In this document: one piece after another, positions 1 through 64,000 of the stretch
How positions within the stretch are numbered: the stretch's first letter is position 1
How the letters are laid out: every line of letters begins with the position of its first letter
Source of the DNA: Patescibacteria group bacterium
GTDB lineage: Bacteria > Patescibacteriota > Minisyncoccia > Phycocordibacterales > CAIRYW01
Direction: 5' to 3'
Assembly (NCBI GenBank): GCA_040389185.1
Contig: JAZKAJ010000011.1
Coordinates: forward strand, 1,033-65,032
DNA: 64,000 bases
The notes under the pieces: generated by a model
What the model was told of the DNA's origin: nothing
Database searches by the model: none
Seen by the model: the letters and a program-made list of their open reading frames with translations, nothing else
Position numbers and translations under genes: made by a program

Positions 1-675
1 GAGGAGTTTGATACGAGAAATAAGAAGATCATATGTTTCGTTGTCGAAATTAATGATATCGACAAGCACACCATCGAGTCGATATCTAAGACGCGTTACT
101 TTTTCTTCCGGTTCAATGTGAATATCCGATGCTTTAAGTGATATCGCCCCTGCCATTATGATACCGATGATCTTTGATACTCGATACACTCTTTTGACTG
201 CAATCGTTTCGTCAACAAGCTTTTGAATGTCGCTAATACTTTTTACTTTTTCACTCAGTTCCTGAATTTCTTCGCTTGAAATATCGAGGGACCCTGCTTT
301 GGTCGCCATGGCAAATGAGAGATCTTTGTATCGCCCCCATGCTTTTTCAAGACTCGCCATTGATACCATGTAGATATTTACTTTGTATTCCTTGTCTTGG
401 AGTTCTTTGATTATTTTTTTGACATCTTCTTTGTTAGGGGATTGGACAGCAATAGAGAGAATTTTTCCCACCATTTTAAATGTTGCACATTTTGCGGCTC
501 TAGCCTTATCTTCGGGTATCAGTCGAAGCGAATCGGTATTGATGGTGATTCCAGAGAGATCAACATAATCAACTCCATATTTTTTGGAAAGTATTTCCGC
601 GAGTTCCTCCTCCTCTTTTTTGCGGAGAGTATCAATTTGTGAACCTTGTTTGTCTTCGTCAAATACTATTGTCAT
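1..675 (-). CDS. pilB: Type IV pilus / T2SS assembly ATPase PilB/GspE, N-terminal part (C-terminus lies beyond the window start)
   Basis: Reverse-strand ORF starts at the ATG whose complement is 673-675 and is in frame through position 1. Translation MTIVFDEDKQ...KKYGVDYVDLSGITINTDSLRLIPEDKARA... is typical of the GspE N-terminal domain. The ATPase core then begins with ASDIHIEPEEKVTRLRYRLDGVL. Not in the ORF track because it has no stop within the window. Confidence 0.6.
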   Translation of the reverse strand, partial: MTIVFDEDKQGSQIDTLRKKEEEELAEILSKKYGVDYVDLSGITINTDSLRLIPEDKARAAKCATFKMVGKILSIAVQSPNKEDVKKIIKELQDKEYKVNIYMVSMASLEKAWGRYKDLSFAMATKAGSLDISSEEIQELSEKVKSISDIQKLVDETIAVKRVYRVSKIIGIIMAGAISLKASDIHIEPEEKVTRLRYRLDGVLVDIINFDNETYDLLISRIKLL

Positions 676-761
676 ATATGAAGTAGTATATCGTATTTGG
701 AATGGAGTATCTAGCGTAGGTTTTTGTATGAGGGACTAAAAGATTTGATATAATAGAACAT

Positions 762-1634
762 ATGAAACTAGATTCCGGATCAGTACATGTTAATAGTATT
801 ATGATCAAAGCATGTCTCTATTTCGGACTCATTTTTATAGGTGAGCTTGTGTTAGCTGAACTTCTTGAAAGATTTTATTCACCAGATAATGGCGCTCCAA
901 TTGCAGGATTTCTGAGTTGTATTGTTTTTGTTTTTTTCATGTATTGGCTCATGAAAACTTTTAGTGATGCTCAAAAGGGCTTTATGCAAACAGTGGCAAA
1001 AAAGTTTGGTTTTGATTATATCTACGAGAAAGGTCAAGAAAATGTTCTCGGTGGAAATCTTTCCCTATTCTCTTACGGGGATTTTAGATTTTTTAGTAAT
1101 GTGGTATTGGGAACTTACGATGGGCTTTCATTTAAAATTTTTAATTATTCATATTCAGATGGTATAAAAGTGGGGAGCCAAAAGGTTGAAAAGATGCTTT
1201 ATTCTGAAGACGGTAGGCATGTATTTACTGTTTTCGAATCCATTCACAAGTCTTCGGTATCTCAAATTATGATAAATCCTTCTTATAGTTTACTCAAGGC
1301 GGCAATAGACGGAAAGAAAACCCCATTTGTTCAAAAGCAGGAAGTGCCAAAACCAGCAGGTTTAAAGGAATTAAAACTCGAGGGTAATTTTAATGATTAT
1401 TTTCGTGTATTGTGCAAAGACGGTCACGAGGCGGAGGTTTATGAGTTGTTGACCCCTGATGTGATGGAATTTTTGATCAAAAATGCGAAAGATGTTGGAC
1501 TAGAGTTTAATACAGATCGAATGTATATGTATACCGATCATCTCATTTCGCAAATAGGGGAGATGAATAAAAATGTTGAATTGTTTGTAAGATTGAATAA
1601 CTTCATTGGACAACAATTAGAAAACATAAAATAA
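762..1634 (+). CDS. hypothetical membrane protein (two N-terminal TM helices, soluble C-terminal domain; possibly DUF3137-like)
   Basis: 290-aa ORF; hydrophobic N-terminus, then FSYGDFRFFSNVVLGTYDGLSFKIF region. No motif confidently recognised. Confidence 0.45.
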   Translation: MKLDSGSVHVNSIMIKACLYFGLIFIGELVLAELLERFYSPDNGAPIAGFLSCIVFVFFMYWLMKTFSDAQKGFMQTVAKKFGFDYIYEKGQENVLGGNLSLFSYGDFRFFSNVVLGTYDGLSFKIFNYSYSDGIKVGSQKVEKMLYSEDGRHVFTVFESIHKSSVSQIMINPSYSLLKAAIDGKKTPFVQKQEVPKPAGLKELKLEGNFNDYFRVLCKDGHEAEVYELLTPDVMEFLIKNAKDVGLEFNTDRMYMYTDHLISQIGEMNKNVELFVRLNNFIGQQLENIK

Positions 1635-1720
1635 TGATCGAGGCCAATATAGAAGTGCCTACTCTATTAGTAAGAATTAAAGCGGGGTATAATTAAATCG
1701 TTATTATTTAACATATTTTT

Positions 1721-2110
1721 ATGGCGATATTTACGGAATCTACAAAGACACTCAGGTGGTTTCTTATTATTCTTGGTCTCGTAGGAGTTGATATTACGGT
1801 TAATGGGTTAGGAGCTTTTCGTTATTTGGATGGATTAGGTGAGCTTGTTTTTATTATTTCAGCTATTATTAATGTGACGGTTTTATACTCTGGATTATTC
1901 TTTAATAGTCTCATTCAATCAAAGACGAATCTCATGATTAATTTCTTTTGGTTTTGTATTGTTTTTTATTTACTAAATACCATAAGACTTTATTTTATTG
2001 GCATACTAGGATTTAACAGAGTTGTGATTGAGATTATATTTCTGTTTATCCCCTATGTTATTATTGATAATATTAAAAGACTCTCTCAGAATAATATTCC
2101 TTGGAACTAA
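1721..2110 (+). CDS. hypothetical small multi-pass membrane protein
   Basis: 129-aa ORF, very hydrophobic, AT-rich; follows the upstream gene closely. Confidence 0.35.
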   Translation: MAIFTESTKTLRWFLIILGLVGVDITVNGLGAFRYLDGLGELVFIISAIINVTVLYSGLFFNSLIQSKTNLMINFFWFCIVFYLLNTIRLYFIGILGFNRVVIEIIFLFIPYVIIDNIKRLSQNNIPWN

Positions 2111-2113
2111 TAT

Positions 2114-2968
2114 ATGAATAAAGAAAAAATAATAAAATATGGTTTGTATTTAATTGCGCTCGCACTTCTCATTTATGTTGTAATTGATTATCCACTTTGG
2201 AATAGGCAAGAGCAACCCTCTTTACAAAACAATTCTCAATACACTAATACTGCACAAAATGAACCTGTACAAAGCGGGGAGGTAAAACAGGTTAATCCTC
2301 CAGAGCCAATAAGGAAACAACCACAGTTATCAGGGGATCATTTTCTGGACAATCAGGTGACTTTCTATACAGTTTCATCATCAGGAAAGAAAATAAAAAT
2401 CGAAATTGTGCCGTGCAAAGAAGGTGACAGAAGATTTTGTTTTGGAAGTGGCTCGATATTTGATCATAAAGATTTAAACGGGACAGATTATTGGAGTTTG
2501 ATTACAGATGGTGGGTACGATGGTATTGGTATAAATTATCACACTAAGGATTTTGATGAAAAAAATTATAATGTTTATGTTTACGATGATACCTCTAACA
2601 CTAATGATGCGGCTACAGCAATTGCAGATAATGTAATAAGAGGCAATGATACTTTACCTACAGAAGTAGGGCAATGCTCTGTGACCAAAGTAAAATTGGT
2701 TGGGAATAGACTCCAGGATGGACAAGGTGGACCTTTTATTAAAGATAGTGGAAGTAAGGTTGTGTATACAAACGGGGCGTATCAAACAAACTATGAACAG
2801 ATACCGGGTATAGATAATTCTAAGGTGGGGGATAGTGTGGTGCTTTGTCTAGTGTTACCCTCAAAGGCCTGCGCGCCAGGTTTGGATATGACAATGGATT
2901 TCAGTGCGACAAATGTTCGTACAGGAGAAAGTTGGGAGTCGTTAAACTATGAATGTACTGGAGTTTAA
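2114..2968 (+). CDS. hypothetical membrane-anchored/secreted protein
   Basis: 284-aa ORF with an N-terminal TM segment (LYLIALALLIYVVI) and a Gly/Asp/Thr-rich extracytoplasmic region; start codon 3 nt after the previous stop. Confidence 0.45.
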   Translation: MNKEKIIKYGLYLIALALLIYVVIDYPLWNRQEQPSLQNNSQYTNTAQNEPVQSGEVKQVNPPEPIRKQPQLSGDHFLDNQVTFYTVSSSGKKIKIEIVPCKEGDRRFCFGSGSIFDHKDLNGTDYWSLITDGGYDGIGINYHTKDFDEKNYNVYVYDDTSNTNDAATAIADNVIRGNDTLPTEVGQCSVTKVKLVGNRLQDGQGGPFIKDSGSKVVYTNGAYQTNYEQIPGIDNSKVGDSVVLCLVLPSKACAPGLDMTMDFSATNVRTGESWESLNYECTGV

Positions 2969-2987
2969 TGTACTTCTTTAAGTTTTA

Positions 2988-3029
2988 AAAACAAAACCCT
3001 TCGCCTTAGGCGAAGGGTTTTGTTTTTAA
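2988..3029. terminator. bidirectional intrinsic terminator hairpin
   Basis: aaaacccttcgcc-ttag-ggcgaagggtttt with flanking A and T runs, between convergent genes. Confidence 0.55.
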
Positions 3030-3050
3030 TTACTGTAAGAGACGAGGTAA

Positions 3051-3314
3051 TTAAAATCCAATAAACATCATTGCAAAGAAGACGACTGGTATTATGATGC
3101 TACTCAATATCAATCCGATCCCAAATCTTCTTTTATTTTGGTAGATCATAAAGATGGCGCCAAGAATTATGAGCAAAGGGAAAAGTGTGAGAAATCCTTT
3201 CCATACAAACTCATTCCAAATAGGATTTGAGAGTATGATTAGGCACCCAAGTGTTGCATAGATGATCGCACATCCAACCCCGACCAATATTCCAGTTTTG
3301 ATTTTATTTTGCAT
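3051..3314 (-). CDS. hypothetical small membrane protein
   Basis: 87-aa ORF, three predicted TM helices. Confidence 0.35.
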   Translation of the reverse strand: MQNKIKTGILVGVGCAIIYATLGCLIILSNPIWNEFVWKGFLTLFPLLIILGAIFMIYQNKRRFGIGLILSSIIIPVVFFAMMFIGF

Positions 3315-3321
3315 ACCTTTA

Positions 3322-4836
3322 TTAGATATCTAATTTAACAGAACTAATCATCTGTTGAAGTTTTTGGTCTGTGTCCGCAGCTTTTTCTAAAGGACTTATA
3401 CCAGAAAATTCTACCGCAATCTTTCCAAGAACAATCGAGTATCTTTTGTCAACAACTTCAACCCCATTCTTACCCTTAAGTCTTATCTCAATAACTGCCA
3501 CATTCTTGTTTTGAGGCCATTTTGCAAAAGTGTAGTTTTCGATTGCGCCACTTTGTTTTTTCTTTTCAAGTAAATTTCTGTAGTCTGTTTGGAGTGTGTA
3601 AGAATCAGGCCCTTCTTCTTTTAGATTGGTTATAAAAAGATCCGCATAACTATCTGTTTCATCAGAATTTTTGCTACTAAAAGTTGCGTCTGCACCATAT
3701 GATGAATTGGCCGCATATCTTTTCCAGTCCTTGTCATAATTAAACGCGATGCCGAACCCTCGAAATAGATTCACGTCTTTTCCATCAACTGTTATTTGTT
3801 GGGTTCCTCCTCCTTGTTCTGCATTTATTTGATCTGAGAAACTTTGCATATCTGCCTGGTTTGATTGTTCATTCATTGTTGCCGCCTTTGTCGCTTTTTC
3901 TTTCATACTGTCTAGAGAATTTTGTGTTGTGACAGTTATAAAATACATAAGTCCAATCCAAAGTCCAAGTCCGATGCAGGCAATGAGTATTGGTTTTTGG
4001 AGACTATTTCCAATCTCTCCCTCAGACTTAGTCTTCAGTGTTTTGTATATTGTTGAAGATACCGAAATCATGGACACTGCGCTTACAACACCTATTAGGA
4101 ATGTGAGGATTCCTGACACCCATAAAACAGCCCTTTGGAGTATTTGAATTGAACTTAGTATTTTTGCAATAACTGTCAATATGAAAGTTGCCGCCACAGA
4201 AAAAATAATCATAAGGATCATACTAAAGATTAGGACTGCGAACACTCTAAACCAGACTCCTTTTACATAGTAGATACTTTTAAGAATTGATTGCTTTACT
4301 GTTGTTCCTTGATCTATGAACAAAAACATAGCAAGGGATAAGGCAACAAAATAATAGATTCCCGGTATCAAGAAAACAACTGCTGAAAAAGTTGAAATAA
4401 AATACGCACTGATTAGTAGCCCCAAGACTTTAATTTTTTGTTTGAAACCTCCTCGGAGTGAATTAATAAGTGACATCTTTTCCTCTGCAAGACTTAATTT
4501 TATTAGTGAAGTTAAGAGGAACGAAAGCAATATGAGCATGATCCCACCGAATACAACCATTGATGCAAAAAATATTGTAAATGTTGGAGAACCTACTGAG
4601 CCGATGGTATTAATAATCCCTAAAGTATAAACATAATACAGATCCGACAGATGTGCCCCGGCTAACAAAATATTTATAATAATGGTCAAAAGGAGGCCAA
4701 TAATATAAAAAAGTCCAAAAGCGGCTATTGCGAGTGCTTTCGGAGTAAAGTTATGAAATATATTTTTAATTGAGTTTCTTACTGTTTCCCAGACTTTTAA
4801 TGTTATTGGTGCTGGGGCGTTTGTTATTTCGTCCAT
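3322..4836 (-). CDS. hypothetical polytopic membrane protein with a C-terminal extracytoplasmic domain
   Basis: 504-aa ORF; about 8 hydrophobic helices in the N-terminal 300 aa, then a soluble Asn/Asp/Lys-rich domain. Confidence 0.45.
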   Translation of the reverse strand: MDEITNAPAPITLKVWETVRNSIKNIFHNFTPKALAIAAFGLFYIIGLLLTIIINILLAGAHLSDLYYVYTLGIINTIGSVGSPTFTIFFASMVVFGGIMLILLSFLLTSLIKLSLAEEKMSLINSLRGGFKQKIKVLGLLISAYFISTFSAVVFLIPGIYYFVALSLAMFLFIDQGTTVKQSILKSIYYVKGVWFRVFAVLIFSMILMIIFSVAATFILTVIAKILSSIQILQRAVLWVSGILTFLIGVVSAVSMISVSSTIYKTLKTKSEGEIGNSLQKPILIACIGLGLWIGLMYFITVTTQNSLDSMKEKATKAATMNEQSNQADMQSFSDQINAEQGGGTQQITVDGKDVNLFRGFGIAFNYDKDWKRYAANSSYGADATFSSKNSDETDSYADLFITNLKEEGPDSYTLQTDYRNLLEKKKQSGAIENYTFAKWPQNKNVAVIEIRLKGKNGVEVVDKRYSIVLGKIAVEFSGISPLEKAADTDQKLQQMISSVKLDI

Positions 4837-4922
4837 AAATTATTTATAATTTGTAATACTGATATTGTATCATAGGCGTTTGTGTATTATAGTTTGGGTG
4901 TTAATAAATAACTTAAATTTAT

Positions 4923-5204
4923 ATGGATGGAATGGAACAACAGTCACCTCAAGAGGCTTTAGAATCAGACATGGTTATTCTTGCGGATTTAATGAGTCTC
5001 TATAAAAAAGAAAGAACACCAAATGAAAGTGTTGGAGAAAGGGTCCCTGAATCGGCAGAAATTACAGAGTTTATTGTAACAAGTATGGTGCCAAATTTAA
5101 CCAAGATTAATAACGTTAATGAAAAAGGGGAAATCAAGAATGCAATTGACCGACAACTTAAGGGGGCTGGTATTTCTATGCCTGTCGACCTTCTTCATGC
5201 TTAA
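4923..5204 (+). CDS. hypothetical protein
   Basis: 93-aa ORF immediately upstream of tsaE (stop at 5204, tsaE ATG at 5208). Confidence 0.3.
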   Translation: MDGMEQQSPQEALESDMVILADLMSLYKKERTPNESVGERVPESAEITEFIVTSMVPNLTKINNVNEKGEIKNAIDRQLKGAGISMPVDLLHA

Positions 5205-5207
5205 TAT

Positions 5208-5642
5208 ATGATTTCTCGATCTTTTGACGATACAAGACAATTTGCAAAGGAATTGATTGTTAAAATATCAAAGAACACTTCAGACCGAGCCGTAGTTTTA
5301 GATTTGAAAGGAGATTTAGGTGCAGGAAAGACTACTCTTGTGCAGATGATTGGAAGAGAACTCGGAGTTACAGAAACGATGCAGAGTCCCACATTTGTCA
5401 TAATGAAGTCCTACAAAACAACAAACCCTCGATTTAAAACATTGGTACATATTGATGCATATAGAATAGAACAAATAGATGAGGTGAAGATTTTGCGACT
5501 CGAAGAAGTTTTCGCTGAGTCTACAAATCTTGTTTGTATCGAATGGGCAGACAAAGTAAGAGAAATAATGCCTAATTGGACTGTAAAAATTGAGTGTACT
5601 CTTCTTGAAAACGACGAACATCAATACAGGATACACGAGTAA
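5208..5642 (+). CDS. tsaE: tRNA threonylcarbamoyladenosine biosynthesis protein TsaE (YjeE ATPase)
   Basis: P-loop GDLGAGKTTLVQ followed by SPTF and HIDAYRI motifs; length 144 aa is typical of TsaE. Confidence 0.75.
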   Translation: MISRSFDDTRQFAKELIVKISKNTSDRAVVLDLKGDLGAGKTTLVQMIGRELGVTETMQSPTFVIMKSYKTTNPRFKTLVHIDAYRIEQIDEVKILRLEEVFAESTNLVCIEWADKVREIMPNWTVKIECTLLENDEHQYRIHE

Positions 5643-5685
5643 CCTTATGTAAGATTCTTTCCACTTTTTCTGCTAAAATACCTTC

Positions 5686-8079
5686 ATGGCCACTAAATCT
5701 AAAAAAGACACAAAAACCCTCGTCCTCCTCGATGTTCACGCGATTATTCATCGTGCGTATCATGCCCTTCCAGATTTTGCTTCGAGCAAAGGTGAGCCAA
5801 CAGGTGCACTCTATGGGCTTTGCCTCATGCTCTTTAAACTTATTGAAGATTTCAAGCCGGACTATATCGCTGCTTGTTTTGATCTTCCGAAGCCCACTTA
5901 TAGACACCTAGCATACGACGGGTACAAAGCGGGACGAAAGAAAACTGATGATGAACTCGTCTCACAGCTTATTCGTTCGCGAGAAGTGTTTCGTGCATTT
6001 TCAATTCCAGAATACGACAAAGAAGGATTCGAAGCTGATGATATGCTCGGAACTATTGTTGAACAGATGAAAGATGAGAAGGGAATCGAGATTGTGATTG
6101 CATCAGGAGATATGGATACAATGCAGCTCATTGAAGGTGATCGGGTCAAAGTGTTTACTCTTCGCAAAGGTGTTAAAGACACTGTGACTTATGGCGAGAA
6201 AGAAGTGGTAGAGCGATTTGGATTTAAACCGTTACAGCTCACTGACTATAAAGGACTTCGAGGAGATACATCAGATAATATTATAGGGATCAAAGGTATT
6301 GGAGAAAAGACTGCAACAACGCTCATTCAAGAATTTGGAACGATAGAAAATATGTATGCAAAAATTGAAGCCGGCAAGAAAGAAGAATTCAAAAAGATCG
6401 GAGTGACTGAGAGAATTTACGAACTTCTCGCAAACAACAAAGACGAAGCGGTGTTTTCAAAAATGCTTGCGACAATTCGTCGTGATGCGCCAATCGATTT
6501 CAAACTCCCTGACTCAACCTGGAGAGAACATATTGAGACAGAAAAGGTCAAAAACATGTTGAAATCATTCGATTTTCGAAGCATGGTGCCACGAGTTGAT
6601 GTGGTATTCGGAGATACGAGCTTAGAAGCTGAGGAGCTTAGAAGCTTAGAAGGAAAAACAAAAAAACAGGAGGAGGTTGCTCATAATTTATCTGATGAAG
6701 AAATTGAGAAACTAAAGATTGCAACATTTGTTTTGAATTCAACAATCAGTAATCCGGAACTTTCTGATGTGATCGCCTTTTCTGAACACGAGGATGCAGA
6801 TGAGGCCAAGAAAAATATTTTAAATGAAATCAAAAAGAAGGGTCTTGAATTTGTATACGAAAAGATCGAACTTCCGCTCATTCCGATTATCAAAAAAATG
6901 CATGATATTGGTGTAGCTATTGATGCTGACTATCTCAAAAAGCTCGCTAAGGACTATCATAAAGAACTCGACAAAATAGACAAGAAAATATTTGAACATG
7001 CAGGACACGAGTTCAATGTTGATTCACCAAAGCAGCTCGGTGTTGTGCTTTATGATGAATTGAATCTCGTCGGCAAGAACATGAAAAAGACCGCGGGTGG
7101 TGCGAAGTCGACCAAAGAAAGTGAACTCGAAAAACTTAAAGACTTACACCCGATCATTTCACTCATCATGGAACATAGAGAGCTCGCAAAACTTCTGGGC
7201 ACCTATATCGATGTGATCCCAACACTTCTTGATGATAATGGACGACTCCATCCAACATTCATTCAGACAGGTGCTGCGACAGGGAGAATGGCTTCAAAGG
7301 ATCCTGGAGTACAAAATATTCCAATTAAAACAGAGCTCGGACGAGCGATCAGAAATGCATTCATAGCAGAAAAAGGATTCAAGCTTTGTGCCTTTGACTA
7401 CTCACAGATCGAGCTTCGAATCGCGGCAATACTTTCTGACGATCAAAAACTCCAAGAGATTTTCAAAAGTGGAGAAGATGTTCATTCAGGAGTAGCATCA
7501 CAAGTCTTTGGAGTACCGATAGAGGAAGTAACTAAAGATATGCGACGAAAAGCGAAGGTGATTAACTTCGGGATCCTTTATGGAATGGGAGTAAATGCGC
7601 TCAAAAGTAATCTCGGAAGTACTCGAGAAGAGGCGCAGAGATTCTATGATGATTACTTCAAAACATTCTCGACTCTCGCAGAATATCTCGAAAACACCAA
7701 GAAAGAGGCTGCCAAAAACGGTTTTGTTACAACGATGTATGGAAGAAGAAGATATTTTGAAGGTATCAAATCCCACCTTCCGTTTATCCGTGCCGCTGCA
7801 GAGCGAATGGCTATCAATGCGCCGATACAGGGGACACAGGCAGATATTGTAAAACTCGCAATGACTGAGATAGATCGGATTTATGGGGATGATAAAGATG
7901 TGAGACTTCTCCTTCAAATTCACGACGAGCTTATCTATGAGATTAAAGAAAGTAAGGTGAAGGAGGTGTCAGAAAAAATAAAAAGTGTGATGGAAAACAT
8001 AATGGATCCAAAGATGACAAAAGGTGTGCCTATCGTAGCCAATGCATCATGTGGAGATGATTGGGGAAACTTGAGGTAA
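5686..8079 (+). CDS. polA: DNA polymerase I (5' nuclease plus family A polymerase domain; short or absent 3'-5' exonuclease region)
   Basis: 797 aa. N-terminal 5'-3' exonuclease motifs (LLDVHAIIHRAYHA, GIKGIGEKTA); polymerase motifs DYSQIELRI, RRKAKVINFGILYG and QIHDELIYE. Confidence 0.9.
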   Translation: MATKSKKDTKTLVLLDVHAIIHRAYHALPDFASSKGEPTGALYGLCLMLFKLIEDFKPDYIAACFDLPKPTYRHLAYDGYKAGRKKTDDELVSQLIRSREVFRAFSIPEYDKEGFEADDMLGTIVEQMKDEKGIEIVIASGDMDTMQLIEGDRVKVFTLRKGVKDTVTYGEKEVVERFGFKPLQLTDYKGLRGDTSDNIIGIKGIGEKTATTLIQEFGTIENMYAKIEAGKKEEFKKIGVTERIYELLANNKDEAVFSKMLATIRRDAPIDFKLPDSTWREHIETEKVKNMLKSFDFRSMVPRVDVVFGDTSLEAEELRSLEGKTKKQEEVAHNLSDEEIEKLKIATFVLNSTISNPELSDVIAFSEHEDADEAKKNILNEIKKKGLEFVYEKIELPLIPIIKKMHDIGVAIDADYLKKLAKDYHKELDKIDKKIFEHAGHEFNVDSPKQLGVVLYDELNLVGKNMKKTAGGAKSTKESELEKLKDLHPIISLIMEHRELAKLLGTYIDVIPTLLDDNGRLHPTFIQTGAATGRMASKDPGVQNIPIKTELGRAIRNAFIAEKGFKLCAFDYSQIELRIAAILSDDQKLQEIFKSGEDVHSGVASQVFGVPIEEVTKDMRRKAKVINFGILYGMGVNALKSNLGSTREEAQRFYDDYFKTFSTLAEYLENTKKEAAKNGFVTTMYGRRRYFEGIKSHLPFIRAAAERMAINAPIQGTQADIVKLAMTEIDRIYGDDKDVRLLLQIHDELIYEIKESKVKEVSEKIKSVMENIMDPKMTKGVPIVANASCGDDWGNLR

Positions 8080-8165
8080 GTTAACAAGTGGCAAGTATTC
8101 AAGGATCCAAGTGAATTGAAAACTTGAACCTTGAGACTTGAATACTTTAAATTTTTAATTAAAAA

Positions 8166-8888
8166 TTGAGCATGATCTACTTTTACTACGGAACAGATAG
8201 AGAAAAGATTCAAAAGACTGCACGAGCAACTTTTGATGCTCTACAGAAGAAGAAGCCAGACGCGAGCTTCGTTTCTTTTGGTGTAGAAAATCTTGATGAA
8301 AATATACTCCAGGAGATTACTGCATCCCAAGGACTTTTTGAGCGAAAGGTTGTTGCGAAGATTGCTGATATAATGGAAGACAAAGAAAAAAGTGAACTTG
8401 TTTTGAAATTCTTGAAGGAAATGAAAGCAACAGAAAACATCATTGTCTGGTCAGAAGGCGAAGTTAATAAGGCACCACTTGAGAAAATAAAAAAATACGC
8501 AGAAAAAGTAGAAGAATTTGGAGTCAAACAAAAAGCAGAAAAGAAATTCCCGAGTATTTTTAAAATGACTGATGCGATAGGGGACAAAGACAAAAAGAAT
8601 GCGTGGGCACTCCTTAGAAATGAGCTTGATCAAGGGACTGCAGACGAGGAACTTCACGGAACAATATTTTGGCAAATGAAATCAATCCTTCTTGCAAAGA
8701 AAACAAAAGGGGCCGACGAAGCGGGGCTTAATCCATATGTATATAGCAAAGCAAAATCTTTTTCTCGAAACTGGGAAGAGAAGGAATTAAATAATGCTAT
8801 TTCAAGTCTTATTGATATGTACCACAAAGCGCACAGAGGACAAGTGAATTTTGAAACAGAACTTGAGAGATGGATGCTCTCAATATAA
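8166..8888 (+). CDS. holA: probable DNA polymerase III delta subunit (short form)
   Basis: N-terminus IYFYYGTDREKI resembles the HolA start (YLLYGEE...) and the gene sits next to polA. Weak similarity only. Confidence 0.4.
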   Translation: MSMIYFYYGTDREKIQKTARATFDALQKKKPDASFVSFGVENLDENILQEITASQGLFERKVVAKIADIMEDKEKSELVLKFLKEMKATENIIVWSEGEVNKAPLEKIKKYAEKVEEFGVKQKAEKKFPSIFKMTDAIGDKDKKNAWALLRNELDQGTADEELHGTIFWQMKSILLAKKTKGADEAGLNPYVYSKAKSFSRNWEEKELNNAISSLIDMYHKAHRGQVNFETELERWMLSI

Positions 8889-8903
8889 ACCTAATAAATA
8901 TTT

Positions 8904-9452
8904 ATGAATCATAAAACCAGAATTGTAATTATTGTCACTCTATTGATTGTTTTTGTTCTGGGTATATATGAGCTTCAATCTCTCGAAGAAAAAGTCAATT
9001 TAAAAAATGATCCTATAACATCTATAGATGCGACAAAATCACCTATTGCAAAAGAGGATCTTGCCAAACTTTCGAATGCCGAATGGAAAAACAGACTAAC
9101 TCCAGAGCAATATGCAGTTCTTAAAGAGGGTGGGACCGAGATTCCTTTTACAAGCGATCTGCTTCATGAGACTCGCCCAGGAACTTTTGTCACAGCAGAC
9201 TGTGGTGAGCCTGTATTTCGGTCAGAGGCTAAGTTTGATTCTGGTACAGGATGGCCTAGTTTTTTTGAACCGATTAAAGGGTCTGTTATTGAAAATACTG
9301 ATACAAGTTTTGGCATGGAAAGAATCGAGATTGCCTCTGCAATTTGCCATAGTCATCTAGGACATGTTTTCGATGATGCGCCACAAACTCCAACGGGACT
9401 TCGGTATTGTATAAATGGAGTCGCACTGATCTTTATACCTGATAAGAAATAA
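8904..9452 (+). CDS. msrB: peptide-methionine (R)-S-oxide reductase MsrB with N-terminal membrane anchor
   Basis: SelR-domain motifs CGEPVFRSEAKFDSGTGWPSF and HLGHVF...GLRYCINGVAL; N-terminal TM helix. Confidence 0.85.
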   Translation: MNHKTRIVIIVTLLIVFVLGIYELQSLEEKVNLKNDPITSIDATKSPIAKEDLAKLSNAEWKNRLTPEQYAVLKEGGTEIPFTSDLLHETRPGTFVTADCGEPVFRSEAKFDSGTGWPSFFEPIKGSVIENTDTSFGMERIEIASAICHSHLGHVFDDAPQTPTGLRYCINGVALIFIPDKK

Positions 9453-9578
9453 GAAACAAAAAAATGCCTCGAAAGAGGTGTTTTTGTTTCCCGTAGAGCT
9501 GCACCTCTTTTAATTTCTCTCTCGTATCAATTATCACAAGCTGCAGTAAAGCTTGGTACTACTAGTAATATATAAATT

Positions 9579-10397
9579 ATGATACAAAAGAAAATTTTTA
9601 CATTAGGATTGCTCGCTATTATGGCGCTATTTGCAGCTACGACAGTTTTTGCAGATACAAATCAGACTAATCAAGGCGGAGGACCAGGTGGATGGCAAGG
9701 GCAAGGTGCTCCACGAATGCAGGGAGGACCACGAATGATGAATGGAGGACCAGGTGGAAAAGGTATGATGGCAAAACCTGCAGTTGTAGGTAAAGTTGAG
9801 TCTATTTCAGGCAACACTCTCACGATAACAAGTAGAGGATTTGGTCAAAATGCCGCAACCACAACATATTCTGTAGATGCTTCTCACGCAATAATCTTTA
9901 AGGCAAATGCAACAAGTACTCTCTCAAGTATTGCGACTGGAGATAATGTGATGGTAGAGGGTTCTGTTTCTGGTACAAATGTTACTGCAACAACAATTCG
10001 TGACGGTCTAGGTATGATGGGAAGAGGGGGTGTACTACCAGAAGGATTTTCAGGCAATGGTCAGCCTGTGGTTGCGGGGAATGTTACAGCTATCAGTGGT
10101 TCTACAATTACAATCTCAAATGAAAGTAATGTGACTTACACAGTGGATGCAACTAACGCAAAAGTCATGAAAGGGCGAGATGCAGGAGTTATTGGAGATG
10201 TTGCCGCGGGTGATCATCTTGTTGTTCAGGGTACTGTAAATGGTAGCTCAATTTCTGCAACAACGATATTTGATCAGAAGGTACCAACAGGGAATGGAGA
10301 TAATTCTAACGGGCAAGGAGACAAAAACGGAGGACAAATCCACCCAGGATTCTTCGGGGCAATCAGAGGATTCTTTGGAAAGTTGTTTGGATTCTAA
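9579..10397 (+). CDS. secreted glycine-rich protein with two tandem beta-rich repeats (DUF5666-like)
   Basis: Signal peptide, GGPGG repeats, and an internal duplication (GNTLTITS...VSGTNVTATTIRDG versus GSTITISN...VNGSSISATTIFD). Confidence 0.5.
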   Translation: MIQKKIFTLGLLAIMALFAATTVFADTNQTNQGGGPGGWQGQGAPRMQGGPRMMNGGPGGKGMMAKPAVVGKVESISGNTLTITSRGFGQNAATTTYSVDASHAIIFKANATSTLSSIATGDNVMVEGSVSGTNVTATTIRDGLGMMGRGGVLPEGFSGNGQPVVAGNVTAISGSTITISNESNVTYTVDATNAKVMKGRDAGVIGDVAAGDHLVVQGTVNGSSISATTIFDQKVPTGNGDNSNGQGDKNGGQIHPGFFGAIRGFFGKLFGF

Positions 10398-10475
10398 TTT
10401 AAATTAAGCGACATTCGAAAATAGGGCCACCTCGAGAGAGGTGGTTTTGTTTTGTATAGAAAATGATAGTATTGG

Positions 10476-11066
10476 GTGATCACTATGTCGCTCGATATTA
10501 TTTTAGTTTTGGTCTCGGTATGTCTCTCGTTGTTTGGGAGCTATAGGTATATTTACGATACGATTAAAGGAACAACAAGACCGAATAGGGTTTCTCAGAG
10601 TCTTTGGGCAGTCGCACCACTTATTGGTGTTGGTGCCGCAATATCTTCCGGGGCAGGAGTTTTGACTACTGTGAGGACTTTTATGTCGGGCTTTATTCCA
10701 CTTGTCATATTTATTGTTTCATTCGTAAATAAAACAGGGTATTGGAAGACAACAAAATCTGATTATTTTTGTGGAATATTTTCTTTGGTTGCACTGGTAT
10801 TGTGGCTTTTGATTGATATGCCTGTATATGCAGTTTTATTTGCTGCGCTCGCTGATATGTTTGCAGCAATTCCAACAATCAAAAAATCCTGGACCAATCC
10901 AGAAAGTGAAACAGGCGCGGCTTATGTTATGAGTTTATTAAGTGTGATAGTTATTTTACCTACAATAAAAGTGTTTGATATTCAAAATACAGTTTTCCAA
11001 ATTTATTTGTTGTTTATAGATATTGTATTAATATTTTGTATTTATAGGAGGAGGATTTTTAGATAA
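10476..11066 (+). CDS. hypothetical polytopic membrane protein
   Basis: 196-aa hydrophobic ORF; stop at 11064-11066. Confidence 0.4.
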   Translation: MITMSLDIILVLVSVCLSLFGSYRYIYDTIKGTTRPNRVSQSLWAVAPLIGVGAAISSGAGVLTTVRTFMSGFIPLVIFIVSFVNKTGYWKTTKSDYFCGIFSLVALVLWLLIDMPVYAVLFAALADMFAAIPTIKKSWTNPESETGAAYVMSLLSVIVILPTIKVFDIQNTVFQIYLLFIDIVLIFCIYRRRIFR

Positions 11067-11069
11067 ACA

Positions 11070-11264
11070 TCATCCAGTTGGACCGCGAGTACGCTTATCG
11101 AACCTTACAGGTTCAGTACACCTTTTGGTGATTTTGTTTCGTTCCTCACAAAATCAGCTCAAAAGGTTTTCGATTCCAACACGCAAGTGCCCCACACTTG
11201 CTTGGACGCACAAAAATACAAAAACCTCAGACGTTGGACGTCTGAGGTTTTTGTATTTTTGTGC
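11070..11264 (+). repeat. tRNA 3'-half mimic structured element, type-2 copy D (partner tRNA-Lys), ending in a 26-bp perfect hairpin/terminator
   Basis: The conserved block gttggaccgcgagtacgcttatcgaaccttacaggttcagtacaccttttgg is shared with 52770-52823 in the opposite orientation. ggttttcgattccaac matches the tRNA-Lys T-arm and ttggacgcac matches the tRNA-Lys acceptor 3' strand. The hairpin gcacaaaaatacaaaaacctcagacg/cgtctgaggtttttgtatttttgtgc spans 11208-11264. Confidence 0.6.
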
Positions 11265-11388
11265 CCCAACTCAGTCTCGGAATATAGGTAATGAGACCAT
11301 GTAAGGGTTCTTTGAGTGATTTCGATATAGAAAATTTAACCCAGTCGGTCGGGGTTTTGTTTTTTCAAAATGAGACAAATGAGACAGT

Positions 11389-12183
11389 TCAAGACTTTTT
11401 CTTGCGTTTCATTTTCACACGTTTTTTTGCTTCCCTGCGAGCATATCGGTTTTCCAATCTCTTCTTCTCCTCAGCTTCACGCTCTGCCATTTCCTCAGGT
11501 GACACAACTCTCATGTGTTCCATGATTCGATATCCTTTAAGATGTTCGAATGGATCAACAAATCTGTACCAAGGTTCAGAATGATACCAAGTTTCTCCAT
11601 TCCTATCTTCTTTTACCATATACGATTTCACCATTTTCCTTTGCGGTAAGAAATCTTTGTTATCTTTTATTAAAAAGATATGGCAATGAACTCGGCTACC
11701 ATCCATAACCGTTCTTGGTTTGATGATTCCTGCTTCGATCCATTCTTTTAGTTTCTTTTTGTTCACATTAAAATCACTTTCCATGTCATATTCTGAATAC
11801 CGATTGTCTCTATTCTTTGCAATGGAAGGAAGGATTTCTTTTCTATTTATTGCTTTCTGGCATATAGAACATTTGATTCCATATTGGTCATACCAGTTTT
11901 CATTTTCCTGAGTTGAGTTACCGCAGATTGCACAACTGTATCCTCGACTTTCTAATATATACCCTTTAGGAAATTCTCTAAGTTTGTTTTTTCTTCTTCG
12001 ATCTTCTAGTGCAAATTCATAAATTAAGTTTGCATACCTTCCAAGATTAGCAAAAGCTTCCTCAGCTTCATCCCAAGTAACTTCTTTGCCACCTTCTCTC
12101 TCCATAATATTCTTCATCTCCTGAACATGTTCTTCGTGAGACTTACTCATATTATAATTATAACTCCATAATATTTTTTTCAT
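11389..12183 (-). CDS. hypothetical zinc-finger protein with lysine/arginine-rich C-terminal tail
   Basis: 264 aa; CxxC...CxxC (CAICGNS...CSICQK); C-terminus EKKRLENRYARREAKKRVKMKRKKKS. TGAGACAG motifs lie at both ends of the gene. Confidence 0.45.
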   Translation of the reverse strand: MKKILWSYNYNMSKSHEEHVQEMKNIMEREGGKEVTWDEAEEAFANLGRYANLIYEFALEDRRRKNKLREFPKGYILESRGYSCAICGNSTQENENWYDQYGIKCSICQKAINRKEILPSIAKNRDNRYSEYDMESDFNVNKKKLKEWIEAGIIKPRTVMDGSRVHCHIFLIKDNKDFLPQRKMVKSYMVKEDRNGETWYHSEPWYRFVDPFEHLKGYRIMEHMRVVSPEEMAEREAEEKKRLENRYARREAKKRVKMKRKKKS

Positions 12184-12344
12184 AAATGAGACAGTCTATG
12201 TGAGTAGTTTAAATCTGAGCTCGTAAAAATCATCTTATTTCATAAGATGATTTAATTGAATTGAACCTATAAATAAAAAATAATTTTACTTAGTTTGACT
12301 TTGATGTCGGAACAGCTAGTATTACCCCGGAAGCGCTCGAGTGA

Positions 12345-13721
12345 GTGCTAAACTCGCTCCTTGAGAGCAAAACAAACAGAAACACGACTATGATATCTAA
12401 CCTTAGAGGTCAGTCAAAACTGCGTTGCATGCAATGTGGGGCAGTTGTGCCCTTGTATGGAACAGTGCAGTTCACCTGCGGAAAATGCGGTGGATTGTAT
12501 GATGTCGAACATGAGTTCGGTCACATCACAAAAGGAGGACCCGATTATTGGAAAACAATCTTCGACGTTCGCACAAAACCATCGGGCAACGTCCTGTATT
12601 CCTCTGGGGTGTGGCGGTTCCATGAACTCATCATGCCCTCTCTCGATCCACAGGAAATTGTGTCGCTTGGCGAAGGTGTGTTCCAGATACTTTCTGCGGG
12701 CAAAAAGGTTCGTGACTGGGTCGGTGGCAACACCGATTTGTGGATCGTTCCTGAAGGTCTCACTCAAACTGGTTCCTTCAAGGATCACGGTGGCACAGTT
12801 GCCATGAGTGTTGCGAAAGCAATGGGCATCAAAACCATAGCTTGTGCATCCACTGGCGACACATCCGCAATGGCAGCCGCATACGCCGCCGCAGCAGGAT
12901 TGAAGTGTGTTGTTGTCTTGCCTGCGGGTAAGGTCACCAATGTGCAACTCGCTCAACCTGTCGCTCATGGTGCACGAATCATTACGATCCCCGGATCGTT
13001 TGATGACTGCATGCGCGTCGTTCGGGAACTCTGCGAAGCAGGCAGGGTTTTTCCAATCAACAGCATCAATCCGACGCGAATCGAAGGTCATCAAGCAACC
13101 GTCTTCCTTATGGCACAGTTCCTCCAATGGCAACTACCTGATGTGTTTGTGGTTCCTGTCGGTAACGGCAGCAACTCCTCATCCATCGGCAAAGCCATCC
13201 GTCTCCTCAAACAACTCGGTCTCGTCGCAGACAAGGAATGCAAGATTATCGGTGTCCAATCCGACTCTGCAAATCCGTTGGCGACAAGTTGGGAAAGTGT
13301 TCAAAGACTGGGACGGGTTGATATTGAGAAATGGCGCTCGGTCTATCAGCCGCGGAAAGACCTCGGAGAAACAGCTGCTACAGCGGCACGGATCGGAAAT
13401 CCGGTTTCTTGGGCCAAAGTCATGCGCGAAATCTGTGCCTCCGATGGTGCGGTGCTTACAGTGACTGAAGCTGAGCTTCTCGAAGCAACCCGAACACTCG
13501 GATCTTCTGGATTCTCTGGCTGTCCGCAAACTGGGACAGCTCTCGCGGGTCTCCGGCAAGCGATTGCTCGTGGATTCGTTAAACCAGGTGCGACGGTGTC
13601 GTTGGTGTCAACGGCAACCTCACTTAAGTTCCCTGATGTGGCGATGGAGTTTGGGGGTGACTTGATCACAAGTGCAGGGTCTTGCGACACTGAGGATATC
13701 GCGAGTATCATGGGAATCTGA
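12345..13721 (+). CDS. thrC: threonine synthase-like PLP enzyme with N-terminal zinc ribbon; markedly higher GC than surrounding DNA
   Basis: Zn ribbon CMQCG...CGKCG, PLP-lysine motif TGSFKDHGGT, glycine-rich loop VPVGNGSN. Local GC is visibly about 50-55% against roughly 35-40% elsewhere, and several long ORFs on other frames overlap it, as expected for high GC. The start may be the internal ATG at 12390. Confidence 0.7.
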   Translation: MLNSLLESKTNRNTTMISNLRGQSKLRCMQCGAVVPLYGTVQFTCGKCGGLYDVEHEFGHITKGGPDYWKTIFDVRTKPSGNVLYSSGVWRFHELIMPSLDPQEIVSLGEGVFQILSAGKKVRDWVGGNTDLWIVPEGLTQTGSFKDHGGTVAMSVAKAMGIKTIACASTGDTSAMAAAYAAAAGLKCVVVLPAGKVTNVQLAQPVAHGARIITIPGSFDDCMRVVRELCEAGRVFPINSINPTRIEGHQATVFLMAQFLQWQLPDVFVVPVGNGSNSSSIGKAIRLLKQLGLVADKECKIIGVQSDSANPLATSWESVQRLGRVDIEKWRSVYQPRKDLGETAATAARIGNPVSWAKVMREICASDGAVLTVTEAELLEATRTLGSSGFSGCPQTGTALAGLRQAIARGFVKPGATVSLVSTATSLKFPDVAMEFGGDLITSAGSCDTEDIASIMGI

Positions 13722-13742
13722 TGGAGTGCTCTGACGACAATG

Positions 13743-13777
13743 GGGAGGTGGTGCTTACGGGCCCACCTCCTTTTTTA
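13743..13777 (+). terminator. intrinsic terminator
   Basis: ggaggtgg-tgcttacgggc-ccacctcc followed by TTTTTT directly after the thrC-like stop. Confidence 0.6.
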
Positions 13778-14125
13778 TTTAAATTCCTTATCCGCAGTTC
13801 TAAACATAATAACCATCATTATAATAAATGCTACACCGATAGATATTGCAATTCCTTTTTCTGTAGAAGTTGAGACATCAAGTGCAAATTGAAATATAGC
13901 TATAATCATTTGAACGATAGCAAAGAATGCAATGACTTTTGAAAATTTTTTGTTTGATGCATCTAAATCAACCATTGTTTTGTTTGTCCTCAGTGTTGCC
14001 TTTATCTGAAGCTCATTCATCTTCATTTGTTGTTTAGAAAAAGCAATCCCTGTAGAAATTTCTCCAATAGAATCGAGTGCGTCTAATATATCTTTATCTT
14101 CGGGTAAATATTGTTCTTTTTTCAT
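13775..14125 (-). CDS. hypothetical small membrane protein
   Basis: 116-aa ORF with two C-terminal TM helices. Confidence 0.35.
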   Translation of the reverse strand: MKKEQYLPEDKDILDALDSIGEISTGIAFSKQQMKMNELQIKATLRTNKTMVDLDASNKKFSKVIAFFAIVQMIIAIFQFALDVSTSTEKGIAISIGVAFIIMMVIMFRTADKEFK

Positions 14126-14373
14126 AAATTATATTGTAACATTTTGAGCTTTTATGGAAAATTTCAATTTACTTTTTTCTGTCCATAAATACCCTTATTT
14201 CCCAACACATTTTCGTGTGGATAAATTTACGAGATTCCCACAAAACGCATTTTGAATATATTAGAATGATGTTAAGGAAGAGGAGTTGTGAAATTACAAG
14301 AGTGTTAGTTTAAAGAACATTCCTGTAACTTTAGAAGCCTTCCTACAAATTAATAGTTAGTAAAAATAAAAGA

Positions 14374-15720
14374 ATGAAAAAACTTGATGAAAAGTTGGTT
14401 GTTAAGTATGTCCAAATTTCTGAGATTAAGCCCTCAGAATATAATCCACGAAAGTGGGATGCGGAACAGAAGGAATCGCTTAAGCAAAGTCTTACTCAAT
14501 TCGGTATAGTTGATCCACTGGTTTGTAATAGTGCAGAAGGGAGAATGAATATTCTCCTTGGTGGTCACTTCAGATTGGAAGTGTTGAAGGAACTTGAATA
14601 TAAAGAAGTTCCAGTGGTTTACATCAATATCTCAGATATTGAAAAAGAGAAGGAACTCAATATCAGATTAAACAAGAATACGGGAGAATTCGATTTAGAT
14701 CTGTTGGCAGAATTTGATGAGGCACTCCTTTCTAATATTGGATTTGATTCAGAAGAACTCGATACCATCTTCAACAATGATGAGGACGAAGAGGAACAAT
14801 TTGATCTCAAGAAAGAACTAGAGAAACTTAATATCAATGAAATCAAAGTAAAGAAGGGTGACGTATATGAACTCGATGGATCAAGACTTATGTGTGGCGA
14901 CAGCACGATTGAAGAAGATATGCTTTCCCTTATGGGTGAGCATAAGGCAGACATGGTAATGACTGATCCGCCATATATTCTTGATTACCTGCATGGTAAG
15001 ACAAGGCACGGAGAAGCAACAGAAGGGTTTGGATCAAAGAAAAACAGAAGATATCTTGAGACAGATGTTTTGCCTGATAACTTCACAGAACTTTGGATGG
15101 GAAATATACAAAAAATACAGAAAGAAAACTTTCATATTGTTTGCTACGAGAACTGGAAGAATATTCGTACTATCTGGAACGAGATGGAGAAGCATTGGAA
15201 AGTCCGCAATATGATTGTCTGGCATCTTCCTAATCGTGTACAGGGATATTCAGGAAAGTACAAACTCTTTAACAAGTACGATATTGCCATGGTTGGTACG
15301 ACTGAAGACGAAGTGAATCTCAACACTGAAAAGGAGGATGAGATTGTTGATAACGAGTATGAGACAGCACTCTATGCAACATCAGGATCACCACATTGGG
15401 AAAGTTACGGAGCTGGTAAGAAGATTTGTCCAACTGATTTTATTGAGTTTAAAGCCGCGGATGAGAAATCTTCAGGACAAGGAATCATCTTCGGTACAAA
15501 ACCGCTTGAGATCCTTATGCCTTACATAAAGATACTAACAGAGAGGGATGATCTTGTAGTAGAGCCTTTTGGTGGAAGTGGGTCGACATTAATAGCATCC
15601 ATCAAAATGAAAAGAAGATGCTTTCTTATGGAGAAATCTCCAGTCTATGTTGAGGTAATCCTTCGAAGATGGAGAATACAGACTGGTAAGGAGCCGGTAA
15701 AAATTTATGAGAGAGCATAA
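14374..15720 (+). CDS. ParB-like nuclease domain fused to a beta-class N6-adenine/N4-cytosine DNA methyltransferase
   Basis: The N-terminal ParB/Srx-like region (VQISEIKPSEYNPRKWD...GGHFRLEVL) precedes catalytic motif IV DPPY, which in turn precedes SAM motif I FGGSGST. That order (IV before I) marks the beta class. Such fusions are typical of phage or island orphan methyltransferases. Confidence 0.8.
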   Translation: MKKLDEKLVVKYVQISEIKPSEYNPRKWDAEQKESLKQSLTQFGIVDPLVCNSAEGRMNILLGGHFRLEVLKELEYKEVPVVYINISDIEKEKELNIRLNKNTGEFDLDLLAEFDEALLSNIGFDSEELDTIFNNDEDEEEQFDLKKELEKLNINEIKVKKGDVYELDGSRLMCGDSTIEEDMLSLMGEHKADMVMTDPPYILDYLHGKTRHGEATEGFGSKKNRRYLETDVLPDNFTELWMGNIQKIQKENFHIVCYENWKNIRTIWNEMEKHWKVRNMIVWHLPNRVQGYSGKYKLFNKYDIAMVGTTEDEVNLNTEKEDEIVDNEYETALYATSGSPHWESYGAGKKICPTDFIEFKAADEKSSGQGIIFGTKPLEILMPYIKILTERDDLVVEPFGGSGSTLIASIKMKRRCFLMEKSPVYVEVILRRWRIQTGKEPVKIYERA

Positions 15721-16096
15721 AGAAGATAAGATAAGATTTCTTGAGGAACTGCAGAAGATAGGAAATGTATGGACTGCGTGTGGAAGAATTAAGATTCCAA
15801 GATCGACAATATATCGTTGGTTAAAGACTGATCCAGAATTTAATGAATTGGCCCGAAAAGCAATGAAAATCGGTCGAATCAGCCTAAGTGAAATGACAGA
15901 GGGTGTAGTAATTAAGAAAGCTATTGTAGAAAAAGATTTGAAAGCTTCAATGTATATTCTGAGCCACAATCATCCTAGGTATATAAAACGAGAGCCACTG
16001 CCACCTAAAGATGAAAATCAGGCAATGAATTTGGCTGATCTAATTAAGAAGAGTATAAAAAAGGATGGAACGAATGAGGATTCTTTCGGACTGTGA
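15707..16096 (+). CDS. HTH-domain protein (phage terminase small-subunit-like or regulator)
   Basis: 129 aa; helix-turn-helix IPRSTIYRWLKTDPEF; overlaps the methyltransferase stop by 14 nt (translational coupling). Confidence 0.35.
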   Translation: MREHKEDKIRFLEELQKIGNVWTACGRIKIPRSTIYRWLKTDPEFNELARKAMKIGRISLSEMTEGVVIKKAIVEKDLKASMYILSHNHPRYIKREPLPPKDENQAMNLADLIKKSIKKDGTNEDSFGL

Positions 16097-16158
16097 TTAA
16101 TTACAGATCTTTATTTAAAAGAACCAGTAGTTCATACTACTGGTTCTTTTAAATAAAT

Positions 16159-16806
16159 TTACTTCACTATCGAACATCCATTCACAAGCACATTACCAAG
16201 CTTTCCAGAGAGCTCACCTTTAAGAGTTAATCGATCTCCCTTGGATACTGTTGCCAATTGAGTCTCATCAGCTTTTGAGAACATACACTGAACATTCTCA
16301 AAAGAATACTGGCTTCCGTCGGTAAGTGAAATGTATGGAGTATCAACAATGTCTTTGCCAATGGTATCAACAAGGCCTGACACTTCGACAATATTGTTCT
16401 TGTACTTTGCATCAGCAGAAACTTCATTTGCTTTGTAGTCAGCAAGAAGTTTTGTTGCTGTTACTTTGATTGCTGGTTGTTCTGGTACTGGCACAGACAC
16501 ACTTTTATCTGTTACTACTGACGGCATAACATTACTTGATGAAGTTGTACCTATTATCACAAAGAGTACTAAGACAAGAAAGACTTTCAATCCTCGAGAA
16601 AGATTGATATGTAATTTCTCCTTTATTAATTTGTTACTCGGTGGCAATACAATGATTGCGATAAGGAGAAACAAAATTCCTGAGAGAGGCTTAGTAAAAA
16701 TTGTACTTACTGCTGTAAGTAACATGACTACACCAAATACCCAAGAGAATACAGAACCTAGAGTTATGTTTTTAGTCTTAACTGAAGACTGGTTGTTGTT
16801 TTCCAT
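16159..16806 (-). CDS. membrane-anchored OB-fold protein (tRNA_anti-like / BOF-type domain)
   Basis: 215 aa; N-terminal TM, then YKANEVSADAKYKNNIVEVSGLVD...GDRLTLKGELSG typical of OB-fold anticodon-binding-like domains. Confidence 0.4.
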   Translation of the reverse strand: MENNNQSSVKTKNITLGSVFSWVFGVVMLLTAVSTIFTKPLSGILFLLIAIIVLPPSNKLIKEKLHINLSRGLKVFLVLVLFVIIGTTSSSNVMPSVVTDKSVSVPVPEQPAIKVTATKLLADYKANEVSADAKYKNNIVEVSGLVDTIGKDIVDTPYISLTDGSQYSFENVQCMFSKADETQLATVSKGDRLTLKGELSGKLGNVLVNGCSIVK

Positions 16807-17070
16807 TGTAGCGAGTTTTTATAACATGACAGGTAGACAAAAAGCCCTCCGCCATGGCGATGGTCCGAAGACCACCCACATCCGTTTCCAGATATGACTC
16901 GCTACAAGTACCCTGACGAAGGGTTTTTTATCTTGTAGCGAGCTTTTCGACCATATCCTTTAAAACTTTTAAGGGTTTCAAAGGGGTTAGGTCTCTTATT
17001 AAGTTGTACTAAACAATAATACCAAGATTATAGGTATTAGTCAGTACCTTAGCTCGGATTAGGAATTTTA

Positions 17071-17091
17071 GGTAATCGAGTTACCAACAGC
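17071..17091. promoter_or_regulatory. candidate recombinase half-site GGTAA-tcgag-TTACCAACAG (shares an 11-mer with 18505-18515)
   Basis: gttaccaacag at 17080-17090 is identical to 18505-18515; small inverted repeat ggtaa/ttacc. Confidence 0.3.
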
Positions 17092-17478
17092 TTAGAATTG
17101 TGCTTTTTGACCCCAATTACCATCATCCCAGGCGGGTTTATCCGTTCCTGTGATATGAAATTCTCCATCATCCATCATTTCGCCGTAATAGACAGTGCCT
17201 GGTAGCCAGGCGGTTTCTCCAAGAAATTCTGATATAGCTTCTCCAGACTTCTGATAAACATAATTTATAATATTGTCTCCAGAATAATCACGAACATGAG
17301 TGTAAGGCATTACAGGGTTTGGAATTCCCATAAGAAAAAGGGTTGTCTTTTCTTTACCTGTCACTTCTTTTAATTCTGATCGTAGAAGAAACCGCAATCC
17401 TGTTCCAAGATACTCACCAGTACTCAACATATAACTTTTACTTGCAGTTTTAATTTCTGTTTCTTTATTCTCACTCAT
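17092..17478 (-). CDS. hypothetical protein
   Basis: 128-aa ORF; no recognisable motif. Confidence 0.35.
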   Translation of the reverse strand: MSENKETEIKTASKSYMLSTGEYLGTGLRFLLRSELKEVTGKEKTTLFLMGIPNPVMPYTHVRDYSGDNIINYVYQKSGEAISEFLGETAWLPGTVYYGEMMDDGEFHITGTDKPAWDDGNWGQKAQF

Positions 17479-17516
17479 TGTTTAATGATATTTAATATCG
17501 GTTAAATTGATAATGG

Positions 17517-17894
17517 TTATTTTTTAAGCTTCAATATCTGTGCCCAGCCTTTCTCATGAATGTCCTTTGCAAGAATAACTAATCGTCCCGCAAAAAAAGC
17601 AACACCCATACCCAAGACAGATAAACAAAGACCCGAAGCGAATGGATTTGTAAGTAAATTTGATAGACGTGGGTCAAGTTTTTCTAATCCACCATAAGCA
17701 GCAATCAGGGCGATTCCCCAGAATGCACTAAATCCTATATATTCGAATTCACTAAGTTTTTTATCCAAGTTTACTGTTTTCCTGTAAGACCACACAGTTA
17801 TAAAACCTGTGAAGATAATATAGAAGTAAACATATGCGTCATCTGTTGGATTCATATTTTTTAATTTTCTAATAATTATGACCCGTTCCTCCAA
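17517..17894 (-). CDS. hypothetical membrane protein
   Basis: 125 aa, three hydrophobic helices. Confidence 0.35.
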   Translation of the reverse strand: MEERVIIIRKLKNMNPTDDAYVYFYIIFTGFITVWSYRKTVNLDKKLSEFEYIGFSAFWGIALIAAYGGLEKLDPRLSNLLTNPFASGLCLSVLGMGVAFFAGRLVILAKDIHEKGWAQILKLKK

Positions 17895-17918
17895 ATTAAG
17901 GAGGAACGGGTTCTGTCA

Positions 17919-18203
17919 CTATCTCGCTGGAACTAAATCACCACACCAAGCTGTATATTGTAAGACAAGAATATTTGATGTCTTACCTGTACTGTTGGAT
18001 GACGTCTTTGCAAGAATGTGGACCTGCTGACAAGTTGCTGTAGTGTTTAGGGTGTATTCGGCAGTCGGAAGACTGTATCGAGCACCGTTACCTGCAGTGA
18101 TTGTCTTAACGAATCCTGCACGCTGCATTGCAGTATGAAGGATGTTATAATCGTTAGGATAGATAGCGTTGTGCAATTCTACTCTGATAAAGTATGAATT
18201 CAT
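17919..18203 (-). CDS. hypothetical small protein
   Basis: 94 aa (FIRVELHNAIYPNDYNILHTAMQRAGF...); first gene of a three-gene minus-strand block. Confidence 0.35.
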   Translation of the reverse strand: MNSYFIRVELHNAIYPNDYNILHTAMQRAGFVKTITAGNGARYSLPTAEYTLNTTATCQQVHILAKTSSNSTGKTSNILVLQYTAWCGDLVPAR

Positions 18204-18241
18204 TTTGTTTTCTAAGATTGGTTAATAAAATCGACCGTTAA

Positions 18242-18275
18242 CAAAAAGCGATGACCCCTCGGTCATCGCTTTTTG
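18242..18275. terminator. bidirectional intrinsic terminator
   Basis: aagcgatgacc-cctc-ggtcatcgctt flanked by AAAAA and TTTTT. Confidence 0.55.
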
Positions 18276-18483
18276 TATGGAATTTTTTTAGAGTAAATAA
18301 CTACTTATGATTCTATAATTTTAGTGATGATCGAAGGCTGTGAAGTTTGTTGTTTTGTTATGTTATGTTTTTTGCCTTCGAGATTGATGTCTCGTACGAA
18401 TATTGATCTATGTAGTTTTCAATGAACTTAACGATAATATATCACTATTTTTTATTTGCACAAACCGGGTAAAGTTTATATCC

Positions 18484-18515
18484 CTGTTGGTAAATTGGGG
18501 ATAAGTTACCAACAG
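18484..18515. promoter_or_regulatory. 32-bp imperfect palindrome CTGTTGGTAA-N12-GTTACCAACAG, candidate serine-recombinase site
   Basis: Perfect 10-bp inverted arms; lies about 30 nt upstream of the recombinase ORF; 11-mer shared with 17080-17090. Confidence 0.45.
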
Positions 18516-18541
18516 TCCAACCTGGACTCTCAAGAGGGGTT

Positions 18542-19879
18542 GTGTCATTCATTGAGTATATGAGTAGCGCAACAAATGCACCATTAGGAACAACAGCTAA
18601 AATAGTAATACCTGTAAAGGTGAAATACTGTCTTTACGCTAGAAAAAGCACAGAATCGGAAGAAGCTCAGATTCTTTCGATTGATAGCCAAATAAGGGAA
18701 ATGCAACAAATGGCAGACAGGGAGTGTTTGGAGATAGTTGAAATAAAGAGAGAATCACACTCCGCCAAAGAAGCAGGACAACGACCTGTGTTTAATGAGA
18801 TTGTAGAAGAAATTAAACTTGGAAAATTTAATGGAATTCTGACTTGGGCGGCAGATAGAATAAGTCGTAATGCGGGGGATCTTGGAAGAATTGTAGATCT
18901 AATGGATGCTGAGAAGCTTCATGATATTAGAACCTATAGCCAAAGATTCACCAACAATCCCAATGAGAAATTTCTTCTTATGATTCTTGGCTCACAAGCA
19001 AAGCTTGAGAATGACAATAAGGTGTTGAATGTAAAAAGAGGACTTAAAGCACGGTGTGAGATGGGACTCTGGCCTTGTGTACCGCCGACTGGATATTTAA
19101 GAAACAAGAATGTTGATAATAAATGTTTACCTGAAATAGATTCATATAGAGGAGCAATAATTAAGAAATGTTTTGAAAAAATAGCTTATGAAAAATGGTC
19201 AGGTAGAAAAGTATATAAATGGTTAAGAGACGAAGTAAACTTTAAAACAAAGACAGGTAAAATATATACTTTGAGCAATCTATATCTTACGTTACGGAAT
19301 CACTTCTATTACGGCACTTTTGAATATCCAAAAGACAGCGGTCATTGGTATACAGGTAAACATACACCCCTCATAACCAAAGAGTTGTTTGATAAGGTAC
19401 AGGAAGGAATAAGTAATTACAATGATCGAAACGAACACAAGGAATTCGCTTTTACAAAGATAATGTCTTGCGGACTGTGTGGATCTGGGATTACTGCTGA
19501 TGAGAAATTTAAGAAACTGGCGAATGGCAGTGTTCAGAGATATGTGTATTATGGTTGCACAAGATTTAATGATCGTGATTGTAAATCAGGATGGATCAAT
19601 GAAGTTGATCTTATAGAACAATTAGCTAATCTAATGGGCAATATTGATCTCGATGAAATTGGCATGAAGGAAAAGATAAAAGAAGAAATAGAACGACATA
19701 AGAAGTTTAGTTTGGGGCTACTAGGCGAAAAAGCTAAAGTAATTAAGACAACTGATATTGATATTCGAAATTATGCCAAATATGTTCTCCGCGACGGTGC
19801 CTCATGGGAGAAAAGAGAGTTATTGGGATGCTTAAGAAGTAAGATTTCCCTAAATGCAAAAAAGATAGAGATTCACTAA
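18542..19879 (+). CDS. large serine recombinase (resolvase catalytic domain plus recombinase domain plus zinc ribbon)
   Basis: Catalytic-serine motif CLYARKSTESEE; GDLGRIVDLMD and LLMILGSQAKLENDN regions; C-terminal Cys cluster CGLCGSG...YYGC. The true start is probably the ATG at 18560. Confidence 0.85.
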   Translation: MSFIEYMSSATNAPLGTTAKIVIPVKVKYCLYARKSTESEEAQILSIDSQIREMQQMADRECLEIVEIKRESHSAKEAGQRPVFNEIVEEIKLGKFNGILTWAADRISRNAGDLGRIVDLMDAEKLHDIRTYSQRFTNNPNEKFLLMILGSQAKLENDNKVLNVKRGLKARCEMGLWPCVPPTGYLRNKNVDNKCLPEIDSYRGAIIKKCFEKIAYEKWSGRKVYKWLRDEVNFKTKTGKIYTLSNLYLTLRNHFYYGTFEYPKDSGHWYTGKHTPLITKELFDKVQEGISNYNDRNEHKEFAFTKIMSCGLCGSGITADEKFKKLANGSVQRYVYYGCTRFNDRDCKSGWINEVDLIEQLANLMGNIDLDEIGMKEKIKEEIERHKKFSLGLLGEKAKVIKTTDIDIRNYAKYVLRDGASWEKRELLGCLRSKISLNAKKIEIH

Positions 19880-19888
19880 GCCGGTAAG

Positions 19889-20128
19889 CTATTCCATTGC
19901 ATTCTTTTTGATTCTATACCATTCTCTTACATCAAGTTGTAAATAATCTTTACAGTCCAAAAGAATTTTAGATAACTCTTTATGTCTATACATATCTTCT
20001 AGCGGTGGCGCTGGTCGAATATCTCGTCGAATATTGGAATCCCTATCATAAACTTGAAACGCATAATTTATTGTGGTATCAATTTTTTTATACTCTTCAT
20101 AAAGCTTTAAGTATTCTTTTTCTTCCAT
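19889..20128 (-). CDS. hypothetical small protein (third gene of the nuclease operon)
   Basis: 79 aa; 17-nt gap from the upstream gene on the same strand. Confidence 0.4.
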   Translation of the reverse strand: MEEKEYLKLYEEYKKIDTTINYAFQVYDRDSNIRRDIRPAPPLEDMYRHKELSKILLDCKDYLQLDVREWYRIKKNAME

Positions 20129-20145
20129 GCAATTTATGTTATTGA

Positions 20146-20463
20146 TTATTTAATCGAATAAGCGAACTGAAGCATGCCGTTTGTTTGCGGATAAAAATCA
20201 AATAAAGTCTCAAAATTATCTTGATTTTCAGATGTCTGGAATTTGACATACTTTAAATTGGTCTTTTCTTCAAACCACTTTTTTAAAACTTCATCAACCT
20301 TTATATCTTTTGTTTGCTTCTTGAAGAGTCTGGATAGAAATACTATGTCAGCACAAACAATAATTTTACATAAAATACTACCATTATCGTCTTCAATAAA
20401 ACTCCTTTGCCAAAAAACATCAGCATGCCAATCCTCTTTAATATTTCCTAGAATTAATTTCAC
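20146..20463 (-). CDS. hypothetical small protein (second gene of the nuclease operon)
   Basis: 105 aa; its start overlaps the upstream gene's stop by 4 nt (ATGA), implying translational coupling. Confidence 0.4.
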   Translation of the reverse strand: MKLILGNIKEDWHADVFWQRSFIEDDNGSILCKIIVCADIVFLSRLFKKQTKDIKVDEVLKKWFEEKTNLKYVKFQTSENQDNFETLFDFYPQTNGMLQFAYSIK

Positions 20464-21683
20464 AGTTTTGATCTTAAATTTTTAAGGTTTTCGAGTAATT
20501 CATCATAGAGAATGAAGTTTATATTTTTCAATGATGATCCAAGCTTCCTGAAATCAGCTGACTCTTTTTTATTTTTGAACTGCTTGCTTGTACCAGCAAT
20601 AATATATCCTCGCGGTCTTACCACCTGTATATCAATACCTTTTTTATTTTTTACAGCACGAATATATGCGTCAGAATTATGAACGATCTCATCAGTGTAA
20701 TTTTCTATTTGAGCAATAGCCATTGAAACATCCGGCTTCCAATAATAATTATCATGATCTTTATCAAAACTAAGCAATGAAACATCATGTTTCTTTATTT
20801 CAAAAACATCAACAAATCCATATACATCCACTAATACGAAGTCGGGGTAGCTAACACTAATACTTACATTTTGTTTTTCAATTGCAGTGACATAATTGGC
20901 CATAAATCGAAACACCTTTTCACTAAGAAATTTTTGCCAATCATTTTCGGAAATGCTTTTTTTAGCCAAATTTGCCTCAAACTCTTTAATAACTTCATCA
21001 AGATAAATTCTATCTGTAGTAGTTTTAGCGCTTTTAATTAGTGTAGCGCGCCCATTTTTTATTCCTCGTTTTTTACCTTTAAGAGAACCTTCAAATATTT
21101 TCGGGAAGAAGTTATTAAGCGACTCAAGATCCTCCTCATTTAGCCTTTGAGCTACTTTCTTACGTCGTAAGAGAGCAGCAATCTCACCTGCCTTATACTC
21201 ATCAAAATCGTCAGTAGAAATCTTTATGTCTTTTGGAAACTTAGTACTTAAAAAAGATGCTACAGCACTTCGTAACTCATTATTACTGTCTTCGTTAATA
21301 CGACCAAGTTTAATAAGAAGATTTTTTATGTCTAAAAGCGGCAGAACAACAGAAACCTTATGCTTTCCTTTATGAACCTTCTTTGTCTTCTTGGAAACAA
21401 TAAGTTCAAGAACTTTGGATCCCGCTAAATGCTCCTTCAGAGCAGTAAGGAGGAAAATTCCTTTTTTTCCAAAACCATAACCTTTTTTATTAAGATAAAG
21501 TCCTGAAGGAAGACCTTGATAACCTTCGAGAGTAATACTTGATACTTGTTTTGATTTTGCAGGTTGTAAATAGTAGATGGTCTTATCTGATTTAGGATAT
21601 ACCTCATATACACAAAAGTCAGGTTTATCAGACGCATAATGACGTTCTGGAATTTCAATCTTTTTATCTTTTTTTGCAACCAT
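20460..21683 (-). CDS. PD-(D/E)xK nuclease-domain protein, Shedu (DUF4263)-like or RecB/Cas4-like C-terminal domain, lysine-rich N-terminal region
   Basis: 407 aa. The C-terminal region shows the ordered motifs YPDFVLVD, then DVFEIKK ((D/E)xK), then AIAQIENY (QxxxY), as in RecB-family and Shedu-type nucleases. The N-terminal 280 aa are K-rich with no recognised domain. The Shedu assignment is made from motifs only. Confidence 0.5.
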   Translation of the reverse strand: MVAKKDKKIEIPERHYASDKPDFCVYEVYPKSDKTIYYLQPAKSKQVSSITLEGYQGLPSGLYLNKKGYGFGKKGIFLLTALKEHLAGSKVLELIVSKKTKKVHKGKHKVSVVLPLLDIKNLLIKLGRINEDSNNELRSAVASFLSTKFPKDIKISTDDFDEYKAGEIAALLRRKKVAQRLNEEDLESLNNFFPKIFEGSLKGKKRGIKNGRATLIKSAKTTTDRIYLDEVIKEFEANLAKKSISENDWQKFLSEKVFRFMANYVTAIEKQNVSISVSYPDFVLVDVYGFVDVFEIKKHDVSLLSFDKDHDNYYWKPDVSMAIAQIENYTDEIVHNSDAYIRAVKNKKGIDIQVVRPRGYIIAGTSKQFKNKKESADFRKLGSSLKNINFILYDELLENLKNLRSKL

Positions 21684-21790
21684 ATATAAGCTACTTTATA
21701 CCATAAAAATAGCCCAATTTCATTGGTTAAAATAACTTAAACTATAGACTATGTTGGACTTGACCCAACTTAGTAGGTCTCACATGTGGG

Positions 21791-21863
21791 TGCGTCCAGT
21801 TGGAATCGAACCAACGACCGTCTCCTTAAAAGGGAGCTGCTCTACCGACTGAGCTATGGACGC
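21791..21863 (-). tRNA. tRNA-Lys (anticodon UUU)
   Basis: Cloverleaf: acceptor GCGTCCA/TGGACGC; D-arm GCTC-AGTCGGTA-GAGC; anticodon loop CTTTTAA; T-arm GTTGG-TTCGATT-CCAAC. CCA is not encoded. Confidence 0.85.
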
Positions 21864-21924
21864 AATACGTGAAAATATATCAGAAAATCAGAAAAAGTCC
21901 ACTTTCACGAGTGAGTAGTTCTTA

Positions 21925-22347
21925 TTAAATCATCAAGTCTATGGCATAATATCCCGCTCCAGAGATGAAGAGGGAAAGCATTATTGCAGCGAGGAGTACA
22001 TAGACATTCAAATCTCTTTCGATTGTTGATGTTCCACTCCTTTGTATCAGTAATCCTACAATACAAATGATGAAAAAAATGAGTGCTACGAGTTGAGTCA
22101 TAAATCCCATAAGGAGCATTATTCCTCCCAAGAGTTCTGCGATAGTGATGACGTACGCATAGAATTCATAGGGTTTAAAATGAATTTCTCGAAAGAAAAT
22201 GAGTTTGTTTTGCCACTCGGAAGTCATACCTCTGTAGCCGAAATAAATGAAATATGCCCCACCAACAATTCGGAGGATAAATGGAACGATAAGGCTCCAA
22301 CTAAGGAGATATGGAAATATGCTTTGCATACACATATTATACAACAA
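21925..22347 (-). CDS. DoxX-family membrane protein
   Basis: 140 aa, four TM helices; RIVGGAYFIYFGYRGM and ELLGGIMLLMG motifs are typical of DoxX. Confidence 0.55.
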   Translation of the reverse strand: MLYNMCMQSIFPYLLSWSLIVPFILRIVGGAYFIYFGYRGMTSEWQNKLIFFREIHFKPYEFYAYVITIAELLGGIMLLMGFMTQLVALIFFIICIVGLLIQRSGTSTIERDLNVYVLLAAIMLSLFISGAGYYAIDLMI

Positions 22348-22447
22348 CTAAGATAAATCTGGCTACAAGGTCTTAATAGACCTTCCAGACCCTCCTGGTG
22401 TATGATTACTTTATTAGGACTAATTATTATTTCACTCATTAATTATT

Positions 22448-22927
22448 ATGAACAATGCAGAACATTTAGCGGAATTATTGGAATCTTTAAAGAAGACTAC
22501 AGGTATTATCAGTACGCTTGCCGAAAAGGGGGGGATTGATTCTGCTGTTGTTTATTTCACAGTTGATAAGAATTTGAATTTGTATTTCTTTACACGAGCA
22601 AACAGTGCGAAAAGTAAAAATATAATGCAAAACAGTCTCATCTCATTCGTGACATATTCAGAGGAATTGATGCAGACATTCCAGCTTCGAGGTGACGCAT
22701 CAGCTATTGAAGATCCTTCTGAACAAGCTGTTGCATTCGAGGCACTGTTGAAAATAGCTAACAAGCAAAGTAATGGAAATCCTCCAATTGCGCAGATGAT
22801 GCAAAGTGAGATAACGGTTTTCAAAGTTATTCCACTTTGGGCACGATTCAGTAATTTCGGGGTATCAAATGATTCAAACAAGATTGAAGAATTGAAAGTT
22901 GCCGAATTCCTAGGAGAACAGCTCTAG
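22448..22927 (+). CDS. pyridoxamine 5'-phosphate oxidase-like FMN-binding protein (general stress protein 26 family)
   Basis: 159 aa; VVYFTVDKN...LYFFTRANSAKSKNI pattern of the split-barrel PNPOx-like fold. Confidence 0.5.
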   Translation: MNNAEHLAELLESLKKTTGIISTLAEKGGIDSAVVYFTVDKNLNLYFFTRANSAKSKNIMQNSLISFVTYSEELMQTFQLRGDASAIEDPSEQAVAFEALLKIANKQSNGNPPIAQMMQSEITVFKVIPLWARFSNFGVSNDSNKIEELKVAEFLGEQL

Positions 22928-22931
22928 AACC

Positions 22932-23408
22932 ATGAAGGCTCGCAAGGTAATTATTATTTTGGATAATATCAGAAGCAACCATAATGTAGGCTCTATTTTC
23001 CGTACCGCAGATGCTCTCGGTGTATCCAAAATTTATCTTTGTGGGACAACACCGAAACCAATAGATAGGTTTGAAAGACCTGTAGGGGAAATAGCCAAGA
23101 CTGCGCTCGGAGCGGAGAAGAGTATTTCTTGGGAGTATGCAAAAACTACTCTGGGTGTAATAAAAAGATTGAAAAAGAATGGAACAGAGATTATTGCGAT
23201 TGAGCAATTTGATAATTCAGTCGATTATAAAAAAGTAAAACCAAAAGAAGATGTTGCATTCGTACTCGGCAATGAAGTAGACGGAGTAAACAAAAACATT
23301 TTAAAACTTTGTGATGTTGTGGCAGAGATTCCAATGAAAGGAGGGAAGGAGTCTTTGAATGTTGCTGTCGCATGTGGTACTGCATTATTTCGCATACTAA
23401 ATTATTAA
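22932..23408 (+). CDS. SpoU/TrmH-family RNA 2'-O-methyltransferase
   Basis: VIIILDNIRSNHNVGSIFRTADALG, then FVLGNEVDGV and ESLNVAVACG (SPOUT knot motifs). Confidence 0.75.
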   Translation: MKARKVIIILDNIRSNHNVGSIFRTADALGVSKIYLCGTTPKPIDRFERPVGEIAKTALGAEKSISWEYAKTTLGVIKRLKKNGTEIIAIEQFDNSVDYKKVKPKEDVAFVLGNEVDGVNKNILKLCDVVAEIPMKGGKESLNVAVACGTALFRILNY

Positions 23409-23451
23409 AAATAAATAACAATCTCACGATCGTGAGATTGTTATTTATTTT
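23408..23451. terminator. 44-bp perfect palindrome (bidirectional terminator-like), copy 1
   Basis: aaaataaataacaatctcac-gatc-gtgagattgttatttatttt; near-identical second copy at 23954-23995. Confidence 0.6.
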
Positions 23452-23472
23452 GATCAGTATATAATTTATATT

Positions 23473-23958
23473 ATGTCACTCATACTTGATATATTGGAGG
23501 AGTTGTCGAATGTGGAAATACGTTACAAAGGAGGTGTTGGGATCAATCTTTTTGGTATGCCGAGATTCGAGTCTCAAAATAAACAGTCTTTGAAATCTAG
23601 TTTTTATAGATTAAGTCGGGGTGGTTATATTGAAAAAGAGGCTAGCGGATGGAGGTTAACGGAAACCGGTAAAAAATATTTAAAATCTGACCATTCAAAC
23701 TATAAGACTTTTTCATCACCTTTTAAAAAAGAAAGTCCTAAAAATCTTATTGTAATATTCGATATACCAGAAGAGCGCAGGTCAGAAAGAGACTGGTTTA
23801 GAAGTCATCTAAGAAGATTTGATTATTTGATGATTCAAAGGAGTGTGTGGGTAGGGCCCTCTCCGTTGCCGAAGGAATTTCAGGACTATCTTAAGAAGTT
23901 AAAATTAAAATCCTGCTTAAAGACCTTTAAACTTTCTAAAAGTTATAAGGCTAAATAA
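23473..23958 (+). CDS. winged-helix domain protein with a C-terminal Cas2-like motif
   Basis: 161 aa. N-terminal wHTH-like region (YRLSRGGYIEKEASGWRLTETGKKYL). C-terminal LIVIFDIPEERRSERDWFRSHLRRFDYLMIQRSVWVG resembles the Cas2/PaaX-C core (beta1 xDIP...RR...L...G..RIQ.SVW). Confidence 0.35.
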   Translation: MSLILDILEELSNVEIRYKGGVGINLFGMPRFESQNKQSLKSSFYRLSRGGYIEKEASGWRLTETGKKYLKSDHSNYKTFSSPFKKESPKNLIVIFDIPEERRSERDWFRSHLRRFDYLMIQRSVWVGPSPLPKEFQDYLKKLKLKSCLKTFKLSKSYKAK

Positions 23959-23995
23959 AATAACAACTTCACGATCGTGAAGTTGTTATTTTATT
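23954..23995. terminator. 42-bp perfect palindrome, copy 2
   Basis: aataaaataacaacttcac-gatc-gtgaagttgttattttatt; same tcacgatcgtga core as copy 1, with arm substitutions that preserve pairing. Confidence 0.6.
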
Positions 23996-23997
23996 CT

Positions 23998-24717
23998 CTA
24001 TTTCTTCATTCCCAGTTCTGTGAGAAACTGCTGAAGCTCACCACCCGTGATTCTTCGAACAGTATTTTCTTTCATTGCTCCGACTTTGATATTCATGATT
24101 CGGACACGGGTTAGATCCTTCACTTGGTTTTTGAGTGCTTCTACCATTCTTCGTACCTGTCGTTTTTTACCTTCAGTAATAACGATACTGAATTTTCTGT
24201 ATCCCAATATTGTCACAAGACAAGGCTTTGTTTTGTAAGTGAGCTTTGAGTATTCTTCTTTGATGACCACTCCTTTTTCGAGGGCTTTGGCGAATGCTTC
24301 GTCGATCTTTGTTTCTGTCTCTACAATGTATTCCTTTTCGTGATTTTCTTCGGGATTCAAGAGTTTGCCTGTGATTCGTCCGTCGTTTGTGAGAATAATA
24401 AGCCCATGCGAATCCTTATCGAGCCGTCCGAGAGGGAAAACCTTTGCTCCTTCAGTCTTTCCTTTAATCATCTTGTTGATATCCATATCATCCCCTTTGG
24501 CAGAGTGAGTAAGAACGTCTCGTGGTTTGTTGTATGCGAAATAGAGGTGTCCAATTTCTTTGGAATCCTTTTTGACCGTGACTTTATCTGTCGGTTTTAC
24601 ATCATCGCCAAGTTGTGCGATTTTGCCATTGATTGATACTCTTTTGGCTTTGATCATCTCGTCTGCTTTACGGCGAGATGCGATATTTTGTTCTGCGAGG
24701 TATTTATTGATTCTCAT
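23998..24717 (-). CDS. rRNA pseudouridine synthase, RsuA/RluB family (S4 domain plus catalytic domain)
   Basis: N-terminal S4 (MRINKYLAEQNIASRRKADEMIKAKRVSING); catalytic-aspartate motif LGRLDKDSHGLIILTNDG. Confidence 0.8.
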   Translation of the reverse strand: MRINKYLAEQNIASRRKADEMIKAKRVSINGKIAQLGDDVKPTDKVTVKKDSKEIGHLYFAYNKPRDVLTHSAKGDDMDINKMIKGKTEGAKVFPLGRLDKDSHGLIILTNDGRITGKLLNPEENHEKEYIVETETKIDEAFAKALEKGVVIKEEYSKLTYKTKPCLVTILGYRKFSIVITEGKKRQVRRMVEALKNQVKDLTRVRIMNIKVGAMKENTVRRITGGELQQFLTELGMKK

Positions 24718-24818
24718 CTGCTTAATCTACACTTTTATTAAGGTTTTGCAAATCAATTTAATAAAAAATGCCCGAGGATGAAAATCCTTGGACATTTTGA
24801 CAATCTTTTTGACCCACT

Positions 24819-25469
24819 TTACTCTTCGCTGTCTTCCGAATGCCTGAGGCCGAAGTGCTTAAGAAAATGGAACAATTCAAGGACTCGCTTTTCAGGTGTA
24901 TCATCACCTGGATGATGTCCTGTCTCGGGATGGTCTGTGAGATTAAGGTGTTTTTTCAAATCGGATGTAGGAGTAGCTGCGAGATCGCTTAGAGTATTCA
25001 CTCCTGCTTTGCAGAAGACTTTTGTCCAGCGAGAACCACAGAGTGAGAGTGGGAGTGCATCGATCGCCGCCTTTTCTTTTGGTCCAGGTTTGACGGTAAG
25101 TCCAAATTGCAGATTAAGATCGTAGATTGCTCTTTGTATTTCAGCGTGGCCGGGTGGACCAACGTTTGAAATGTAGAAATCTTGCGCCTTTCTCACAAGT
25201 TGTCCTAAAAGCAGATAACCATTCATCTTCAGTGCCTTCGCAACACGATTTGAGATGTCGTAAGTGACCACAAAATTGTCGATAGGCATGGCCAACAGAG
25301 CATCCATATCGATTGTTGAAGTAATCGCAATCTCGATATGCATTCCGCGTGCCATTTTCGTTGTGAGCACCACTGTTTCATTTGAACTTATAATCTTCTG
25401 CTGTTTGAGCCATCTCTGGATGAGTGTTTGTAGTTGGCGGCTCTTTTTTGTGAACAGTTCGTGTTTCAT
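24819..25469 (-). CDS. hypothetical protein with two helix-hairpin-helix-like motifs
   Basis: 216 aa; HhH-like segments ISNRVAKALKMNGYLLLGQLV and RWTKVFCKAGVNTLSDL. Confidence 0.3.
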   Translation of the reverse strand: MKHELFTKKSRQLQTLIQRWLKQQKIISSNETVVLTTKMARGMHIEIAITSTIDMDALLAMPIDNFVVTYDISNRVAKALKMNGYLLLGQLVRKAQDFYISNVGPPGHAEIQRAIYDLNLQFGLTVKPGPKEKAAIDALPLSLCGSRWTKVFCKAGVNTLSDLAATPTSDLKKHLNLTDHPETGHHPGDDTPEKRVLELFHFLKHFGLRHSEDSEE

Positions 25470-25581
25470 GGATGTGTTTTCGGTGGGTTGATTGTGAAGG
25501 AGCAGGAGTTTAAATTTTCCTCACTATTTTCAAACCAAAAATAGCATCCAGACTGTAGTAAGTCAAACTATCTAAATTGCT

Positions 25582-26502
25582 TTATTTCTGATGCACATCA
25601 CAAAAGTGTGCACTTCTGCCACCGATCACTTTTCTTTTAATTGTTCCGGTGCACCCACGTTTTTCACATTTTGTTCCTGTTTTTCTATATGCTTTGTGTT
25701 CTGCCTGAAATTTTCCTCGTTCACCTAGGATGTTTCGATAGTCGCTCATTGAATCACCACCAAAATCGATTCCTTTTTTGAGAGTTTCCCTCGTTGCTTC
25801 AAACATTGTTTCGAATTCTTTGTCAGTGATATTTTTTATTAATCTTTCTGGGTGAATACTTGCTCTCCAGAGTATTTCGTCTGAATAGATATTGCCGATA
25901 CCAACAACAATTTTAGGATCGAGAAGCACAGTCTTTATTTTGCCACCCATTCTCTTTTGGAGTCTTTGTTTGAATTCTTCTTTTGTAAACTCTGGGTCAA
26001 GTGGTTCTGGGCCGAGATCTTTCAGATGAAGTGTCTGGCCGATATCTTCTTTTGGAATGTAAGTAACTTTGGCAAACTTTCTCATATCTGAAAGTGCGAG
26101 GTATTTGCCATCAGAGAGCGTAATAATAAATCTGACGTGTCTGTTGAATGGATCTTTGAGTGATTCGGGGGAGACACCTTTCCAGGGATCTTTTTTATCA
26201 GTCTTATCAAACATATATGTGCCGTACATGAGATGCCCTGTCATTTTGAGATGAATAAGAATTATACTTTCATCGTCCAATTCAATCAAAATGTTCTTTG
26301 CTCTTCTTTTGGCGCTTACTATTTTTCTTCCGACAACTTGTTTTTTGAAATAGGTGAAAAACTTTGCATCTTTAATATGATCTTTCCCTGTATGAAATCC
26401 ACTTATATTGCCGTAGTTGGTCCAGGTATCAGAAATAGAGAGACCTTTGAGATAGGTGTTAATTCCGTTTACGGTAGTTTGGACTTCCGGGAGTTCAGGC
26501 AT
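25582..26502 (-). CDS. mutM: formamidopyrimidine-DNA glycosylase / endonuclease VIII family (Fpg/Nei)
   Basis: N-terminal MPELPEV (catalytic Pro2/Glu3); H2TH region; C-terminal zinc finger CEKRGC...CDVHQ. Confidence 0.75.
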   Translation of the reverse strand: MPELPEVQTTVNGINTYLKGLSISDTWTNYGNISGFHTGKDHIKDAKFFTYFKKQVVGRKIVSAKRRAKNILIELDDESIILIHLKMTGHLMYGTYMFDKTDKKDPWKGVSPESLKDPFNRHVRFIITLSDGKYLALSDMRKFAKVTYIPKEDIGQTLHLKDLGPEPLDPEFTKEEFKQRLQKRMGGKIKTVLLDPKIVVGIGNIYSDEILWRASIHPERLIKNITDKEFETMFEATRETLKKGIDFGGDSMSDYRNILGERGKFQAEHKAYRKTGTKCEKRGCTGTIKRKVIGGRSAHFCDVHQK

Positions 26503-26536
26503 TTATCCTAGAAAATTTTAGCTGTTAAAAAAGTTG
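26500..26536 (-). promoter_or_regulatory. conserved 5' leader/promoter block (copy 1) upstream of fpg
   Basis: atcctagaaaattttagctgttaaaaaagttg (32 nt) is identical at 27378-27409 upstream of the NUDIX gene; similarity continues more weakly for about 100 nt further upstream. Confidence 0.5.
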
Positions 26537-26781
26537 ATCAGATTACTATACTTTCTAACTCAATCTTACTTTATACTGTTAATCCTTACATATAATCTTA
26601 CTTTGACCAACTTTTTCTTGTTATGTAATCTTTAGTTGAAAAATATACTATTCAAGCTTTATGTATGAAAATGGCTGTAGATTTTAATAAAAAATTGCCA
26701 GATTGCTTAACGACAGCTAAAATTTTAGAGGATGAAGATAAATCAAAAGTTATAGATCAAAAATCAAAAATAAATTCAAAG

Positions 26782-27375
26782 TCAGATAATGCTGTATTTC
26801 TCTGGGTTTCGGAATATATCAAAGAGGGTTTCGACTTTGTCTTGAATGATGAATTCATCTACGAATGTTGGCTTGTGGAAGAATTTTCTCTGCTTCGCAA
26901 GAGTGATAAGTTCATCAAACGATACTTCTCTTGAGGTTGTTCTTTCTCCAGCATCTAATTTCGGTTTTTTCTGTGCAATCAAGTTTTTTGCTATGAATAC
27001 GTAGACATTAGATTGAACATCTTTTGATTTTTGTTCTGAGTTTACAAGATAAAAATCTTTAAACACCATTCCTGTTTCTTCCTCAAGTTCACGTCGAGCA
27101 GCATCGAATATGTCCTCATCATTATTGATTCCTCCTGCAACAATCGTATCACTGGCTTTCAACCAGTGTGGCTGTTGCTCCTCGAGTATTACTATTTTTT
27201 CATCAATTACTGGGTAAACGATTACGCTATCAAATCTTTTTACGGATTCAAATATTATTACTGAACCATCAAATTGTTTCTGCTCCCATTGATATACAGA
27301 CCATCTGTCTCCTTGGAAGACCTTTTTGGCGTGGTCGGGCAGGGGATGGTGATTGTGAGGCTTTGGTCGGTGCAT
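26782..27375 (-). CDS. NUDIX hydrolase
   Basis: Nudix box GGINNDEDIFDAARRELEEETGM. Confidence 0.75.
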   Translation of the reverse strand: MHRPKPHNHHPLPDHAKKVFQGDRWSVYQWEQKQFDGSVIIFESVKRFDSVIVYPVIDEKIVILEEQQPHWLKASDTIVAGGINNDEDIFDAARRELEEETGMVFKDFYLVNSEQKSKDVQSNVYVFIAKNLIAQKKPKLDAGERTTSREVSFDELITLAKQRKFFHKPTFVDEFIIQDKVETLFDIFRNPEKYSII

Positions 27376-27410
27376 TTTATCCTAGAAAATTTTAGCTGTT
27401 AAAAAAGTTG
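27373..27410 (-). promoter_or_regulatory. conserved 5' leader/promoter block (copy 2) upstream of the NUDIX gene
   Basis: Same 32-nt block as 26505-26536 with a 1-nt T-run difference next to the start codon. Confidence 0.5.
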
Positions 27411-27610
27411 GAAATTATTGTTTTGATTGGTTCTTTGGCTTGGTTGATAAAGATTGGTTTTATGTTGAAATTATAATCTAACGAACTTTTTATTGTTATG
27501 CAATATTGGAGTAACTTGGACTATTTTTAGCATATTATATATAGAAATCATAATGCTTCTGTTCATTCATTCGGCTATATTGCACAACAACAGCTAAAAC
27601 TTTAGAGGAT

Positions 27611-28168
27611 TTATTTGTTCAAAATTTTAAGTGCCTGTTTGATTTTCTCTTGGGTTGTTCCCTCGGTAATTTCTTTGAGTGCTTTTCGCGCATCGTTCTG
27701 ACTGTATCCAAGTGATTGGAGTGCTTCTACCACATCTACATCTCCACTTCCGTGAGAAACGCTTTCATCGTGTTCGAATTTACCCTTAAGTTCAAGTACG
27801 ATCTTGTCTGCATTCTTTTTACCAATGCCAGAAACTTTGGTGAGGTGACTCGTGTCGCCTGAAGAGACCGCCTTTTTGAGTGCACCTATTGTTGTGACAT
27901 TAAGAATTCCGAGCGCTGTTCGCGGGCCAATTCCTGAGATGCCGATAAGAAGCTCAAAGAACTCAAGCTCATCTTTGGTATTGAATCCGAAGAGGTCTTC
28001 TGCATCTTCACGAACTACATGGTGGACCCAGAGAGACCTCTCATGGTCTGTGACACCGCTTTGGATCGTGTCTGTGGTAGCGAAGATTTTGTATCCAATA
28101 TTGTTCACCTCGAGGACGAGGAAACGGTCGGATTTGTCTAAGATTGTGCCTTTGAGGTGAATTATCAT
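27611..28168 (-). CDS. ruvA: Holliday junction branch-migration protein RuvA
   Basis: MIIHLKGTI..., then the HhH pair LIGISGIGPRTALGIL and the C-terminal domain. The longest ORF extends to 28264, but the RuvA-like start is the internal ATG (complement of 28166-28168). Confidence 0.8.
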   Translation of the reverse strand: MIIHLKGTILDKSDRFLVLEVNNIGYKIFATTDTIQSGVTDHERSLWVHHVVREDAEDLFGFNTKDELEFFELLIGISGIGPRTALGILNVTTIGALKKAVSSGDTSHLTKVSGIGKKNADKIVLELKGKFEHDESVSHGSGDVDVVEALQSLGYSQNDARKALKEITEGTTQEKIKQALKILNK

Positions 28169-28244
28169 AAGGTTTAGTATAATGTATAATGTATTAAGTA
28201 TAAAGTGGGGAATTTTGATTATTTTATAATATTTTGGATATTTT

Positions 28245-28775
28245 ATGGAACGCAATCTGCACAATCATGCAAACGAAGAGGTTTATAGTATGGAATTGTA
28301 TAAATCGAGACTAGTGTATACAATCACTTCTTGTGTGGAAGAGGTTCGTGGCCAAATGGGGTATACAAAAAATCAGAGACATGTTGAAGATGGTCGTGCT
28401 TTTCGAGGTGTCTACGACAAAGAAACCCTGGCACTCATAGATGATTGTTTGAAGGGTTTCGAAAGTGCAGTTAGATATATTGAGCGGGAGAGTAACCGAG
28501 ATGCGCTGGGAAAAAAAGCTGAATTCATAGTGAGCAGTATTGATGTACTCAAGTCAAATATTGCAAATATTTACTCAGGAATTGATGATATGAATACTTT
28601 TAATATCGAAGACGAACTCGGGGTGCCTAGTGCGAAAAAGTGGGAAAATATATCTATGGCTACTTATGATGCCGGTCTTGGAACTAGGGAGAGCGAAATG
28701 AAAATATACAAAATAAGATTGGCGAATTTGTGTGAAAATTTACATCGACTTTTCCCTAGTGAAGATCAGGATTAA
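28245..28775 (+). CDS. hypothetical protein
   Basis: 176-aa ORF; no motif; the start may be the internal ATG at about 28290. Confidence 0.3.
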   Translation: MERNLHNHANEEVYSMELYKSRLVYTITSCVEEVRGQMGYTKNQRHVEDGRAFRGVYDKETLALIDDCLKGFESAVRYIERESNRDALGKKAEFIVSSIDVLKSNIANIYSGIDDMNTFNIEDELGVPSAKKWENISMATYDAGLGTRESEMKIYKIRLANLCENLHRLFPSEDQD

Positions 28776-28826
28776 GGACAGGAAACTATAGTTGATATTA
28801 TTAGAATGCTGTGCTATATTGGTCAA

Positions 28827-29090
28827 ATGCCAATTACATCATCAGCAAAAAAAGCACAGAGAGCTTCTAAAAAGAAGGCGGTATATAATATTCGCCGAAA
28901 AAAGGGGGTTGATACTGTTGTTCACGAGATTAAGAAACTAATCAAAGCTAACAAAAAGGAAGAGGCAACAAAACTTCTCCCAAAGGCATACCAAGCGTAT
29001 GATAAGGCTGCGAAAGCAAATACTCTAAGTTCGAACACAGCATCAAGAAAGAAAAGCAGACTATCAAAGTTTATAAAAAACTCAAAGTAA
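28827..29090 (+). CDS. rpsT: 30S ribosomal protein S20
   Basis: MPITSSAKKAQRASKKKAVYNIRRKK...KAYQAYDKAAKANTLSSNTASRKKSRLSKF; basic and alpha-helical as in S20. The longest ORF starts at 28806. Confidence 0.75.
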   Translation: MPITSSAKKAQRASKKKAVYNIRRKKGVDTVVHEIKKLIKANKKEEATKLLPKAYQAYDKAAKANTLSSNTASRKKSRLSKFIKNSK

Positions 29091-29091
29091 G

Positions 29092-29126
29092 AAAAACAAA
29101 ACCCGCGAAAGCGGGTTTTGTTTTTG
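29092..29126 (+). terminator. intrinsic terminator
   Basis: aaaacccgc-gaaa-gcgggtttt followed by gttttt. Confidence 0.6.
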
Positions 29127-29153
29127 TGTGACATGTGATAATTTGATGTCAGC

Positions 29154-29225
29154 CCCTTTGTCGTTCAATGGATAGGACACATCCTTGCGAAGGATGTGAT
29201 AGAGGTTCGATTCCTCTCGAAGGGA
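29154..29225 (+). tRNA. tRNA-Arg (anticodon GCG as read; unusual)
   Basis: Acceptor CCCTTTG/CGAAGGG (one G-U pair); D-arm GTTC-AATGGATA-GGAC; anticodon arm CATCC-TTGCGAA-GGATG; T-arm AGAGG-TTCGATT-CCTCT. Confidence 0.7.
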
Positions 29226-29446
29226 TACAATTAAAAAAAACGTACCGGTTCGTACGTTTTTTTTAATTGTATCCCTTCGAAAAAGTGCTGAACGCACTTT
29301 TGTAGAGGAATCGAACGCCGGAATATATTTTTCGGAGTTGAGAAAAATACGAGGTGGTGACCAGACAAATTCTGCAGGTAGCAGAATTTAGTCGAGGTCG
29401 ATACTCCTCTAGTAGAGGAATCGGGGTACTGAACCTGTAAGAATCG
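29226..29446 (-). repeat. tRNA 3'-half mimic structured element, type-1 copy C (partner tRNA-Arg-GCG), minus-strand sense
   Basis: A 29-bp perfect hairpin (29217-29280) embeds the tRNA 3' end. Read on the minus strand, the element carries sense copies of the T-arm (ggcgttcgattcctct) and the acceptor 3' strand (cgaagggata). The small hairpin aagtgcgttcagcactt lies between those two copies. The type-1 core is cgactaaattctgc-tacct-gcagaatttgtctggtcacca. A partial type-2 block lies at 29422-29446. Confidence 0.6.
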
Positions 29447-29479
29447 ATATTTCATTTTTATTTTTGCTATAATATCTAG

Positions 29480-30040
29480 ATGAACGCTAATGCATTGGAA
29501 CAAGAACCAAAATTCACCATTGAAACACCTAAGGAAGGTGATGAGACAGAGATTGGGAAAATGCATTTACAATCATGGCACGAATCATATACTGATCCAA
29601 AAAGAGGGGTAACAAAAGAAGTGATTGATGAATTTAGAAGTGATACCACGACTGAGAATGGTGACGAGAGAAGAAGAGGTTTTTTCAGAGAAGCGGCAGA
29701 ACATCCAGACAAGATTCTTTACAAAATAGTTAGAAATAGTAAGGGGGAGATTGTGGGCTTTCTTCATTGTACCAAAGGAGAAGAGTTTAATGACCTCGAT
29801 GCAATTTATCTTTTGAATGAAGCAAAAGGGGAAGGTGTTGGAGGAAAACTGATGGAAGAGTTCCTAGCTTGGTCTGACAAGAAAAAACCTTCACATCTTG
29901 AAGTCTTTTCTGCGAATGAAACGGCATTGGGTTTTTATGAAAGATATGGCTTCGCGAAAACTGACAAAGCTCCGAAATTGTATAAAGACAGACTTGAGTA
30001 TATTGAAATGATGCGCCCGGCAGAAGAACAGCAAGATTGA
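29480..30040 (+). CDS. GNAT-family N-acetyltransferase
   Basis: 186 aa; acetyl-CoA binding region GEGVGGKLMEEF and ERYGFAKTD. Confidence 0.65.
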   Translation: MNANALEQEPKFTIETPKEGDETEIGKMHLQSWHESYTDPKRGVTKEVIDEFRSDTTTENGDERRRGFFREAAEHPDKILYKIVRNSKGEIVGFLHCTKGEEFNDLDAIYLLNEAKGEGVGGKLMEEFLAWSDKKKPSHLEVFSANETALGFYERYGFAKTDKAPKLYKDRLEYIEMMRPAEEQQD

Positions 30041-30052
30041 ATATAATAGTGT

Positions 30053-30643
30053 ATGTCTAAACACCTCATTCTCGCCTCAAAATCAGCTGGTAGAAAACTT
30101 ATTTTGGAAAAACTCGGTATTCCATTTGAGGTAATTGTCAGTAACTTCGAAGAAGATATGTCGCTTCCTCTGTCAGCACCAGAACTTGCTTTGTATTTAT
30201 CAAAAGGTAAAGCCGGGACTCTTGTGGAAAAATATCCAGAAGCAATCATTATAGCCGCAGACACCTTTCTTGTTTTTGAAGATAAATTCTTGGGCAAACC
30301 AAAAGATGAGAGTGACGCAAAAGTAATGCTTAAAAAACTTTCAGGTCGTACACATATTGTTGTCACAGGTATGACCGTTCGACAAGGGAAGAAGGAAATC
30401 TCTGAAGTGGTAAATATAGAGGTGACTATGAAAAATTTTGATGAACAAAAAATTAATGAATATGTCGCATCTGGTGAGCCTCTTGATAAGGCTGGATCAT
30501 ATGCCATTCAAGGCAAAGGTGCAGAACTCGTAGAGAAAATAAACGGAGATGTAGACAGTGTTGTAGGTTTGCCACTAAATAGGCTTGTAGAAATTCTAGA
30601 AGATGAATTTGGAGTTCAAGCTAAAACCCCAAAAACTCCATAA
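30053..30643 (+). CDS. maf: Maf-like nucleoside triphosphate pyrophosphatase
   Basis: LILASKSAGRKLILEKLGIPFEV...AADT...GKP...AGSYAIQG motifs of the Maf/Ham1 fold. Confidence 0.8.
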   Translation: MSKHLILASKSAGRKLILEKLGIPFEVIVSNFEEDMSLPLSAPELALYLSKGKAGTLVEKYPEAIIIAADTFLVFEDKFLGKPKDESDAKVMLKKLSGRTHIVVTGMTVRQGKKEISEVVNIEVTMKNFDEQKINEYVASGEPLDKAGSYAIQGKGAELVEKINGDVDSVVGLPLNRLVEILEDEFGVQAKTPKTP

Positions 30644-31088
30644 ACCGGATAGAAAGAGGCTCATCCATTTTTTCTTCTGGAACGTAGTCAAGGAGAAAAT
30701 CTCTAACAGTTTCAGCATCAACATAATCTGTTTCAATTGTAATAACGAGGATTGGATTTAGTAATCTTCCGGTTCGAAGCAGGAGTTTTGGGACATGATA
30801 CTTGCTCTCAAGTACAAAGAAGGCTTTGAAATTTATATGAGGGTAGAGTCTGTCATTGATGAGTAATCCGTCTTTGTTTAGTTCGTAGTCAAGGAGCTGT
30901 GGAGGTTTCTTGGCGAGAGAAAGACTGGTGAGTCCTGCGAGAAGAATGAATATTGCAAAAATGGTGTTGTCGTACATATACGCAATAACAGCGACAGAAA
31001 CAACAATAATTGAAACAGCCCAAAACCAGTCGGCCGTTTTTTCTTTGTATTCAAATTCAAATCCTGTCCATCGAATGCGTTCGTTCAT
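30621..31088 (-). CDS. hypothetical membrane protein (two TM helices plus PH-like C-terminal domain)
   Basis: 155-aa ORF; overlaps the maf stop. Confidence 0.35.
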   Translation of the reverse strand: MNERIRWTGFEFEYKEKTADWFWAVSIIVVSVAVIAYMYDNTIFAIFILLAGLTSLSLAKKPPQLLDYELNKDGLLINDRLYPHINFKAFFVLESKYHVPKLLLRTGRLLNPILVITIETDYVDAETVRDFLLDYVPEEKMDEPLSIRFMEFLGF

Positions 31089-31185
31089 GATAATATTTTA
31101 TCACAACTAGATTTTTTGTGTAAAACAAAAAGAACGAGTGTTGATCACGCTCGTTCTTTTCGACATAATTTTTTGAGCAATACTA

Positions 31186-31542
31186 TTACTTTTCTTGATT
31201 ATTCAATTTCACTGCAGCTTCAGGAGTAGAAACTGTTTTACCCATAAGAAACAATTTGATGATACTTGTTGCAACAACGAGGTATACGAACATTGCGAGA
31301 ATAGTGGTCCATTCAAACGTGCTTCCGGCTACATAAGTGATACTGAACACATTCAAAAATGGAGCGGCAAAAATGTAGGTAATTCCATAAATAAAGCTTG
31401 AGAATCCCGCCGCAGGATTTGCGCCGAGGAGTTTCAAAACAAAACGAAATGCTAAGAGTATTTCTACAAGACCTAGAATATACCAAACTATTTGTGTGCC
31501 TCTGTATAAAGGCTTAGTGGTAGGTGAGTTAAATGAGTCCAT
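31186..31542 (-). CDS. YggT-family membrane protein
   Basis: 118 aa; RFVLKLLGANPAAGF motif and four TM helices. Confidence 0.45.
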   Translation of the reverse strand: MDSFNSPTTKPLYRGTQIVWYILGLVEILLAFRFVLKLLGANPAAGFSSFIYGITYIFAAPFLNVFSITYVAGSTFEWTTILAMFVYLVVATSIIKLFLMGKTVSTPEAAVKLNNQEK

Positions 31543-31610
31543 AAAATTTTTGTGAGTTATTAAATTAATACCTTCATATATGAAGACGACCTACAGTCCT
31601 GTCTATTACA

Positions 31611-32006
31611 TTATTTATTTAACGTTTCTTTCACTTTTTCTACCAGGTCCCCAATAGCCCAATCGGATTTTACGAGATACTCTACATTAGCATCACTGAA
31701 AATGGTTTTGTTCCTGTGTTCGTCATCTGCACCGAGATTTGTGAGGAGAATGACAGGGACATCCTCGCCCCATTTGTTTGCAGCGCGAATTCTTTTGAGC
31801 ATTTCCATTCCGTTCAATTTTGGCATGACCATATCCAAAAGAATAATGTCAGGAGTTTTTTTGAGTGCTATTGCAAGGCCTACTTCTCCATCTTTTGCAT
31901 CTATGATAGAAAATCCCTCTCGCTTAAATTTCATACAAAGTGCGTTTCGAAGTGACACCTCGTCTTCAACTATGAGTAATAATTTTTTTGTGTGAGAGGT
32001 CGGCAT
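31611..32006 (-). CDS. stand-alone response-regulator receiver (REC) domain protein
   Basis: LLIVEDE...D (phospho-acceptor, ILLDMVMP)...K; 131 aa, no output domain. Confidence 0.75.
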   Translation of the reverse strand: MPTSHTKKLLLIVEDEVSLRNALCMKFKREGFSIIDAKDGEVGLAIALKKTPDIILLDMVMPKLNGMEMLKRIRAANKWGEDVPVILLTNLGADDEHRNKTIFSDANVEYLVKSDWAIGDLVEKVKETLNK

Positions 32007-32007
32007 T

Positions 32008-32463
32008 TTATTTTTTAGGCTCGAGACACAGATTTATCTCTTTGATTATATTTTCAAGTTTGTGCTCAGCTTTTATGTAGTAGTGATTTACGCCAAGTTT
32101 TGCATATGTTTTTACGAGATCACTGTTTGAGGTATTTGAAACCACAAAGATAGGAATTTTACTCCACTTGCCATCATTGGCTTTGAATTTAGTTACAAAA
32201 TCAAGTCCATCTTCTTTGCCCAAAAGATTATGGTCGAGCCATATTGCATCGACTCGTTCTAGGTTTTCAATATGTTTTAGGGCTTCAATAATACTGTCTT
32301 TTGTCACAGTACCTTTACCATCCTCTTCAAGAGGGGACCCGAAAGCTCGGATTACACTTCGTGATGTAATTACATCGAAATTGTTTTTTTCAAGTTTCAT
32401 TTTGACTGCCTCGAGTAATGGCTTTTCGTCTTCGATCACTAAAATTGTTTTTTTATTTTTCAT
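32008..32463 (-). CDS. stand-alone response-regulator receiver (REC) domain protein
   Basis: ILVIEDEKPLLEAV...IWLDHNL; 151 aa; 1-nt gap to the downstream REC gene. Confidence 0.7.
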   Translation of the reverse strand: MKNKKTILVIEDEKPLLEAVKMKLEKNNFDVITSRSVIRAFGSPLEEDGKGTVTKDSIIEALKHIENLERVDAIWLDHNLLGKEDGLDFVTKFKANDGKWSKIPIFVVSNTSNSDLVKTYAKLGVNHYYIKAEHKLENIIKEINLCLEPKK

Positions 32464-32476
32464 ATACTATTTTAAA

Positions 32477-33781
32477 TTAAAAATTAACTGGTAATTCGAC
32501 ATTAAATGTTGTGCCCTTATCTTCGACTGATTCAAACCACACCTTTCCTTTGGAATTATCTATGATTGATTTGACCATATAGAGTCCTAGTCCTGTGCCC
32601 TCGGTATCTTTTTCTCTTACATTATCTGCCCGGAAAAGTTTGGTGAATATTTTGCTTTGCTGGTTTTTTGGAATCCCATATCCTGTGTCGGTAATTTTGA
32701 AAAGCAGTGTTTTCTTTTTGTTCACAAGATTGAGTGAGAGTTCGATCTTGCCTTTATTTGGCGTATATTTAATTGCATTCGATAAAAGATTTTGGATGAC
32801 CATTCGAAGAAGCTTCGGATCAGTTTGAATGAGTGGTATATTGGTTCCAAATAGGGGAAAGAGTGAGATCTTCTTTTGATCGATCTGTGGCTTCTGCTCG
32901 TTCACTACTCCTCGGACGAGTGCAGTAACATCTGTTGGTTCTGGCTCAAGGACAAATGTCCCCAGATCCATTCGAGAAACACTAAGGAGCGCATTCACGA
33001 GACCTACCATTCTTTGGTTGCCACGATATACTTCATCCAAATATTTTTCCTGATCGCTATTTAATTTGCCGACATCTCCAGCAAGAAGCATTTCGGTGTA
33101 CCAATTAATCGTTGAGAGGGGTGTGCGAAGTTGATGCGAGGCAAGTGAGACGAATTCTGTTTTTGCTTTGTCTATTTCTTTTTCTTTTGTAATATCTCGG
33201 AATGTTTCAACAACTCCAATGATCTCTCCATCGAGAATGATCGGTGTTACAATACTGCTTGTAGGGAAGCGACTGCCGTCTTTGCGGATATAATAAAATG
33301 GATTTGTAAGGTCAGCTATGACTATTTCGCCTGATAGAACCTTGGTCAAAATTCGTTCGTTGAACTCTACTATCTCACCTTTTTCTGATTCTCTCGGGAT
33401 CACTTCAATAATACTTTTTCCTAATACTTCTTCTTCATTCCATCCCACCATTCTCTCAAAGGCCTGGTTTACATAGGTTATTTTGCCTTCCTTATCTACT
33501 ACAACAAGTCCATCTCCAATACTCTCAAGTATTGCATCACTGATCGCTTTGGTATGAAGAATGTTTTGTTCACTTAATTCCAGCTCGATCGTTTTTTGTT
33601 CAAGGTGAGCATTATTTATTTCCAAATCTTCAAGCACGTTTAAAATCGCTCTTCTGGATAGTCTGATATCCTCGTCATCTATTTTGTTGTCACCTAGTAC
33701 ATCTAAAATTGCTGCCTGATGGTCTTCAAGTTCTTTTTTGTATAGCAGTTCTTTGTTGCTCTGTACTCGATTATGAGGCAT
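32477..33781 (-). CDS. PAS-domain sensor histidine kinase
   Basis: PAS region; H-box SHQLRTPLSTI; N-box LLSNAIKYT; G-boxes DTGYGIP and GTGLGLYMV. Confidence 0.85.
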   Translation of the reverse strand: MPHNRVQSNKELLYKKELEDHQAAILDVLGDNKIDDEDIRLSRRAILNVLEDLEINNAHLEQKTIELELSEQNILHTKAISDAILESIGDGLVVVDKEGKITYVNQAFERMVGWNEEEVLGKSIIEVIPRESEKGEIVEFNERILTKVLSGEIVIADLTNPFYYIRKDGSRFPTSSIVTPIILDGEIIGVVETFRDITKEKEIDKAKTEFVSLASHQLRTPLSTINWYTEMLLAGDVGKLNSDQEKYLDEVYRGNQRMVGLVNALLSVSRMDLGTFVLEPEPTDVTALVRGVVNEQKPQIDQKKISLFPLFGTNIPLIQTDPKLLRMVIQNLLSNAIKYTPNKGKIELSLNLVNKKKTLLFKITDTGYGIPKNQQSKIFTKLFRADNVREKDTEGTGLGLYMVKSIIDNSKGKVWFESVEDKGTTFNVELPVNF

Positions 33782-33786
33782 GTCTT

Positions 33787-34365
33787 TTATTTTTTCGTTG
33801 ACAAAACTTCCAATTCCTTTTTGAGCTCAATCATTTTGAGTTCTCTACCAACCATAGCTTTGTTAAGTAACTGAAGATCGTGCACTCTATCCTCGATCTC
33901 TTTTGTTCTTTCAAGTACTTTTAGTTCAAGTCCTGTTGTGTATTCGGCAAGTTTCTGCTCGAGTTGTTTTCTTTCAGTAATGTCTTCCATTGCAAGCACG
34001 ATCATATGGGCAGTATCAATATCAATCTGTCTTGCGTTGAGGAGTATGGTTTTTTCACCTATGTTTTGGAACGTGTGCTTTACTTCATAATCTTTGACTA
34101 CTTTTTTGAGGGGGAGTATTTCTTCAAGAAGACTTTTGAGGATTGGAATATTCCACTGACCGTTTCCAAGTTCGTAGAGGAATACGTTTTCAGTTTGTTC
34201 GGGTGTCACTTCAAAATTTTGATAAAATGTTGGGTTTGCTGAAACGACTCGAAGATTAGAATCGAGAATGAGAAATGATTCACGGGCTACTTCAACCAGT
34301 GTTTTCATATAGTGGAGAGCAAGCTCTTGAGATTCTTTGGATTTATTTTTTTTGTTTTGATGCAT
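33787..34365 (-). CDS. PAS-domain protein with C-terminal coiled coil
   Basis: 192 aa; PAS-like fold region; immediately upstream of the kinase (5-nt gap). Confidence 0.5.
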   Translation of the reverse strand: MHQNKKNKSKESQELALHYMKTLVEVARESFLILDSNLRVVSANPTFYQNFEVTPEQTENVFLYELGNGQWNIPILKSLLEEILPLKKVVKDYEVKHTFQNIGEKTILLNARQIDIDTAHMIVLAMEDITERKQLEQKLAEYTTGLELKVLERTKEIEDRVHDLQLLNKAMVGRELKMIELKKELEVLSTKK

Positions 34366-34632
34366 TGTTTTGATTGGTTTAAGAGGTAACTAACGATAAA
34401 GCCGTTTGAAACGCTCGTATATTACAGGAGCCAAAGTAATTGACTTACTTTAGGGTTATCTATAATAGCCGTGGAAGTTTCAAACCATTACAAGACTTTA
34501 TGCTACGCAATGAAAGCTATTATTTGTATAGTGTGTTAAGCTTGTTCCTCAGGTATTTCATTCTCTTCCCGGACTACAACATTTATGTATTTGCTGTAAT
34601 AACACGCCGCATAGAACGGCTCTACTTATATA

Positions 34633-35160
34633 ATGACTACAAAACAAGAGGCAGAGCAGGAAGCTCAGATGACTCTTGCTCATGCTGATTTTGATAAGAT
34701 GCTCAATTCTTATGCCTTTTTCAAGGTGAATAATCGGGAGATAGGACAGGATCTTGTACAGGATACGTTCATGAAAACCTGGAACTATCTTTTAAAGGGT
34801 GGAAAAATCGATACAATGAAATCTTTTCTCTACCACGTCTTGAATAATCTGATCGTTGATGAATATCGAAAAAGAAAGAACAAAAGTTCTTCGCTTGATG
34901 TCTTGCTTGATGCAGGTTTTGAACCAGGAATTGATGAATCAGATCGACTCATTAATATTTTTGATGGCAAATCAGCAATACTTCTCATACAGAATCTGCC
35001 TATGGCATATCAGGCTGTGATGACAATGCGGTATGAAAAAGACCTTTCGCTTAAAGAAATATCGATCATTACAGGCAAGTCTGAAAATTCAATTGCTGTG
35101 CAGGTACATAGAGGACTAGGAAAGTTGAAAATCTTATACAATAGTCACGTAAAGCTGTAA
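34633..35160 (+). CDS. ECF-type RNA polymerase sigma factor
   Basis: Region 2 (QDTFMKTWNYL) and region 4 HTH (LSLKEISIITGKSENSIAVQVHRG). Confidence 0.8.
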   Translation: MTTKQEAEQEAQMTLAHADFDKMLNSYAFFKVNNREIGQDLVQDTFMKTWNYLLKGGKIDTMKSFLYHVLNNLIVDEYRKRKNKSSSLDVLLDAGFEPGIDESDRLINIFDGKSAILLIQNLPMAYQAVMTMRYEKDLSLKEISIITGKSENSIAVQVHRGLGKLKILYNSHVKL

Positions 35161-35212
35161 TCCAGGATTTTTACTTTGCTGCATACGTACAGTGATTTGA
35201 TATAATTATCTT

Positions 35213-35878
35213 ATGGATTATCCTTTTATTTCAAAACAAAAAATATATTTTTTGGTATTAGTGATTCTATTTGTTGTCACGCTTGCATCAATCTCCCTTT
35301 TTAAAAATAGGGGAGTGAAAGTCTCATCCGATAATACTAAATCAGTTTCTGACAATGTTGCTGTCAAAGATGAATCGGCCTCATTTGTGATGCCGATCTC
35401 GGATGCTAGCTCACGCATCACCAAAAAACATTTTGGCACTTATGTGACCCCAAAGAATTCTCCCGTATCTCCTGAAGTATTTACTGGTTTCCATACAGCG
35501 GTTGACTTCGAAACATTTCCAAGTGAAAAAGATATTGATGTGCCTATATATGTGATCTGTTCGGGGAAGATTTTAGTGAAGCGAGTTGCAAATGGATATG
35601 GTGGAATGGTAGTGCAAAGTTGTGCGCTTCAGGGTAGTCCGATTACGGTTGTCTATGGACATCTTCGGCTCGCAGATATGAAAGCAATCGTTGGAGATAC
35701 TCTCAAGTCAGGAGAATTCCTTACGAATCTCGGAACTGGATATAGTACTGAAACAGCGGGAGAAAGAAAACACTTACACTTAGGAATCCACAAAGGTGCG
35801 ACTCCTGATACGAGGGGATATATCGCAAACAAAAGTGATCTTCAAAATTGGATAGATTTTGAGCCGTACGTAAAATAA
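35213..35878 (+). CDS. membrane-anchored M23-family (LytM-like) peptidase-domain protein
   Basis: N-terminal TM; HTAVDF (HxxxD) and HLHLGIH (HxH) zinc-ligand motifs; directly downstream of the ECF sigma gene. Confidence 0.55.
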   Translation: MDYPFISKQKIYFLVLVILFVVTLASISLFKNRGVKVSSDNTKSVSDNVAVKDESASFVMPISDASSRITKKHFGTYVTPKNSPVSPEVFTGFHTAVDFETFPSEKDIDVPIYVICSGKILVKRVANGYGGMVVQSCALQGSPITVVYGHLRLADMKAIVGDTLKSGEFLTNLGTGYSTETAGERKHLHLGIHKGATPDTRGYIANKSDLQNWIDFEPYVK

Positions 35879-35896
35879 AGTATAAACAAATAAAAA

Positions 35897-35926
35897 ACAA
35901 AAGGACCGCGAGGCCCTTTTGTTTTT
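35897..35926 (+). terminator. intrinsic terminator-like hairpin
   Basis: caaaagg-accgcgagg-cccttttg followed by a T run. Confidence 0.4.
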
Positions 35927-35949
35927 CTGATGTAAAACGGTCGAATGTC

Positions 35950-36192
35950 TTACACGCTATCTACATGTTCTCCTACTATAGCGTAGTCTGATTGATCGTT
36001 CATGATGAGTACTCCACTGTGCTCATCAATATTTGGAGCAGTCAGCATTGCAGAATATGCATCATTAGCTACTGTTGTCTTTACGAAACCTGACTGATCA
36101 ACATAGGCGAACGTAGCTGCGAAGGATGCTGCTGGGAGAGCAAATACCGCTGCTGCTATTACGACTAACTGAAGATTTGTTATTTTTGTCAT
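35950..36192 (-). CDS. hypothetical small secreted protein
   Basis: 80 aa with signal-peptide-like N-terminus (LQLVVIAAAVFALPAASFAA). Confidence 0.35.
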   Translation of the reverse strand: MTKITNLQLVVIAAAVFALPAASFAATFAYVDQSGFVKTTVANDAYSAMLTAPNIDEHSGVLIMNDQSDYAIVGEHVDSV

Positions 36193-36270
36193 ATATTTAT
36201 TTTAAGTAATTGTTTATTATCTACAGCAAACCATCGATTCGCTTGCTGTCCTTTCGCTTATGATGACGCG

Positions 36271-36993
36271 TTGACTCCTGATTCATTACAAGGTCAAATA
36301 TTTGGTATAATTACTCATAACAGCATGAATACTGAAATCAAAATTGAACCTTCCTGGAAACGCTATTTAAGCGATGAATTTGTTAAGTCGTATTTTGAAG
36401 AACTCCGAAAGTTTGTAAAGTCAGAGTATCTCAAAAATAAGGTTTTCCCAGAACCTAAGAATATATTTAGGGCATTCGATCTCTGCCCATTCGACAAAGT
36501 AAAAGTAGTAATCATTGGCCAAGATCCGTATCATGGAGTAGGGCAAGCCAACGGTCTTTCCTTTGCAGTAGGAGAGAATGCGGCGATACCGCCATCTCTT
36601 AAAAACATTTTCAAAGAGATTGAAAGTGATCTTGGTATAAAGCCTTTCCAAAATGGAGATCTGACGAGATGGGCAAAACAAGGAGTGCTCCTTTTAAATG
36701 CGACTCTTACGGTCCGAGCGGAAAGTCCAGGATCACATCAAAATCAAGGATGGGAAGAATTCACTGATGCTGTGATCAAAGCGCTTTCAGAACATCGGAC
36801 AGGGCTTGTGTTTATTCTCTGGGGTAACTACGCAAAGAAAAAAGGCGCACATATAGATCGGACAAAACATTTTGTATTAGAGTCTGCACACCCTTCACCA
36901 TTTTCTGTGACGAAATTTCTCGGATGCCGACATTTCAGCCGAACAAATGAGTATTTGAAAGGAGAGGGGAAGAGTGAGATTGATTGGAAATAA
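36271..36993 (+). CDS. ung: uracil-DNA glycosylase (family 1)
   Basis: GQDPYH water-activating motif, GVLLLNATLTV, and HPSPFS leucine-loop region. The start may be the internal ATG at 36325. Confidence 0.85.
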   Translation: MTPDSLQGQIFGIITHNSMNTEIKIEPSWKRYLSDEFVKSYFEELRKFVKSEYLKNKVFPEPKNIFRAFDLCPFDKVKVVIIGQDPYHGVGQANGLSFAVGENAAIPPSLKNIFKEIESDLGIKPFQNGDLTRWAKQGVLLLNATLTVRAESPGSHQNQGWEEFTDAVIKALSEHRTGLVFILWGNYAKKKGAHIDRTKHFVLESAHPSPFSVTKFLGCRHFSRTNEYLKGEGKSEIDWK

Positions 36994-37033
36994 AATGAAA
37001 ATAAAAAATACGCGCTTGGGTACAAGCGCGTTA

Positions 37034-37178
37034 GGATTCCCAGTCAGCCTCTTTGAGTGCTTCTCTTGCTCCGTTCGTGAGATTGGAGCCAGATGGTCGT
37101 GGTTCTGGCTTTTGGGCAGGTGGATGGCAGTGTGGGCACGAGAAGTCTTTCCCGCATGTTGTACATTTCGTAGTCATA
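37034..37178 (-). CDS. possible small zinc-ribbon protein (48 aa)
   Basis: MTTKCTTCGKDFSCPHCHPPAQKPEPRP... contains CxxC...CPHC; below the ORF-track size cutoff. Confidence 0.25.
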
Positions 37179-37222
37179 GGTGTGTATCTCCATGGATTAA
37201 AATACCACAGTTCAATATACTG

Positions 37223-38401
37223 TCAAATACTTAGGTTTTTCCGAAGCCTTGCTTTTAGTTGTTCTTGTATTTTAGGACTTTCTTTAAGTAGTTTTGATTT
37301 GAGTATATCTGCAAAGACTAGGAGTTCTAGAGGTATTTTTTCATCCATCGGCACATTACCTGTTACATAATCATACATCCAAATAGGGTACTGTTTCGTT
37401 TGTTGGATAAGTTCAGCCCTGCTTATTTTTCGTTCAGCATCTTCCAATCTCTCGTTCAACACTTCATCTGTTTCATTGAAAGCACTATCCCAGAATTTTG
37501 CGCGATATTGTTCATCTCGCACTTCTTGCATTCGCACCACCTCCTTTTTCCATTCATCATTTTCAAACATCTTCCGCATATGCGGAAGGATTTTGCCTTG
37601 GACTAATTTCCAATCTGCAGCCTCAAGAGTGTCCTTGTGTTTGGTTGCTACTGCTTGTCCTTTTTGGTCGGTGCCTGGGAGGAGATATATATCTTCTTGT
37701 TTGCTTATGCGCTCCAGCACTGCGATGTTTTCAAGAATTTCATGCACCACCGCTTGATTAAAATCAACAACCAATAGTATTCGAGATTGACCATCATTAT
37801 CTTTATTTGTTTCTATCCTCACTATTTCAAATCCGTCTTTTCGTTCGATGGTTAGACTTTCCATATCAAGAGGCGTTTCTGTTTGATAGCCAAGCAAATA
37901 ATTTTTGCCTTCGAATTCGACAGCGATATACGGATGATCGGGAGTGATTGCCATCCTGACTGCGAAACCTTCATCTTTGAGGTCTGTGCCGAGTGCAATT
38001 GCTTTACCTAAGCAATTGAGTGCTGAGCCACCTTCGGGATCTTCGGCGAGTCTGGGTGTAAATCCCCAGCCTTGATATGAGTCTATAGCATTTACGCGCG
38101 CTAAATTATTGATATCATCAAGTGTTTTGGTTTGTTCACCCGTGACTTTAATTCCTGCAGGATCGATGCCGAGCTTTTCAAATGTCTGACTAATTGAATC
38201 GTGCACACTTTTTATTTTACCTGCTTGTGTGACAGGGAGTTCAAGCATTTCTCTTTGAATTGTCTCAGATATTTGATCGACATTTGATTGTGTTAAATCA
38301 ATATTCGGATCATTAACAAAAACAAGTTCATTGGCAACTCTGTGCCATGCTTTCTGCTCTGCCTCGGTCAGATGTTCAAATGTTTGTACCTGTTGTTCCA
38401 T
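37223..38401 (-). CDS. hypothetical protein
   Basis: 392-aa ORF, soluble, no recognised motif. Confidence 0.4.
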   Translation of the reverse strand: MEQQVQTFEHLTEAEQKAWHRVANELVFVNDPNIDLTQSNVDQISETIQREMLELPVTQAGKIKSVHDSISQTFEKLGIDPAGIKVTGEQTKTLDDINNLARVNAIDSYQGWGFTPRLAEDPEGGSALNCLGKAIALGTDLKDEGFAVRMAITPDHPYIAVEFEGKNYLLGYQTETPLDMESLTIERKDGFEIVRIETNKDNDGQSRILLVVDFNQAVVHEILENIAVLERISKQEDIYLLPGTDQKGQAVATKHKDTLEAADWKLVQGKILPHMRKMFENDEWKKEVVRMQEVRDEQYRAKFWDSAFNETDEVLNERLEDAERKISRAELIQQTKQYPIWMYDYVTGNVPMDEKIPLELLVFADILKSKLLKESPKIQEQLKARLRKNLSI

Positions 38402-38420
38402 ATTTTTGAGCAGTAATAGT

Positions 38421-38978
38421 TTACTTCCGCATATTCATATAATAGAGAATGAGTACAAATGAGAGAGTAGCAGAGGCAATCATAAAATAAATAAGAACCT
38501 CAAACCCAAAGAAAGTTGCAATAAGTCCACCAAAGATTGCGGCGATTCCACTTAGAATATCTTGGAGTGCTTCAAAGATTCCCCATTCATATGATTTAAT
38601 TTTTGCATCAGTGTGATCATCGAGCTCGGCATCAAACGCGGGATTAGCCGTCGCATTTCCAAGGGCAATGAGAACCTGCGCCATAAAAAGTGTAAACACA
38701 TCAGCGATAACGAGATACATCGCAATACCGAGAACCCAGATAAACCATCCCAAGACCATAAGAAGTTTTCGATGTTTTTGACTCCAGCTAGATCGGTGGA
38801 TGATCATTGTTGCGATTCCGCTTACGATAAGAAAAGTTGCGACTGCACCGGTAGCTTCAAGAATGTCTCCGCCAATTTTTTGCACAAAGATTGCATAAAT
38901 CGGTCCGATGATTCCTTCTGCGAATGTTGAGATTGCATAGGAGAGAACGAGGATTCGATAAAAACGATTTGGTGTCAT
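38421..38978 (-). CDS. hypothetical six-TM membrane protein (half-MFS-like)
   Basis: 185 aa, six hydrophobic helices. Confidence 0.4.
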   Translation of the reverse strand: MTPNRFYRILVLSYAISTFAEGIIGPIYAIFVQKIGGDILEATGAVATFLIVSGIATMIIHRSSWSQKHRKLLMVLGWFIWVLGIAMYLVIADVFTLFMAQVLIALGNATANPAFDAELDDHTDAKIKSYEWGIFEALQDILSGIAAIFGGLIATFFGFEVLIYFMIASATLSFVLILYYMNMRK

Positions 38979-39055
38979 AAAGGTATTTTAACAAGTTTGA
39001 GAGATGTGTCGAGGTTCGTCGTTTAAGATGGGGTGGATTCGAGATAGCTTTTTGG

Positions 39056-39490
39056 GTGGGGAGGAGTATCATTAATTCAAAGCACATTGAGTTAGTCAAC
39101 AATCAACCACAAAATGATATGGCTCACTACGAAATTTCAATGCTGGAAGATGGACAAGCCCGCGTTCGTTGGTTTGAAAGTGATCTTTGCATCTCGATTC
39201 GAAAGGGTAGGTGTTTCAATACACCAGCGGGCGGTTTACTAAGTGCTCGTGCTTATAAGGATCTTCAATACCGAAAGCCGCTCCTTATGTATTTTTGGAG
39301 TCCTTTCGGATCATCTGTAGATGTGTTTGCCACGTACCTCATATCTACATCAAACATGTTGCCCAATGTTCTCGTTTTCAATGATGAGGAACTTTGTACA
39401 CTTTATTTAACAGATCCGAATCTTGTACACCCAGTGTTGATGCTCATGGAAAAGGATCAACCGTTGACCATGCTGAGACCCCCTGCGTGA
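39056..39490 (+). CDS. hypothetical protein
   Basis: 144-aa ORF; no motif. Confidence 0.3.
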   Translation: MGRSIINSKHIELVNNQPQNDMAHYEISMLEDGQARVRWFESDLCISIRKGRCFNTPAGGLLSARAYKDLQYRKPLLMYFWSPFGSSVDVFATYLISTSNMLPNVLVFNDEELCTLYLTDPNLVHPVLMLMEKDQPLTMLRPPA

Positions 39491-39519
39491 ATGCGGGGCG
39501 GTTTTTTATTTGATAAAAT

Positions 39520-39819
39520 ATGGATATGAAAAAGATAAAGACTAAAATTGTAGAAACCAGAGTACCTACAGATCTTGCGAAAGCATTAAAGGCTCATCCT
39601 AAAGCTCTTGCACAATGGAAAGCGAATACTCCACTCGCACGAAGAGATTGGGTGTTGTGGCTCAGTACTGCAAAAAAAGAAGAAACTCGCGTACGAAGAA
39701 TTGAGAAAGCTATTTCCATGCTTTCTTCTGGAAAGAAAAGGATCTGCTGTTTTGGTGGAATCAATTGGTTAATCAAGATTGGAGAATTGAATAAGAAGGG
39801 TAAAAAAATAACTAAGTAA
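39520..39819 (+). CDS. YdeI/OmdA-family protein (DUF1801-like)
   Basis: TPLARRDWVLWLSTAKKEETRVRRIEKAISMLSSGKK pattern. Confidence 0.5.
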   Translation: MDMKKIKTKIVETRVPTDLAKALKAHPKALAQWKANTPLARRDWVLWLSTAKKEETRVRRIEKAISMLSSGKKRICCFGGINWLIKIGELNKKGKKITK

Positions 39820-40013
39820 TGATTTGGTCAAAAGAAAGACGAGAAGGTGTAAAGAGTACCTTTTATAATTTTCTCTACGCTTTATTACTTTTGGTTATTG
39901 TTTTTTATTTTGGGCCAGATATATATACGACAGAAGGAACAAAGCTTGTAATCTTTGTTTTCTATGTGATTTGTTTGTGGGTACTAGGAAAGATTTTTAA
40001 AAAATTAAATTAG
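39819..40013 (+). CDS. hypothetical small membrane protein
   Basis: 64 aa, two TM helices; start overlaps the previous stop. Confidence 0.3.
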   Translation: MIWSKERREGVKSTFYNFLYALLLLVIVFYFGPDIYTTEGTKLVIFVFYVICLWVLGKIFKKLN

Positions 40014-40954
40014 ATTTTTAATCGTGAACCAGACCCTAGAATGATTAGTACAATTGCAATTGAAAAGTGTGGCAAATGCCCGATGAGCTCTATGGGCCCA
40101 AGTAGATAGAGTGTGGTGATAAGAAATACTGCAAGTGCCAGTGTTGTTGTTCGAGTGACAAGACCTAGGAGGAAGAAAAGTCCGAAAAGTGCTTCAGATA
40201 CTCCAGCAGAATATGCAAACCAATAATTAGAGTATGAGTGAAATCCTAGCATCTCCATAAAATTCCAGTGATATTTTGAGAGGAAGTTGGCAGTGAGTGA
40301 CGGGTCAAGAATCTTTTCTGAGAATCCAAGTATCATGAGATTCAGTCCCGTACCAACACGGAGAAGGGGAAGTCCATATGGATGCAGCTTGTGTCTAAGT
40401 TTTAGAAAGGCATCAGTGTCTACAATCTTCCATTTTGATCTTCCTATGATCATTGCATACATAGCAAAGCCTAGCATTTCAAATGTATCCATCACATCCA
40501 TGAATCCAAATTCTTTTACCGAGAGACTAAATAGAATAAGAATAAGTAATCCTGCAATTCTCTCGTATATTCCAAATAGAATCATTGCTCCGGCAATACC
40601 TTGGATGCCGAGAAGCAATACATCATGAGTATGAAGTGGGGGAGCGAATACAAATTCATTGTAAGTAAATATCAAAAATGAGAGTCCAAATCCCATACTA
40701 GCAAATGACAAAATGTTCGGTGCCCACTTTTCAGTAAATACGTCAAACCATTTTGGAGTCTGTAATTTTTTCTCAAGATAGACTCCGATGAGGACTATAA
40801 TAAGAACAATAGCTATTGAAGCAATGACAGGTAAGTCGGACCATGAGTATGGTCTGACAAATGTTGTCTCGTGAGCAAACCATCTGACGTGTGCTTCTGT
40901 TATAAATGGAATGGAGAGAATCACGAAAGCAAACAGAGATATTTTTTTGAACAT
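40010..40954 (-). CDS. hypothetical polytopic membrane protein
   Basis: 314 aa, about 8 TM helices; 4-nt overlap with the convergent small ORF. Confidence 0.4.
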   Translation of the reverse strand: MFKKISLFAFVILSIPFITEAHVRWFAHETTFVRPYSWSDLPVIASIAIVLIIVLIGVYLEKKLQTPKWFDVFTEKWAPNILSFASMGFGLSFLIFTYNEFVFAPPLHTHDVLLLGIQGIAGAMILFGIYERIAGLLILILFSLSVKEFGFMDVMDTFEMLGFAMYAMIIGRSKWKIVDTDAFLKLRHKLHPYGLPLLRVGTGLNLMILGFSEKILDPSLTANFLSKYHWNFMEMLGFHSYSNYWFAYSAGVSEALFGLFFLLGLVTRTTTLALAVFLITTLYLLGPIELIGHLPHFSIAIVLIILGSGSRLKI

Positions 40955-40981
40955 TATTTATTTTAATTTGATAAATGAAAA

Positions 40982-41557
40982 CTATTTGCTGCGCCTAGAA
41001 TGTCGACGGAAGAAATAAAAGAGAATAAGGATGATGTAGGCGGTGAGTGACATCATCGGGATCGTAATATATCCAAAAGTGACAAAGAATATCTTTGCAC
41101 ATGAAGCTCCTTGTGAAGTACACATACTTAATATATCTGGGTTAAACATTTGTCCATAGTATTGAAATAGGGCAACTGTAGCACCACAAATCGAAAGCAC
41201 AAGACTATAGAGAAACACCATTTCATCTTCAACCTTCCTGATCTTTTCATTATAGAGCGCTATAGCAAAAATGATCACTTGAGGATAGAGGAACACTCTC
41301 TGCCACCAACAGAGTTCGCATGGATCAAATCCGATAATGTTTGAATAGATGAGACTTGTTGCAAGTCCTGTAAGACTAATCAAAAAACCAGCAAGCATCG
41401 CGTGCTCTGCTGCTTTTTGTGAGAGGTGGTGAAGAATCTGCGCTGGGTGTTTGAGAGTGATGAGAACAAGTGCAAGTGCGGAAAAGATTATCCCGATCTG
41501 TGCGAAGACGGTGAACCAGGAAAGTATGAGGGTGATTTGTTCTCCAAAAGGTGACAT
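40982..41557 (-). CDS. dsbB: DsbB/BdbC-family disulfide bond formation protein
   Basis: Four TM helices with a Cys pair CELCWWQRVFLYPQ plus a second Cys pair in the later periplasmic loop. Confidence 0.6.
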   Translation of the reverse strand: MSPFGEQITLILSWFTVFAQIGIIFSALALVLITLKHPAQILHHLSQKAAEHAMLAGFLISLTGLATSLIYSNIIGFDPCELCWWQRVFLYPQVIIFAIALYNEKIRKVEDEMVFLYSLVLSICGATVALFQYYGQMFNPDILSMCTSQGASCAKIFFVTFGYITIPMMSLTAYIILILFYFFRRHSRRSK

Positions 41558-42108
41558 AAAATTATAATAGCATTTCTTTTTAGATTAACTAAGTTGATTG
41601 TATATTGTTAGATATTAATAACTCTTTCTAATACAATACAATCGTTTTGTATATCATTCAGGTCTCATTATGTTCATTTTATTTTCTCTCCTTATTATTT
41701 CAAATAATTAGATATTTGTTGCAGGCGCAAGGTAAGTAAGTCAAGAACTGGAGTAAGAATTTTTCATTGAAAAAATGCTCCTGACTTGTATGAGAACTAA
41801 TATGAAAAAATGACACATTCGATGATATTGAACTCTTGAAAACTTGCATACAGATTGAAGATAACTTCGGCAATCTGAAACAGATTGCGTAATCTCACTT
41901 TAGCTGTCTGTTGATCTCCCGAAGGATACTTTGTAAACTACTTTTCTTCTATCTTCGCATACATATTAGTTTAGAAAATATAGTTGGTAATCCTTGCTGT
42001 TTCTGATTTCGCAAAGTGAGAAGGGTATTAGATCGGACGCTGTATACGAGAACACTTGTCTACGCGCTTCTTGCTCGTCGAAATAAGAAGTACTCTTGTG
42101 GCACAAAA

Positions 42109-42960
42109 TTACTTTCCTTTATACTTACCATCAAGCAGATCTCTCATTCCTTTATATTCAAATTGAACAGTTTTTGTTACCCATTTATTATTACGGATAG
42201 TGTGAGCATATCTAACCTTAGGTTCTTCATGGGTATTTTCTAAAACCTCCTCAGCAACAACGGGAGAAACCGCTATCGTAGATGCTTCGAATTTAGGCTT
42301 TAAAATTTCCATAACTTTTTCTCGGGTTTCTTTGATTTTTTTTGGATCCCACACCTCCTCCTCTTTTGGAGTACCTTCTTCAAGTAAAGAATAGATTTTT
42401 TCCTTTTCTTCGGGAGTTATTTCAAGATCTTTATCTGCCGTGAGTTTAAGCATTGCTTGTGAGAACATGACCCACGCCCGAAGCATATGAAAATCATTGG
42501 TAACAATTTCCACTTTTTTTACATCACCAAGATCTTCTTTGTGTGCTTGAATATATTCAAGAGTTGCACCTGCATTTCCAAGAGTCGAACCTTGCCCACC
42601 AATTGAAACCACATCTTCTTTTGCAATGCCTTCGGTATCTACGAGGCGCTTGGCAGCTTCATCAGCTCTTGAATCTCCGCTTTTTTCGTTCCCTCCTGTT
42701 GCCAAGACGATTATTTCTTCACCTATTTTCTTTGCATCTTCATAAGCAATCTTCACTGCTTCCTGTCTTGAAAACCCTCCTGAGACTTCACCAGGAAGAC
42801 TTGTGCCTGCATTCGTCTGGTTGGGAGTAAAAAGTTTAAATGCCCATTTTTTCTTACCTCCTCCATCTTCGATATTCCTTGGTGTCATTCGGGCACCCAA
42901 ATAGACCATAACTCTTTTTTTCTGTTCAATAATTTCTGCACTCGGTGGTTTTTCTATCAT
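42109..42960 (-). CDS. DUF218 (YdcF/ElyC)-domain protein
   Basis: VLATGGNEKSGDSRADEAAKRL...VVSIGGQGSTLGNAGATLEY...IVTNDFHMLRAWVMF matches the DUF218 pattern. Confidence 0.5.
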   Translation of the reverse strand: MIEKPPSAEIIEQKKRVMVYLGARMTPRNIEDGGGKKKWAFKLFTPNQTNAGTSLPGEVSGGFSRQEAVKIAYEDAKKIGEEIIVLATGGNEKSGDSRADEAAKRLVDTEGIAKEDVVSIGGQGSTLGNAGATLEYIQAHKEDLGDVKKVEIVTNDFHMLRAWVMFSQAMLKLTADKDLEITPEEKEKIYSLLEEGTPKEEEVWDPKKIKETREKVMEILKPKFEASTIAVSPVVAEEVLENTHEEPKVRYAHTIRNNKWVTKTVQFEYKGMRDLLDGKYKGK

Positions 42961-43493
42961 TTTTTAATTTTTATGCTAACTCTTAATCTTATTGCAATAC
43001 TATTATACCCCAAATTACGAAATGACCAAACCACACAATCTGATACAATACAAGAGCAACCGTAAGGTAGCTCTTGTATGTATGTTAAAAACATCCATCA
43101 AAATCTACAACACATTGCGAAATATTGGTACTAAAGTATTTTACACACTTAAACTTCAAAATACTACACTAGATAAATTTATGTTTATGTTTTGGTGTAG
43201 TCAAGCCAAAATGGAAAACGAGAAGGAAATTAATGGATGTAATGTGGTTATGAAATCAAATGAGAGAGCTTACAAGGCTTGGTCAGCGAAGATTGGTGGT
43301 CTAACTTGACTATGAGGTGGAGAAATATCTGCCGAGGAATTTGTCGAAAGAAGAATTTTTTTTCTGAGATTGAGATATTGGGTTTAATGAAGTTGATTGC
43401 CAACCGCTAGGGAGGCATTGATTATGCAAACCATTGACAAACGTGCATTTATTTGATATACTGAGTTTCAGTTCTTTAACAAGAAACACTGTG

Positions 43494-43547
43494 TGAGACT
43501 AGCTTTTTGTACCCTAATTTAGTTTAGGGTCTAAAAAGCTAGTCTCA
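43494..43547. repeat. 54-bp near-perfect palindrome upstream of a high-GC ORF
   Basis: tgagactagctttttgtaccctaa-tttagt-ttagggtctaaaaagctagtctca; 24-nt arms with 2 mismatches. Confidence 0.6.
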
Positions 43548-43603
43548 ACCTAAGACAAGCCGCTGCGGCGTGATCAGTCAAATCAATACAGGGATAAATA
43601 TCG

Positions 43604-44278
43604 ATGAAAAAAACATTGAGCACGTCTGCACTGGTAACCGCAGACAGTCCGAAAGAACAGAGAGCTACCAAAAAGTCCCGTTATACCCTGGCTCAATCAA
43701 TTCTCGGTGTGGATTTCATCACGCCAGAAGAGGTAGCCAAGGCTCGCGGGGCAATCTACACTGACGAGCAGATCAAGGCACTCGCCGAAAGTCTGCCGTC
43801 GGAAGACATGCTGAAGTGGTGCAAGGAAAATGGTTACGCCGTCATGCCCGCACCGCCCCAAGCGATGTCGTTGCTTGACGTTCGTAGTATCAAGTCCGAC
43901 CACTTCTACAACAAGACTGGGTGGCGGTATGCCGACCAGAAGTTTGCCCGTGAGGACAAGACGTCGTTCGGATGGCTTGCCATCAAGAAGACGCCAGTCT
44001 CGAACTCAGCTAGCAAAAACTGGGATGAGCAAAGCAAGCTCCTGTCCGCACTCGAGAAGGTGCCGAACGCTGCCGAAATGAGCTGGTTCATCACGACCTA
44101 CTTTGAGGTTCGTGGTGTCCGACTCTTCGAAGGTGTTTACGTTCGGACGTCCAGTCTCGACTCGGACGGCAACCACGTCCTCGTCGGCGGCTTTGACTCC
44201 GAGGGTCTCGGCGTCGACCGCTACTGGGCCAACGACCGCCACGACGTCCTTGGTGTCTCGGCCAGCAGGAAGCAGTGA
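43604..44278 (+). CDS. hypothetical protein encoded in a high-GC (foreign-looking) segment
   Basis: 224-aa ORF; GC visibly above 55% with many overlapping alternative-frame ORFs; no recognised motif. Confidence 0.4.
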   Translation: MKKTLSTSALVTADSPKEQRATKKSRYTLAQSILGVDFITPEEVAKARGAIYTDEQIKALAESLPSEDMLKWCKENGYAVMPAPPQAMSLLDVRSIKSDHFYNKTGWRYADQKFAREDKTSFGWLAIKKTPVSNSASKNWDEQSKLLSALEKVPNAAEMSWFITTYFEVRGVRLFEGVYVRTSSLDSDGNHVLVGGFDSEGLGVDRYWANDRHDVLGVSASRKQ

Positions 44279-44477
44279 TCCTTGAACCATTGAGCCTCCG
44301 CGAAAAATTTTTTCGTGGAGGCTCTGTCATTTTTATATTATTAAATCTAAGATATTTATATCTTGCTAATGTAACTTGGATCACGGTTCAAGTTCGCGAG
44401 ATATCTCACTTTGAAATATCGCCAGAATACTAATGCTTTACAAATCACGGTAGAGTGCGATTAAAGATAGAGAGAGC

Positions 44478-44605
44478 TCGTGTACTGAAACTGCAGAATG
44501 AGTAGTTAGGATATGTGCCTGCACCGGCTTCGCCGATGGCCTGGCGGACGGTATCTGCGTGAGAGAGGGGGGACGGTGAAGATGAGTTTGTATTTGGGCA
44601 TAGAT
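44478..44605 (-). pseudogene. frameshifted 5' fragment of a paralogue of the 47108-47431 gene
   Basis: About 88% nucleotide identity to 47307-47433 (start codon and first about 42 codons, MPKYKL(I/V)FTVP...). An extra C in the CCCCCC run shifts the frame. The fragment has GC-enriched third positions and is truncated at 44478. Confidence 0.6.
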
Positions 44606-44721
44606 TAAAGTGTAGCTTAGTTTTGGGAGGGAGAGGGTTTTGAAATATTTTTAGGGCGCAGGTAATGCCTTGGATCTAGGAGGTGTAATTCTTTGTTATA
44701 AGGAAAACAAAAATCAAGGGA

Positions 44722-45999
44722 TTATTTATTCTCCAAAATCTTGGGAACATTGAACATTGCGATTGTAATGTCGTCAGGTTTAGTAATATATTTACTGGTC
44801 ATTTCGCTTTTTATTTCAGCTTCATTTTTCACATCTTTGAATTTCATAGGATCGAAAGATTCAAGTGTGCCTTGTGTGAGCATAGTTTTTCGAATGTGAT
44901 ATTCATTAATGAAACCAGACGCTGTTCCTAGGACAGAGGGTGGTGTGAGCTTAAGTGTAGGATATTTCAATTCATATTTATCAAGCCAAGCTTCATTATA
45001 CTCTTTTGTTCTGGATTGATAGTTGTCAGAGAACCAGTCTGTAGCACATGTTATTGAATCTACATTTTGAACAGTGTGTATATTTTGTTTCAAATCAAAT
45101 GTGGTCTGTCGGCTTCCATCAGTAACACCAAGCGCTATACCAGTATCAGCATCATTTATATTGTCATCTCCATAAGAGATCAAGTTTCCATCTTTTGTTT
45201 TCACGTATACTGGTGAATCACCAAGCTGAAGTATGTTCACAGAACCATCGTCATTGATTCTACAAAGGGACATTGTGGTGTGGCCATTAAATTTATCTGC
45301 TTTAATTGCTGGATCTTTTGCTCTCACATCTTCAATAAATTTCTCAATAAGCGATTCTAGACCTCCATCTTCAAAGGCTTGTTCCCATGAATTGTTATCT
45401 TTTGTGAGCTCGTGTGATAAAAATCTGGCTATATCTCCGGAGTGTGGAGCGCCTCCCATCCCATCGGCAACACAGAATGTTTTTCGGTCTGGAGATATGC
45501 CAAATCCATCTTGCCCATGACTTTTTTCTTGTCTGTGTCTCATATTTGCATGAATGATTTTATAGCCGTCATCATCCAAATCGCCAAGCACTATTTTTTC
45601 ATTGCCTAATTCTAGTCCTTGATTGCCGTAAGTTTCATTTAGAGTTTCGTTGGTAATCGGACGATCTTTGAATTCCAAAGGTTCTTTTGAGAAAGAGAAT
45701 TGTGGTGGAGTATTAGGTATTGTTTGAACCATCTTCGGTTGAGATGCTGCTACTATTGGGACAGGTGTCGATTCTACGTTTCCATTTTTCACAAGTTGTT
45801 CTTTCAGAAATGTGTCAAAAAGACCAGTTCTCGTAGTCGGTGGCACAGGCTTTGATGGTATTTTTTGTGGTACCACTTGGCTCTCAATTTGTTTGCGTTT
45901 TAATAGATTATCAAATGATTCGGTCTGAGGTAACTCATCTTGAACAGGTTGCTGTCCGTTCTCCATAGATTTACGCAAGAGATCATCAAAATTACTCAT
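44722..45999 (-). CDS. PP2C-family Ser/Thr protein phosphatase with Pro-rich N-terminal region
   Basis: FCVADGMGGAPHSGD (PP2C DGxGG motif) and LQLGDSPVYV (GDS motif); 425 aa. Confidence 0.65.
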   Translation of the reverse strand: MSNFDDLLRKSMENGQQPVQDELPQTESFDNLLKRKQIESQVVPQKIPSKPVPPTTRTGLFDTFLKEQLVKNGNVESTPVPIVAASQPKMVQTIPNTPPQFSFSKEPLEFKDRPITNETLNETYGNQGLELGNEKIVLGDLDDDGYKIIHANMRHRQEKSHGQDGFGISPDRKTFCVADGMGGAPHSGDIARFLSHELTKDNNSWEQAFEDGGLESLIEKFIEDVRAKDPAIKADKFNGHTTMSLCRINDDGSVNILQLGDSPVYVKTKDGNLISYGDDNINDADTGIALGVTDGSRQTTFDLKQNIHTVQNVDSITCATDWFSDNYQSRTKEYNEAWLDKYELKYPTLKLTPPSVLGTASGFINEYHIRKTMLTQGTLESFDPMKFKDVKNEAEIKSEMTSKYITKPDDITIAMFNVPKILENK

Positions 46000-46040
46000 G
46001 TAAGGATTATATCAAAATATAGAAATACTGCTAAATATTT

Positions 46041-46266
46041 TGGGTGAGGCGAGAGTTTCGACCTCGACTAAATTTTTCTACCCGAAAAATTTGTCTGGTC
46101 ACCAGCTCACACCGCCGATGAGCTCATCGGCGACTACGCTTCGCTTCGTGTGTTCCGCTGTTCGAATCTCGCCTGTTTTTCGGAGAAAAACCAAGTTGCT
46201 TCGCAACTTGCCTCCGCCAATAAGAAAAAACACCTGCATCTGCACGGTGTTTTTTCTTATTGGCGG
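46041..46266 (+). repeat. tRNA 3'-half mimic structured element, type-1 copy A (partner tRNA-Ser)
   Basis: Its 5' end tgggtgaggcgagagtttcgac is antisense-like to the tRNA-Ser 3' end. The core is cgactaaatttttc-taccc-gaaaaatttgtctggtcaccagctcac, followed by the perfect hairpin cgccgatgagctcatcggcg. Sense T-arm/acceptor copy ccgctgttcgaatctcgcc and acceptor end cctccgcca follow. A 21-bp perfect hairpin closes the element at 46214-46266. Confidence 0.6.
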
Positions 46267-46534
46267 GCCACTGGAGTTAAGTGATAGAGGACTCAAGTGT
46301 CATAAGGATATTCTAGGATTTTTACAGAGAATATTCGAGGCACTTGAGTCTAAGGTGGACTTTCTATAAAATGAGACAACTGAGACAGTTTTGAGAGGTT
46401 TGAAATACGCGCATTGTAAAATTGAAAATTCGTGGTATTGTTTTCGCGTTAGTCTAACCGTTCGACAGTATCTAAAGAACTGTCTCATGGTAAGACAGTT
46501 CTTCGATATCTAACGAATCAACCTCTCGTAACCT

Positions 46535-47038
46535 ATGAAAACACCGATTACCGCCGGCCGCGTCTTTTCGCAGCTCTCTTATACAACCATCATCAAAGTC
46601 ATTGCTGCACTTACTGTGATGCACAATTCTGAGAAAGAGTGCAGGGGTGGAATCCTTGCTATTCTGGTGCAAGGACCAGAAGGAAGCACCCTCGAATCTC
46701 GCGAACTCGGAGCCCCGGGAGAAAAGGCATTTGATTCTGCCTATTTCGCCCACGAAAAAATCCGTCGCCTCGCCACTCGTCGCCTGACTGCGGGAAGCGA
46801 AGGGGAATATGCATCTTCGCAAAGTGCAGATCCTGAGAAGGGTCAGTACGGCGGCTGCGTCGTGTCGTGGCACGGGAAGTATGAAATCTTTATCTCATTC
46901 TCGGGAGCACCCGCTGTCGTGGATGAGGTCGTCACTTATGTCGTCGCTGAAGCCCTCGGGTTCACGGTTTCGACTGAGTATCAGAACGATCTTCTTCCGC
47001 AAGCTCGCGCACTACTCGAGCGTTGTCGCAGGCCATGA
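46535..47038 (+). CDS. hypothetical protein in a second high-GC segment
   Basis: 167-aa ORF; visibly high GC; preceded by (T)GAGACAG motifs at 46372-46392 and 46485-46505. Confidence 0.4.
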   Translation: MKTPITAGRVFSQLSYTTIIKVIAALTVMHNSEKECRGGILAILVQGPEGSTLESRELGAPGEKAFDSAYFAHEKIRRLATRRLTAGSEGEYASSQSADPEKGQYGGCVVSWHGKYEIFISFSGAPAVVDEVVTYVVAEALGFTVSTEYQNDLLPQARALLERCRRP

Positions 47039-47107
47039 AATAAGGCAAGTGTCGTTGATATCCCACGTGGAGTCCTGAGCAATCGGGACTCCATTTTTAT
47101 TTTTTTA

Positions 47108-47431
47108 TTAGAATTTTCTTGTTTCGAGAGGGAATAAATCGTATGCAATTTCTTCGTATGGGTGACTTGCTCGGAGTGCTTTTAATACTTCATCAACTTT
47201 ATCTGCATCAATCTGACATTCAATTCTTTCTTCCTCCACCTCTTCAAATTTTCCGACTTCACCGATTGCTGGTGTTGCACCTGTTTCAGGCTTGAATCTT
47301 CCTATGCCTCGTGTACTGAAACTGCAGAATGAATAGTTGGGATATGTGCCTGCACCAGCTTTGCCGATAGCTTGGCGAACAGTGTCTGCGTGGGAGAGGG
47401 GAACTGTGAAGACGAGTTTGTATTTGGGCAT
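47108..47431 (-). CDS. conserved hypothetical small protein (alpha/beta, about 107 aa)
   Basis: MPKYKLVFTVPLSHADTVRQAIGKAGAG...HPYEEIAYDLFPLE; a frameshifted paralogous fragment lies at 44478-44605. Confidence 0.45.
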   Translation of the reverse strand: MPKYKLVFTVPLSHADTVRQAIGKAGAGTYPNYSFCSFSTRGIGRFKPETGATPAIGEVGKFEEVEEERIECQIDADKVDEVLKALRASHPYEEIAYDLFPLETRKF

Positions 47432-47435
47432 AGGG

Positions 47436-48467
47436 TTATTTTACCACTCTTTTAGATCTTAAGGGTTTGAGTTCAGGGAACAAGTTCAAGTTAAAAATTT
47501 TATTCAATAATAGATTCCTTGTTATTTCATCCATTTTAAGCATGAGACTTAATAATGCTACTGAATTCTCGCGCCACTCCTCACTCGTCCTTGACCAGTC
47601 CCAAACAATCTCTCCTTCATCCTGGATGATGTTTGATGATTTTGGAATCAGTGCCTCGTGCACGGTTTTGTGTCTTATTTTTTGCCTTATTTCCCAAATT
47701 ACTTTTAAGTATTCTTCTACCCGTTCAGTATCTTTGATTATTTCTGAAAGGCGATGCTCGATCCACTCCTTTGATGTTGTTTTACTATGAGAATGAATTT
47801 TTCCATGAACACTACATTCAACTATTCCAGGACATTTAGGTGCTGTTCCTATTATTGATTCCGTTATAGAGAATAGAACCAAGATGCGCAGAAAGGATGA
47901 ATTTCTAATAGTTCTTTCGGTGGTAATCCTTGTATTTTCTTTACTATTAAAATAAGCCTTAATTAAGGATTTGTTTTCTCTAGACTGGTCTAGATATTTT
48001 TTATATAAATCCGCGTATCTTAAAATATGTGGGTAATTATTTGGGAAATATATTTTATTTGATATGTCAGAATAATCTAAAAGATAATTACACTCACCTT
48101 CGGGTATCATCTTATCCGTATCAAAATTTGTACTTTCGTACCATTCCAGAGAAATATAATCATTAAAAATTATGTTATGAAATATTACCCATTCGTTGAT
48201 TGTGTTTTGACTACATTCACTAAATTCAATATTCATTGAGTCCCAATACATCGTCCCAAATCCAACCTCTATCTTAACTCGGGTTGCGGGAGAGATTGTT
48301 AACCCGTTAATAGTAACTTCTTTGTTTGGGGCATGTTGAGTTGGTAGTGTAAATTTCACGAGTCTAATTATATATCTACATATATAATTGTCGATAAATG
48401 AGGAGGCGAGAGTTTCGATCGTTACACGATCAGTACCCCGATTGGATAATTTGTTTCGATACCTCAC
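47436..48467 (-). CDS. hypothetical protein with C-terminal Rx4H (HEPN-like) motif
   Basis: 343 aa with IRQKIRHKTVHEA near the C-terminus. The 5' end of the longest ORF overlaps repeat element E (48400-48467), so the true start may be downstream. Confidence 0.35.
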   Translation of the reverse strand: MRYRNKLSNRGTDRVTIETLASSFIDNYICRYIIRLVKFTLPTQHAPNKEVTINGLTISPATRVKIEVGFGTMYWDSMNIEFSECSQNTINEWVIFHNIIFNDYISLEWYESTNFDTDKMIPEGECNYLLDYSDISNKIYFPNNYPHILRYADLYKKYLDQSRENKSLIKAYFNSKENTRITTERTIRNSSFLRILVLFSITESIIGTAPKCPGIVECSVHGKIHSHSKTTSKEWIEHRLSEIIKDTERVEEYLKVIWEIRQKIRHKTVHEALIPKSSNIIQDEGEIVWDWSRTSEEWRENSVALLSLMLKMDEITRNLLLNKIFNLNLFPELKPLRSKRVVK

Positions 48468-48573
48468 ACATTATGCTCAATCGGGCTTCGAATCTCGCAA
48501 GCAGTGCGCCCCGGCACTGCACTCCTCCGCCCAACAAAAAAGGCGCCCATATAAGGCGCTCTTGTTTTGTATT
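48400..48573 (+). repeat. tRNA 3'-half mimic element, degenerate type-1 copy E, abutting the tRNA-Ser 3' end
   Basis: gaggaggcgagagtttcga is antisense-like to the tRNA-Ser 3' end. Also present: aatttgtttcgatacctcac (core-like), the T-arm copy gggcttcgaatctcgc, the hairpin gcagtgcgccccggcactgc and the acceptor copy ctcctccgccca. A long inverted repeat with the real tRNA end spans 48510-48590 and encloses the ggcgcc-catataa-ggcgc terminator. Confidence 0.5.
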
Positions 48574-48661
48574 GGGCGGAGGAGGCGAGATTCGAACTCG
48601 CGGTACCTTGCGGCACTCCTGTTTTCAAGACAGGTGCACTAAACCACTATGCGACTCCTCC
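48574..48661 (-). tRNA. tRNA-Ser (anticodon UGA), type II with long variable arm
   Basis: Acceptor GGAGGAG/CTCCTCC; 3-bp D-stem with large D-loop; anticodon arm CCTGT-CTTGAAA-ACAGG; variable arm GTGCC-GCAA-GGTAC; T-arm GCGAG-TTCGAAT-CTCGC. Confidence 0.8.
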
Positions 48662-48721
48662 AATATTTGGCTATGTTAGCAGAAAAAGCTGGAATTCACA
48701 AATTGGGGTATACTATTCTAT

Positions 48722-49114
48722 ATGAGAATTTTGGGTATTGATTATGGTTCAAAGAGGGTAGGGCTTGCAACTGCTGATACAGAGAGCGGTATGGCGTTTC
48801 CTCGTTCTGTTATAAATAACGACAAGGATCTTTTGAAGACTATTGGCGAGATTAAAAAAAAGGAAAATATCTCAAAAATTATTCTTGGTGAAAGTAAAAA
48901 CCTGAACGGTACGGATAACGATATTATGGAAGATATTCGGAAATTCAAGGCGGTTCTTGAAGCTGAACTTGATGTCGAGGTAATATTACAGCCAGAATTT
49001 TATAGCACTTATGGTGCATCAAGGATCCAGGGGGATAGCGCTATGATAGATGCATCAGCAGCAGCCATCATTTTGCAGTCATATGTTGATCAATTAAAAA
49101 ATATAAAACAATAA
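48722..49114 (+). CDS. ruvX: Holliday-junction-resolvase-like nuclease RuvX/YqgF
   Basis: MRILGIDYGSKRVGLATAD start and overall 130-aa YqgF pattern. Confidence 0.85.
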   Translation: MRILGIDYGSKRVGLATADTESGMAFPRSVINNDKDLLKTIGEIKKKENISKIILGESKNLNGTDNDIMEDIRKFKAVLEAELDVEVILQPEFYSTYGASRIQGDSAMIDASAAAIILQSYVDQLKNIKQ

Positions 49115-49115
49115 A

Positions 49116-49505
49116 ATGTCAGACGAAATAAAAGTAGAAGAAAAGGTGGTAGAAGAAATGAAAGTTGATCCAAAGATAAGTATTGATGATCTAAAGAAAA
49201 TCGAGGTAACACTGGGCAAGATCCTCAGTGCTGAAAAAATAGAAGGATCAGACAAGCTTTTAAAACTCAAAGTTGATTTCAAAGAAGAGTCAGGTCCTCG
49301 ACAGATCCTCTCAGGGATTCAAAAATATTTTCCTGACGAATCCGTGCTTGTGGGGCAGAAATGTATGTTCGTCACAAACCTCGCACCTCGAATGATGATG
49401 GGTATGGAAAGTAATGGAATGCTCTTCGCGCTCGGAGGAGGAGACAAACCATTTTCACTTTTGAAGGCGGATGATGCGGTGGAAGAGGGAACGAGTGCCA
49501 ATTAA
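49116..49505 (+). CDS. tRNA-binding domain protein (CsaA/Trbp111-like, EMAP fold)
   Basis: KLKVDFKEESGPRQILSGIQKYF...MFVTNLAPRMMMGMESNGMLFAL typical of the OB-fold tRNA-binding domain. Confidence 0.7.
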   Translation: MSDEIKVEEKVVEEMKVDPKISIDDLKKIEVTLGKILSAEKIEGSDKLLKLKVDFKEESGPRQILSGIQKYFPDESVLVGQKCMFVTNLAPRMMMGMESNGMLFALGGGDKPFSLLKADDAVEEGTSAN

Positions 49506-49534
49506 AAGCTCAGGCTTTTAATTGAATTTCTAAG

Positions 49535-49645
49535 TTCTAATTCCTAATTTCTAAAAAAATACAAATCAGTCGCTTCCCGAAGGGAAGCGACTGATTTTTT
49601 AATCATTTCATTAGAAATCGTAATTTAGAAATTAGGAATTAAAAT
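49535..49645. terminator. nested palindrome: terminator hairpin inside an 18-bp outer inverted repeat
   Basis: Inner aatcagtcgcttccc-gaa-gggaagcgactgatt followed by TTTTTT; outer ctaattcctaatttctaa (49535-49552) with its exact reverse complement at 49628-49645. Confidence 0.55.
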
Positions 49646-49659
49646 TTAAGGACCATCCT

Positions 49660-50751
49660 GTGATGTCTGTCCTTAAATTTTCTGGTATACTTATTACAAT
49701 GATCAAAAAGATTTTTGAATTTTTTCCTACACCGAGATTTCTAAAATTCTCTTATGTTGGCCTCGATATTGGTCGAGAGTCACTTCATTTTGCTGAACTT
49801 GTAAGTACGGGAGAAAGTTTCAAGCTTGGACGATATGGGCGCAGAGCTTTTGAGCCGGGTGATAATATCCTCACAAACGAATCTCTCAAAAAAACACTCC
49901 GAGAAATTAAAAAGACAGACGGAGTTACTTATGTAAAAGTGGCACTACCAGAAGAAGAAACATATCTCTTTACGGTGGAGGTGGCAGGAGATACACCACA
50001 GGAGATCAAGAACAACATCGAATTTCATCTTGAAGAAAATGTGCCTATTCAGGATGCCGACGCACTTTTTGACTATTATATCCTCCCAAAAAAGGATATT
50101 AAGATTGCGGTAGTATCGGTGGTATCTCGGCAAGTGGTCAACAAATACAATTCTCTTTTGGAAGAATGCGGAATGACTGCAGTATCATATATGGTGGAAT
50201 CAGGGGCGCTCTCACGATCAATTGTAAAGAAGAATTATGTAGGAAGTCATCTTCTTGTATATCTCTCGAGAGAGAAGACGATGCTCGGAGTTGTTGAATA
50301 TGGATTTGTACAATTTAGCTCTACGACAAGTTTTGGTGGAGCGCAGCTTACGAGTGCTATCCAAAAACAATTCAATGTGGATATTGAAGAGGCGAGAAAG
50401 ATCAAATATAAAGAGGGACTTTTCAAGACAAGTGGGGATGGTGAATCTTTTGCAACAGGTCTTGCAACCACGATCTCGGTTCTTCGAGATGAGATTCAAC
50501 GAGTGTCAGCGTATTGGCTGAAGCAAACAAACGGGGGAGGATCTCCAGTAGAAAAAATAATTCTCTGTGGAAAGGATGCGGCGATTCCTGGATTTGCGGA
50601 CTACCTTTCATCATCACTCAAGATGCCAGTGAAGGTTTCAAATGTGTGGGCGAATATTAATTATTACAAAAACCTCGTACCCGAGATTTCTTTTGAGGAT
50701 TCACTTTCTTATGCAACAGCGCTTGGACTCGTGCTTCCAACTAATGATTAA
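49660..50751 (+). CDS. pilM: type IV pilus assembly protein PilM (actin-like ATPase fold)
   Basis: GLDIGRESLHFAEL... actin-fold start; conserved gene order with pilN/pilO. The true start may be 49699. Confidence 0.7.
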   Translation: MMSVLKFSGILITMIKKIFEFFPTPRFLKFSYVGLDIGRESLHFAELVSTGESFKLGRYGRRAFEPGDNILTNESLKKTLREIKKTDGVTYVKVALPEEETYLFTVEVAGDTPQEIKNNIEFHLEENVPIQDADALFDYYILPKKDIKIAVVSVVSRQVVNKYNSLLEECGMTAVSYMVESGALSRSIVKKNYVGSHLLVYLSREKTMLGVVEYGFVQFSSTTSFGGAQLTSAIQKQFNVDIEEARKIKYKEGLFKTSGDGESFATGLATTISVLRDEIQRVSAYWLKQTNGGGSPVEKIILCGKDAAIPGFADYLSSSLKMPVKVSNVWANINYYKNLVPEISFEDSLSYATALGLVLPTND

Positions 50752-50784
50752 ATTTATCTAATTCAAAAATAACCGTTTATTAAA

Positions 50785-51318
50785 ATGTTTACACTACTTC
50801 CCGAACAACACAAAAAAAGATTATATCGAGAATATCGAATGAGGCTCGTTGTCATAGCTCTTATTTTTGTTTCCCTCTTTTTTATTATCGGATGTGCGCT
50901 TTTGTTTCCATCATATATTTCACTTAAATCAGAAAAGATATCGTACGAAGCAGATCTCACTAGTCTTACCAACCAGGTAGAAATAAAAGATAAAGAGGGA
51001 CTTACGGCAACCATGAATGCGATCCAATCAAATCTCTCGCTTGCAAAACCTGACGAGACGATGATCTATAGAGCTGTCGGTATGCTTTTGGACAATGTGA
51101 CAAACGATATATCTATTTCTTCTATCAATTACACCAGGGGTGATAAATCACAAAGTTCACTTAATATACAAGGAATAGCAAAAGATCGAACAAGTCTCAT
51201 TACTTTCTCAAACAATTTAAAAAAAGAGCTTATGTTTGAAAAAGTTGATTTACCTGTATCCAATCTTGCCAAACAAATCGACGTCCCTTTTAATATGACA
51301 CTTTTGGGTAAGTTTTAG
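50785..51318 (+). CDS. pilN: type IV pilus assembly protein PilN
   Basis: Short cytoplasmic N-terminus (KKRLYREYRMR), one TM helix, periplasmic domain; position between pilM and pilO. Confidence 0.6.
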   Translation: MFTLLPEQHKKRLYREYRMRLVVIALIFVSLFFIIGCALLFPSYISLKSEKISYEADLTSLTNQVEIKDKEGLTATMNAIQSNLSLAKPDETMIYRAVGMLLDNVTNDISISSINYTRGDKSQSSLNIQGIAKDRTSLITFSNNLKKELMFEKVDLPVSNLAKQIDVPFNMTLLGKF

Positions 51319-51327
51319 ATTAAAAAA

Positions 51328-51951
51328 ATGAAAAACAAGATAAACATTTTAATTATATTTGCACTCGTGATCACCGGGCTATCATCTGGCCTTTATATTT
51401 ATTTTTATAATTCTCTCGCATCAAACAAAGCAGAGGCGGGAGACTTGAAGTCAAAATCACAAACGCTTGAGTCAACACTAAAAAGTCTGGATGTTATCGA
51501 ACAGAATCTCAAAGGTACTGTCGAAGATGGCAACAAGATCTCGGAGCTTTTTTTGGGGCAAGATTCAATTGTTGATTTTATTCAAATGATCGAAGGCTTG
51601 ATGAAGAATGTTGACGTCACTGGCTCAGTTGACTCAGTTGTTGAACAAAATACACCGGAGCTTGATGCACTCGGTAAGGAGAAAATAAATATGGTTGTTT
51701 CGGCAAAGGGTAATTGGTCGGGGCTTATAAATCTCTTAGGGCTCCTTGAGAGATTACCTTACAAATCAACTGTTAATTCATTTTCACTTCGAAACGATGA
51801 AGTTACACTTGAAGCAACCAAAGGCAAGACCGCAACAACAACAAAGGTGTGGAAGCTTCAAGTGAACCTAGATGTCTGGGCAGTAAAGAAGGTGGATCTT
51901 AAGACTCCAGATCAAGGAACAGGAGAAACGCCAGATCAGGTAAACGAATAA
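51328..51951 (+). CDS. pilO: type IV pilus assembly protein PilO-like
   Basis: One N-terminal TM, a coiled-coil region, then a periplasmic domain; its start is 10 nt after the pilN stop. Confidence 0.5.
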   Translation: MKNKINILIIFALVITGLSSGLYIYFYNSLASNKAEAGDLKSKSQTLESTLKSLDVIEQNLKGTVEDGNKISELFLGQDSIVDFIQMIEGLMKNVDVTGSVDSVVEQNTPELDALGKEKINMVVSAKGNWSGLINLLGLLERLPYKSTVNSFSLRNDEVTLEATKGKTATTTKVWKLQVNLDVWAVKKVDLKTPDQGTGETPDQVNE

Positions 51952-51960
51952 TCAAAACAA

Positions 51961-52272
51961 ATGAAAAAATTTTCTATTACAATTTTCTTTAAAAAAATTA
52001 AGCATTCATTTGCGAATATTGGTAGTGATGCTGATAAAGACTGGAAGATCGTTCTTTCTTTGTTTATGTTGTCTATTCTCATCTCGATCATTTGGCATAC
52101 CAACCTATATTTAAATATCGGAACTAGCGATAACACTATCTCAAGCGAAGCGGCAAAATCCCCAATAAATACCAAAGCGCTTGGCGGAATGATCGTGAAA
52201 TACGACGATAGGGCGGGGGAGTTTCAAACTATTGCGACTGACAAAAAAGTCTTCGTTGACCCAGCTCGATAA
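51961..52272 (+). CDS. hypothetical small membrane protein (pilus operon tail)
   Basis: 103-aa ORF, one TM helix; 10 nt after the pilO stop. Confidence 0.3.
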   Translation: MKKFSITIFFKKIKHSFANIGSDADKDWKIVLSLFMLSILISIIWHTNLYLNIGTSDNTISSEAAKSPINTKALGGMIVKYDDRAGEFQTIATDKKVFVDPAR

Positions 52273-52497
52273 TTGTGTTAATTTGTATAGAATCCATCTC
52301 AAAATTAAGCGCGTATTCAAACATCTAATAAGAATGCTTGAATATCTAAAACCAAAAATTTCGGTAAAAAATAAAGTTTCGTCGGTCGACATAACACAGT
52401 TATGACTTCCTCCTCATCCTTTATTTTTTCCTTCGAAATTTTTGATTTTATATTATTCATTAATTTTGAGATTGATTCTAGGTATTTTCGCCCAATT

Positions 52498-52569
52498 GCC
52501 CCTGTAGTTAAATGGATATAACTGCGGACTTCTAAGCCGTTATTCGAGGTTCGATTCCTCGCGGGGGCA
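52498..52569 (+). tRNA. tRNA-Arg (anticodon UCU) with an A31/G39 mismatch at the base of the anticodon stem
   Basis: Acceptor GCCCCTG/CGGGGGC; D-arm GTTA-AATGGATA-TAAC; anticodon arm GCGGA-CTTCTAA-GCCGT; T-arm CGAGG-TTCGATT-CCTCG. Confidence 0.6.
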
Positions 52570-52682
52570 CAAAGATAAACAAAAAGCCCTATCGTTTTTC
52601 AACAATAAGGCTCTTATAAATTTGGATTACGATTTACAAAATCTAATCCATAGAATCAAATATCTGAGATTTTTTATATGTT

Positions 52683-52830
52683 ATGCCCCCGAGCAAGCCT
52701 GGGATGGCTTGCGTCCAGGAATCGAAAACCTTTTGAGTATAATTTATGATTTTAAGAAATAAATTATCCAAAAGGTGTACTGATCCTGTAAGGATCGATA
52801 AGCGTACTCGCGGTCCAACCGGGAGCACTG
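52683..52830 (-). repeat. tRNA 3'-half mimic element, type-2 copy F (partner tRNA-Arg-UCU), minus-strand sense
   Basis: Block 52770-52823 is near-identical to the reverse complement of 11074-11127. Read on the minus strand, the element carries ctcaaaaggttttcgattcc, then the hairpin gcaagcc-atc-ccaggcttgc, then tcgggggca. That last segment matches the Arg-UCU acceptor 3' strand. Confidence 0.55.
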
Positions 52831-52835
52831 CCAAT

Positions 52836-53609
52836 TTAGTTTTGTAACCAAAGCACTTCAAATACAGATTTCATACTTTCTGCAATACTTTTGCTTCTTA
52901 TTACTATTCCATGTTCATTTCCTTTTGCATGAGAAGTGATGCCAACATTATCTCCATAAATGTCTATCTCGTTCTTGAATTTGAAAAGATCAGGCGAGAT
53001 AAATTTGAGTTCTCTGAGCTCCTTTTTATTTCTCTCTGGATGTAATCTAGTTTCAAACTTAGTATTTGAGGGAAGAATACCACGAGTAGGAATACTGAGA
53101 TTAACTCGTTTTTTCCAATAGTTTTCTAAAAACTTGTCTTCGAATCCTTCTTCAAGTGATTCACCTGATGCAAAAGATAGAATCTCTTTTGGTTTTTGTT
53201 TCAGTGTATCTTGTAAAACAGATTTGATACCTTCTTTACCTCCAAAAAATAGAACAGTAGGCTTATCCTCGTTTACTGTGAAGAACGCTCTAAACTCATC
53301 TTGGAATTCATCAACTTTCTTTATGGTCTCGGTCAATTCATCTTTCTTGTTTTCCAACTTTTCTTTTATTATATCAATATCTTCGGGAACAAAGTATTTC
53401 ACTGAGCTATTTTTCTTAGCTCTAATTTTGATGAAACCTTTTTTGGATAGTCGTTTTAATGCTTCGTACGTAGTCACTCTATTAAGTCCGGCAGACTCAG
53501 AGATTGTACTTGCCGGGCCAGAGCCAATCTCTAGGGAAGCCATAAATACCCTTGCTTCAATAGGGTTTAGGTCGAGTGAAGACAGCAATTCTTTTATTTC
53601 TTTCTTCAT
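52836..53609 (-). CDS. TrmB-family transcriptional regulator
   Basis: N-terminal wHTH NPIEARVFMASLEIGSGPASTISESAGLNRVTTYEALKRLSKKGF; 257 aa. Confidence 0.6.
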   Translation of the reverse strand: MKKEIKELLSSLDLNPIEARVFMASLEIGSGPASTISESAGLNRVTTYEALKRLSKKGFIKIRAKKNSSVKYFVPEDIDIIKEKLENKKDELTETIKKVDEFQDEFRAFFTVNEDKPTVLFFGGKEGIKSVLQDTLKQKPKEILSFASGESLEEGFEDKFLENYWKKRVNLSIPTRGILPSNTKFETRLHPERNKKELRELKFISPDLFKFKNEIDIYGDNVGITSHAKGNEHGIVIRSKSIAESMKSVFEVLWLQN

Positions 53610-53742
53610 TTGTCGTAATTATATTACAAAATATATGACTAAATTATCCTTATATATTAAGTATATTTAGGTATATATACTTAATTTAGTAATTACTATT
53701 TTACTATAGATACTATACATTGTAAAGTGTGCATAGTTAAAT

Positions 53743-54447
53743 TTGATCATTTACATCTACCCAAACCCTAATCAAATCATGAAACTCATCAGTAACACTA
53801 TTACACACAAAGGTCAGGAATTCACACCACCTGATAAAAAAGGCTTTAGCGTTGTTTTCCATAACGAACATCAAATTATCGCCGGAACATCTGATTGTTG
53901 TTGCGGCAGCATCTACTCAGGCACTGTGGAGGTGATTGGAGAAATTTCCAGACTCGTATTCAAGGAGTTTGTCGCTCCAACAAACGTACTCGACATGATT
54001 CCTATCTTCGTTGACCATAAGAAGACTGGTTTTATGGATGATCAGGCAGTGCTGATTGCTGGGCATGGTTGCGATGGCAAAGGTGTCTTTCTTCTCTCTG
54101 TCAGCGAATCAAGATCAATTCAAATTATGAGCACAAATGTTTATACCAGAAACTCCGCTCTAGGCCCAGCTGATAACTGCCGTCCGAGGTTTAAGCTCGC
54201 GGTAGATAGTAAACTCAGTGTTGCATTTCATAATGCAGGTTTCTATCCGAAGGCGGACGATGCTCAAGATCATCGTTTCTCGAGGTATGACGGCAGAAAT
54301 TTAGAGTGGTTTATCAATCCTGTTCCTGGCAACATTATTGATCTTACTTCAGTACTTGAAACTTACGGTTTCAGTGCAGAAAACACCTTCAAGATTCTGC
54401 AGGGGATGGAAAAGTGGGAAGGGCTCAGGAATAAATTGCCTACATAG
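53743..54447 (+). CDS. hypothetical protein (Cys-rich)
   Basis: 234-aa ORF with CCCGS and GHGCDGKG segments; the start may be the internal ATG near 53773. Confidence 0.35.
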   Translation: MIIYIYPNPNQIMKLISNTITHKGQEFTPPDKKGFSVVFHNEHQIIAGTSDCCCGSIYSGTVEVIGEISRLVFKEFVAPTNVLDMIPIFVDHKKTGFMDDQAVLIAGHGCDGKGVFLLSVSESRSIQIMSTNVYTRNSALGPADNCRPRFKLAVDSKLSVAFHNAGFYPKADDAQDHRFSRYDGRNLEWFINPVPGNIIDLTSVLETYGFSAENTFKILQGMEKWEGLRNKLPT

Positions 54448-54505
54448 GGAATGATGTCTTGAGACACTTATTAACGTACTAACTTAGGTTGGTACGTTTT
54501 TTATT

Positions 54506-55201
54506 TTACTCCTTTCTAAAATCTGGAGGAGTCATACCCTTAATCCAATAACTGAAATAGATAAATGGAGTGTCTATGAGGGCAAGTGGTACTTTGAAAA
54601 TCCATCCAGTACAAATAAGTGTTAAAAGTGTTTCTGTGCTAACAGAACCTAAGAATGCTAGTGGAAAGAAAACTAAACTATCTATTGCAAGGGAAGTGAT
54701 AGTTCCCAAATCATTTCTAAGCCATAATTTTTTGTCTGAAGTTTTTATTTTAATTACTCTATAGAACCAAATATTAAATCTTTGTGATATGAGGTATGAA
54801 ATAAAACTCGCTGTTACTATTCGGGGGATTGGGGTGAATAATGTCACCATTGCATCAGCTATGTTTGCTGTTTCCGGTGCAGAAGTAAATTGTAAAGCAA
54901 GCATGCTGCATATTATAAGCATAATTTGCCCCACGAATCCCATCCAGATTGATTGATATGACACCTGCTTTCCTTCATGTTCAGTTAGAATATCTGTTGC
55001 AATATAAATAGATGCATAAAATGCTTCTCCTGCTGTTGTGTTAAAACCAAATATTGGAATTAATTTATTTACAAAGATACTTGTCATTACGGCGTTTGCT
55101 ATTATTGTTGCAATGAGATAATGAGTACCTGCCTTCCATGCGAGGAGTACAATCGTAAAATCAATAATCGCTATTTCTAAAAATATTAATGCGTTATTCA
55201 T
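54506..55201 (-). CDS. yhhQ: queuosine-precursor transporter YhhQ (DUF165) family membrane protein
   Basis: AGEAFYASIYIATDILTE and SLAIDSLVFFPLAFLG motifs. The start is taken at MNNALIFLE; the longest ORF extends to 55294. Confidence 0.6.
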   Translation of the reverse strand: MNNALIFLEIAIIDFTIVLLAWKAGTHYLIATIIANAVMTSIFVNKLIPIFGFNTTAGEAFYASIYIATDILTEHEGKQVSYQSIWMGFVGQIMLIICSMLALQFTSAPETANIADAMVTLFTPIPRIVTASFISYLISQRFNIWFYRVIKIKTSDKKLWLRNDLGTITSLAIDSLVFFPLAFLGSVSTETLLTLICTGWIFKVPLALIDTPFIYFSYWIKGMTPPDFRKE

Positions 55202-55937
55202 GGTTTTTATATTTAGCTTCAAAGATTTCAAATGAAACCGGATGGATTTCACTCGATTGTTCTTTATATATAAGTCCCATTTCAAATCCGGCACCCGATA
55301 CTATTTCTTGGAGAGTGTCTAATTTTCCAAGCGTGCTACTAAATCCAATAAGTAGGCGACCGTTTGGTTTGAGATGGAGGTGAGCCTCCTCGATGAATTT
55401 TCTAGTCGATCTGTATTTTGGATCAAAAACAGATCTCTGGATGCTGCTTATATTTTCTTCATCAATGTATCCAAAAGGGGTATTCCAGAATATAGTGTCG
55501 AATTTTTCATCCTGTCTGATTGGTGCGTATAAATCACCTTGTCGGGCGTCTATTTTGTCTATTAGTCCAAACCTTTGGATATTTAATCTTGTATTTTCGA
55601 CTGCGCTTGGATTTATATCTACCGCCACAACTTTTGATGATCCGTTTAAAATTGCATTTATCGAAATCGCTCCTGTCCCGGGTCCAATTTCAAGCATTTC
55701 TTCACCAGGTCTCACAGGCAAGTGTTTTGCGAATATTTCTGTGTCATTAAAGTATTTTGGTGAAAAGACGTTAGGAAGTACAACAAAACTCCGACCGAGT
55801 ACTTCGGTAGTATAGGGGCCACTTTCTTCTTGGCTTTGATCGAGAAGCATTTGGGTGCCTTCAAGATAATCTCGGTAATTCAGTTGTTCTGATCTAACTA
55901 ATTCCATAATAGGGAAGTATAGTAGGGTAGTTGACAT
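55194..55937 (-). CDS. class I SAM-dependent methyltransferase, HemK/PrmC-like (NPPF-type motif IV)
   Basis: SAM motif I LEIGPGTGAISI, acidic loop VVAVDIN, motif IV IFWNTPFG. Confidence 0.65.
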   Translation of the reverse strand: MSTTLLYFPIMELVRSEQLNYRDYLEGTQMLLDQSQEESGPYTTEVLGRSFVVLPNVFSPKYFNDTEIFAKHLPVRPGEEMLEIGPGTGAISINAILNGSSKVVAVDINPSAVENTRLNIQRFGLIDKIDARQGDLYAPIRQDEKFDTIFWNTPFGYIDEENISSIQRSVFDPKYRSTRKFIEEAHLHLKPNGRLLIGFSSTLGKLDTLQEIVSGAGFEMGLIYKEQSSEIHPVSFEIFEAKYKNHE

Positions 55938-55963
55938 AATTCAAAAAACAAGGTAATTTATAT

Positions 55964-56827
55964 TTGATAGTCAACAAAAAGTTGACTAAGCTCTATATGA
56001 TAATCTCCAAAAAACAAAGTATTGAAGATCTGGTTATTGAGATCCTCGCTAAAAAGCCATATACAAATGGATCGGATTTGGTATTGGTAATAAACAAGCT
56101 TCGTGCAAATACAACGAAACAGGCGGTATATAAGTCGCTCGGGTTTCTCCTTGATAATGAGGTGGTGGCGAAAGTGGACGGGACATATTTCTTGAGTCTT
56201 GTATGGGTAAAAAGAATTCAGAAAATGTTTGGCACAAGTACTCAAAACACCGATGCGGTTTTTGATCTTAAGAATGGAGAATCTATTTCGTATCAATTTC
56301 CAAGTCTTTTATCTCTCGACACATACTGGGCTCACATCACAAATATACTGATTGATTATGTACCTCAAAACATTCCTGTTATTCTTTTTGATCCACACTA
56401 TTGGTTCGTTATAGGGAGAAGTGAGGTTGAGAAAGATATTCTGGAGGTTTTTGAAAAGAAGCAAAAACACATCTTTGCAACTATTGGAGGTGATACTATT
56501 CTCGACAAGAAATTCAGAGACGAATACCGAAGCAAATATTTCGGGGTTAATATTGGGGGTAAAGAGAAATTTAAACTGGAGCAGTATCTTCATATATTTG
56601 GAGACTTTATTATTGAAGTATTTATCGACCGGAAACTTTCTTTGGACATAGAACATTTTTATAGGACTCGAAAAAGTATTACAAAAGAAGATGAAGAAAT
56701 TTTCGAAAAAATAATCAACAAGAAATATAAAGTTCGAATGAAAATTTCGAGAAATATGCGAAAATCAGGTGAGCTTCGAAAGAGGTTCTCAAAAGATTTT
56801 TATATGCCACGGATATCTGATTTATAA
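55964..56827 (+). CDS. hypothetical protein (possible N-terminal winged helix)
   Basis: 287-aa ORF; no firm motif. Confidence 0.35.
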   Translation: MIVNKKLTKLYMIISKKQSIEDLVIEILAKKPYTNGSDLVLVINKLRANTTKQAVYKSLGFLLDNEVVAKVDGTYFLSLVWVKRIQKMFGTSTQNTDAVFDLKNGESISYQFPSLLSLDTYWAHITNILIDYVPQNIPVILFDPHYWFVIGRSEVEKDILEVFEKKQKHIFATIGGDTILDKKFRDEYRSKYFGVNIGGKEKFKLEQYLHIFGDFIIEVFIDRKLSLDIEHFYRTRKSITKEDEEIFEKIINKKYKVRMKISRNMRKSGELRKRFSKDFYMPRISDL

Positions 56828-57607
56828 TTGCCTAATACTCCTTCAGGGTTTAATATCTATGATATGGTACCAACAAAAATCCTCGCATCTGGAAAATTTT
56901 CTCCTCAAGATTTGATCGTTTCCGTAAGTGAATCTAATCGGAAGATTGATTCTTCTATTGAAAGTCAGATCGATGCAGTCTGGGAAGCGAAGAAAAAAGA
57001 TGCTGATGAAAAAGGTCAGATTTGCTATAACGGCACTTCATACAGACTTAATTCTTTAGAGGCTAAAGAGAACAAGATCTTTCTTGATTTTGGTACGCTT
57101 GAATTTAAAACTAGAGTGTCGCTTCTGCAAATTCCAGAATACTTTAACTTGCCTCCCGAATATTATAAAAAGGGTTGTACTGTGGATTCAACGATAAAAA
57201 CTGCAGATAGAAGGTACCTAATGGTTGAACTTTCGGGGAAGTCACTCAATCATAATGTAACAGATGTTTTAGGTGGTCTGATTGAAAAACCTCTCGAATT
57301 ATCTACAGGAAATGATATTTTTAATGCACTTTATATTGAGTTGGAAGAGGAGGGAAGTATTCATAAATCAGATGTAAAAGAAATCTATCTCAAATCTATC
57401 TACTTGGCATGTCAGACAGATATACATTTTTATTTTGAAGTTGAACTTAATTTGGATATAGAAGAGCTTCGTGAAAAATTTGATAAAGAAAATGAGGATC
57501 AAGATATTGAATCAATTAAGGATTTTTCTCGCGAAGAGTATCTTGATCATTTGAAAAACCACAAATCGAAAAATAAGCAATTGATCGCTGAACTTTTGGA
57601 AATTTAG
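56828..57607 (+). CDS. hypothetical protein
   Basis: 259-aa ORF; its start abuts the previous stop. Confidence 0.35.
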   Translation: MPNTPSGFNIYDMVPTKILASGKFSPQDLIVSVSESNRKIDSSIESQIDAVWEAKKKDADEKGQICYNGTSYRLNSLEAKENKIFLDFGTLEFKTRVSLLQIPEYFNLPPEYYKKGCTVDSTIKTADRRYLMVELSGKSLNHNVTDVLGGLIEKPLELSTGNDIFNALYIELEEEGSIHKSDVKEIYLKSIYLACQTDIHFYFEVELNLDIEELREKFDKENEDQDIESIKDFSREEYLDHLKNHKSKNKQLIAELLEI

Positions 57608-57634
57608 TTTAATGTCTTATGTTAAAATAACCCC

Positions 57635-58165
57635 ATGGTATTCCCAGGACACATTGCAGCAGGGTATTTAACAGCTCTTGGAGTTGTTACATTTGCGGGC
57701 TTCTCACTTACTCCAAATGAGCAAGCACTTCTTCTCACACTTGGTTCTCTTTTGGGTGATGCACCTGACATAGATGTGTTTTATAGTTTCTTGAAAAAGA
57801 AAACAACAGGCATCTCGGCTCTCCAAGGCCATCGTGACCACATAACTCATATGCCTCTTTTGTGGCTTCTCATTGGGCTCTTTGTTTATGTATTCACTGA
57901 TTCAAATTTTGGGAAGGTATTAGGACTTCTCATATGGCTTTGTTCATGGAGTCATCTCTTGTGTGATTCGATATTCTCATCTGTTGGTATCCAATGGCTT
58001 AAACCATTCTCAGAAAAAAGATTCACACTGTTTCGAAAACCTGATATGACTTTGTCGAGCTGGAAAGAGTTGTTACCACATCTTGTGAAAAGTCCAATTT
58101 TTTACCTTGAATTTATTGTTGCATTTACTGCGATTGCGGTTTTTATAGTAAGAAATTTTTTTTAG
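57635..58165 (+). CDS. hypothetical membrane protein, possibly a DUF457 metal-dependent hydrolase
   Basis: 176 aa, several His in TM segments (HIAAGY, HRDHITH, WSH). Confidence 0.35.
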   Translation: MVFPGHIAAGYLTALGVVTFAGFSLTPNEQALLLTLGSLLGDAPDIDVFYSFLKKKTTGISALQGHRDHITHMPLLWLLIGLFVYVFTDSNFGKVLGLLIWLCSWSHLLCDSIFSSVGIQWLKPFSEKRFTLFRKPDMTLSSWKELLPHLVKSPIFYLEFIVAFTAIAVFIVRNFF

Positions 58166-58216
58166 AGTTACATCCCTTATTTTTATAGCTTAATTGATTG
58201 GTGTTATACTCAACAA

Positions 58217-59248
58217 ATGGAACAAGACCTCCTAAACCATATTTCAGAAGTATATAATCTCTCGTCATTAATATATGTGGGCTCATCAGCCCAAGGAATT
58301 AGTGCTCATAATGCAATTGTTAAAACAACTGGTGGCACGTTTTTTTTCATTAAAAATTATAAAAAGACTGATGCGGATAGAAGAGAGAATTCGGAAGCGG
58401 TTGAAATCTTCGTGTCGGAGAATTCTTCATTACCGGTCGTACTCCCTTTAAAAACAGCTTCAAATCAAGCGCATTACATTATTGATGAAAAAATGTATGC
58501 AGTTTTTCCTTACCTAGAGCATAAGGAATATAAACCAGAATTATTGGAAGAAAAAATAAAGTTGGCAGAGTCTCTCGGTGCAACTCTCGGCACAATCCAT
58601 TCGATTTCAATGAAAGTGCCTATTAATAAATCAATTCAGCCTATTGTTTCTTGGATAGTGCCCACCAAAGAAAAGAGTATTGAAAATTTAGAAAAAATAA
58701 TAGAAACGATAAATAATAAAAAGGTTCATGATGAGTATGATAAGAAAGCACTTAATTTTGTTGATCTCAAAATATCTTTGTTGAAAGAAAGTAGTTTTCG
58801 GGGAAGGGGTGCCACATTCGAGACTATTTGTCACGGAGATTTTCACAAAGGAAATATTCTTTTTGATGAAAAAGGATCAATAATTGGTATATGCGATTGG
58901 GATATAAGTGGTAGAGCAAATCCGTATCTTGAATTCATTAGATCATTTAACATGTGTGTGATACGAAGAGATTTTGAACACTATCAAGAAAAAGGTGAGT
59001 ATTCAAAAGCTTTTTGTGCGGGATATCTAAAAAATTGTGGTTTTGAATTTGATTTTAATGAATTGGAATATGCGATTGAGTGGTGGTATCAACTTACCTT
59101 AAGTATTAGCTGGCCTATGAGCGATCATTACTATTTGGATCACACAAAAACTGATGCATCACTCGACTCAGAAATTTTAAAAGTTTCGTTTTTGAAAGAG
59201 AATCGAGCTCAGCTTCTGGAGTATATAAGATCTTGTATACAAAATTGA
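58217..59248 (+). CDS. aminoglycoside-phosphotransferase-fold kinase (APH/choline kinase family)
   Basis: Catalytic loop ICHGDFHKGNILFD and metal-binding GICDWDISG. Confidence 0.65.
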   Translation: MEQDLLNHISEVYNLSSLIYVGSSAQGISAHNAIVKTTGGTFFFIKNYKKTDADRRENSEAVEIFVSENSSLPVVLPLKTASNQAHYIIDEKMYAVFPYLEHKEYKPELLEEKIKLAESLGATLGTIHSISMKVPINKSIQPIVSWIVPTKEKSIENLEKIIETINNKKVHDEYDKKALNFVDLKISLLKESSFRGRGATFETICHGDFHKGNILFDEKGSIIGICDWDISGRANPYLEFIRSFNMCVIRRDFEHYQEKGEYSKAFCAGYLKNCGFEFDFNELEYAIEWWYQLTLSISWPMSDHYYLDHTKTDASLDSEILKVSFLKENRAQLLEYIRSCIQN

Positions 59249-59298
59249 GGGATTTTTTTAAATAAAAAATTACCGACACTTTCGTGCCGGCTTTAACT

Positions 59299-59826
59299 TT
59301 AAAATTGCTTGTTAGCTTCTCTCCGTCTAAGGATGATCTTTTTGACACGAGCCCTTTGCCCGAGGAGATCTGCTATTGGAAAAAGAACGGTAAAAATACA
59401 ATCCGTGACAGCTTCGAGAATGCGAGGAAGTCCCCAAGCAATCACCACCTTCACATTTTTGATCTTCTTTGTGAACCAGATGACTCGCAAGTAATGTGTG
59501 GGAGCAACGAAGAGGGTGATTGGATCACTCGGGAGAGTATTATTCTCAATAAAATCAATTTGACCCATTGTCTCGTAGCCCTCATTGAAGACCCTGATCT
59601 GGTGCGCCGGGACGCCTAACTTCAGAAGAGTTTCGAGATAAAGATCTGCCTCAGATTGATAGTCGTCAACCTTAAGGGCGGTGATCACCCATACTTCACT
59701 TGAAGGATCAAGTGTTGCAAGTGTGGCTGTGTGAACAAGTCCGGAATACCAATCTTGTTGCTCTCGAGACCCAATGCGTCCCTTGTGGGGAAGTGGACTT
59801 TTTGGTAACGGAACAATTATATTCAT
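59299..59826 (-). CDS. DUF218 (YdcF/ElyC-like) domain protein
   Basis: QSEADLYLETLLKLGVPAHQIRVFNEGYETMGQIDF...TLFVAPTHYLRV pattern; second DUF218 gene in the window. Confidence 0.45.
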   Translation of the reverse strand: MNIIVPLPKSPLPHKGRIGSREQQDWYSGLVHTATLATLDPSSEVWVITALKVDDYQSEADLYLETLLKLGVPAHQIRVFNEGYETMGQIDFIENNTLPSDPITLFVAPTHYLRVIWFTKKIKNVKVVIAWGLPRILEAVTDCIFTVLFPIADLLGQRARVKKIILRRREANKQF

Positions 59827-59902
59827 ATATCAAATGTTTATCGCGATTCTCATTTATTGTCAATGCAAAGTGACTTCGGGTTTCACTTGATAGTTTTTTT
59901 GC

Positions 59903-60577
59903 TTGCATATGCACAATTTTATTTCTATCATAATCAATATGAATAATTTTTTTTCCGATCTTTCAAAACATGAACTCTCAATTCTTCGTCGTCTCAATAC
60001 GCCGATTAAAGTTCAAAACTTCATTGATGACATTCCAACCAACTTTGAATTAGACGGGGAGACCAACAAGTCTCCTCGAAGAACACTTCGGGAAAACAAA
60101 GCTCACTGCCTTGAAGGTGCACTACTCGCGGCGCTCGCACTTTGGATAAGCGGCCACAAGCCATTAATTATGGATATGAAATCAACAGATAATGATGTTG
60201 ATCATGTGATCGCACCATTTAAAATAAATGGATATTGGGGATGCGTGAGCAAAACTAATCATGCAACGATAAGATATCGTGATCCTGTTTACAAGACTAC
60301 TCGAGAACTTGCGATGTCATATTTTCACGAGTGGTTTATGGATGTTGATGGAGCAAAGACGCTTCGAAGTTTTTCGGAACCTTATGATCTTCGCAAATTC
60401 AAAAAGAATTGGACAACTGAAGAAAAAGACCTTTGGGAAATATCTGAACTTCTTGATAGTTTGAAACATTTTAAAGTGGCGCCAGAAAAGAATATTAAGA
60501 TGGTGCGAATTGCCGATACAATGGAGAGAAAGGCGGGGAAGATTCAGGAGTGGGGGAGGGATGGAAAAAGATTGTAA
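59903..60577 (+). CDS. hypothetical protein
   Basis: 224-aa ORF; no motif recognised. Confidence 0.35.
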   Translation: MHMHNFISIIINMNNFFSDLSKHELSILRRLNTPIKVQNFIDDIPTNFELDGETNKSPRRTLRENKAHCLEGALLAALALWISGHKPLIMDMKSTDNDVDHVIAPFKINGYWGCVSKTNHATIRYRDPVYKTTRELAMSYFHEWFMDVDGAKTLRSFSEPYDLRKFKKNWTTEEKDLWEISELLDSLKHFKVAPEKNIKMVRIADTMERKAGKIQEWGRDGKRL

Positions 60578-60584
60578 TATATAG

Positions 60585-60784
60585 TATACAGGAGTCTCTC
60601 CTTCGACTAAATTTTGCTACCCGCAAAATTTGTCTAGGCACCAGCTCACTTGTTTTGAAAGCTTTCAAAACATAGCTCCGCTGTTCGAGTCCTAACGAAA
60701 GTGCGTTTAGCACTTTCTTATCGCCCACAAAAATACAAAAACACCAGATATTATCTGGTGTTTTTGTATTTTTGTGGGCGATAC
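60585..60784 (+). repeat. tRNA 3'-half mimic structured element, type-1 copy B (partner tRNA-Val), ending in a 31-bp perfect hairpin that includes the tRNA-Val 3' end
   Basis: Its 5' end tatacaggagtc is antisense-like to the tRNA-Val T-arm. The core is cgactaaattttgc-taccc-gcaaaatttgtctaggcaccagctcac, followed by the hairpin tgttttgaaagctttcaaaaca. Sense T-arm copy ccgctgttcgagtcct and the hairpin aagtgcgtttagcactt follow, then the acceptor copy atcgccca. The palindrome 60720-60782 contains the A-rich run cacaaaaatacaaaaac. Confidence 0.65.
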
Positions 60785-60847
60785 AGGACTCGAACCTGTG
60801 ACCATCCGAGTGTAAATCGGGCGCTCTACCAACTGAGCTAATCGCCC
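60775..60847 (-). tRNA. tRNA-Val (anticodon UAC)
   Basis: Acceptor GGGCGAT/ATCGCCC; D-arm GCTC-AGTTGGTA-GAGC; anticodon loop TTTACAC; T-arm ACAGG-TTCGAGT-CCTGT. Confidence 0.85.
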
Positions 60848-60898
60848 TCACTTGGAAAGAATAAACTATTTTGACAGATTATTCAAATAATTGAACCT

Positions 60899-61597
60899 GT
60901 GTGTTATACTTATTGGTATATAGTTATGAAATTTGAAGAACAACAAAAAGCAATAAAGATGAGACGGAAGGGTCTTTCTCTCAAAGAAATAGCCAGATCT
61001 CTTGGAGTTGCTAAGGCTAGTGTAAGTGTTTGGGTTAGAGATGTTGTGCTGAGTGATAAGACTAAACAGGATCTTAGAATGAAAGGATCTTCTCGTGATG
61101 TAATAGAAAAAAGGAGAGATATTCGATTGTTAAGAGAAAAAGAAAAGGTGGATATATTGAAAACGGAAGCAAAGAAAGATTTTGATCACATAACTCAAAG
61201 AGAGTTAAAGATAATAGGCTGCATGCTCTATCTTGCTGAAGGCGGAAAAACTAAAAAGGGAATGGCTCGAATCTCGAACAGTGATCTAGAAGTCATAAAA
61301 ATAATGCTCCGGTTTTTTAAGGAGATATGTTTAGTTCCAGATGAAAAATTCAAAGGACATATTCATACTCATTCTGAAAATAATGCAAAAAAATGTGAGA
61401 ATTATTGGTCCGATCTGACAGGTATACCAAAAACTCAATTCTTCAAAACTTATGTAAAATTAAGTAAAGCGGGAAGTGGAAACAGGGGAACGTTGCCATA
61501 TGGAACTTTTGATTTATATGTTTGTGACACAAAAATTTTCTTAAAAATTATGGCCTGGATAGAGAAGATTTGTTTCCTGGTTAATAATAAAGCATAA
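60899..61597 (+). CDS. HTH-domain protein with a possible LAGLIDADG-like segment
   Basis: N-terminal HTH LSLKEIARSLGVAKASVSVW; the later segment IIGCMLYLAEGGKTKKG loosely resembles a LAGLIDADG motif. The start is probably the internal ATG at 60926. Confidence 0.35.
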   Translation: MCYTYWYIVMKFEEQQKAIKMRRKGLSLKEIARSLGVAKASVSVWVRDVVLSDKTKQDLRMKGSSRDVIEKRRDIRLLREKEKVDILKTEAKKDFDHITQRELKIIGCMLYLAEGGKTKKGMARISNSDLEVIKIMLRFFKEICLVPDEKFKGHIHTHSENNAKKCENYWSDLTGIPKTQFFKTYVKLSKAGSGNRGTLPYGTFDLYVCDTKIFLKIMAWIEKICFLVNNKA

Positions 61598-61621
61598 AAT
61601 TCATGTTATAATACACAAATC

Positions 61622-62548
61622 ATGATTACAGCATCCATCCTCACCATCTTCGGTCTCGCCTTATTCGAAATCATCTCAAGTGCGGACAACGCTATTGTTA
61701 ACGCAGAGGTCCTCGAAACCATGTCTCCAAAGGGGAGAAAGTGGTTTCTTTTTTATGGAATTATCTTCGCGGTCTTTGTTGTTCGAGGACTTCTTCCTTG
61801 GCTTATTATTTATGTTACAAATCCATCACTTGGATTCTTTGGGGCGTTTACTGCAGCACTTTCAAGCGACCCAATAGTTGCAGAGTCAATTCACCGTTCA
61901 GCACCAATACTAATGGCAGGTGGTGGAATATTCCTTGTTTTTCTTTTCTTTCATTGGCTCTTTCTCGAGAAGAAAACGTATGGACTCGTGGGCGAAGCAT
62001 TCTTTCATAGACAGGGAGTTTGGTTTTTTGCTGTCGTATCTGCAATTCTCGCGGCTGTGGTGTGGGAAGCGCTTAAGGTTGATCCTATAATGGCATTCGG
62101 TGCTGTCATTGGTTCCACCGCTTTTTTCATCACACATGGATTTAAAGAGAATGCAGAGAAAGCCGAAAAAGATCTTTTGCATGGACATTCAAAAAAATCA
62201 GACTTGAGCAAAATTCTTTATCTCGAAGTGATCGACGCAACATTTTCTATCGACGGGGTACTCGGCGCATTCGCGTTTACACTTTCTGTCCCGCTTATTC
62301 TCATTGGTAATGGGATTGGAGCATTCATACTTCGGAAGCTTACAATCTCAAACGTGGATAATGTAAAGAAATATATCTTCCTCAAAAACGGCGCGATGTA
62401 TTCAATTTTTTTCCTTGGAGTCATTATGCTGCTTCATGCATTCGGATTTGATCTTCCTGAGTGGGTTTCTCCTGTAGTGACATTTGCTACTGTTGGATAC
62501 TTTTTTCTCAAATCTCATTACCACCTTGTTAGAAATAAAACTATATAA
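61622..62548 (+). CDS. TerC/DUF475-family integral membrane protein
   Basis: EIISSADNAIVNAEVL motif and a second half-repeat LEVIDATFSIDGVLGAF; about 8 TM helices. Confidence 0.55.
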   Translation: MITASILTIFGLALFEIISSADNAIVNAEVLETMSPKGRKWFLFYGIIFAVFVVRGLLPWLIIYVTNPSLGFFGAFTAALSSDPIVAESIHRSAPILMAGGGIFLVFLFFHWLFLEKKTYGLVGEAFFHRQGVWFFAVVSAILAAVVWEALKVDPIMAFGAVIGSTAFFITHGFKENAEKAEKDLLHGHSKKSDLSKILYLEVIDATFSIDGVLGAFAFTLSVPLILIGNGIGAFILRKLTISNVDNVKKYIFLKNGAMYSIFFLGVIMLLHAFGFDLPEWVSPVVTFATVGYFFLKSHYHLVRNKTI

Positions 62549-63272
62549 TTTTGTGAATGATATTAAAATCCTCTTTGAAGACAAAGATATTGTCGCGATC
62601 AATAAGCCTGCGGGTATCGTTGTTCATGGTGATGGAAAAATGAAAGACAAGACGATCTCTGACTGGGTAGTCAAAAAATATCCTGAAACAAAAGATGTGG
62701 GGGAGTCTATTGAACTTGAAAGTGGCGAGATGATAGACCGACATGGGATTGTGCACAGACTCGACAAAGACACTTCTGGAGTGCTTTTGATCGCAAAGAC
62801 ACAGGAAGGATATCTGCATCTCAAAGCACAATTCAAAGAAAGAAAGATCAAAAAAACTTACAACGCATTTATATACGGAAAGATGAAAGATGAACGAGGG
62901 ATCATCAATCGTCCGATCGGACGAGCGACAGGAAGTGTCCGTAAATGGGCAACAGGCAATAAGACTCGAGGAGAGCTTCGAGAAGCTGTGACAAAGTTTA
63001 AGGTAGTGAAGAATGCAATGCCAGCGTCTCTCTTGGAGCTTTGGCCACAGACAGGGCGAACTCATCAGATTCGTGTGCATATGCAAGCTCTGGGGCACCC
63101 AGTGGTCGCAGACTCCTTGTATGCGCCGAGTCGTGAAGCTGTATATGGATTCAAAAGACTTGCACTTCACGCAAAAAGACTGATATTTAATGATCTCAAA
63201 GGTGGACTCATCGAGGTCGAGGCACCGTTTCCAGAAGACTTTAAGGAGGCGATGAGGGAAATAGGACTATAG
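62484..63272 (+). CDS. RluA-family pseudouridine synthase
   Basis: ILFEDKDIVAINKPAGIVVH and catalytic HRLDKDTSGVLLIAKT. The longest ORF overlaps the preceding gene in another frame, so the true start is probably near 62553 (GTG) or a later ATG. Confidence 0.75.
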   Translation: MLLLDTFFSNLITTLLEIKLYNFVNDIKILFEDKDIVAINKPAGIVVHGDGKMKDKTISDWVVKKYPETKDVGESIELESGEMIDRHGIVHRLDKDTSGVLLIAKTQEGYLHLKAQFKERKIKKTYNAFIYGKMKDERGIINRPIGRATGSVRKWATGNKTRGELREAVTKFKVVKNAMPASLLELWPQTGRTHQIRVHMQALGHPVVADSLYAPSREAVYGFKRLALHAKRLIFNDLKGGLIEVEAPFPEDFKEAMREIGL

Positions 63273-63338
63273 ATACAAGCATTGCAATGGCTTGAATTCT
63301 ATGATAAAGTCTCTAAATCAATTTAAGTTAAATTATAT

Positions 63339-63755
63339 ATGAAAGCGACTGCAAAAACAGCAAATGTAAACATAGAAGAAAGACGAACTCAGGATATCCG
63401 ACCTGGAGATGTTGTTAAGGTACACCAGAAAATTCAAGAAAAAGGAAAGACTCGAATCCAGATCTTCGAAGGTATGGTTCTTGCACGAAAGCACGGAGTA
63501 GAAGCAGGGGCTACTATTACTGTACGACGTGTTGCTAATGGATACGGAGTAGAAAAAATCTATCCTATGTATTCTCCACTTATCGAGAAAATCGAGGTTG
63601 TCAGACGAGCAAAGGTTCGAAAGGCAAAGCTCTATTATGTCCGAGACAAAGCTCAGAAAGAACTTTCAAAGAGAATGCGAGCAGAGATGATGAGAAAAGA
63701 TGAAACTCCAGCGGCAGAAAATGCGGGAGCAGAACTAGTCAGCGAGTCCAATTAA
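63339..63755 (+). CDS. rplS: 50S ribosomal protein L19
   Basis: [34 protein letters not shown]...[29 protein letters not shown] matches L19 end to end. Confidence 0.9.
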
Positions 63756-63790
63756 GGATTCGTCGGTCTTTTCAATCAAAATGAAAAAAT

Positions 63791-63819
63791 AAACGAGTCC
63801 TTAATTGGGCTCGTTTTTT
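63791..63819 (+). terminator. intrinsic terminator
   Basis: aacgagtcc-ttaatt-gggctcgtt followed by TTTTT after rplS. Confidence 0.5.
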
Positions 63820-64000
63820 GTTGTGGGTGGGTGCTCACACAAAAAAATGTTCTTTAACTCCAAACAAGTTATGTTTATGCATTCAAACGAAAAAATCGTT
63901 AGGTTGGGCGTTGATCCGTCCATAGAAAGTTCGATCATTTTGGAAGCAAATTATGAACAGGGAATGCTCGGCAGAATGATTATAAATGCTTCAGGTGACG

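Follow-up and report, generated by a model that had tools for sequence, protein, structure and literature searches.

Organization of the locus

The stretch of DNA analysed here, referred to as the window, comprises 64,000 nucleotides of a Patescibacteria MAG. Between 43.4 and 44.6 kb it contains an open reading frame, ORF1 (43604–44278, + strand; locus tag V4469_02535 at NCBI), which encodes 224 amino acids and has a GC content of 55.7%, 17.6 points above the 38.1% of the window. The frame is preceded by a 54-bp palindrome (43494–43547), whose 24-nt arms are 92% complementary and separated by 6 nt. Downstream of ORF1, on the opposite strand, lies the frameshifted 5' part of a second gene (44477–44601, − strand), of which an intact copy (47108–47431, − strand; V4469_02550) encodes a protein of 107 residues. 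Both copies share the same orientation, are 2.83 kb apart and bracket the PP2C gene (44722–45999), element A1 (46040–46270) and ORF2 (46535–47038, + strand), a second high-GC frame.

The original prediction, made from the letters of the window, had recognized the high-GC frame, the palindrome and the direct orientation of the two gene copies, all of which were found as described. The partial copy is likewise real and includes the start codon. However, it comprises 124 coding nucleotides and not 128, its ATG is located at 44599–44601 instead of 44603–44605, and the repeat pair as a whole corresponds to 44477–44603 versus 47308–47433. Relative to 47308–47431, the copy displays 13 mismatches in 124 nt and a single additional base in a G-run (44568–44573), in line with the predicted +1 insertion. 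The resulting identity of 89.5%, or 88.8% if the extra base is counted, agrees with the predicted value of about 88%. An enrichment of the copy in GC, which had also been proposed, could not be substantiated, since 9 GC-increasing versus 4 GC-decreasing substitutions do not represent a significant bias (binomial p = 0.27).

ORF1 and its protein family

At least 293 homologues of ORF1 were identified, with sequence identities of 60–87%. In species-representative genomes the family occupies 41 loci (L008–L048), all of which belong to Patescibacteria, and no relatives were detected on the viral contigs of IMG/VR. ORF1 yielded no match in Pfam, NCBIfam, PHROGs or PADLOC. That the high-GC frame might be a structured RNA and not a gene was rejected in view of hundreds of intact frames and conservation at the protein level. 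The AlphaFold2 model of ORF1 has a mean pLDDT of 59.7, with values below 50 over residues 173–224, i.e. across the variable region (VR) described below; with this model, poor over the VR, no fold match was obtained in the PDB, and there was no sequence match either. In DGR targets, the VR is expected to be displayed by a C-type-lectin or an Ig-like fold.

Alignment of the window to the 41 loci revealed a second copy of the last ~100 nt of the frame a few hundred bases away. By self-BLAST, an adenine-biased repeat pair, formed by a non-coding template repeat (TR) and the VR, can be observed in 17 of the 19 loci that bear avd and/or RT. In 15 loci the pairs are 118–131 nt long and 79–89% identical; in typical pairs, with repeats of 118–122 nt, 14–18 of 15–19 mismatches coincide with adenines of the non-coding copy. 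Adjoining the TR are a bAvd gene (PF22296, E = 5e-17) and RT frames of the RVT_1 type, which carry an IGNLTSQ motif. Homologues of avd and/or RT are situated within 3 kb of the ORF1 homologue at 19 of the 41 loci; avd together with both RT halves is present at 17 of them, RT was found at 18 related loci, and L008 possesses avd only. Since the combination of an adenine-biased TR/VR pair, bAvd and RT is the defining signature of a DGR, ORF1 is the variable (target) protein of a Patescibacteria DGR and belongs to a Patescibacteria-wide family of such proteins. Orphan targets seem to be common in this phylum, as 22 of the 41 loci have no RT within 3 kb of the target gene. The first survey of DGRs in the CPR is reportedly that of Paul et al. 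2017.

In two of the related loci, L009 (942–2025, − strand) and L011 (4654–5734, + strand), the DGR RT is split into two overlapping frames at a (GA)n run encoding 'RERERE'. This split could represent a frameshift site, a contingency tract or an assembly artefact.

The VR of the window occupies the 3' end of ORF1 (44154–44262, + strand) and aligns to the TRs of 13 related DGRs. Compared with the conserved TR columns, it is mismatched at 16 of 26 adenines and at only 4 of 60 other positions. ORF1 thus combines VR homology with variable sites at TR-adenine columns, as befits a member of the DGR target family. However, the window contains no second copy of 44154–44262 and hence no TR/VR pair. 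With both halves of the L011 RT as queries, tblastn gave no match in the 64 kb of the window, nor in the sister loci L001 (20.7 kb) and L050 (20.4 kb), two parts of one 54-kb contig that share about 3.2 kb; TR, RT and avd are all missing from these three sequences. Accordingly, the window locus has neither the RT of its own nor the TR/VR pair of a complete, autonomous DGR.

Composition of the target gene

The patch had originally been regarded as foreign DNA of high GC content. Across the 41 loci, however, the ORF1 homologues average 57.7% GC against 42.8% in their flanks, in hosts that range from 33 to 60% GC, whereas RT (38–40% GC) and avd (42%) of the same cassettes are host-like. GC3 of ORF1 amounts to 0.65–0.77, compared with about 0.3 for the housekeeping genes of the window. 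Because a GC content of ~58% is maintained across 41 different hosts, it is a trait of the family and not a mark of recent import, and the patch is the cassette of a DGR target gene. In a low-GC genome, DNA with a strongly deviating GC content therefore need not have been imported recently; here the anomaly is a constant of one gene family. L009 and L011 agree at 84% of third codon positions in the target gene and at 64% in avd, with similar protein identity in both.

Promoter, hairpins and spacer

Upstream of ORF1 lies a sigma-70-type promoter (43434–43462, + strand; TTGACA-17-TATACT with TG extension) that matches the consensus at 11 of 12 positions and is retained upstream of ORF1 homologues in unrelated genomes. 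The palindrome at 43494–43547 is predicted to form a hairpin of −34.1 kcal/mol (z = −8.5) on the + strand. In an alignment of 21 loci, 4 of its 21 predicted pairs show compensatory changes and many G-U pairs are possible on the sense strand only, which argues that the 5' UTR of the target mRNA folds into an RNA structure. A second hairpin (44292–44324, + strand) begins 14 nt after the ORF1 stop codon and consists of a 15-bp stem followed by a T-run (−25.7 kcal/mol, z = −7.2). Conserved in most loci, it is a candidate for the IMH-associated hairpin but could equally be a plain terminator. In distant genomes, the DNA sequences of promoter, 5'-UTR hairpin and terminator are conserved.

The terminator is followed by a segment of the DGR spacer ('unit X'; 44325–44478, + strand), which precedes the TR in intact elements. 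This remnant shares 81–88% identity with the spacer that separates VR from TR in L008, L011, L013, L018 and L042, and to an inverted upstream copy in L009, L016, L017 and L020. The order of an intact element is target, terminator, conserved spacer, TR, avd (antisense) and RT; alternatively, in some loci, the block of spacer, TR, avd and RT is found inverted upstream of the target. Neither the 5'-UTR hairpin nor the spacer nor element A has a family in Rfam.

The junction between spacer and gene stub

In the great majority of loci with a spacer match of this length, the match to the window ends at 44478, and this end point did not change when the query was extended to 44800. Exceptions are L025, which ends at 44473, and several others that stop at about 44412–44426. 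Intact elements continue for another ~130 conserved nucleotides beyond the point corresponding to 44478 before the TR is reached. From 44477 onwards the window resembles the 107-aa gene, which results in a 2-nt overlap (CT) with the end of the spacer, so that DGR spacer and gene are truncated at one shared point. The truncation of the gene, previously attributed to an insertion at tRNA-Ser, is thus a join of the cut DGR spacer with codon 42. What remains of the gene is a stub of its first 41 codons, frameshifted by the extra base. None of the 41 DGR loci holds a homologue of the 107-aa gene, and the stub therefore does not belong to the element as cargo. An assignment of stub and intact gene as a VR/TR pair was rejected as well, because the substitutions between them are mostly synonymous and represent ordinary transitions that run either way.

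Once the frameshift is corrected, the encoded sequence of the stub is MPKYKLIFTVPLSHADTVRQAIGEAGAGTYPNYSFCSFSTR, which differs from the intact gene by two residues (V7I and K24E). The 13 substitutions comprise 11 synonymous and 2 non-synonymous changes (dS ~0.52, dN/dS ~0.04; binomial p = 6e-6), which indicates that the two copies diverged as working genes and do not stem from a recent local duplication. A promoter-like leader precedes the stub (44602–44660, − strand). It resembles the sequence in front of an intact 107-aa gene on a different contig (L003), whereas the sequence preceding the window's own intact copy is unrelated. The promoter-like motif CCCTCCC..AAACTA[A/C]GCTACA[A/C]TTTA occurs in the window at 44602–44640 (− strand) and in L003 at 196–240 and 1281–1320, in front of two different genes.

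PP2C-anchored scans of genome and metagenome contigs returned no complete DGR at this locus and no intact 107-aa gene flanked by DUF218 and PP2C. As no genome in the pre-deletion state was found, this state is one that we infer.

Sister genome and the 2357-bp island

The comparison with related genomes proposed along with the original prediction was carried out on a contig of a sister MAG (L001; GCA_040384165.1), which is collinear with the window at 96% identity over 42001–46061 and 48403–49200. The contig contains the palindrome, ORF1, the stub, the PP2C gene, one copy of 'element A', tRNA-Ser and RuvX. Its stub shows the same junction and the same frameshift and deviates by two substitutions only. 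The identical junction places the join before the split of the two strains. Moreover, the sister has the stub without the intact copy, which identifies the stub as the old resident copy and the intact gene as the later arrival. Together with the promoter-like leader of the stub, this contradicts the earlier suggestion that the stub was derived from a higher-GC donor.

What the sister lacks is a segment of 2357 bp (46062–48418), which represents a strain-specific island. The 16-nt sequence GAGGCGAGAGTTTCGA at its left end (46046–46061, + strand) is repeated exactly at 48403–48418 and closely resembles the reverse complement of the 3' end of tRNA-Ser. At this left repeat the alignment to the sister breaks, and L001 displays a single repeat copy and no island. 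The tRNA-Ser(UGA) gene (48573–48662, − strand), detected by ARAGORN and Rfam, is the anchor of the insertion series. Enclosed in the island are the body of a type II tRNA-like element, i.e. the remainder of element A1, as well as ORF2, the intact 107-aa gene and a frame of 343 codons (47436–48467, − strand). The latter is very low in GC (~34%) and lies directly upstream of the 107-aa gene; since its listed start overlaps the boundary repeat, the real start is probably located further downstream. No integrase or recombinase could be recognized on the island, as none of its three frames corresponds to a model of Pfam, NCBIfam or PADLOC; PHROGs likewise gave nothing for ORF2 and the 343-aa frame.

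The 107-aa protein, for which about 900 homologues exist, corresponds to the PII-like insert domain of NIF3/YqfO proteins (E = 3.3e-29 with PDB 2gx8_A, a NIF3-related protein; E = 2e-13 with 2nyd_A). ORF2 has only four homologues in 5.8 billion proteins, and its AlphaFold model reaches a pLDDT of 73.9. Candidate folds of the roadblock/longin or the DUF336-like type (Ybr137w, PduO-C) were not adopted as a name for ORF2, given E-values of 2.6e-3 or higher and TM-scores of at most 0.46. The convergent pair of ORF2 and 107-aa gene recurs on contig L003. A palindrome in the ORF2 leader, AAGAACTGTCTCA...AGACAGTTCTT (46478–46505 in the window), is kept in the loci of the two closest homologues (L002, ~7942–7966; L003, ~304–329). 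Contig L002 carries ORF2, a 24-nt remnant of the 3' end of the 107-aa gene, element-A-like sequence and a segment resembling 46260–46357 in circularly permuted order, an arrangement that would fit a circular intermediate.

Structured repeats near tRNA genes

The island is integrated in one member of a family of structured repeats of 150–230 nt, which are mostly situated just downstream of tRNA genes. Copies can be observed in the window at 48398–48580, 46040–46270, 29230–29450, 52575–52830, 60590–60770 and 11085–11260, and in L001 at 12444–12600 and 16800–16960. Each repeat includes an inverted copy of the last ~22 nt of the cognate tRNA (T-loop, 3' strand of the T-stem and 3' strand of the acceptor), interrupted by a hairpin of 21–23 nt, together with a bidirectional terminator common to the family and a conserved 'body' of one of two types, in which base changes are compensatory. 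At 11 kb, the copy imitates the 3' end of tRNA-Lys but is 10 kb away from that tRNA. The family has no match in Rfam. Elsewhere in the window, a LOOT RNA (RF03000) is located at 16859–16993 (− strand), with 76.4 bits versus a gathering score of 46.4.

Differences between the sister strains within ORF1

While the flanks of ORF1 are ~99% identical between the sister strains, ORF1 itself is only 87% identical, and the differences are clustered. Within the TR-homologous part, 15 of the 27 TR-adenine columns differ, compared with 7 of the 82 remaining columns (Fisher p = 1e-6), and the differences between the two orphan VRs thus follow the DGR-type pattern. Outside of the TR-homologous region, dense clusters of substitutions occur at 43879–43932 (16 of 54 nt) and 44116–44144 (8 of 29 nt), with stretches free of any substitution between them. 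Homing could not produce these two clusters, which favours a contribution of recombination.

Differences in the VR are unexpected if the DGR died before the strains separated. Since the RT-less junction is common to both strains, they point either to a TR and RT located elsewhere in the genome and acting in trans, or to VR alleles imported by recombination from strains whose DGRs are live. It is conceivable, though rather doubtful, that the orphan VR is still rewritten in trans by a TR and RT elsewhere in the genome, as a remote target whose own cassette was deleted. Equally tentative is the broader idea that the family-wide GC3 of ~0.7 and the unusual conservation of synonymous sites in the target gene, beside RT and avd of host-like composition, reflect a DGR-linked process or constraint at the nucleotide level that extends beyond the VR.

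Discussion

The patch at 43.4–44.5 kb is best explained as a decayed DGR, a known kind of element that has undergone ordinary genome decay. Very probably, the locus consists of the surviving half of this element, joined illegitimately and ancestrally to a resident NIF3-PII-like gene, and of an island that subsequently brought a second allele of the same gene. According to this history, the patch between 43.4 and 44.5 kb would have kept promoter, 5' UTR, target gene with VR, downstream hairpin and part of the spacer of a formerly complete element. A single illegitimate recombination, most likely a deletion, may have removed the rest of the spacer, the TR, bAvd and the RT. The other end of this event would lie in codon 42 of the convergent resident gene, so that the 3' 200 nt, two-thirds of the gene, were lost and a frameshifted stub of 124 nt was left behind before the window strain and its sister separated. 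Later, the window strain alone would have acquired the 2357-bp island at a tRNA-like repeat next to tRNA-Ser, and with it a second, intact and diverged copy of the gene. With the stub resident and the intact copy borne by the island, the 'direct repeat' of 2.8 kb represents two separately inherited alleles and not a duplication.

As an alternative, a partial DGR consisting of the target and part of the spacer, which never included TR, avd and RT, could have been inserted into the 107-aa gene, with the junction as one end of the insertion. Both the junction and its 2-nt microhomology would fit an insertion equally well, and it is common for a target to have no RT within 3 kb, as at 22 of 41 loci. 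Such an insertion, however, requires a second break on the left side and a separate loss of the 3' part of the gene, where one deletion accounts for both truncations. In addition, other orphan cassettes usually end just past the terminator, at about 44337, and not inside the spacer. We therefore regard a partial insertion as improbable.

The original prediction, in which serial insertions at tRNA-Ser delivered ORF1 and the stub as foreign donor DNA of higher GC content, with the stub as part of an orthologue from the donor, is very unlikely to describe the origin of the patch. In its favour are the GC content of ORF1, 17.6 points above the window, the 9 versus 4 split of GC-changing differences in the stub, and the existence of an island with att-like repeats at tRNA-Ser. 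However, these repeats bound 46062–48418 and not the ORF1 patch, the 9 versus 4 split does not reach significance (p = 0.27), and the GC content of ORF1 is a family constant in 41 hosts whose RT and avd are host-like. Furthermore, stub and ORF1 are shared with a sister devoid of the intact copy, and the stub possesses a native-looking promoter. The underlying observation was nevertheless confirmed, and its interpretation is partly supported: the stub is a recombination scar, and DNA was taken up stepwise at tRNA-Ser, namely in the form of the 2357-bp island.

That the region of the 107-aa gene was duplicated locally, in tandem or as a segment, and that one copy then decayed, as the direct orientation at a distance of 2.83 kb might suggest, can practically be discounted, since the copies diverged under purifying selection (dS ~0.52, dN/dS ~0.04) and have unrelated upstream regions, the sister has the stub only, and the intact copy resides inside an island with boundary repeats of its own.

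The probable loss of a DGR engine by deletion, with the clipping of a neighbouring gene, followed by the arrival of a replacement allele on an island, turns an apparent foreign patch with an odd duplicate into a history that can be dated.

Comparison with known systems reveals similarities at three levels. The 107-aa protein aligns over its full length with the PII-like insert domain of NIF3/YqfO proteins (residues 163–263 of 2gx8), but stands alone, without the NIF3 core. Integrase-mediated insertion of tRNA-targeted islands takes place at the 3' end of the tRNA and leaves direct repeats of the tRNA end. Likewise, the 2357-bp segment is located downstream of tRNA-Ser, is flanked by 16-nt repeats that resemble the 3' end of this tRNA, and has an empty counterpart site in the sister. 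It differs from such islands in that no integrase is recognizable among its genes and in that the crossover is positioned in the tRNA-like repeat ~160 nt downstream, not in the tRNA itself.

The closest counterpart of the ORF1 family is a cellular DGR clade restricted to the CPR, the targets of which have no recognizable domains (clade 2; Roux et al. 2021, PMC8144416). Relatives of ORF1 share with this clade the C-terminal VR, a nearby TR, adenine-specific mismatches, bAvd and an RVT_1 RT, and ORF1 itself is a target protein without a recognizable domain. In contrast, the copy in the window is devoid of TR, avd and RT, and its cut spacer is fused to another gene. Nonetheless, its orphan VR differs from that of the sister strain at TR-adenine positions, and this adenine-specific difference makes the locus suitable for asking whether CPR DGRs act on remote targets.

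Follow-up and report, generated by a model that had tools for sequence, protein, structure and literature searches.

What are the hairpin-rich sequences that lie beside tRNA genes in this ultra-small Patescibacteria bacterium, such as the one that faces tRNA-Val(tac) from the other strand, and do they act as DNA or as RNA? In the 64,000-nt stretch of DNA analysed here (the window) and in relatives, foldback elements stand on the opposite strand after almost every tRNA gene, each of them modular, rich in hairpins and closed by an outer stem that is a copy of the 3' end of its cognate tRNA. Most likely the elements are small pieces of mobile DNA that accumulate at tRNA genes. The family appears to be undescribed so far; literature searches found no prior description of tRNA-shadowing foldback elements.

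An earlier note on this DNA had proposed that each tRNA gene is shadowed by an element built from the gene's own 3' half, which was borne out and holds more broadly than claimed. None of the window's five tRNAs lacks a cognate element (A and E for tRNA-Ser, B for tRNA-Val, C for tRNA-Arg(gcg), F for tRNA-Arg(tct) and G for tRNA-Lys; Table 1), F and G being additional to the copies recognized before, and more copies lie near other tRNAs in relatives. Of 16 tRNAs in the clade, 13 have an inverted copy of the T-loop/T-stem 12-mer in the 450 nt downstream, and none has one upstream; in L008, all four tRNAs have a cognate element. Outside the close clade occupancy is patchy (two of four tRNAs in L015, none of one in L016, one of two in L002). 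A genome scan and a metagenome scan gave 4 and 4 true loci, respectively; the search pattern in both was a strict type-1 one, so that these counts under-sample how widely the family occurs. The elements may make up about 1% of a 1-Mb genome. As had been stated before, copies lie on the strand opposite their tRNA and on its 3' side, each convergent with it.

Table 1. Elements, tRNA genes and inserted DNA in the window
Feature	Position	Strand	Description
G, type 2, Lys-type	11073..11210; with terminator to 11273	+	missed by the earlier note
Genomic island, 10.5 kb	11274..21789		between G terminator and tRNA-Lys
tRNA-Lys(ttt)	21787-21864	-	cognate of G
tRNA-Arg(gcg)	29154-29225	+	cognate of C
C	29226..29452	-	truncated type-2 unit, then type-1 unit, then terminator
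A, type-1 Ser-type copy and terminator palindrome	46042..46266	+	orphaned by insertion
Inserted DNA	46267..48399		between A terminator and E 5' arm; ORF-bearing
E, type-2 module and shared terminator	48400..48572	+	cognate tRNA-Ser
tRNA-Ser(tga)	48573..48662	-	
tRNA-Arg(tct)	52498-52570	+	
F, type 2	52684..52827	-	cognate tRNA-Arg(tct); missed by the earlier note
B, 5' arm	60588..60602	+	weak antisense copy of tRNA-Val T-stem/T-loop, ACAGGAGTC..; read directly
B, type-1 core	60593..60649	+	pattern match, covariance-model match (81.7 bits), covariation
B, variable hairpin	60651..60672	+	22-bp perfect palindrome, centre AGCT
B, sense copy of tRNA-Val T-loop and T-stem 3' strand, GTTCGAGTCCT	60683..60693	+	inverted 12-mer copy, 2 mismatches
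B, small conserved hairpin GAAAGTGC-GTTTA-GCACTTTC	60697..60717	+	between T copy and acceptor copy
63-bp near-perfect palindrome	60720..60782		bidirectional intrinsic terminator; read directly
tRNA-Val(tac)	60774..60847	-	convergent with B

The units measure 130-300 bp, have no ORF inside and follow a plan of six parts. A 5' arm, complementary to the acceptor 3' strand, the T-stem 3' strand and the T-loop of the tRNA, is followed by at least one conserved structured module; then come two sense copies, first of the T-loop and T-stem 3' strand and, beyond a small conserved hairpin, of the acceptor 3' strand; a bidirectional terminator common to element and tRNA closes the unit. The sense T-arm and acceptor copies had been recognized in the earlier note and were read directly in A, B, C and E; the small hairpin between them was likewise confirmed. 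Modules are of three types: type 1 is a hairpin with a TACCC loop, type 2 a TTACA-loop hairpin followed by AGTACCCC and a long hairpin, and type 3 has the form GGTCAC..GACCCCGGCTCG. Variable hairpins are perfect palindromes without a loop. The exact type-1 core TCGACTAAATTnnnnTACCnnnnnAATTTGTCT is found three times in the window (46064-46096 and 60603-60635 on the + strand, 29363-29395 on the - strand) against a chance expectation of 0, and a covariance model of this core has exactly those three matches there, in A, B and C. These account for three of the four type-1 copies counted previously. The fourth, E, was wrongly taken for a degenerate type-1 copy; it has no type-1 model match even at E ≤ 1 and carries the TTACA-loop type-2 module that it has in common with F and G and, partly, with C, which combines both module classes in one element.

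In E, the outer stem of 12 bp (GAGGAG-GCGAGA / TCTCGC..CTCCTC) equals the acceptor stem plus T stem of tRNA-Ser. The T-loop copy pairs with the 5' arm and no T hairpin forms in folds of A and E, and in an RNA fold of B the 5' arm and the T copy also base-pair. The antisense-like 5' arm that had been ascribed to every copy is clear in A, E and C, but weak in B. At the same time it repeats tRNA positions ~54-73 in direct orientation, with a perfect match over 18 nt in L002; near-perfect agreement over a 10-mer is seen in only 3 of 16 copies. The view that this is no ordinary att-site direct repeat is correct in that an inverted copy is present as well, yet the 5' arm does constitute a direct-repeat component.

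The core of B runs from a CCT/AGG helix through a GAC/GTC helix to a 9-bp stem with TACCC loop and then GTCTAGGCACCAGCTC, and the counterpart of its small hairpin covaries in A3. Beyond these lies what had been described as a perfect palindrome between element and tRNA. We reinterpret it as a bidirectional intrinsic terminator, the central palindrome having a GC-rich hairpin and U-tract on both strands and arms that run on into acceptor sequence. At B, its outer 8 bp are formed by the acceptor copy ATCGCCCA on one side and the genuine 3' end of tRNA-Val on the other, and as single-stranded DNA it forms a giant foldback (z = -17.5). A terminator scan predicted terminators on both strands at 48542-48560; at B, where the tool's stricter rule made no call, direct reading showed the A-tract, the hairpin and the T-tract. 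Some 110 nt of other sequence lie between F and its tRNA.

Among 10 copies of the type-1 core hairpin, 94% of cells are paired and 8 of 17 pairs are changed on both sides, a value reached by 0 of 500 shuffles, which upholds the compensatory changes reported earlier for this hairpin; G-U occurs in 0 of 160 cells. Compensatory changes affect 20 of 30 pairs in type 2, where one-sided change is limited to 2 cells. Stem covariation is strong and almost only among Watson-Crick pairs, and of the minimum-free-energy pairs 2.1% are G-U in the elements versus 6.7% in same-locus tRNAs. Because the stems covary, we infer that the secondary structure of the elements is under selection. Copies fold with z ~ -5. 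Raw energies and G-U counts had suggested that the antisense strand is the real RNA (more stable in 15 of 17 cases, with 56 G-U pairs against 19), an idea withdrawn after composition-controlled z-scores were obtained, which give the element strand a slight advantage over its complement in 13 of 17 cases. This bias is as compatible with a transcript as with a single folded strand of DNA; folded DNA motifs and RNA motifs are indistinguishable by sequence analysis (Weinberg et al. 2017, PMC5737381).

Alongside architecture, tRNA specificity and covariation, the data display DNA-level dynamics: tandem accretion, turnover, orphaning by islands and inversion. Tandem units occur in C, L003, L004, L007 and L008, and within arrays the copies nearest the tRNA match it best, mismatches growing with distance. 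Inserts with ORFs lie between units in L008 (a 157-aa ORF) and in the window, where A is indeed separated from tRNA-Ser by inserted DNA (46267-48399), as noted previously. Deleting 46267-48400 in silico joined the A terminator to the E 5' arm and recreated an antisense tRNA-Ser 3' end, a pseudo-tRNA end. A close homologue of A is present in L006. Tandem gene duplication was rejected as the origin of A and E, the neighbouring 425-aa and 343-aa proteins being unrelated. The 10.5-kb island is inserted at tRNA-Lys positions ~71-73, with TGC repeated at both junctions, and carries a large serine recombinase, Shedu, a ParB-methylase and a LOOT RNA; the uninterrupted arrangement of Lys element and tRNA is seen in L014. 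The island and the A-E insert have the motif AAAATGAGACAAnTGAGACAGTT in common, and a comparison of the two island-end ORFs found no relatedness.

Module type differs between close relatives. Among orthologous tRNA-Lys genes, those of the window, L014 and L012 have type 2 and that of L010 a reduced type 1; in L004, type 1 is joined by three extra units, and L007 combines type 2 with type 1. A unit in L007 abuts one tRNA-Lys allele and matches another, and an identical 34-nt 5' segment is found in F, at an Arg-tct locus, and in L007 unit 1, at a Lys locus. Between conserved flanking genes, the tRNA together with its element is inverted in L010 relative to the window; the 600-nt L010 spacer was checked for relics of an older tRNA and none were found.

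We read the elements as a lineage-specific, modular and gene-less family that has colonised the 3' flank of tRNA genes in Taylorbacteria-like Patescibacteria, its small non-autonomous units accreting at tRNA 3' ends through a foldback att-like site, and give this reading a probability of roughly 45%. The earlier note had left three options: a small RNA gene, the scar or target of an integrative element, or a terminator module. The tandem arrays, the module turnover, the in-silico deletion, the Watson-Crick-only covariation and the lack of a predicted promoter on the element strand lead us to lean toward an integrative or accreting DNA element; the terminator, though real, makes up just one part of the unit, and an RNA gene is the less probable option.

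A unit would enter at the T-loop or 3' end of the tRNA, bringing a replacement 3' end and terminator, and the displaced old 3' end would become the unit's 5' arm, so that new units would come to stack beside the tRNA. Once single-stranded, the DNA could fold into a duplex that reproduces the attachment sequence of the tRNA gene, either arm to arm or by pairing of the sense copy with the tRNA end, with the conserved hairpins as putative recognition features. Integron attC sites and CTX phage attP are recombination sites built by a folded single strand. A recombinase supplied in trans is the candidate for the chemistry; alternatively, homologous recombination of the tRNA with the 5' arm may exchange cassettes. 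Palindrome mutagenesis by template switching is well established, and quasi-palindrome correction on this basis might keep the copy nearest the tRNA identical to it.

Several observations count against a mobile element. No recombinase, HUH nuclease or transposase was found beside the mini-elements in about 50 ORFs scanned, the only recombinase being the serine recombinase of the separate 10.5-kb island. Copies away from a tRNA context, free or circular forms, and empty-versus-filled polymorphism at high identity were not seen. The best intra-genome identity is 86% over 58 nt, between A and B, and because same-genome copies have diverged there is no sign of a recent burst. Nor are the 5' arms plain displaced tRNA DNA, those of A and E having a derived GT insertion in common and the Lys-type arms a 14-nt inserted hairpin, CCGCGAGTACGCTT. 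That nearly all tRNAs of a streamlined genome are occupied and that the hairpins evolve fast by compensatory changes would fit a cellular function as well.

Such a function could be that of a stable structured ncRNA gene, one per tRNA, the terminal helix of which is its partner's acceptor/T-stem minihelix, an explanation that we consider unlikely but worth serious weight. With similar odds, the RNA would take part in tRNA metabolism, for instance by serving RNase P, RNase Z, the CCA-adding enzyme or a synthetase as decoy or substrate, or by pairing with the tRNA 3' half. The outer stem of E described above speaks for it, as do a 45-nt bare minihelix after tRNA-Ser in L015, folding of all copies together with z-scores that favour the element strand, loops that are kept while stems covary, a proper intrinsic terminator with U-tract at the end of the element strand, and near-universal occupancy in a reduced genome. 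However, no sigma-70-type promoter is predicted into A, B or E, and sequence upstream of the elements is not conserved among orthologues. Strong opposite-strand promoters adjoin A and E, and the AT-rich boxes upstream of these two, considered as promoters of their own, belong to those divergent promoters. Some copies leave no room for a promoter: the L008 Cys element begins 6 nt from the tRNA-Leu 5' end. In B, F and G an upstream stop codon lies within about 10 nt of the start. Furthermore, orthologous tRNAs differ in module type, and tandem arrays, chimeras and the L007 copy that mismatches its tRNA are hard to square with a dedicated function. In addition, F no longer has its terminator, hardly any G-U pairs occur, and the T-loop copy, because it is base-paired, is no structural T-loop mimic. 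The wider claim, that every tRNA gene has its own structured RNA with a sequence-exact minihelix copy and three-way-junction modules, together forming a genome-wide tRNA-specific ncRNA set, is more doubtful, and the same doubt attaches to the idea that such a set, with a counterpart known in no organism, acts in tRNA processing, quality control or regulation. If an RNA reading were true, the elements would be a previously unknown class of per-tRNA ncRNAs. On either reading they are a practical annotation marker for tRNA loci, island boundaries and assembly breaks.

It is improbable that the elements are by-products of terminators, that is, palindromes that grow outwards by template-switch copying of the tRNA 3' end, free of dedicated mobility and RNA function, with BIME/REP-like modules of 3' UTRs and spacers that spread only by homologous recombination and natural transformation. 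The arms of the terminator palindrome do continue directly as the acceptor copy, the most faithful inverted copy is the one nearest the tRNA, and half of the copies occupy the 3' UTR position of a co-directional gene; the elements also resemble BIMEs, which have a modular mosaic make-up. But homologous conserved-loop modules occur at different tRNAs and in different genera, which weakens this account, since local palindrome growth cannot yield them. Covariation of the stems points to a selected structure, the units in arrays are regularly built, and the 5' arm and the hairpin between T and acceptor copies would be left unexplained.

We see hardly any prospect for a structured 3' trailer or inter-tRNA spacer that is co-transcribed by read-through from the tRNA, with the tRNA's own strand as the functional one, reading as acceptor 5' strand, D-arm-like GG-loop hairpin and T-stem arm: the raw energies and G-U counts given above, a GG-rich loop of the small hairpin on the tRNA strand in most copies, and the L008 Cys element, which is the entire spacer between tRNA-Cys and tRNA-Leu on the same strand behind only a weak AU-rich hairpin, would favour it, but the energy advantage reflects nothing more than a G-rich antisense strand and vanishes once composition is controlled for, and strong U-tract terminators separate tRNA from element at most loci.

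A scan of the whole window with Rfam 15 at the gathering threshold returned only the five tRNAs and the LOOT RNA, and the combined Rfam and ARAGORN check that the earlier note had suggested found those five tRNAs and no tRNA, tmRNA or Rfam family at the elements. Permissive Rfam scans (45900-48800 of the window; L004, L007 and L008) gave only sub-threshold hairpin noise. Ends of the form GGAGG..TTTCGA and TTCGAATC..CCA look tmRNA-like, yet a tmRNA or two-piece tmRNA was rejected, ARAGORN and Rfam finding nothing, several copies being present per window and no local T hairpin being formed. Group I tRNA introns of Patescibacteria interrupt the anticodon loop at position 35/36 and can be detected with Rfam (PMC13011429); nothing of the kind, nor any other intron-containing or split tRNA, was found at the elements. 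Small self-cleaving ribozymes, riboswitches and known sRNAs were excluded, with no Rfam match even at E ≤ 10. For a phage or plasmid origin, both conserved motifs had 0 matches in viral contigs, and blastn of B against phages and plasmids gave nothing. A hidden recombinase in unannotated ORFs was sought with Pfam and PHROGs, again with nothing found.

Among known systems, tRNA-like RNAs (the tmRNA domain, YrlA, mascRNA and viral examples) resemble the elements in a terminal helix made of acceptor and T stems and in a 3' discriminator base with CCA-like sequence. In contrast to them, the elements lack a local T hairpin, because their T-loop copy is paired with the 5' arm, and there is one copy per tRNA, with that tRNA's sequence. 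REP/BIME, BOX, RUP and Correia repeats are similarly small, non-coding hairpins with a mosaic of interchangeable modules, located in intergenic regions or 3' UTRs between convergent genes. Unlike these, the elements are strictly linked to tRNAs, have one orientation and take their arms from the neighbouring tRNA instead of a family consensus. The comparison with REP/BIME covered the modular, mosaic organisation, and no RAYT transposase was seen among the ORFs scanned. MITEs differ too: arms vary with the tRNA, and neither target-site duplications nor near-identical copies were found.

Similar in target are tRNA-targeting islands and cis-mobilisable elements, which also use the T-loop-to-3'-end region, leave a direct repeat on the far side and form tandem arrays; the 10.5-kb island of the window is a true island at the same kind of spot, and in the elements, too, the inserted DNA is flanked by a directly repeated tRNA 3' end. 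However, the elements are only 130-300 bp long, without integrase or genes and with no related autonomous element found, they have an extra inverted att copy and hairpin modules, and they occupy nearly every tRNA, whereas islands occupy few hotspots.

Integron attC and CTX-phage attP(+) sites, finally, are alike in being imperfect inverted repeats whose folded arms rebuild a duplex site, in their variable centre, in structure conserved over sequence and extra-helical features on one arm, and in units and gene-bearing inserts that stack beside a fixed chromosomal site. The arms of the elements pair like the inverted-repeat hairpin of attC, single-stranded foldback with the tRNA end giving z = -17.5 and -11.6. 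The differences are that the elements target a tRNA 3' end instead of attI or dif, that their arms are tRNA-specific and copy-specific, and that they form elaborate three-way junctions in place of a simple bulged hairpin. The R''/R' boxes of attC (RYYYAAC / GTTRRRY) are absent, the arms being tRNA-derived (e.g. GTTCGAGTCCT) and different between copies; no tyrosine recombinase, intI or other, was found among about 50 window ORFs, and no link to IntI or Xer was found. If the elements do act as DNA, mobile DNA would have a new way to exploit tRNA genes, in which gene-less foldback units rebuild the tRNA att site from two arms and pile up at nearly every tRNA, with gene cassettes and defence islands inserting between them. 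This would help to explain how tiny Patescibacteria genomes acquire and shuffle DNA, and would make the elements a tRNA-based counterpart to the folded single-stranded sites of integron attC and CTX type.

ARAGORN and Rfam place five tRNA genes in the window, which has a G+C content of about 37% and carries housekeeping genes of the ordinary bacterial kind (PolA, RuvA, Fpg, ribosomal proteins S20 and L19, PilM); its PolA matches a Patescibacteria MAG protein at 100% identity and a Candidatus Taylorbacteria protein at 93%. The earlier note had proposed that every tRNA gene is shadowed by a structured element, four of which, A and E (Ser), B (Val) and C (Arg-gcg), would share a type-1 core with a TACCC-loop hairpin. 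A covariance model built from ten type-1 copies and run over the window matched A, B and C only, and the core occurs exactly three times against zero expected by chance; E lacks it and does not belong to this type. The second conserved module of E consists of TCGATCnTTACAnGATCAGTACnCC followed by a long hairpin (type 2), and its further occurrences revealed two elements missed before, F, which adjoins tRNA-Arg(tct), and G, which in its copies of T region and acceptor (TTCGATTCCAAC..TGGACGCA) agrees with tRNA-Lys, 10.5 kb distant. Once F and G are counted, therefore, 5/5 tRNAs in the window have a cognate element, as proposed. As a separate observation, tRNA-Ser (48573-48577) and tRNA-Lys (21787-21791) carry CCCA, not CCA, after the discriminator base, and this is reproduced in their element copies; CCA is unencoded in tRNA-Val and both tRNA-Arg genes.

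Coordinates of tRNA genes, elements and island features in the window
Feature	Position	Strand	Remarks
tRNA-Lys-ttt	21787-21864	-	ARAGORN, Rfam
tRNA-Arg-gcg	29154-29225	+	ARAGORN, Rfam
tRNA-Ser-tga	48573-48662	-	ARAGORN, Rfam
tRNA-Arg-tct	52498-52570	+	ARAGORN, Rfam
tRNA-Val-tac	60774-60847	-	ARAGORN, Rfam
Element G	11073-11210
Second (E-type) module	52774-52798	-
Second (E-type) module	11098-11122	+
Second (E-type) module	29423-29447	-
Genomic island at tRNA-Lys 3' end	11274-21789
PALP enzyme	12345-13721		in 10.5-kb island, stretch of higher G+C
ParB-N6/N4 methylase fusion	14374-15720		in 10.5-kb island
LOOT RNA, full-length (Rfam RF03000)	16859-16993	-	in 10.5-kb island; 76 bits vs gathering score 46
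Large serine recombinase	18542-19879		in 10.5-kb island
Shedu SduA defence gene	20460-21683		in 10.5-kb island

Read on the strand opposite the tRNA (the element strand), a unit begins with a 5' arm complementary to the T-loop of the tRNA and to the 3' strands of its acceptor and T stems. One or several modules follow, then the T-loop and the 3' strand of the T stem copied in sense orientation, a small conserved hairpin (ACGCAAG..CTTGC or GAAAGTGC..GCACTTTC), and the acceptor 3' strand with the discriminator base, likewise copied in sense. The unit ends in a palindrome of A-tract, GC hairpin and T-tract common to tRNA and element, which by its predicted behaviour acts as a bidirectional intrinsic terminator. 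Direct reading of B bears out the features ascribed to it, namely the TACCC-loop core hairpin, GTTCGAGTCCT, the hairpin GAAAGTGC-GTTTA-GCACTTTC and ATCGCCCA, together with a perfect 22-bp palindrome and, after ATCGCCCA, a 63-bp palindrome running into tRNA-Val. The same layout is repeated in A, C and E with Ser, Arg and Ser sequences, respectively, and the outer helix of E (GAGGAG-GCGAGA / TCTCGC..CTCCTC) joins the acceptor stem of tRNA-Ser to its T stem. A 14-nt hairpin, CCGCGAGTACGCTT, is inserted in the 5' arms of Lys type (G, F and the related loci L004, L007, L008 and L014); related loci also have a third module, GGTCAC-hairpin-GCGACCCCGGCTCG, which is absent from the window. Several variable hairpins are perfect palindromes without a loop, with AGCT at the centre. 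Every copy is much more stably folded than shuffled controls (z around -5); once the 3' end of the tRNA is added to the fold, the sense copy pairs with it instead and a giant branched palindrome results (z = -17.5 for B, -11.6 for E).

Covariation in two alignments agrees with the proposal of selection on secondary structure. Across ten type-1 cores, 94% of cells are paired, with compensatory changes in 8/17 pairs and one-side (G-U type) changes in 0/160 cells; 0/500 shuffles came up to this level, and sliding the register lowered pairing to 21-50%. Eight type-2 units show compensatory changes in 20/30 pairs and two one-side (G-U type) changed cells, and the structure is therefore under selection. 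The main rival to the reading we prefer, that each tRNA is accompanied by a structured RNA, would accommodate such selection, and we consider it unlikely. G-U pairs are strikingly few, 2.1% of those predicted for the elements vs 6.7% in tRNAs of the same loci, and no sigma-70-type promoter pointing into A, B or E was found. Strong promoters of divergent genes are predicted at the AT-rich boxes that precede A and E; B, F and G each follow a co-directional gene, starting about 10 nt past its stop codon, the start of the Cys element of L008 is 6 nt away from the tRNA-Leu 5' end, and no conservation was seen upstream of orthologous elements. Raw folding energies favour the complementary strand because it is G-rich, whereas composition-controlled z-scores favour the element strand in 13/17 cases. 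For attC-like motifs, DNA and RNA motifs are indistinguishable by sequence analysis (Weinberg et al., 2017; PMC5737381), and neither the strand of action of the elements nor their nature as RNA or single-stranded DNA can be settled from sequence.

A strict type-1 pattern retrieved four true loci from GTDB species genomes and four from JGI metagenomes. All adjoin a tRNA except L006, an orphan copy resembling A, an extra Lys-type copy in L008, and L003, which is cut off before the tRNA. The 3' ends copied are those of tRNA-Ser-gga (L001, L009), tRNA-Leu-tag (L002) and Lys-type tRNAs (L004, L007, L008), with two mismatches between the L007 copy and its neighbouring tRNA; at the L008 locus (7.9 kb), convergent elements accompany 4/4 tRNAs. 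Among loci obtained via PolA homologues, in the clade where PolA identity is 73% or more, 13/16 tRNAs have the inverted T-loop/T-stem 12-mer within 450 nt downstream, and 0/16 have it upstream. At 63% PolA identity (L015), two of the four tRNAs have a recognisable element, one a bare 45-nt minihelix, and at 60% (L016) the single tRNA has none. This minihelix, GGAGGAGGTGAGA-TGGGTGCA-ATCTCGCAC-ATA-CTCCCGC (L015 21430-21520), lies opposite to and convergent with tRNA-Ser-tga in a more distant Paceibacterota genome, without inserted module, and may be a basal or decayed form. An odd tRNA-Ile(tat) called by ARAGORN in L014 (1004-1077), abutting a tRNA-Thr_ED-domain gene and without element, could be a spurious call or else an acquired gene.

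Several observations point to dynamic behaviour of the elements as DNA. At the orthologous tRNA-Lys locus, modules differ among relatives with PolA 73-93% identical. Tandem series of two to four units occur (C, L003, L004, L007, L008), in which the nearest unit matches the tRNA best and mismatches rise with distance; one L007 unit matches a tRNA-Lys allele other than its neighbour's, and an identical 34-nt 5' segment is found in F and L007 unit 1 despite their different tRNA loci. Removing 46267-48400 in silico joins the terminator arm of A to the 5' arm of E, giving ATT-GGCGGAGGAGGCGAGA(GT)TTCGA, the antisense tRNA-Ser 3' end; E's 5' arm therefore formerly served A as "the tRNA end". The tRNA-Lys unit is flipped in L010 relative to the window between the same two flanking genes, and the Arg-gcg unit of L012 is opposite in orientation relative to rpsT. 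In these inversions (L010 19067-19330 vs window 11073-11273 plus 21787-21864; L012 16617-16952) tRNA, terminator and element turn as a whole and carry the tRNA promoter along, between conserved flanking genes of close relatives, and the inverted repeat at the unit ends is a 7-8-nt acceptor sequence only. Passive palindrome growth with BIME-like modules we rank below the RNA reading, as rather improbable.

In L014, G abuts tRNA-Lys directly with no island between, whereas in the window a 10.5-kb insertion lies at about positions 71-73 of the tRNA, with a copy of TGC at either junction and CCCAACTYAGT near each end. Its LOOT RNA lies between a tRNA_anti-like OB-fold gene (16159-16806) and small ORFs without assigned function. 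The A-E insert splits the pseudo-tRNA end at this position too, and the two inserts have an end motif in common: AAAATGAGACAAnTGAGACAGTT, with TGAGACA as a direct repeat, stands some 100 nt in from the left end of each (11360-11389 and 46361-46390). It follows a stretch, ..TGTAAGGGT.., that is likewise common to both, and the A-side version is conserved in L006; AAAATGAGACAAnTGAGACAGTT might serve as a binding site, or as the structured end of islands of one related family. Two copies of a 126-bp segment, 89-92% identical, stand at 44477-44603 and 47308-47433, one being the start of a 107-aa ORF of the A-E insert and the other an apparent gene fragment upstream of a PP2C gene, which suggests an earlier rearrangement at this locus. 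Elsewhere, an identical 35-nt TTTATCCTAGAAAATTTTAGCTGTTAAAAAAGTTG immediately upstream of the minus-strand Fpg and NUDIX hydrolase genes (26502-26536 and 27376-27410) is probably their common promoter or leader, and two similar terminator-like palindromic repeats, AAATAACAAnnTCACGATCGTGAnnTTGTTATTT (23408-23446 and 23953-23991), lie on either side of a gene of 161 aa (23473-23958) that encodes a Cas2-like / PaaX_M domain.

The best-supported reading, to which we assign a probability of about 0.45, makes the elements a family of foldback units without genes of their own that accrete at tRNA 3' ends. An incoming unit would bring a new tRNA 3' end and terminator, the displaced old end becoming the unit's 5' arm. 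Correction of quasi-palindromes is an established process and could keep the copy nearest the tRNA faithful. That the elements are structured tRNA trailers is very improbable. Rfam holds no family matching the elements, the phage and plasmid collections gave no match, and the literature searched contains no matching description; the group I tRNA introns of Patescibacteria (PMC13011429) are unrelated. The elements are of high interest because of the genome-wide one-per-tRNA rule. Folding of the two arms would rebuild the tRNA attachment duplex for a putative recombining enzyme, the weakest point of this reading, by analogy with integron attC and CTX attP, where folded arms rebuild the attachment duplex. 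We rate the elements as akin to tRNA-targeting integrative elements and to folded single-stranded-DNA recombination sites, yet different from the known ones.
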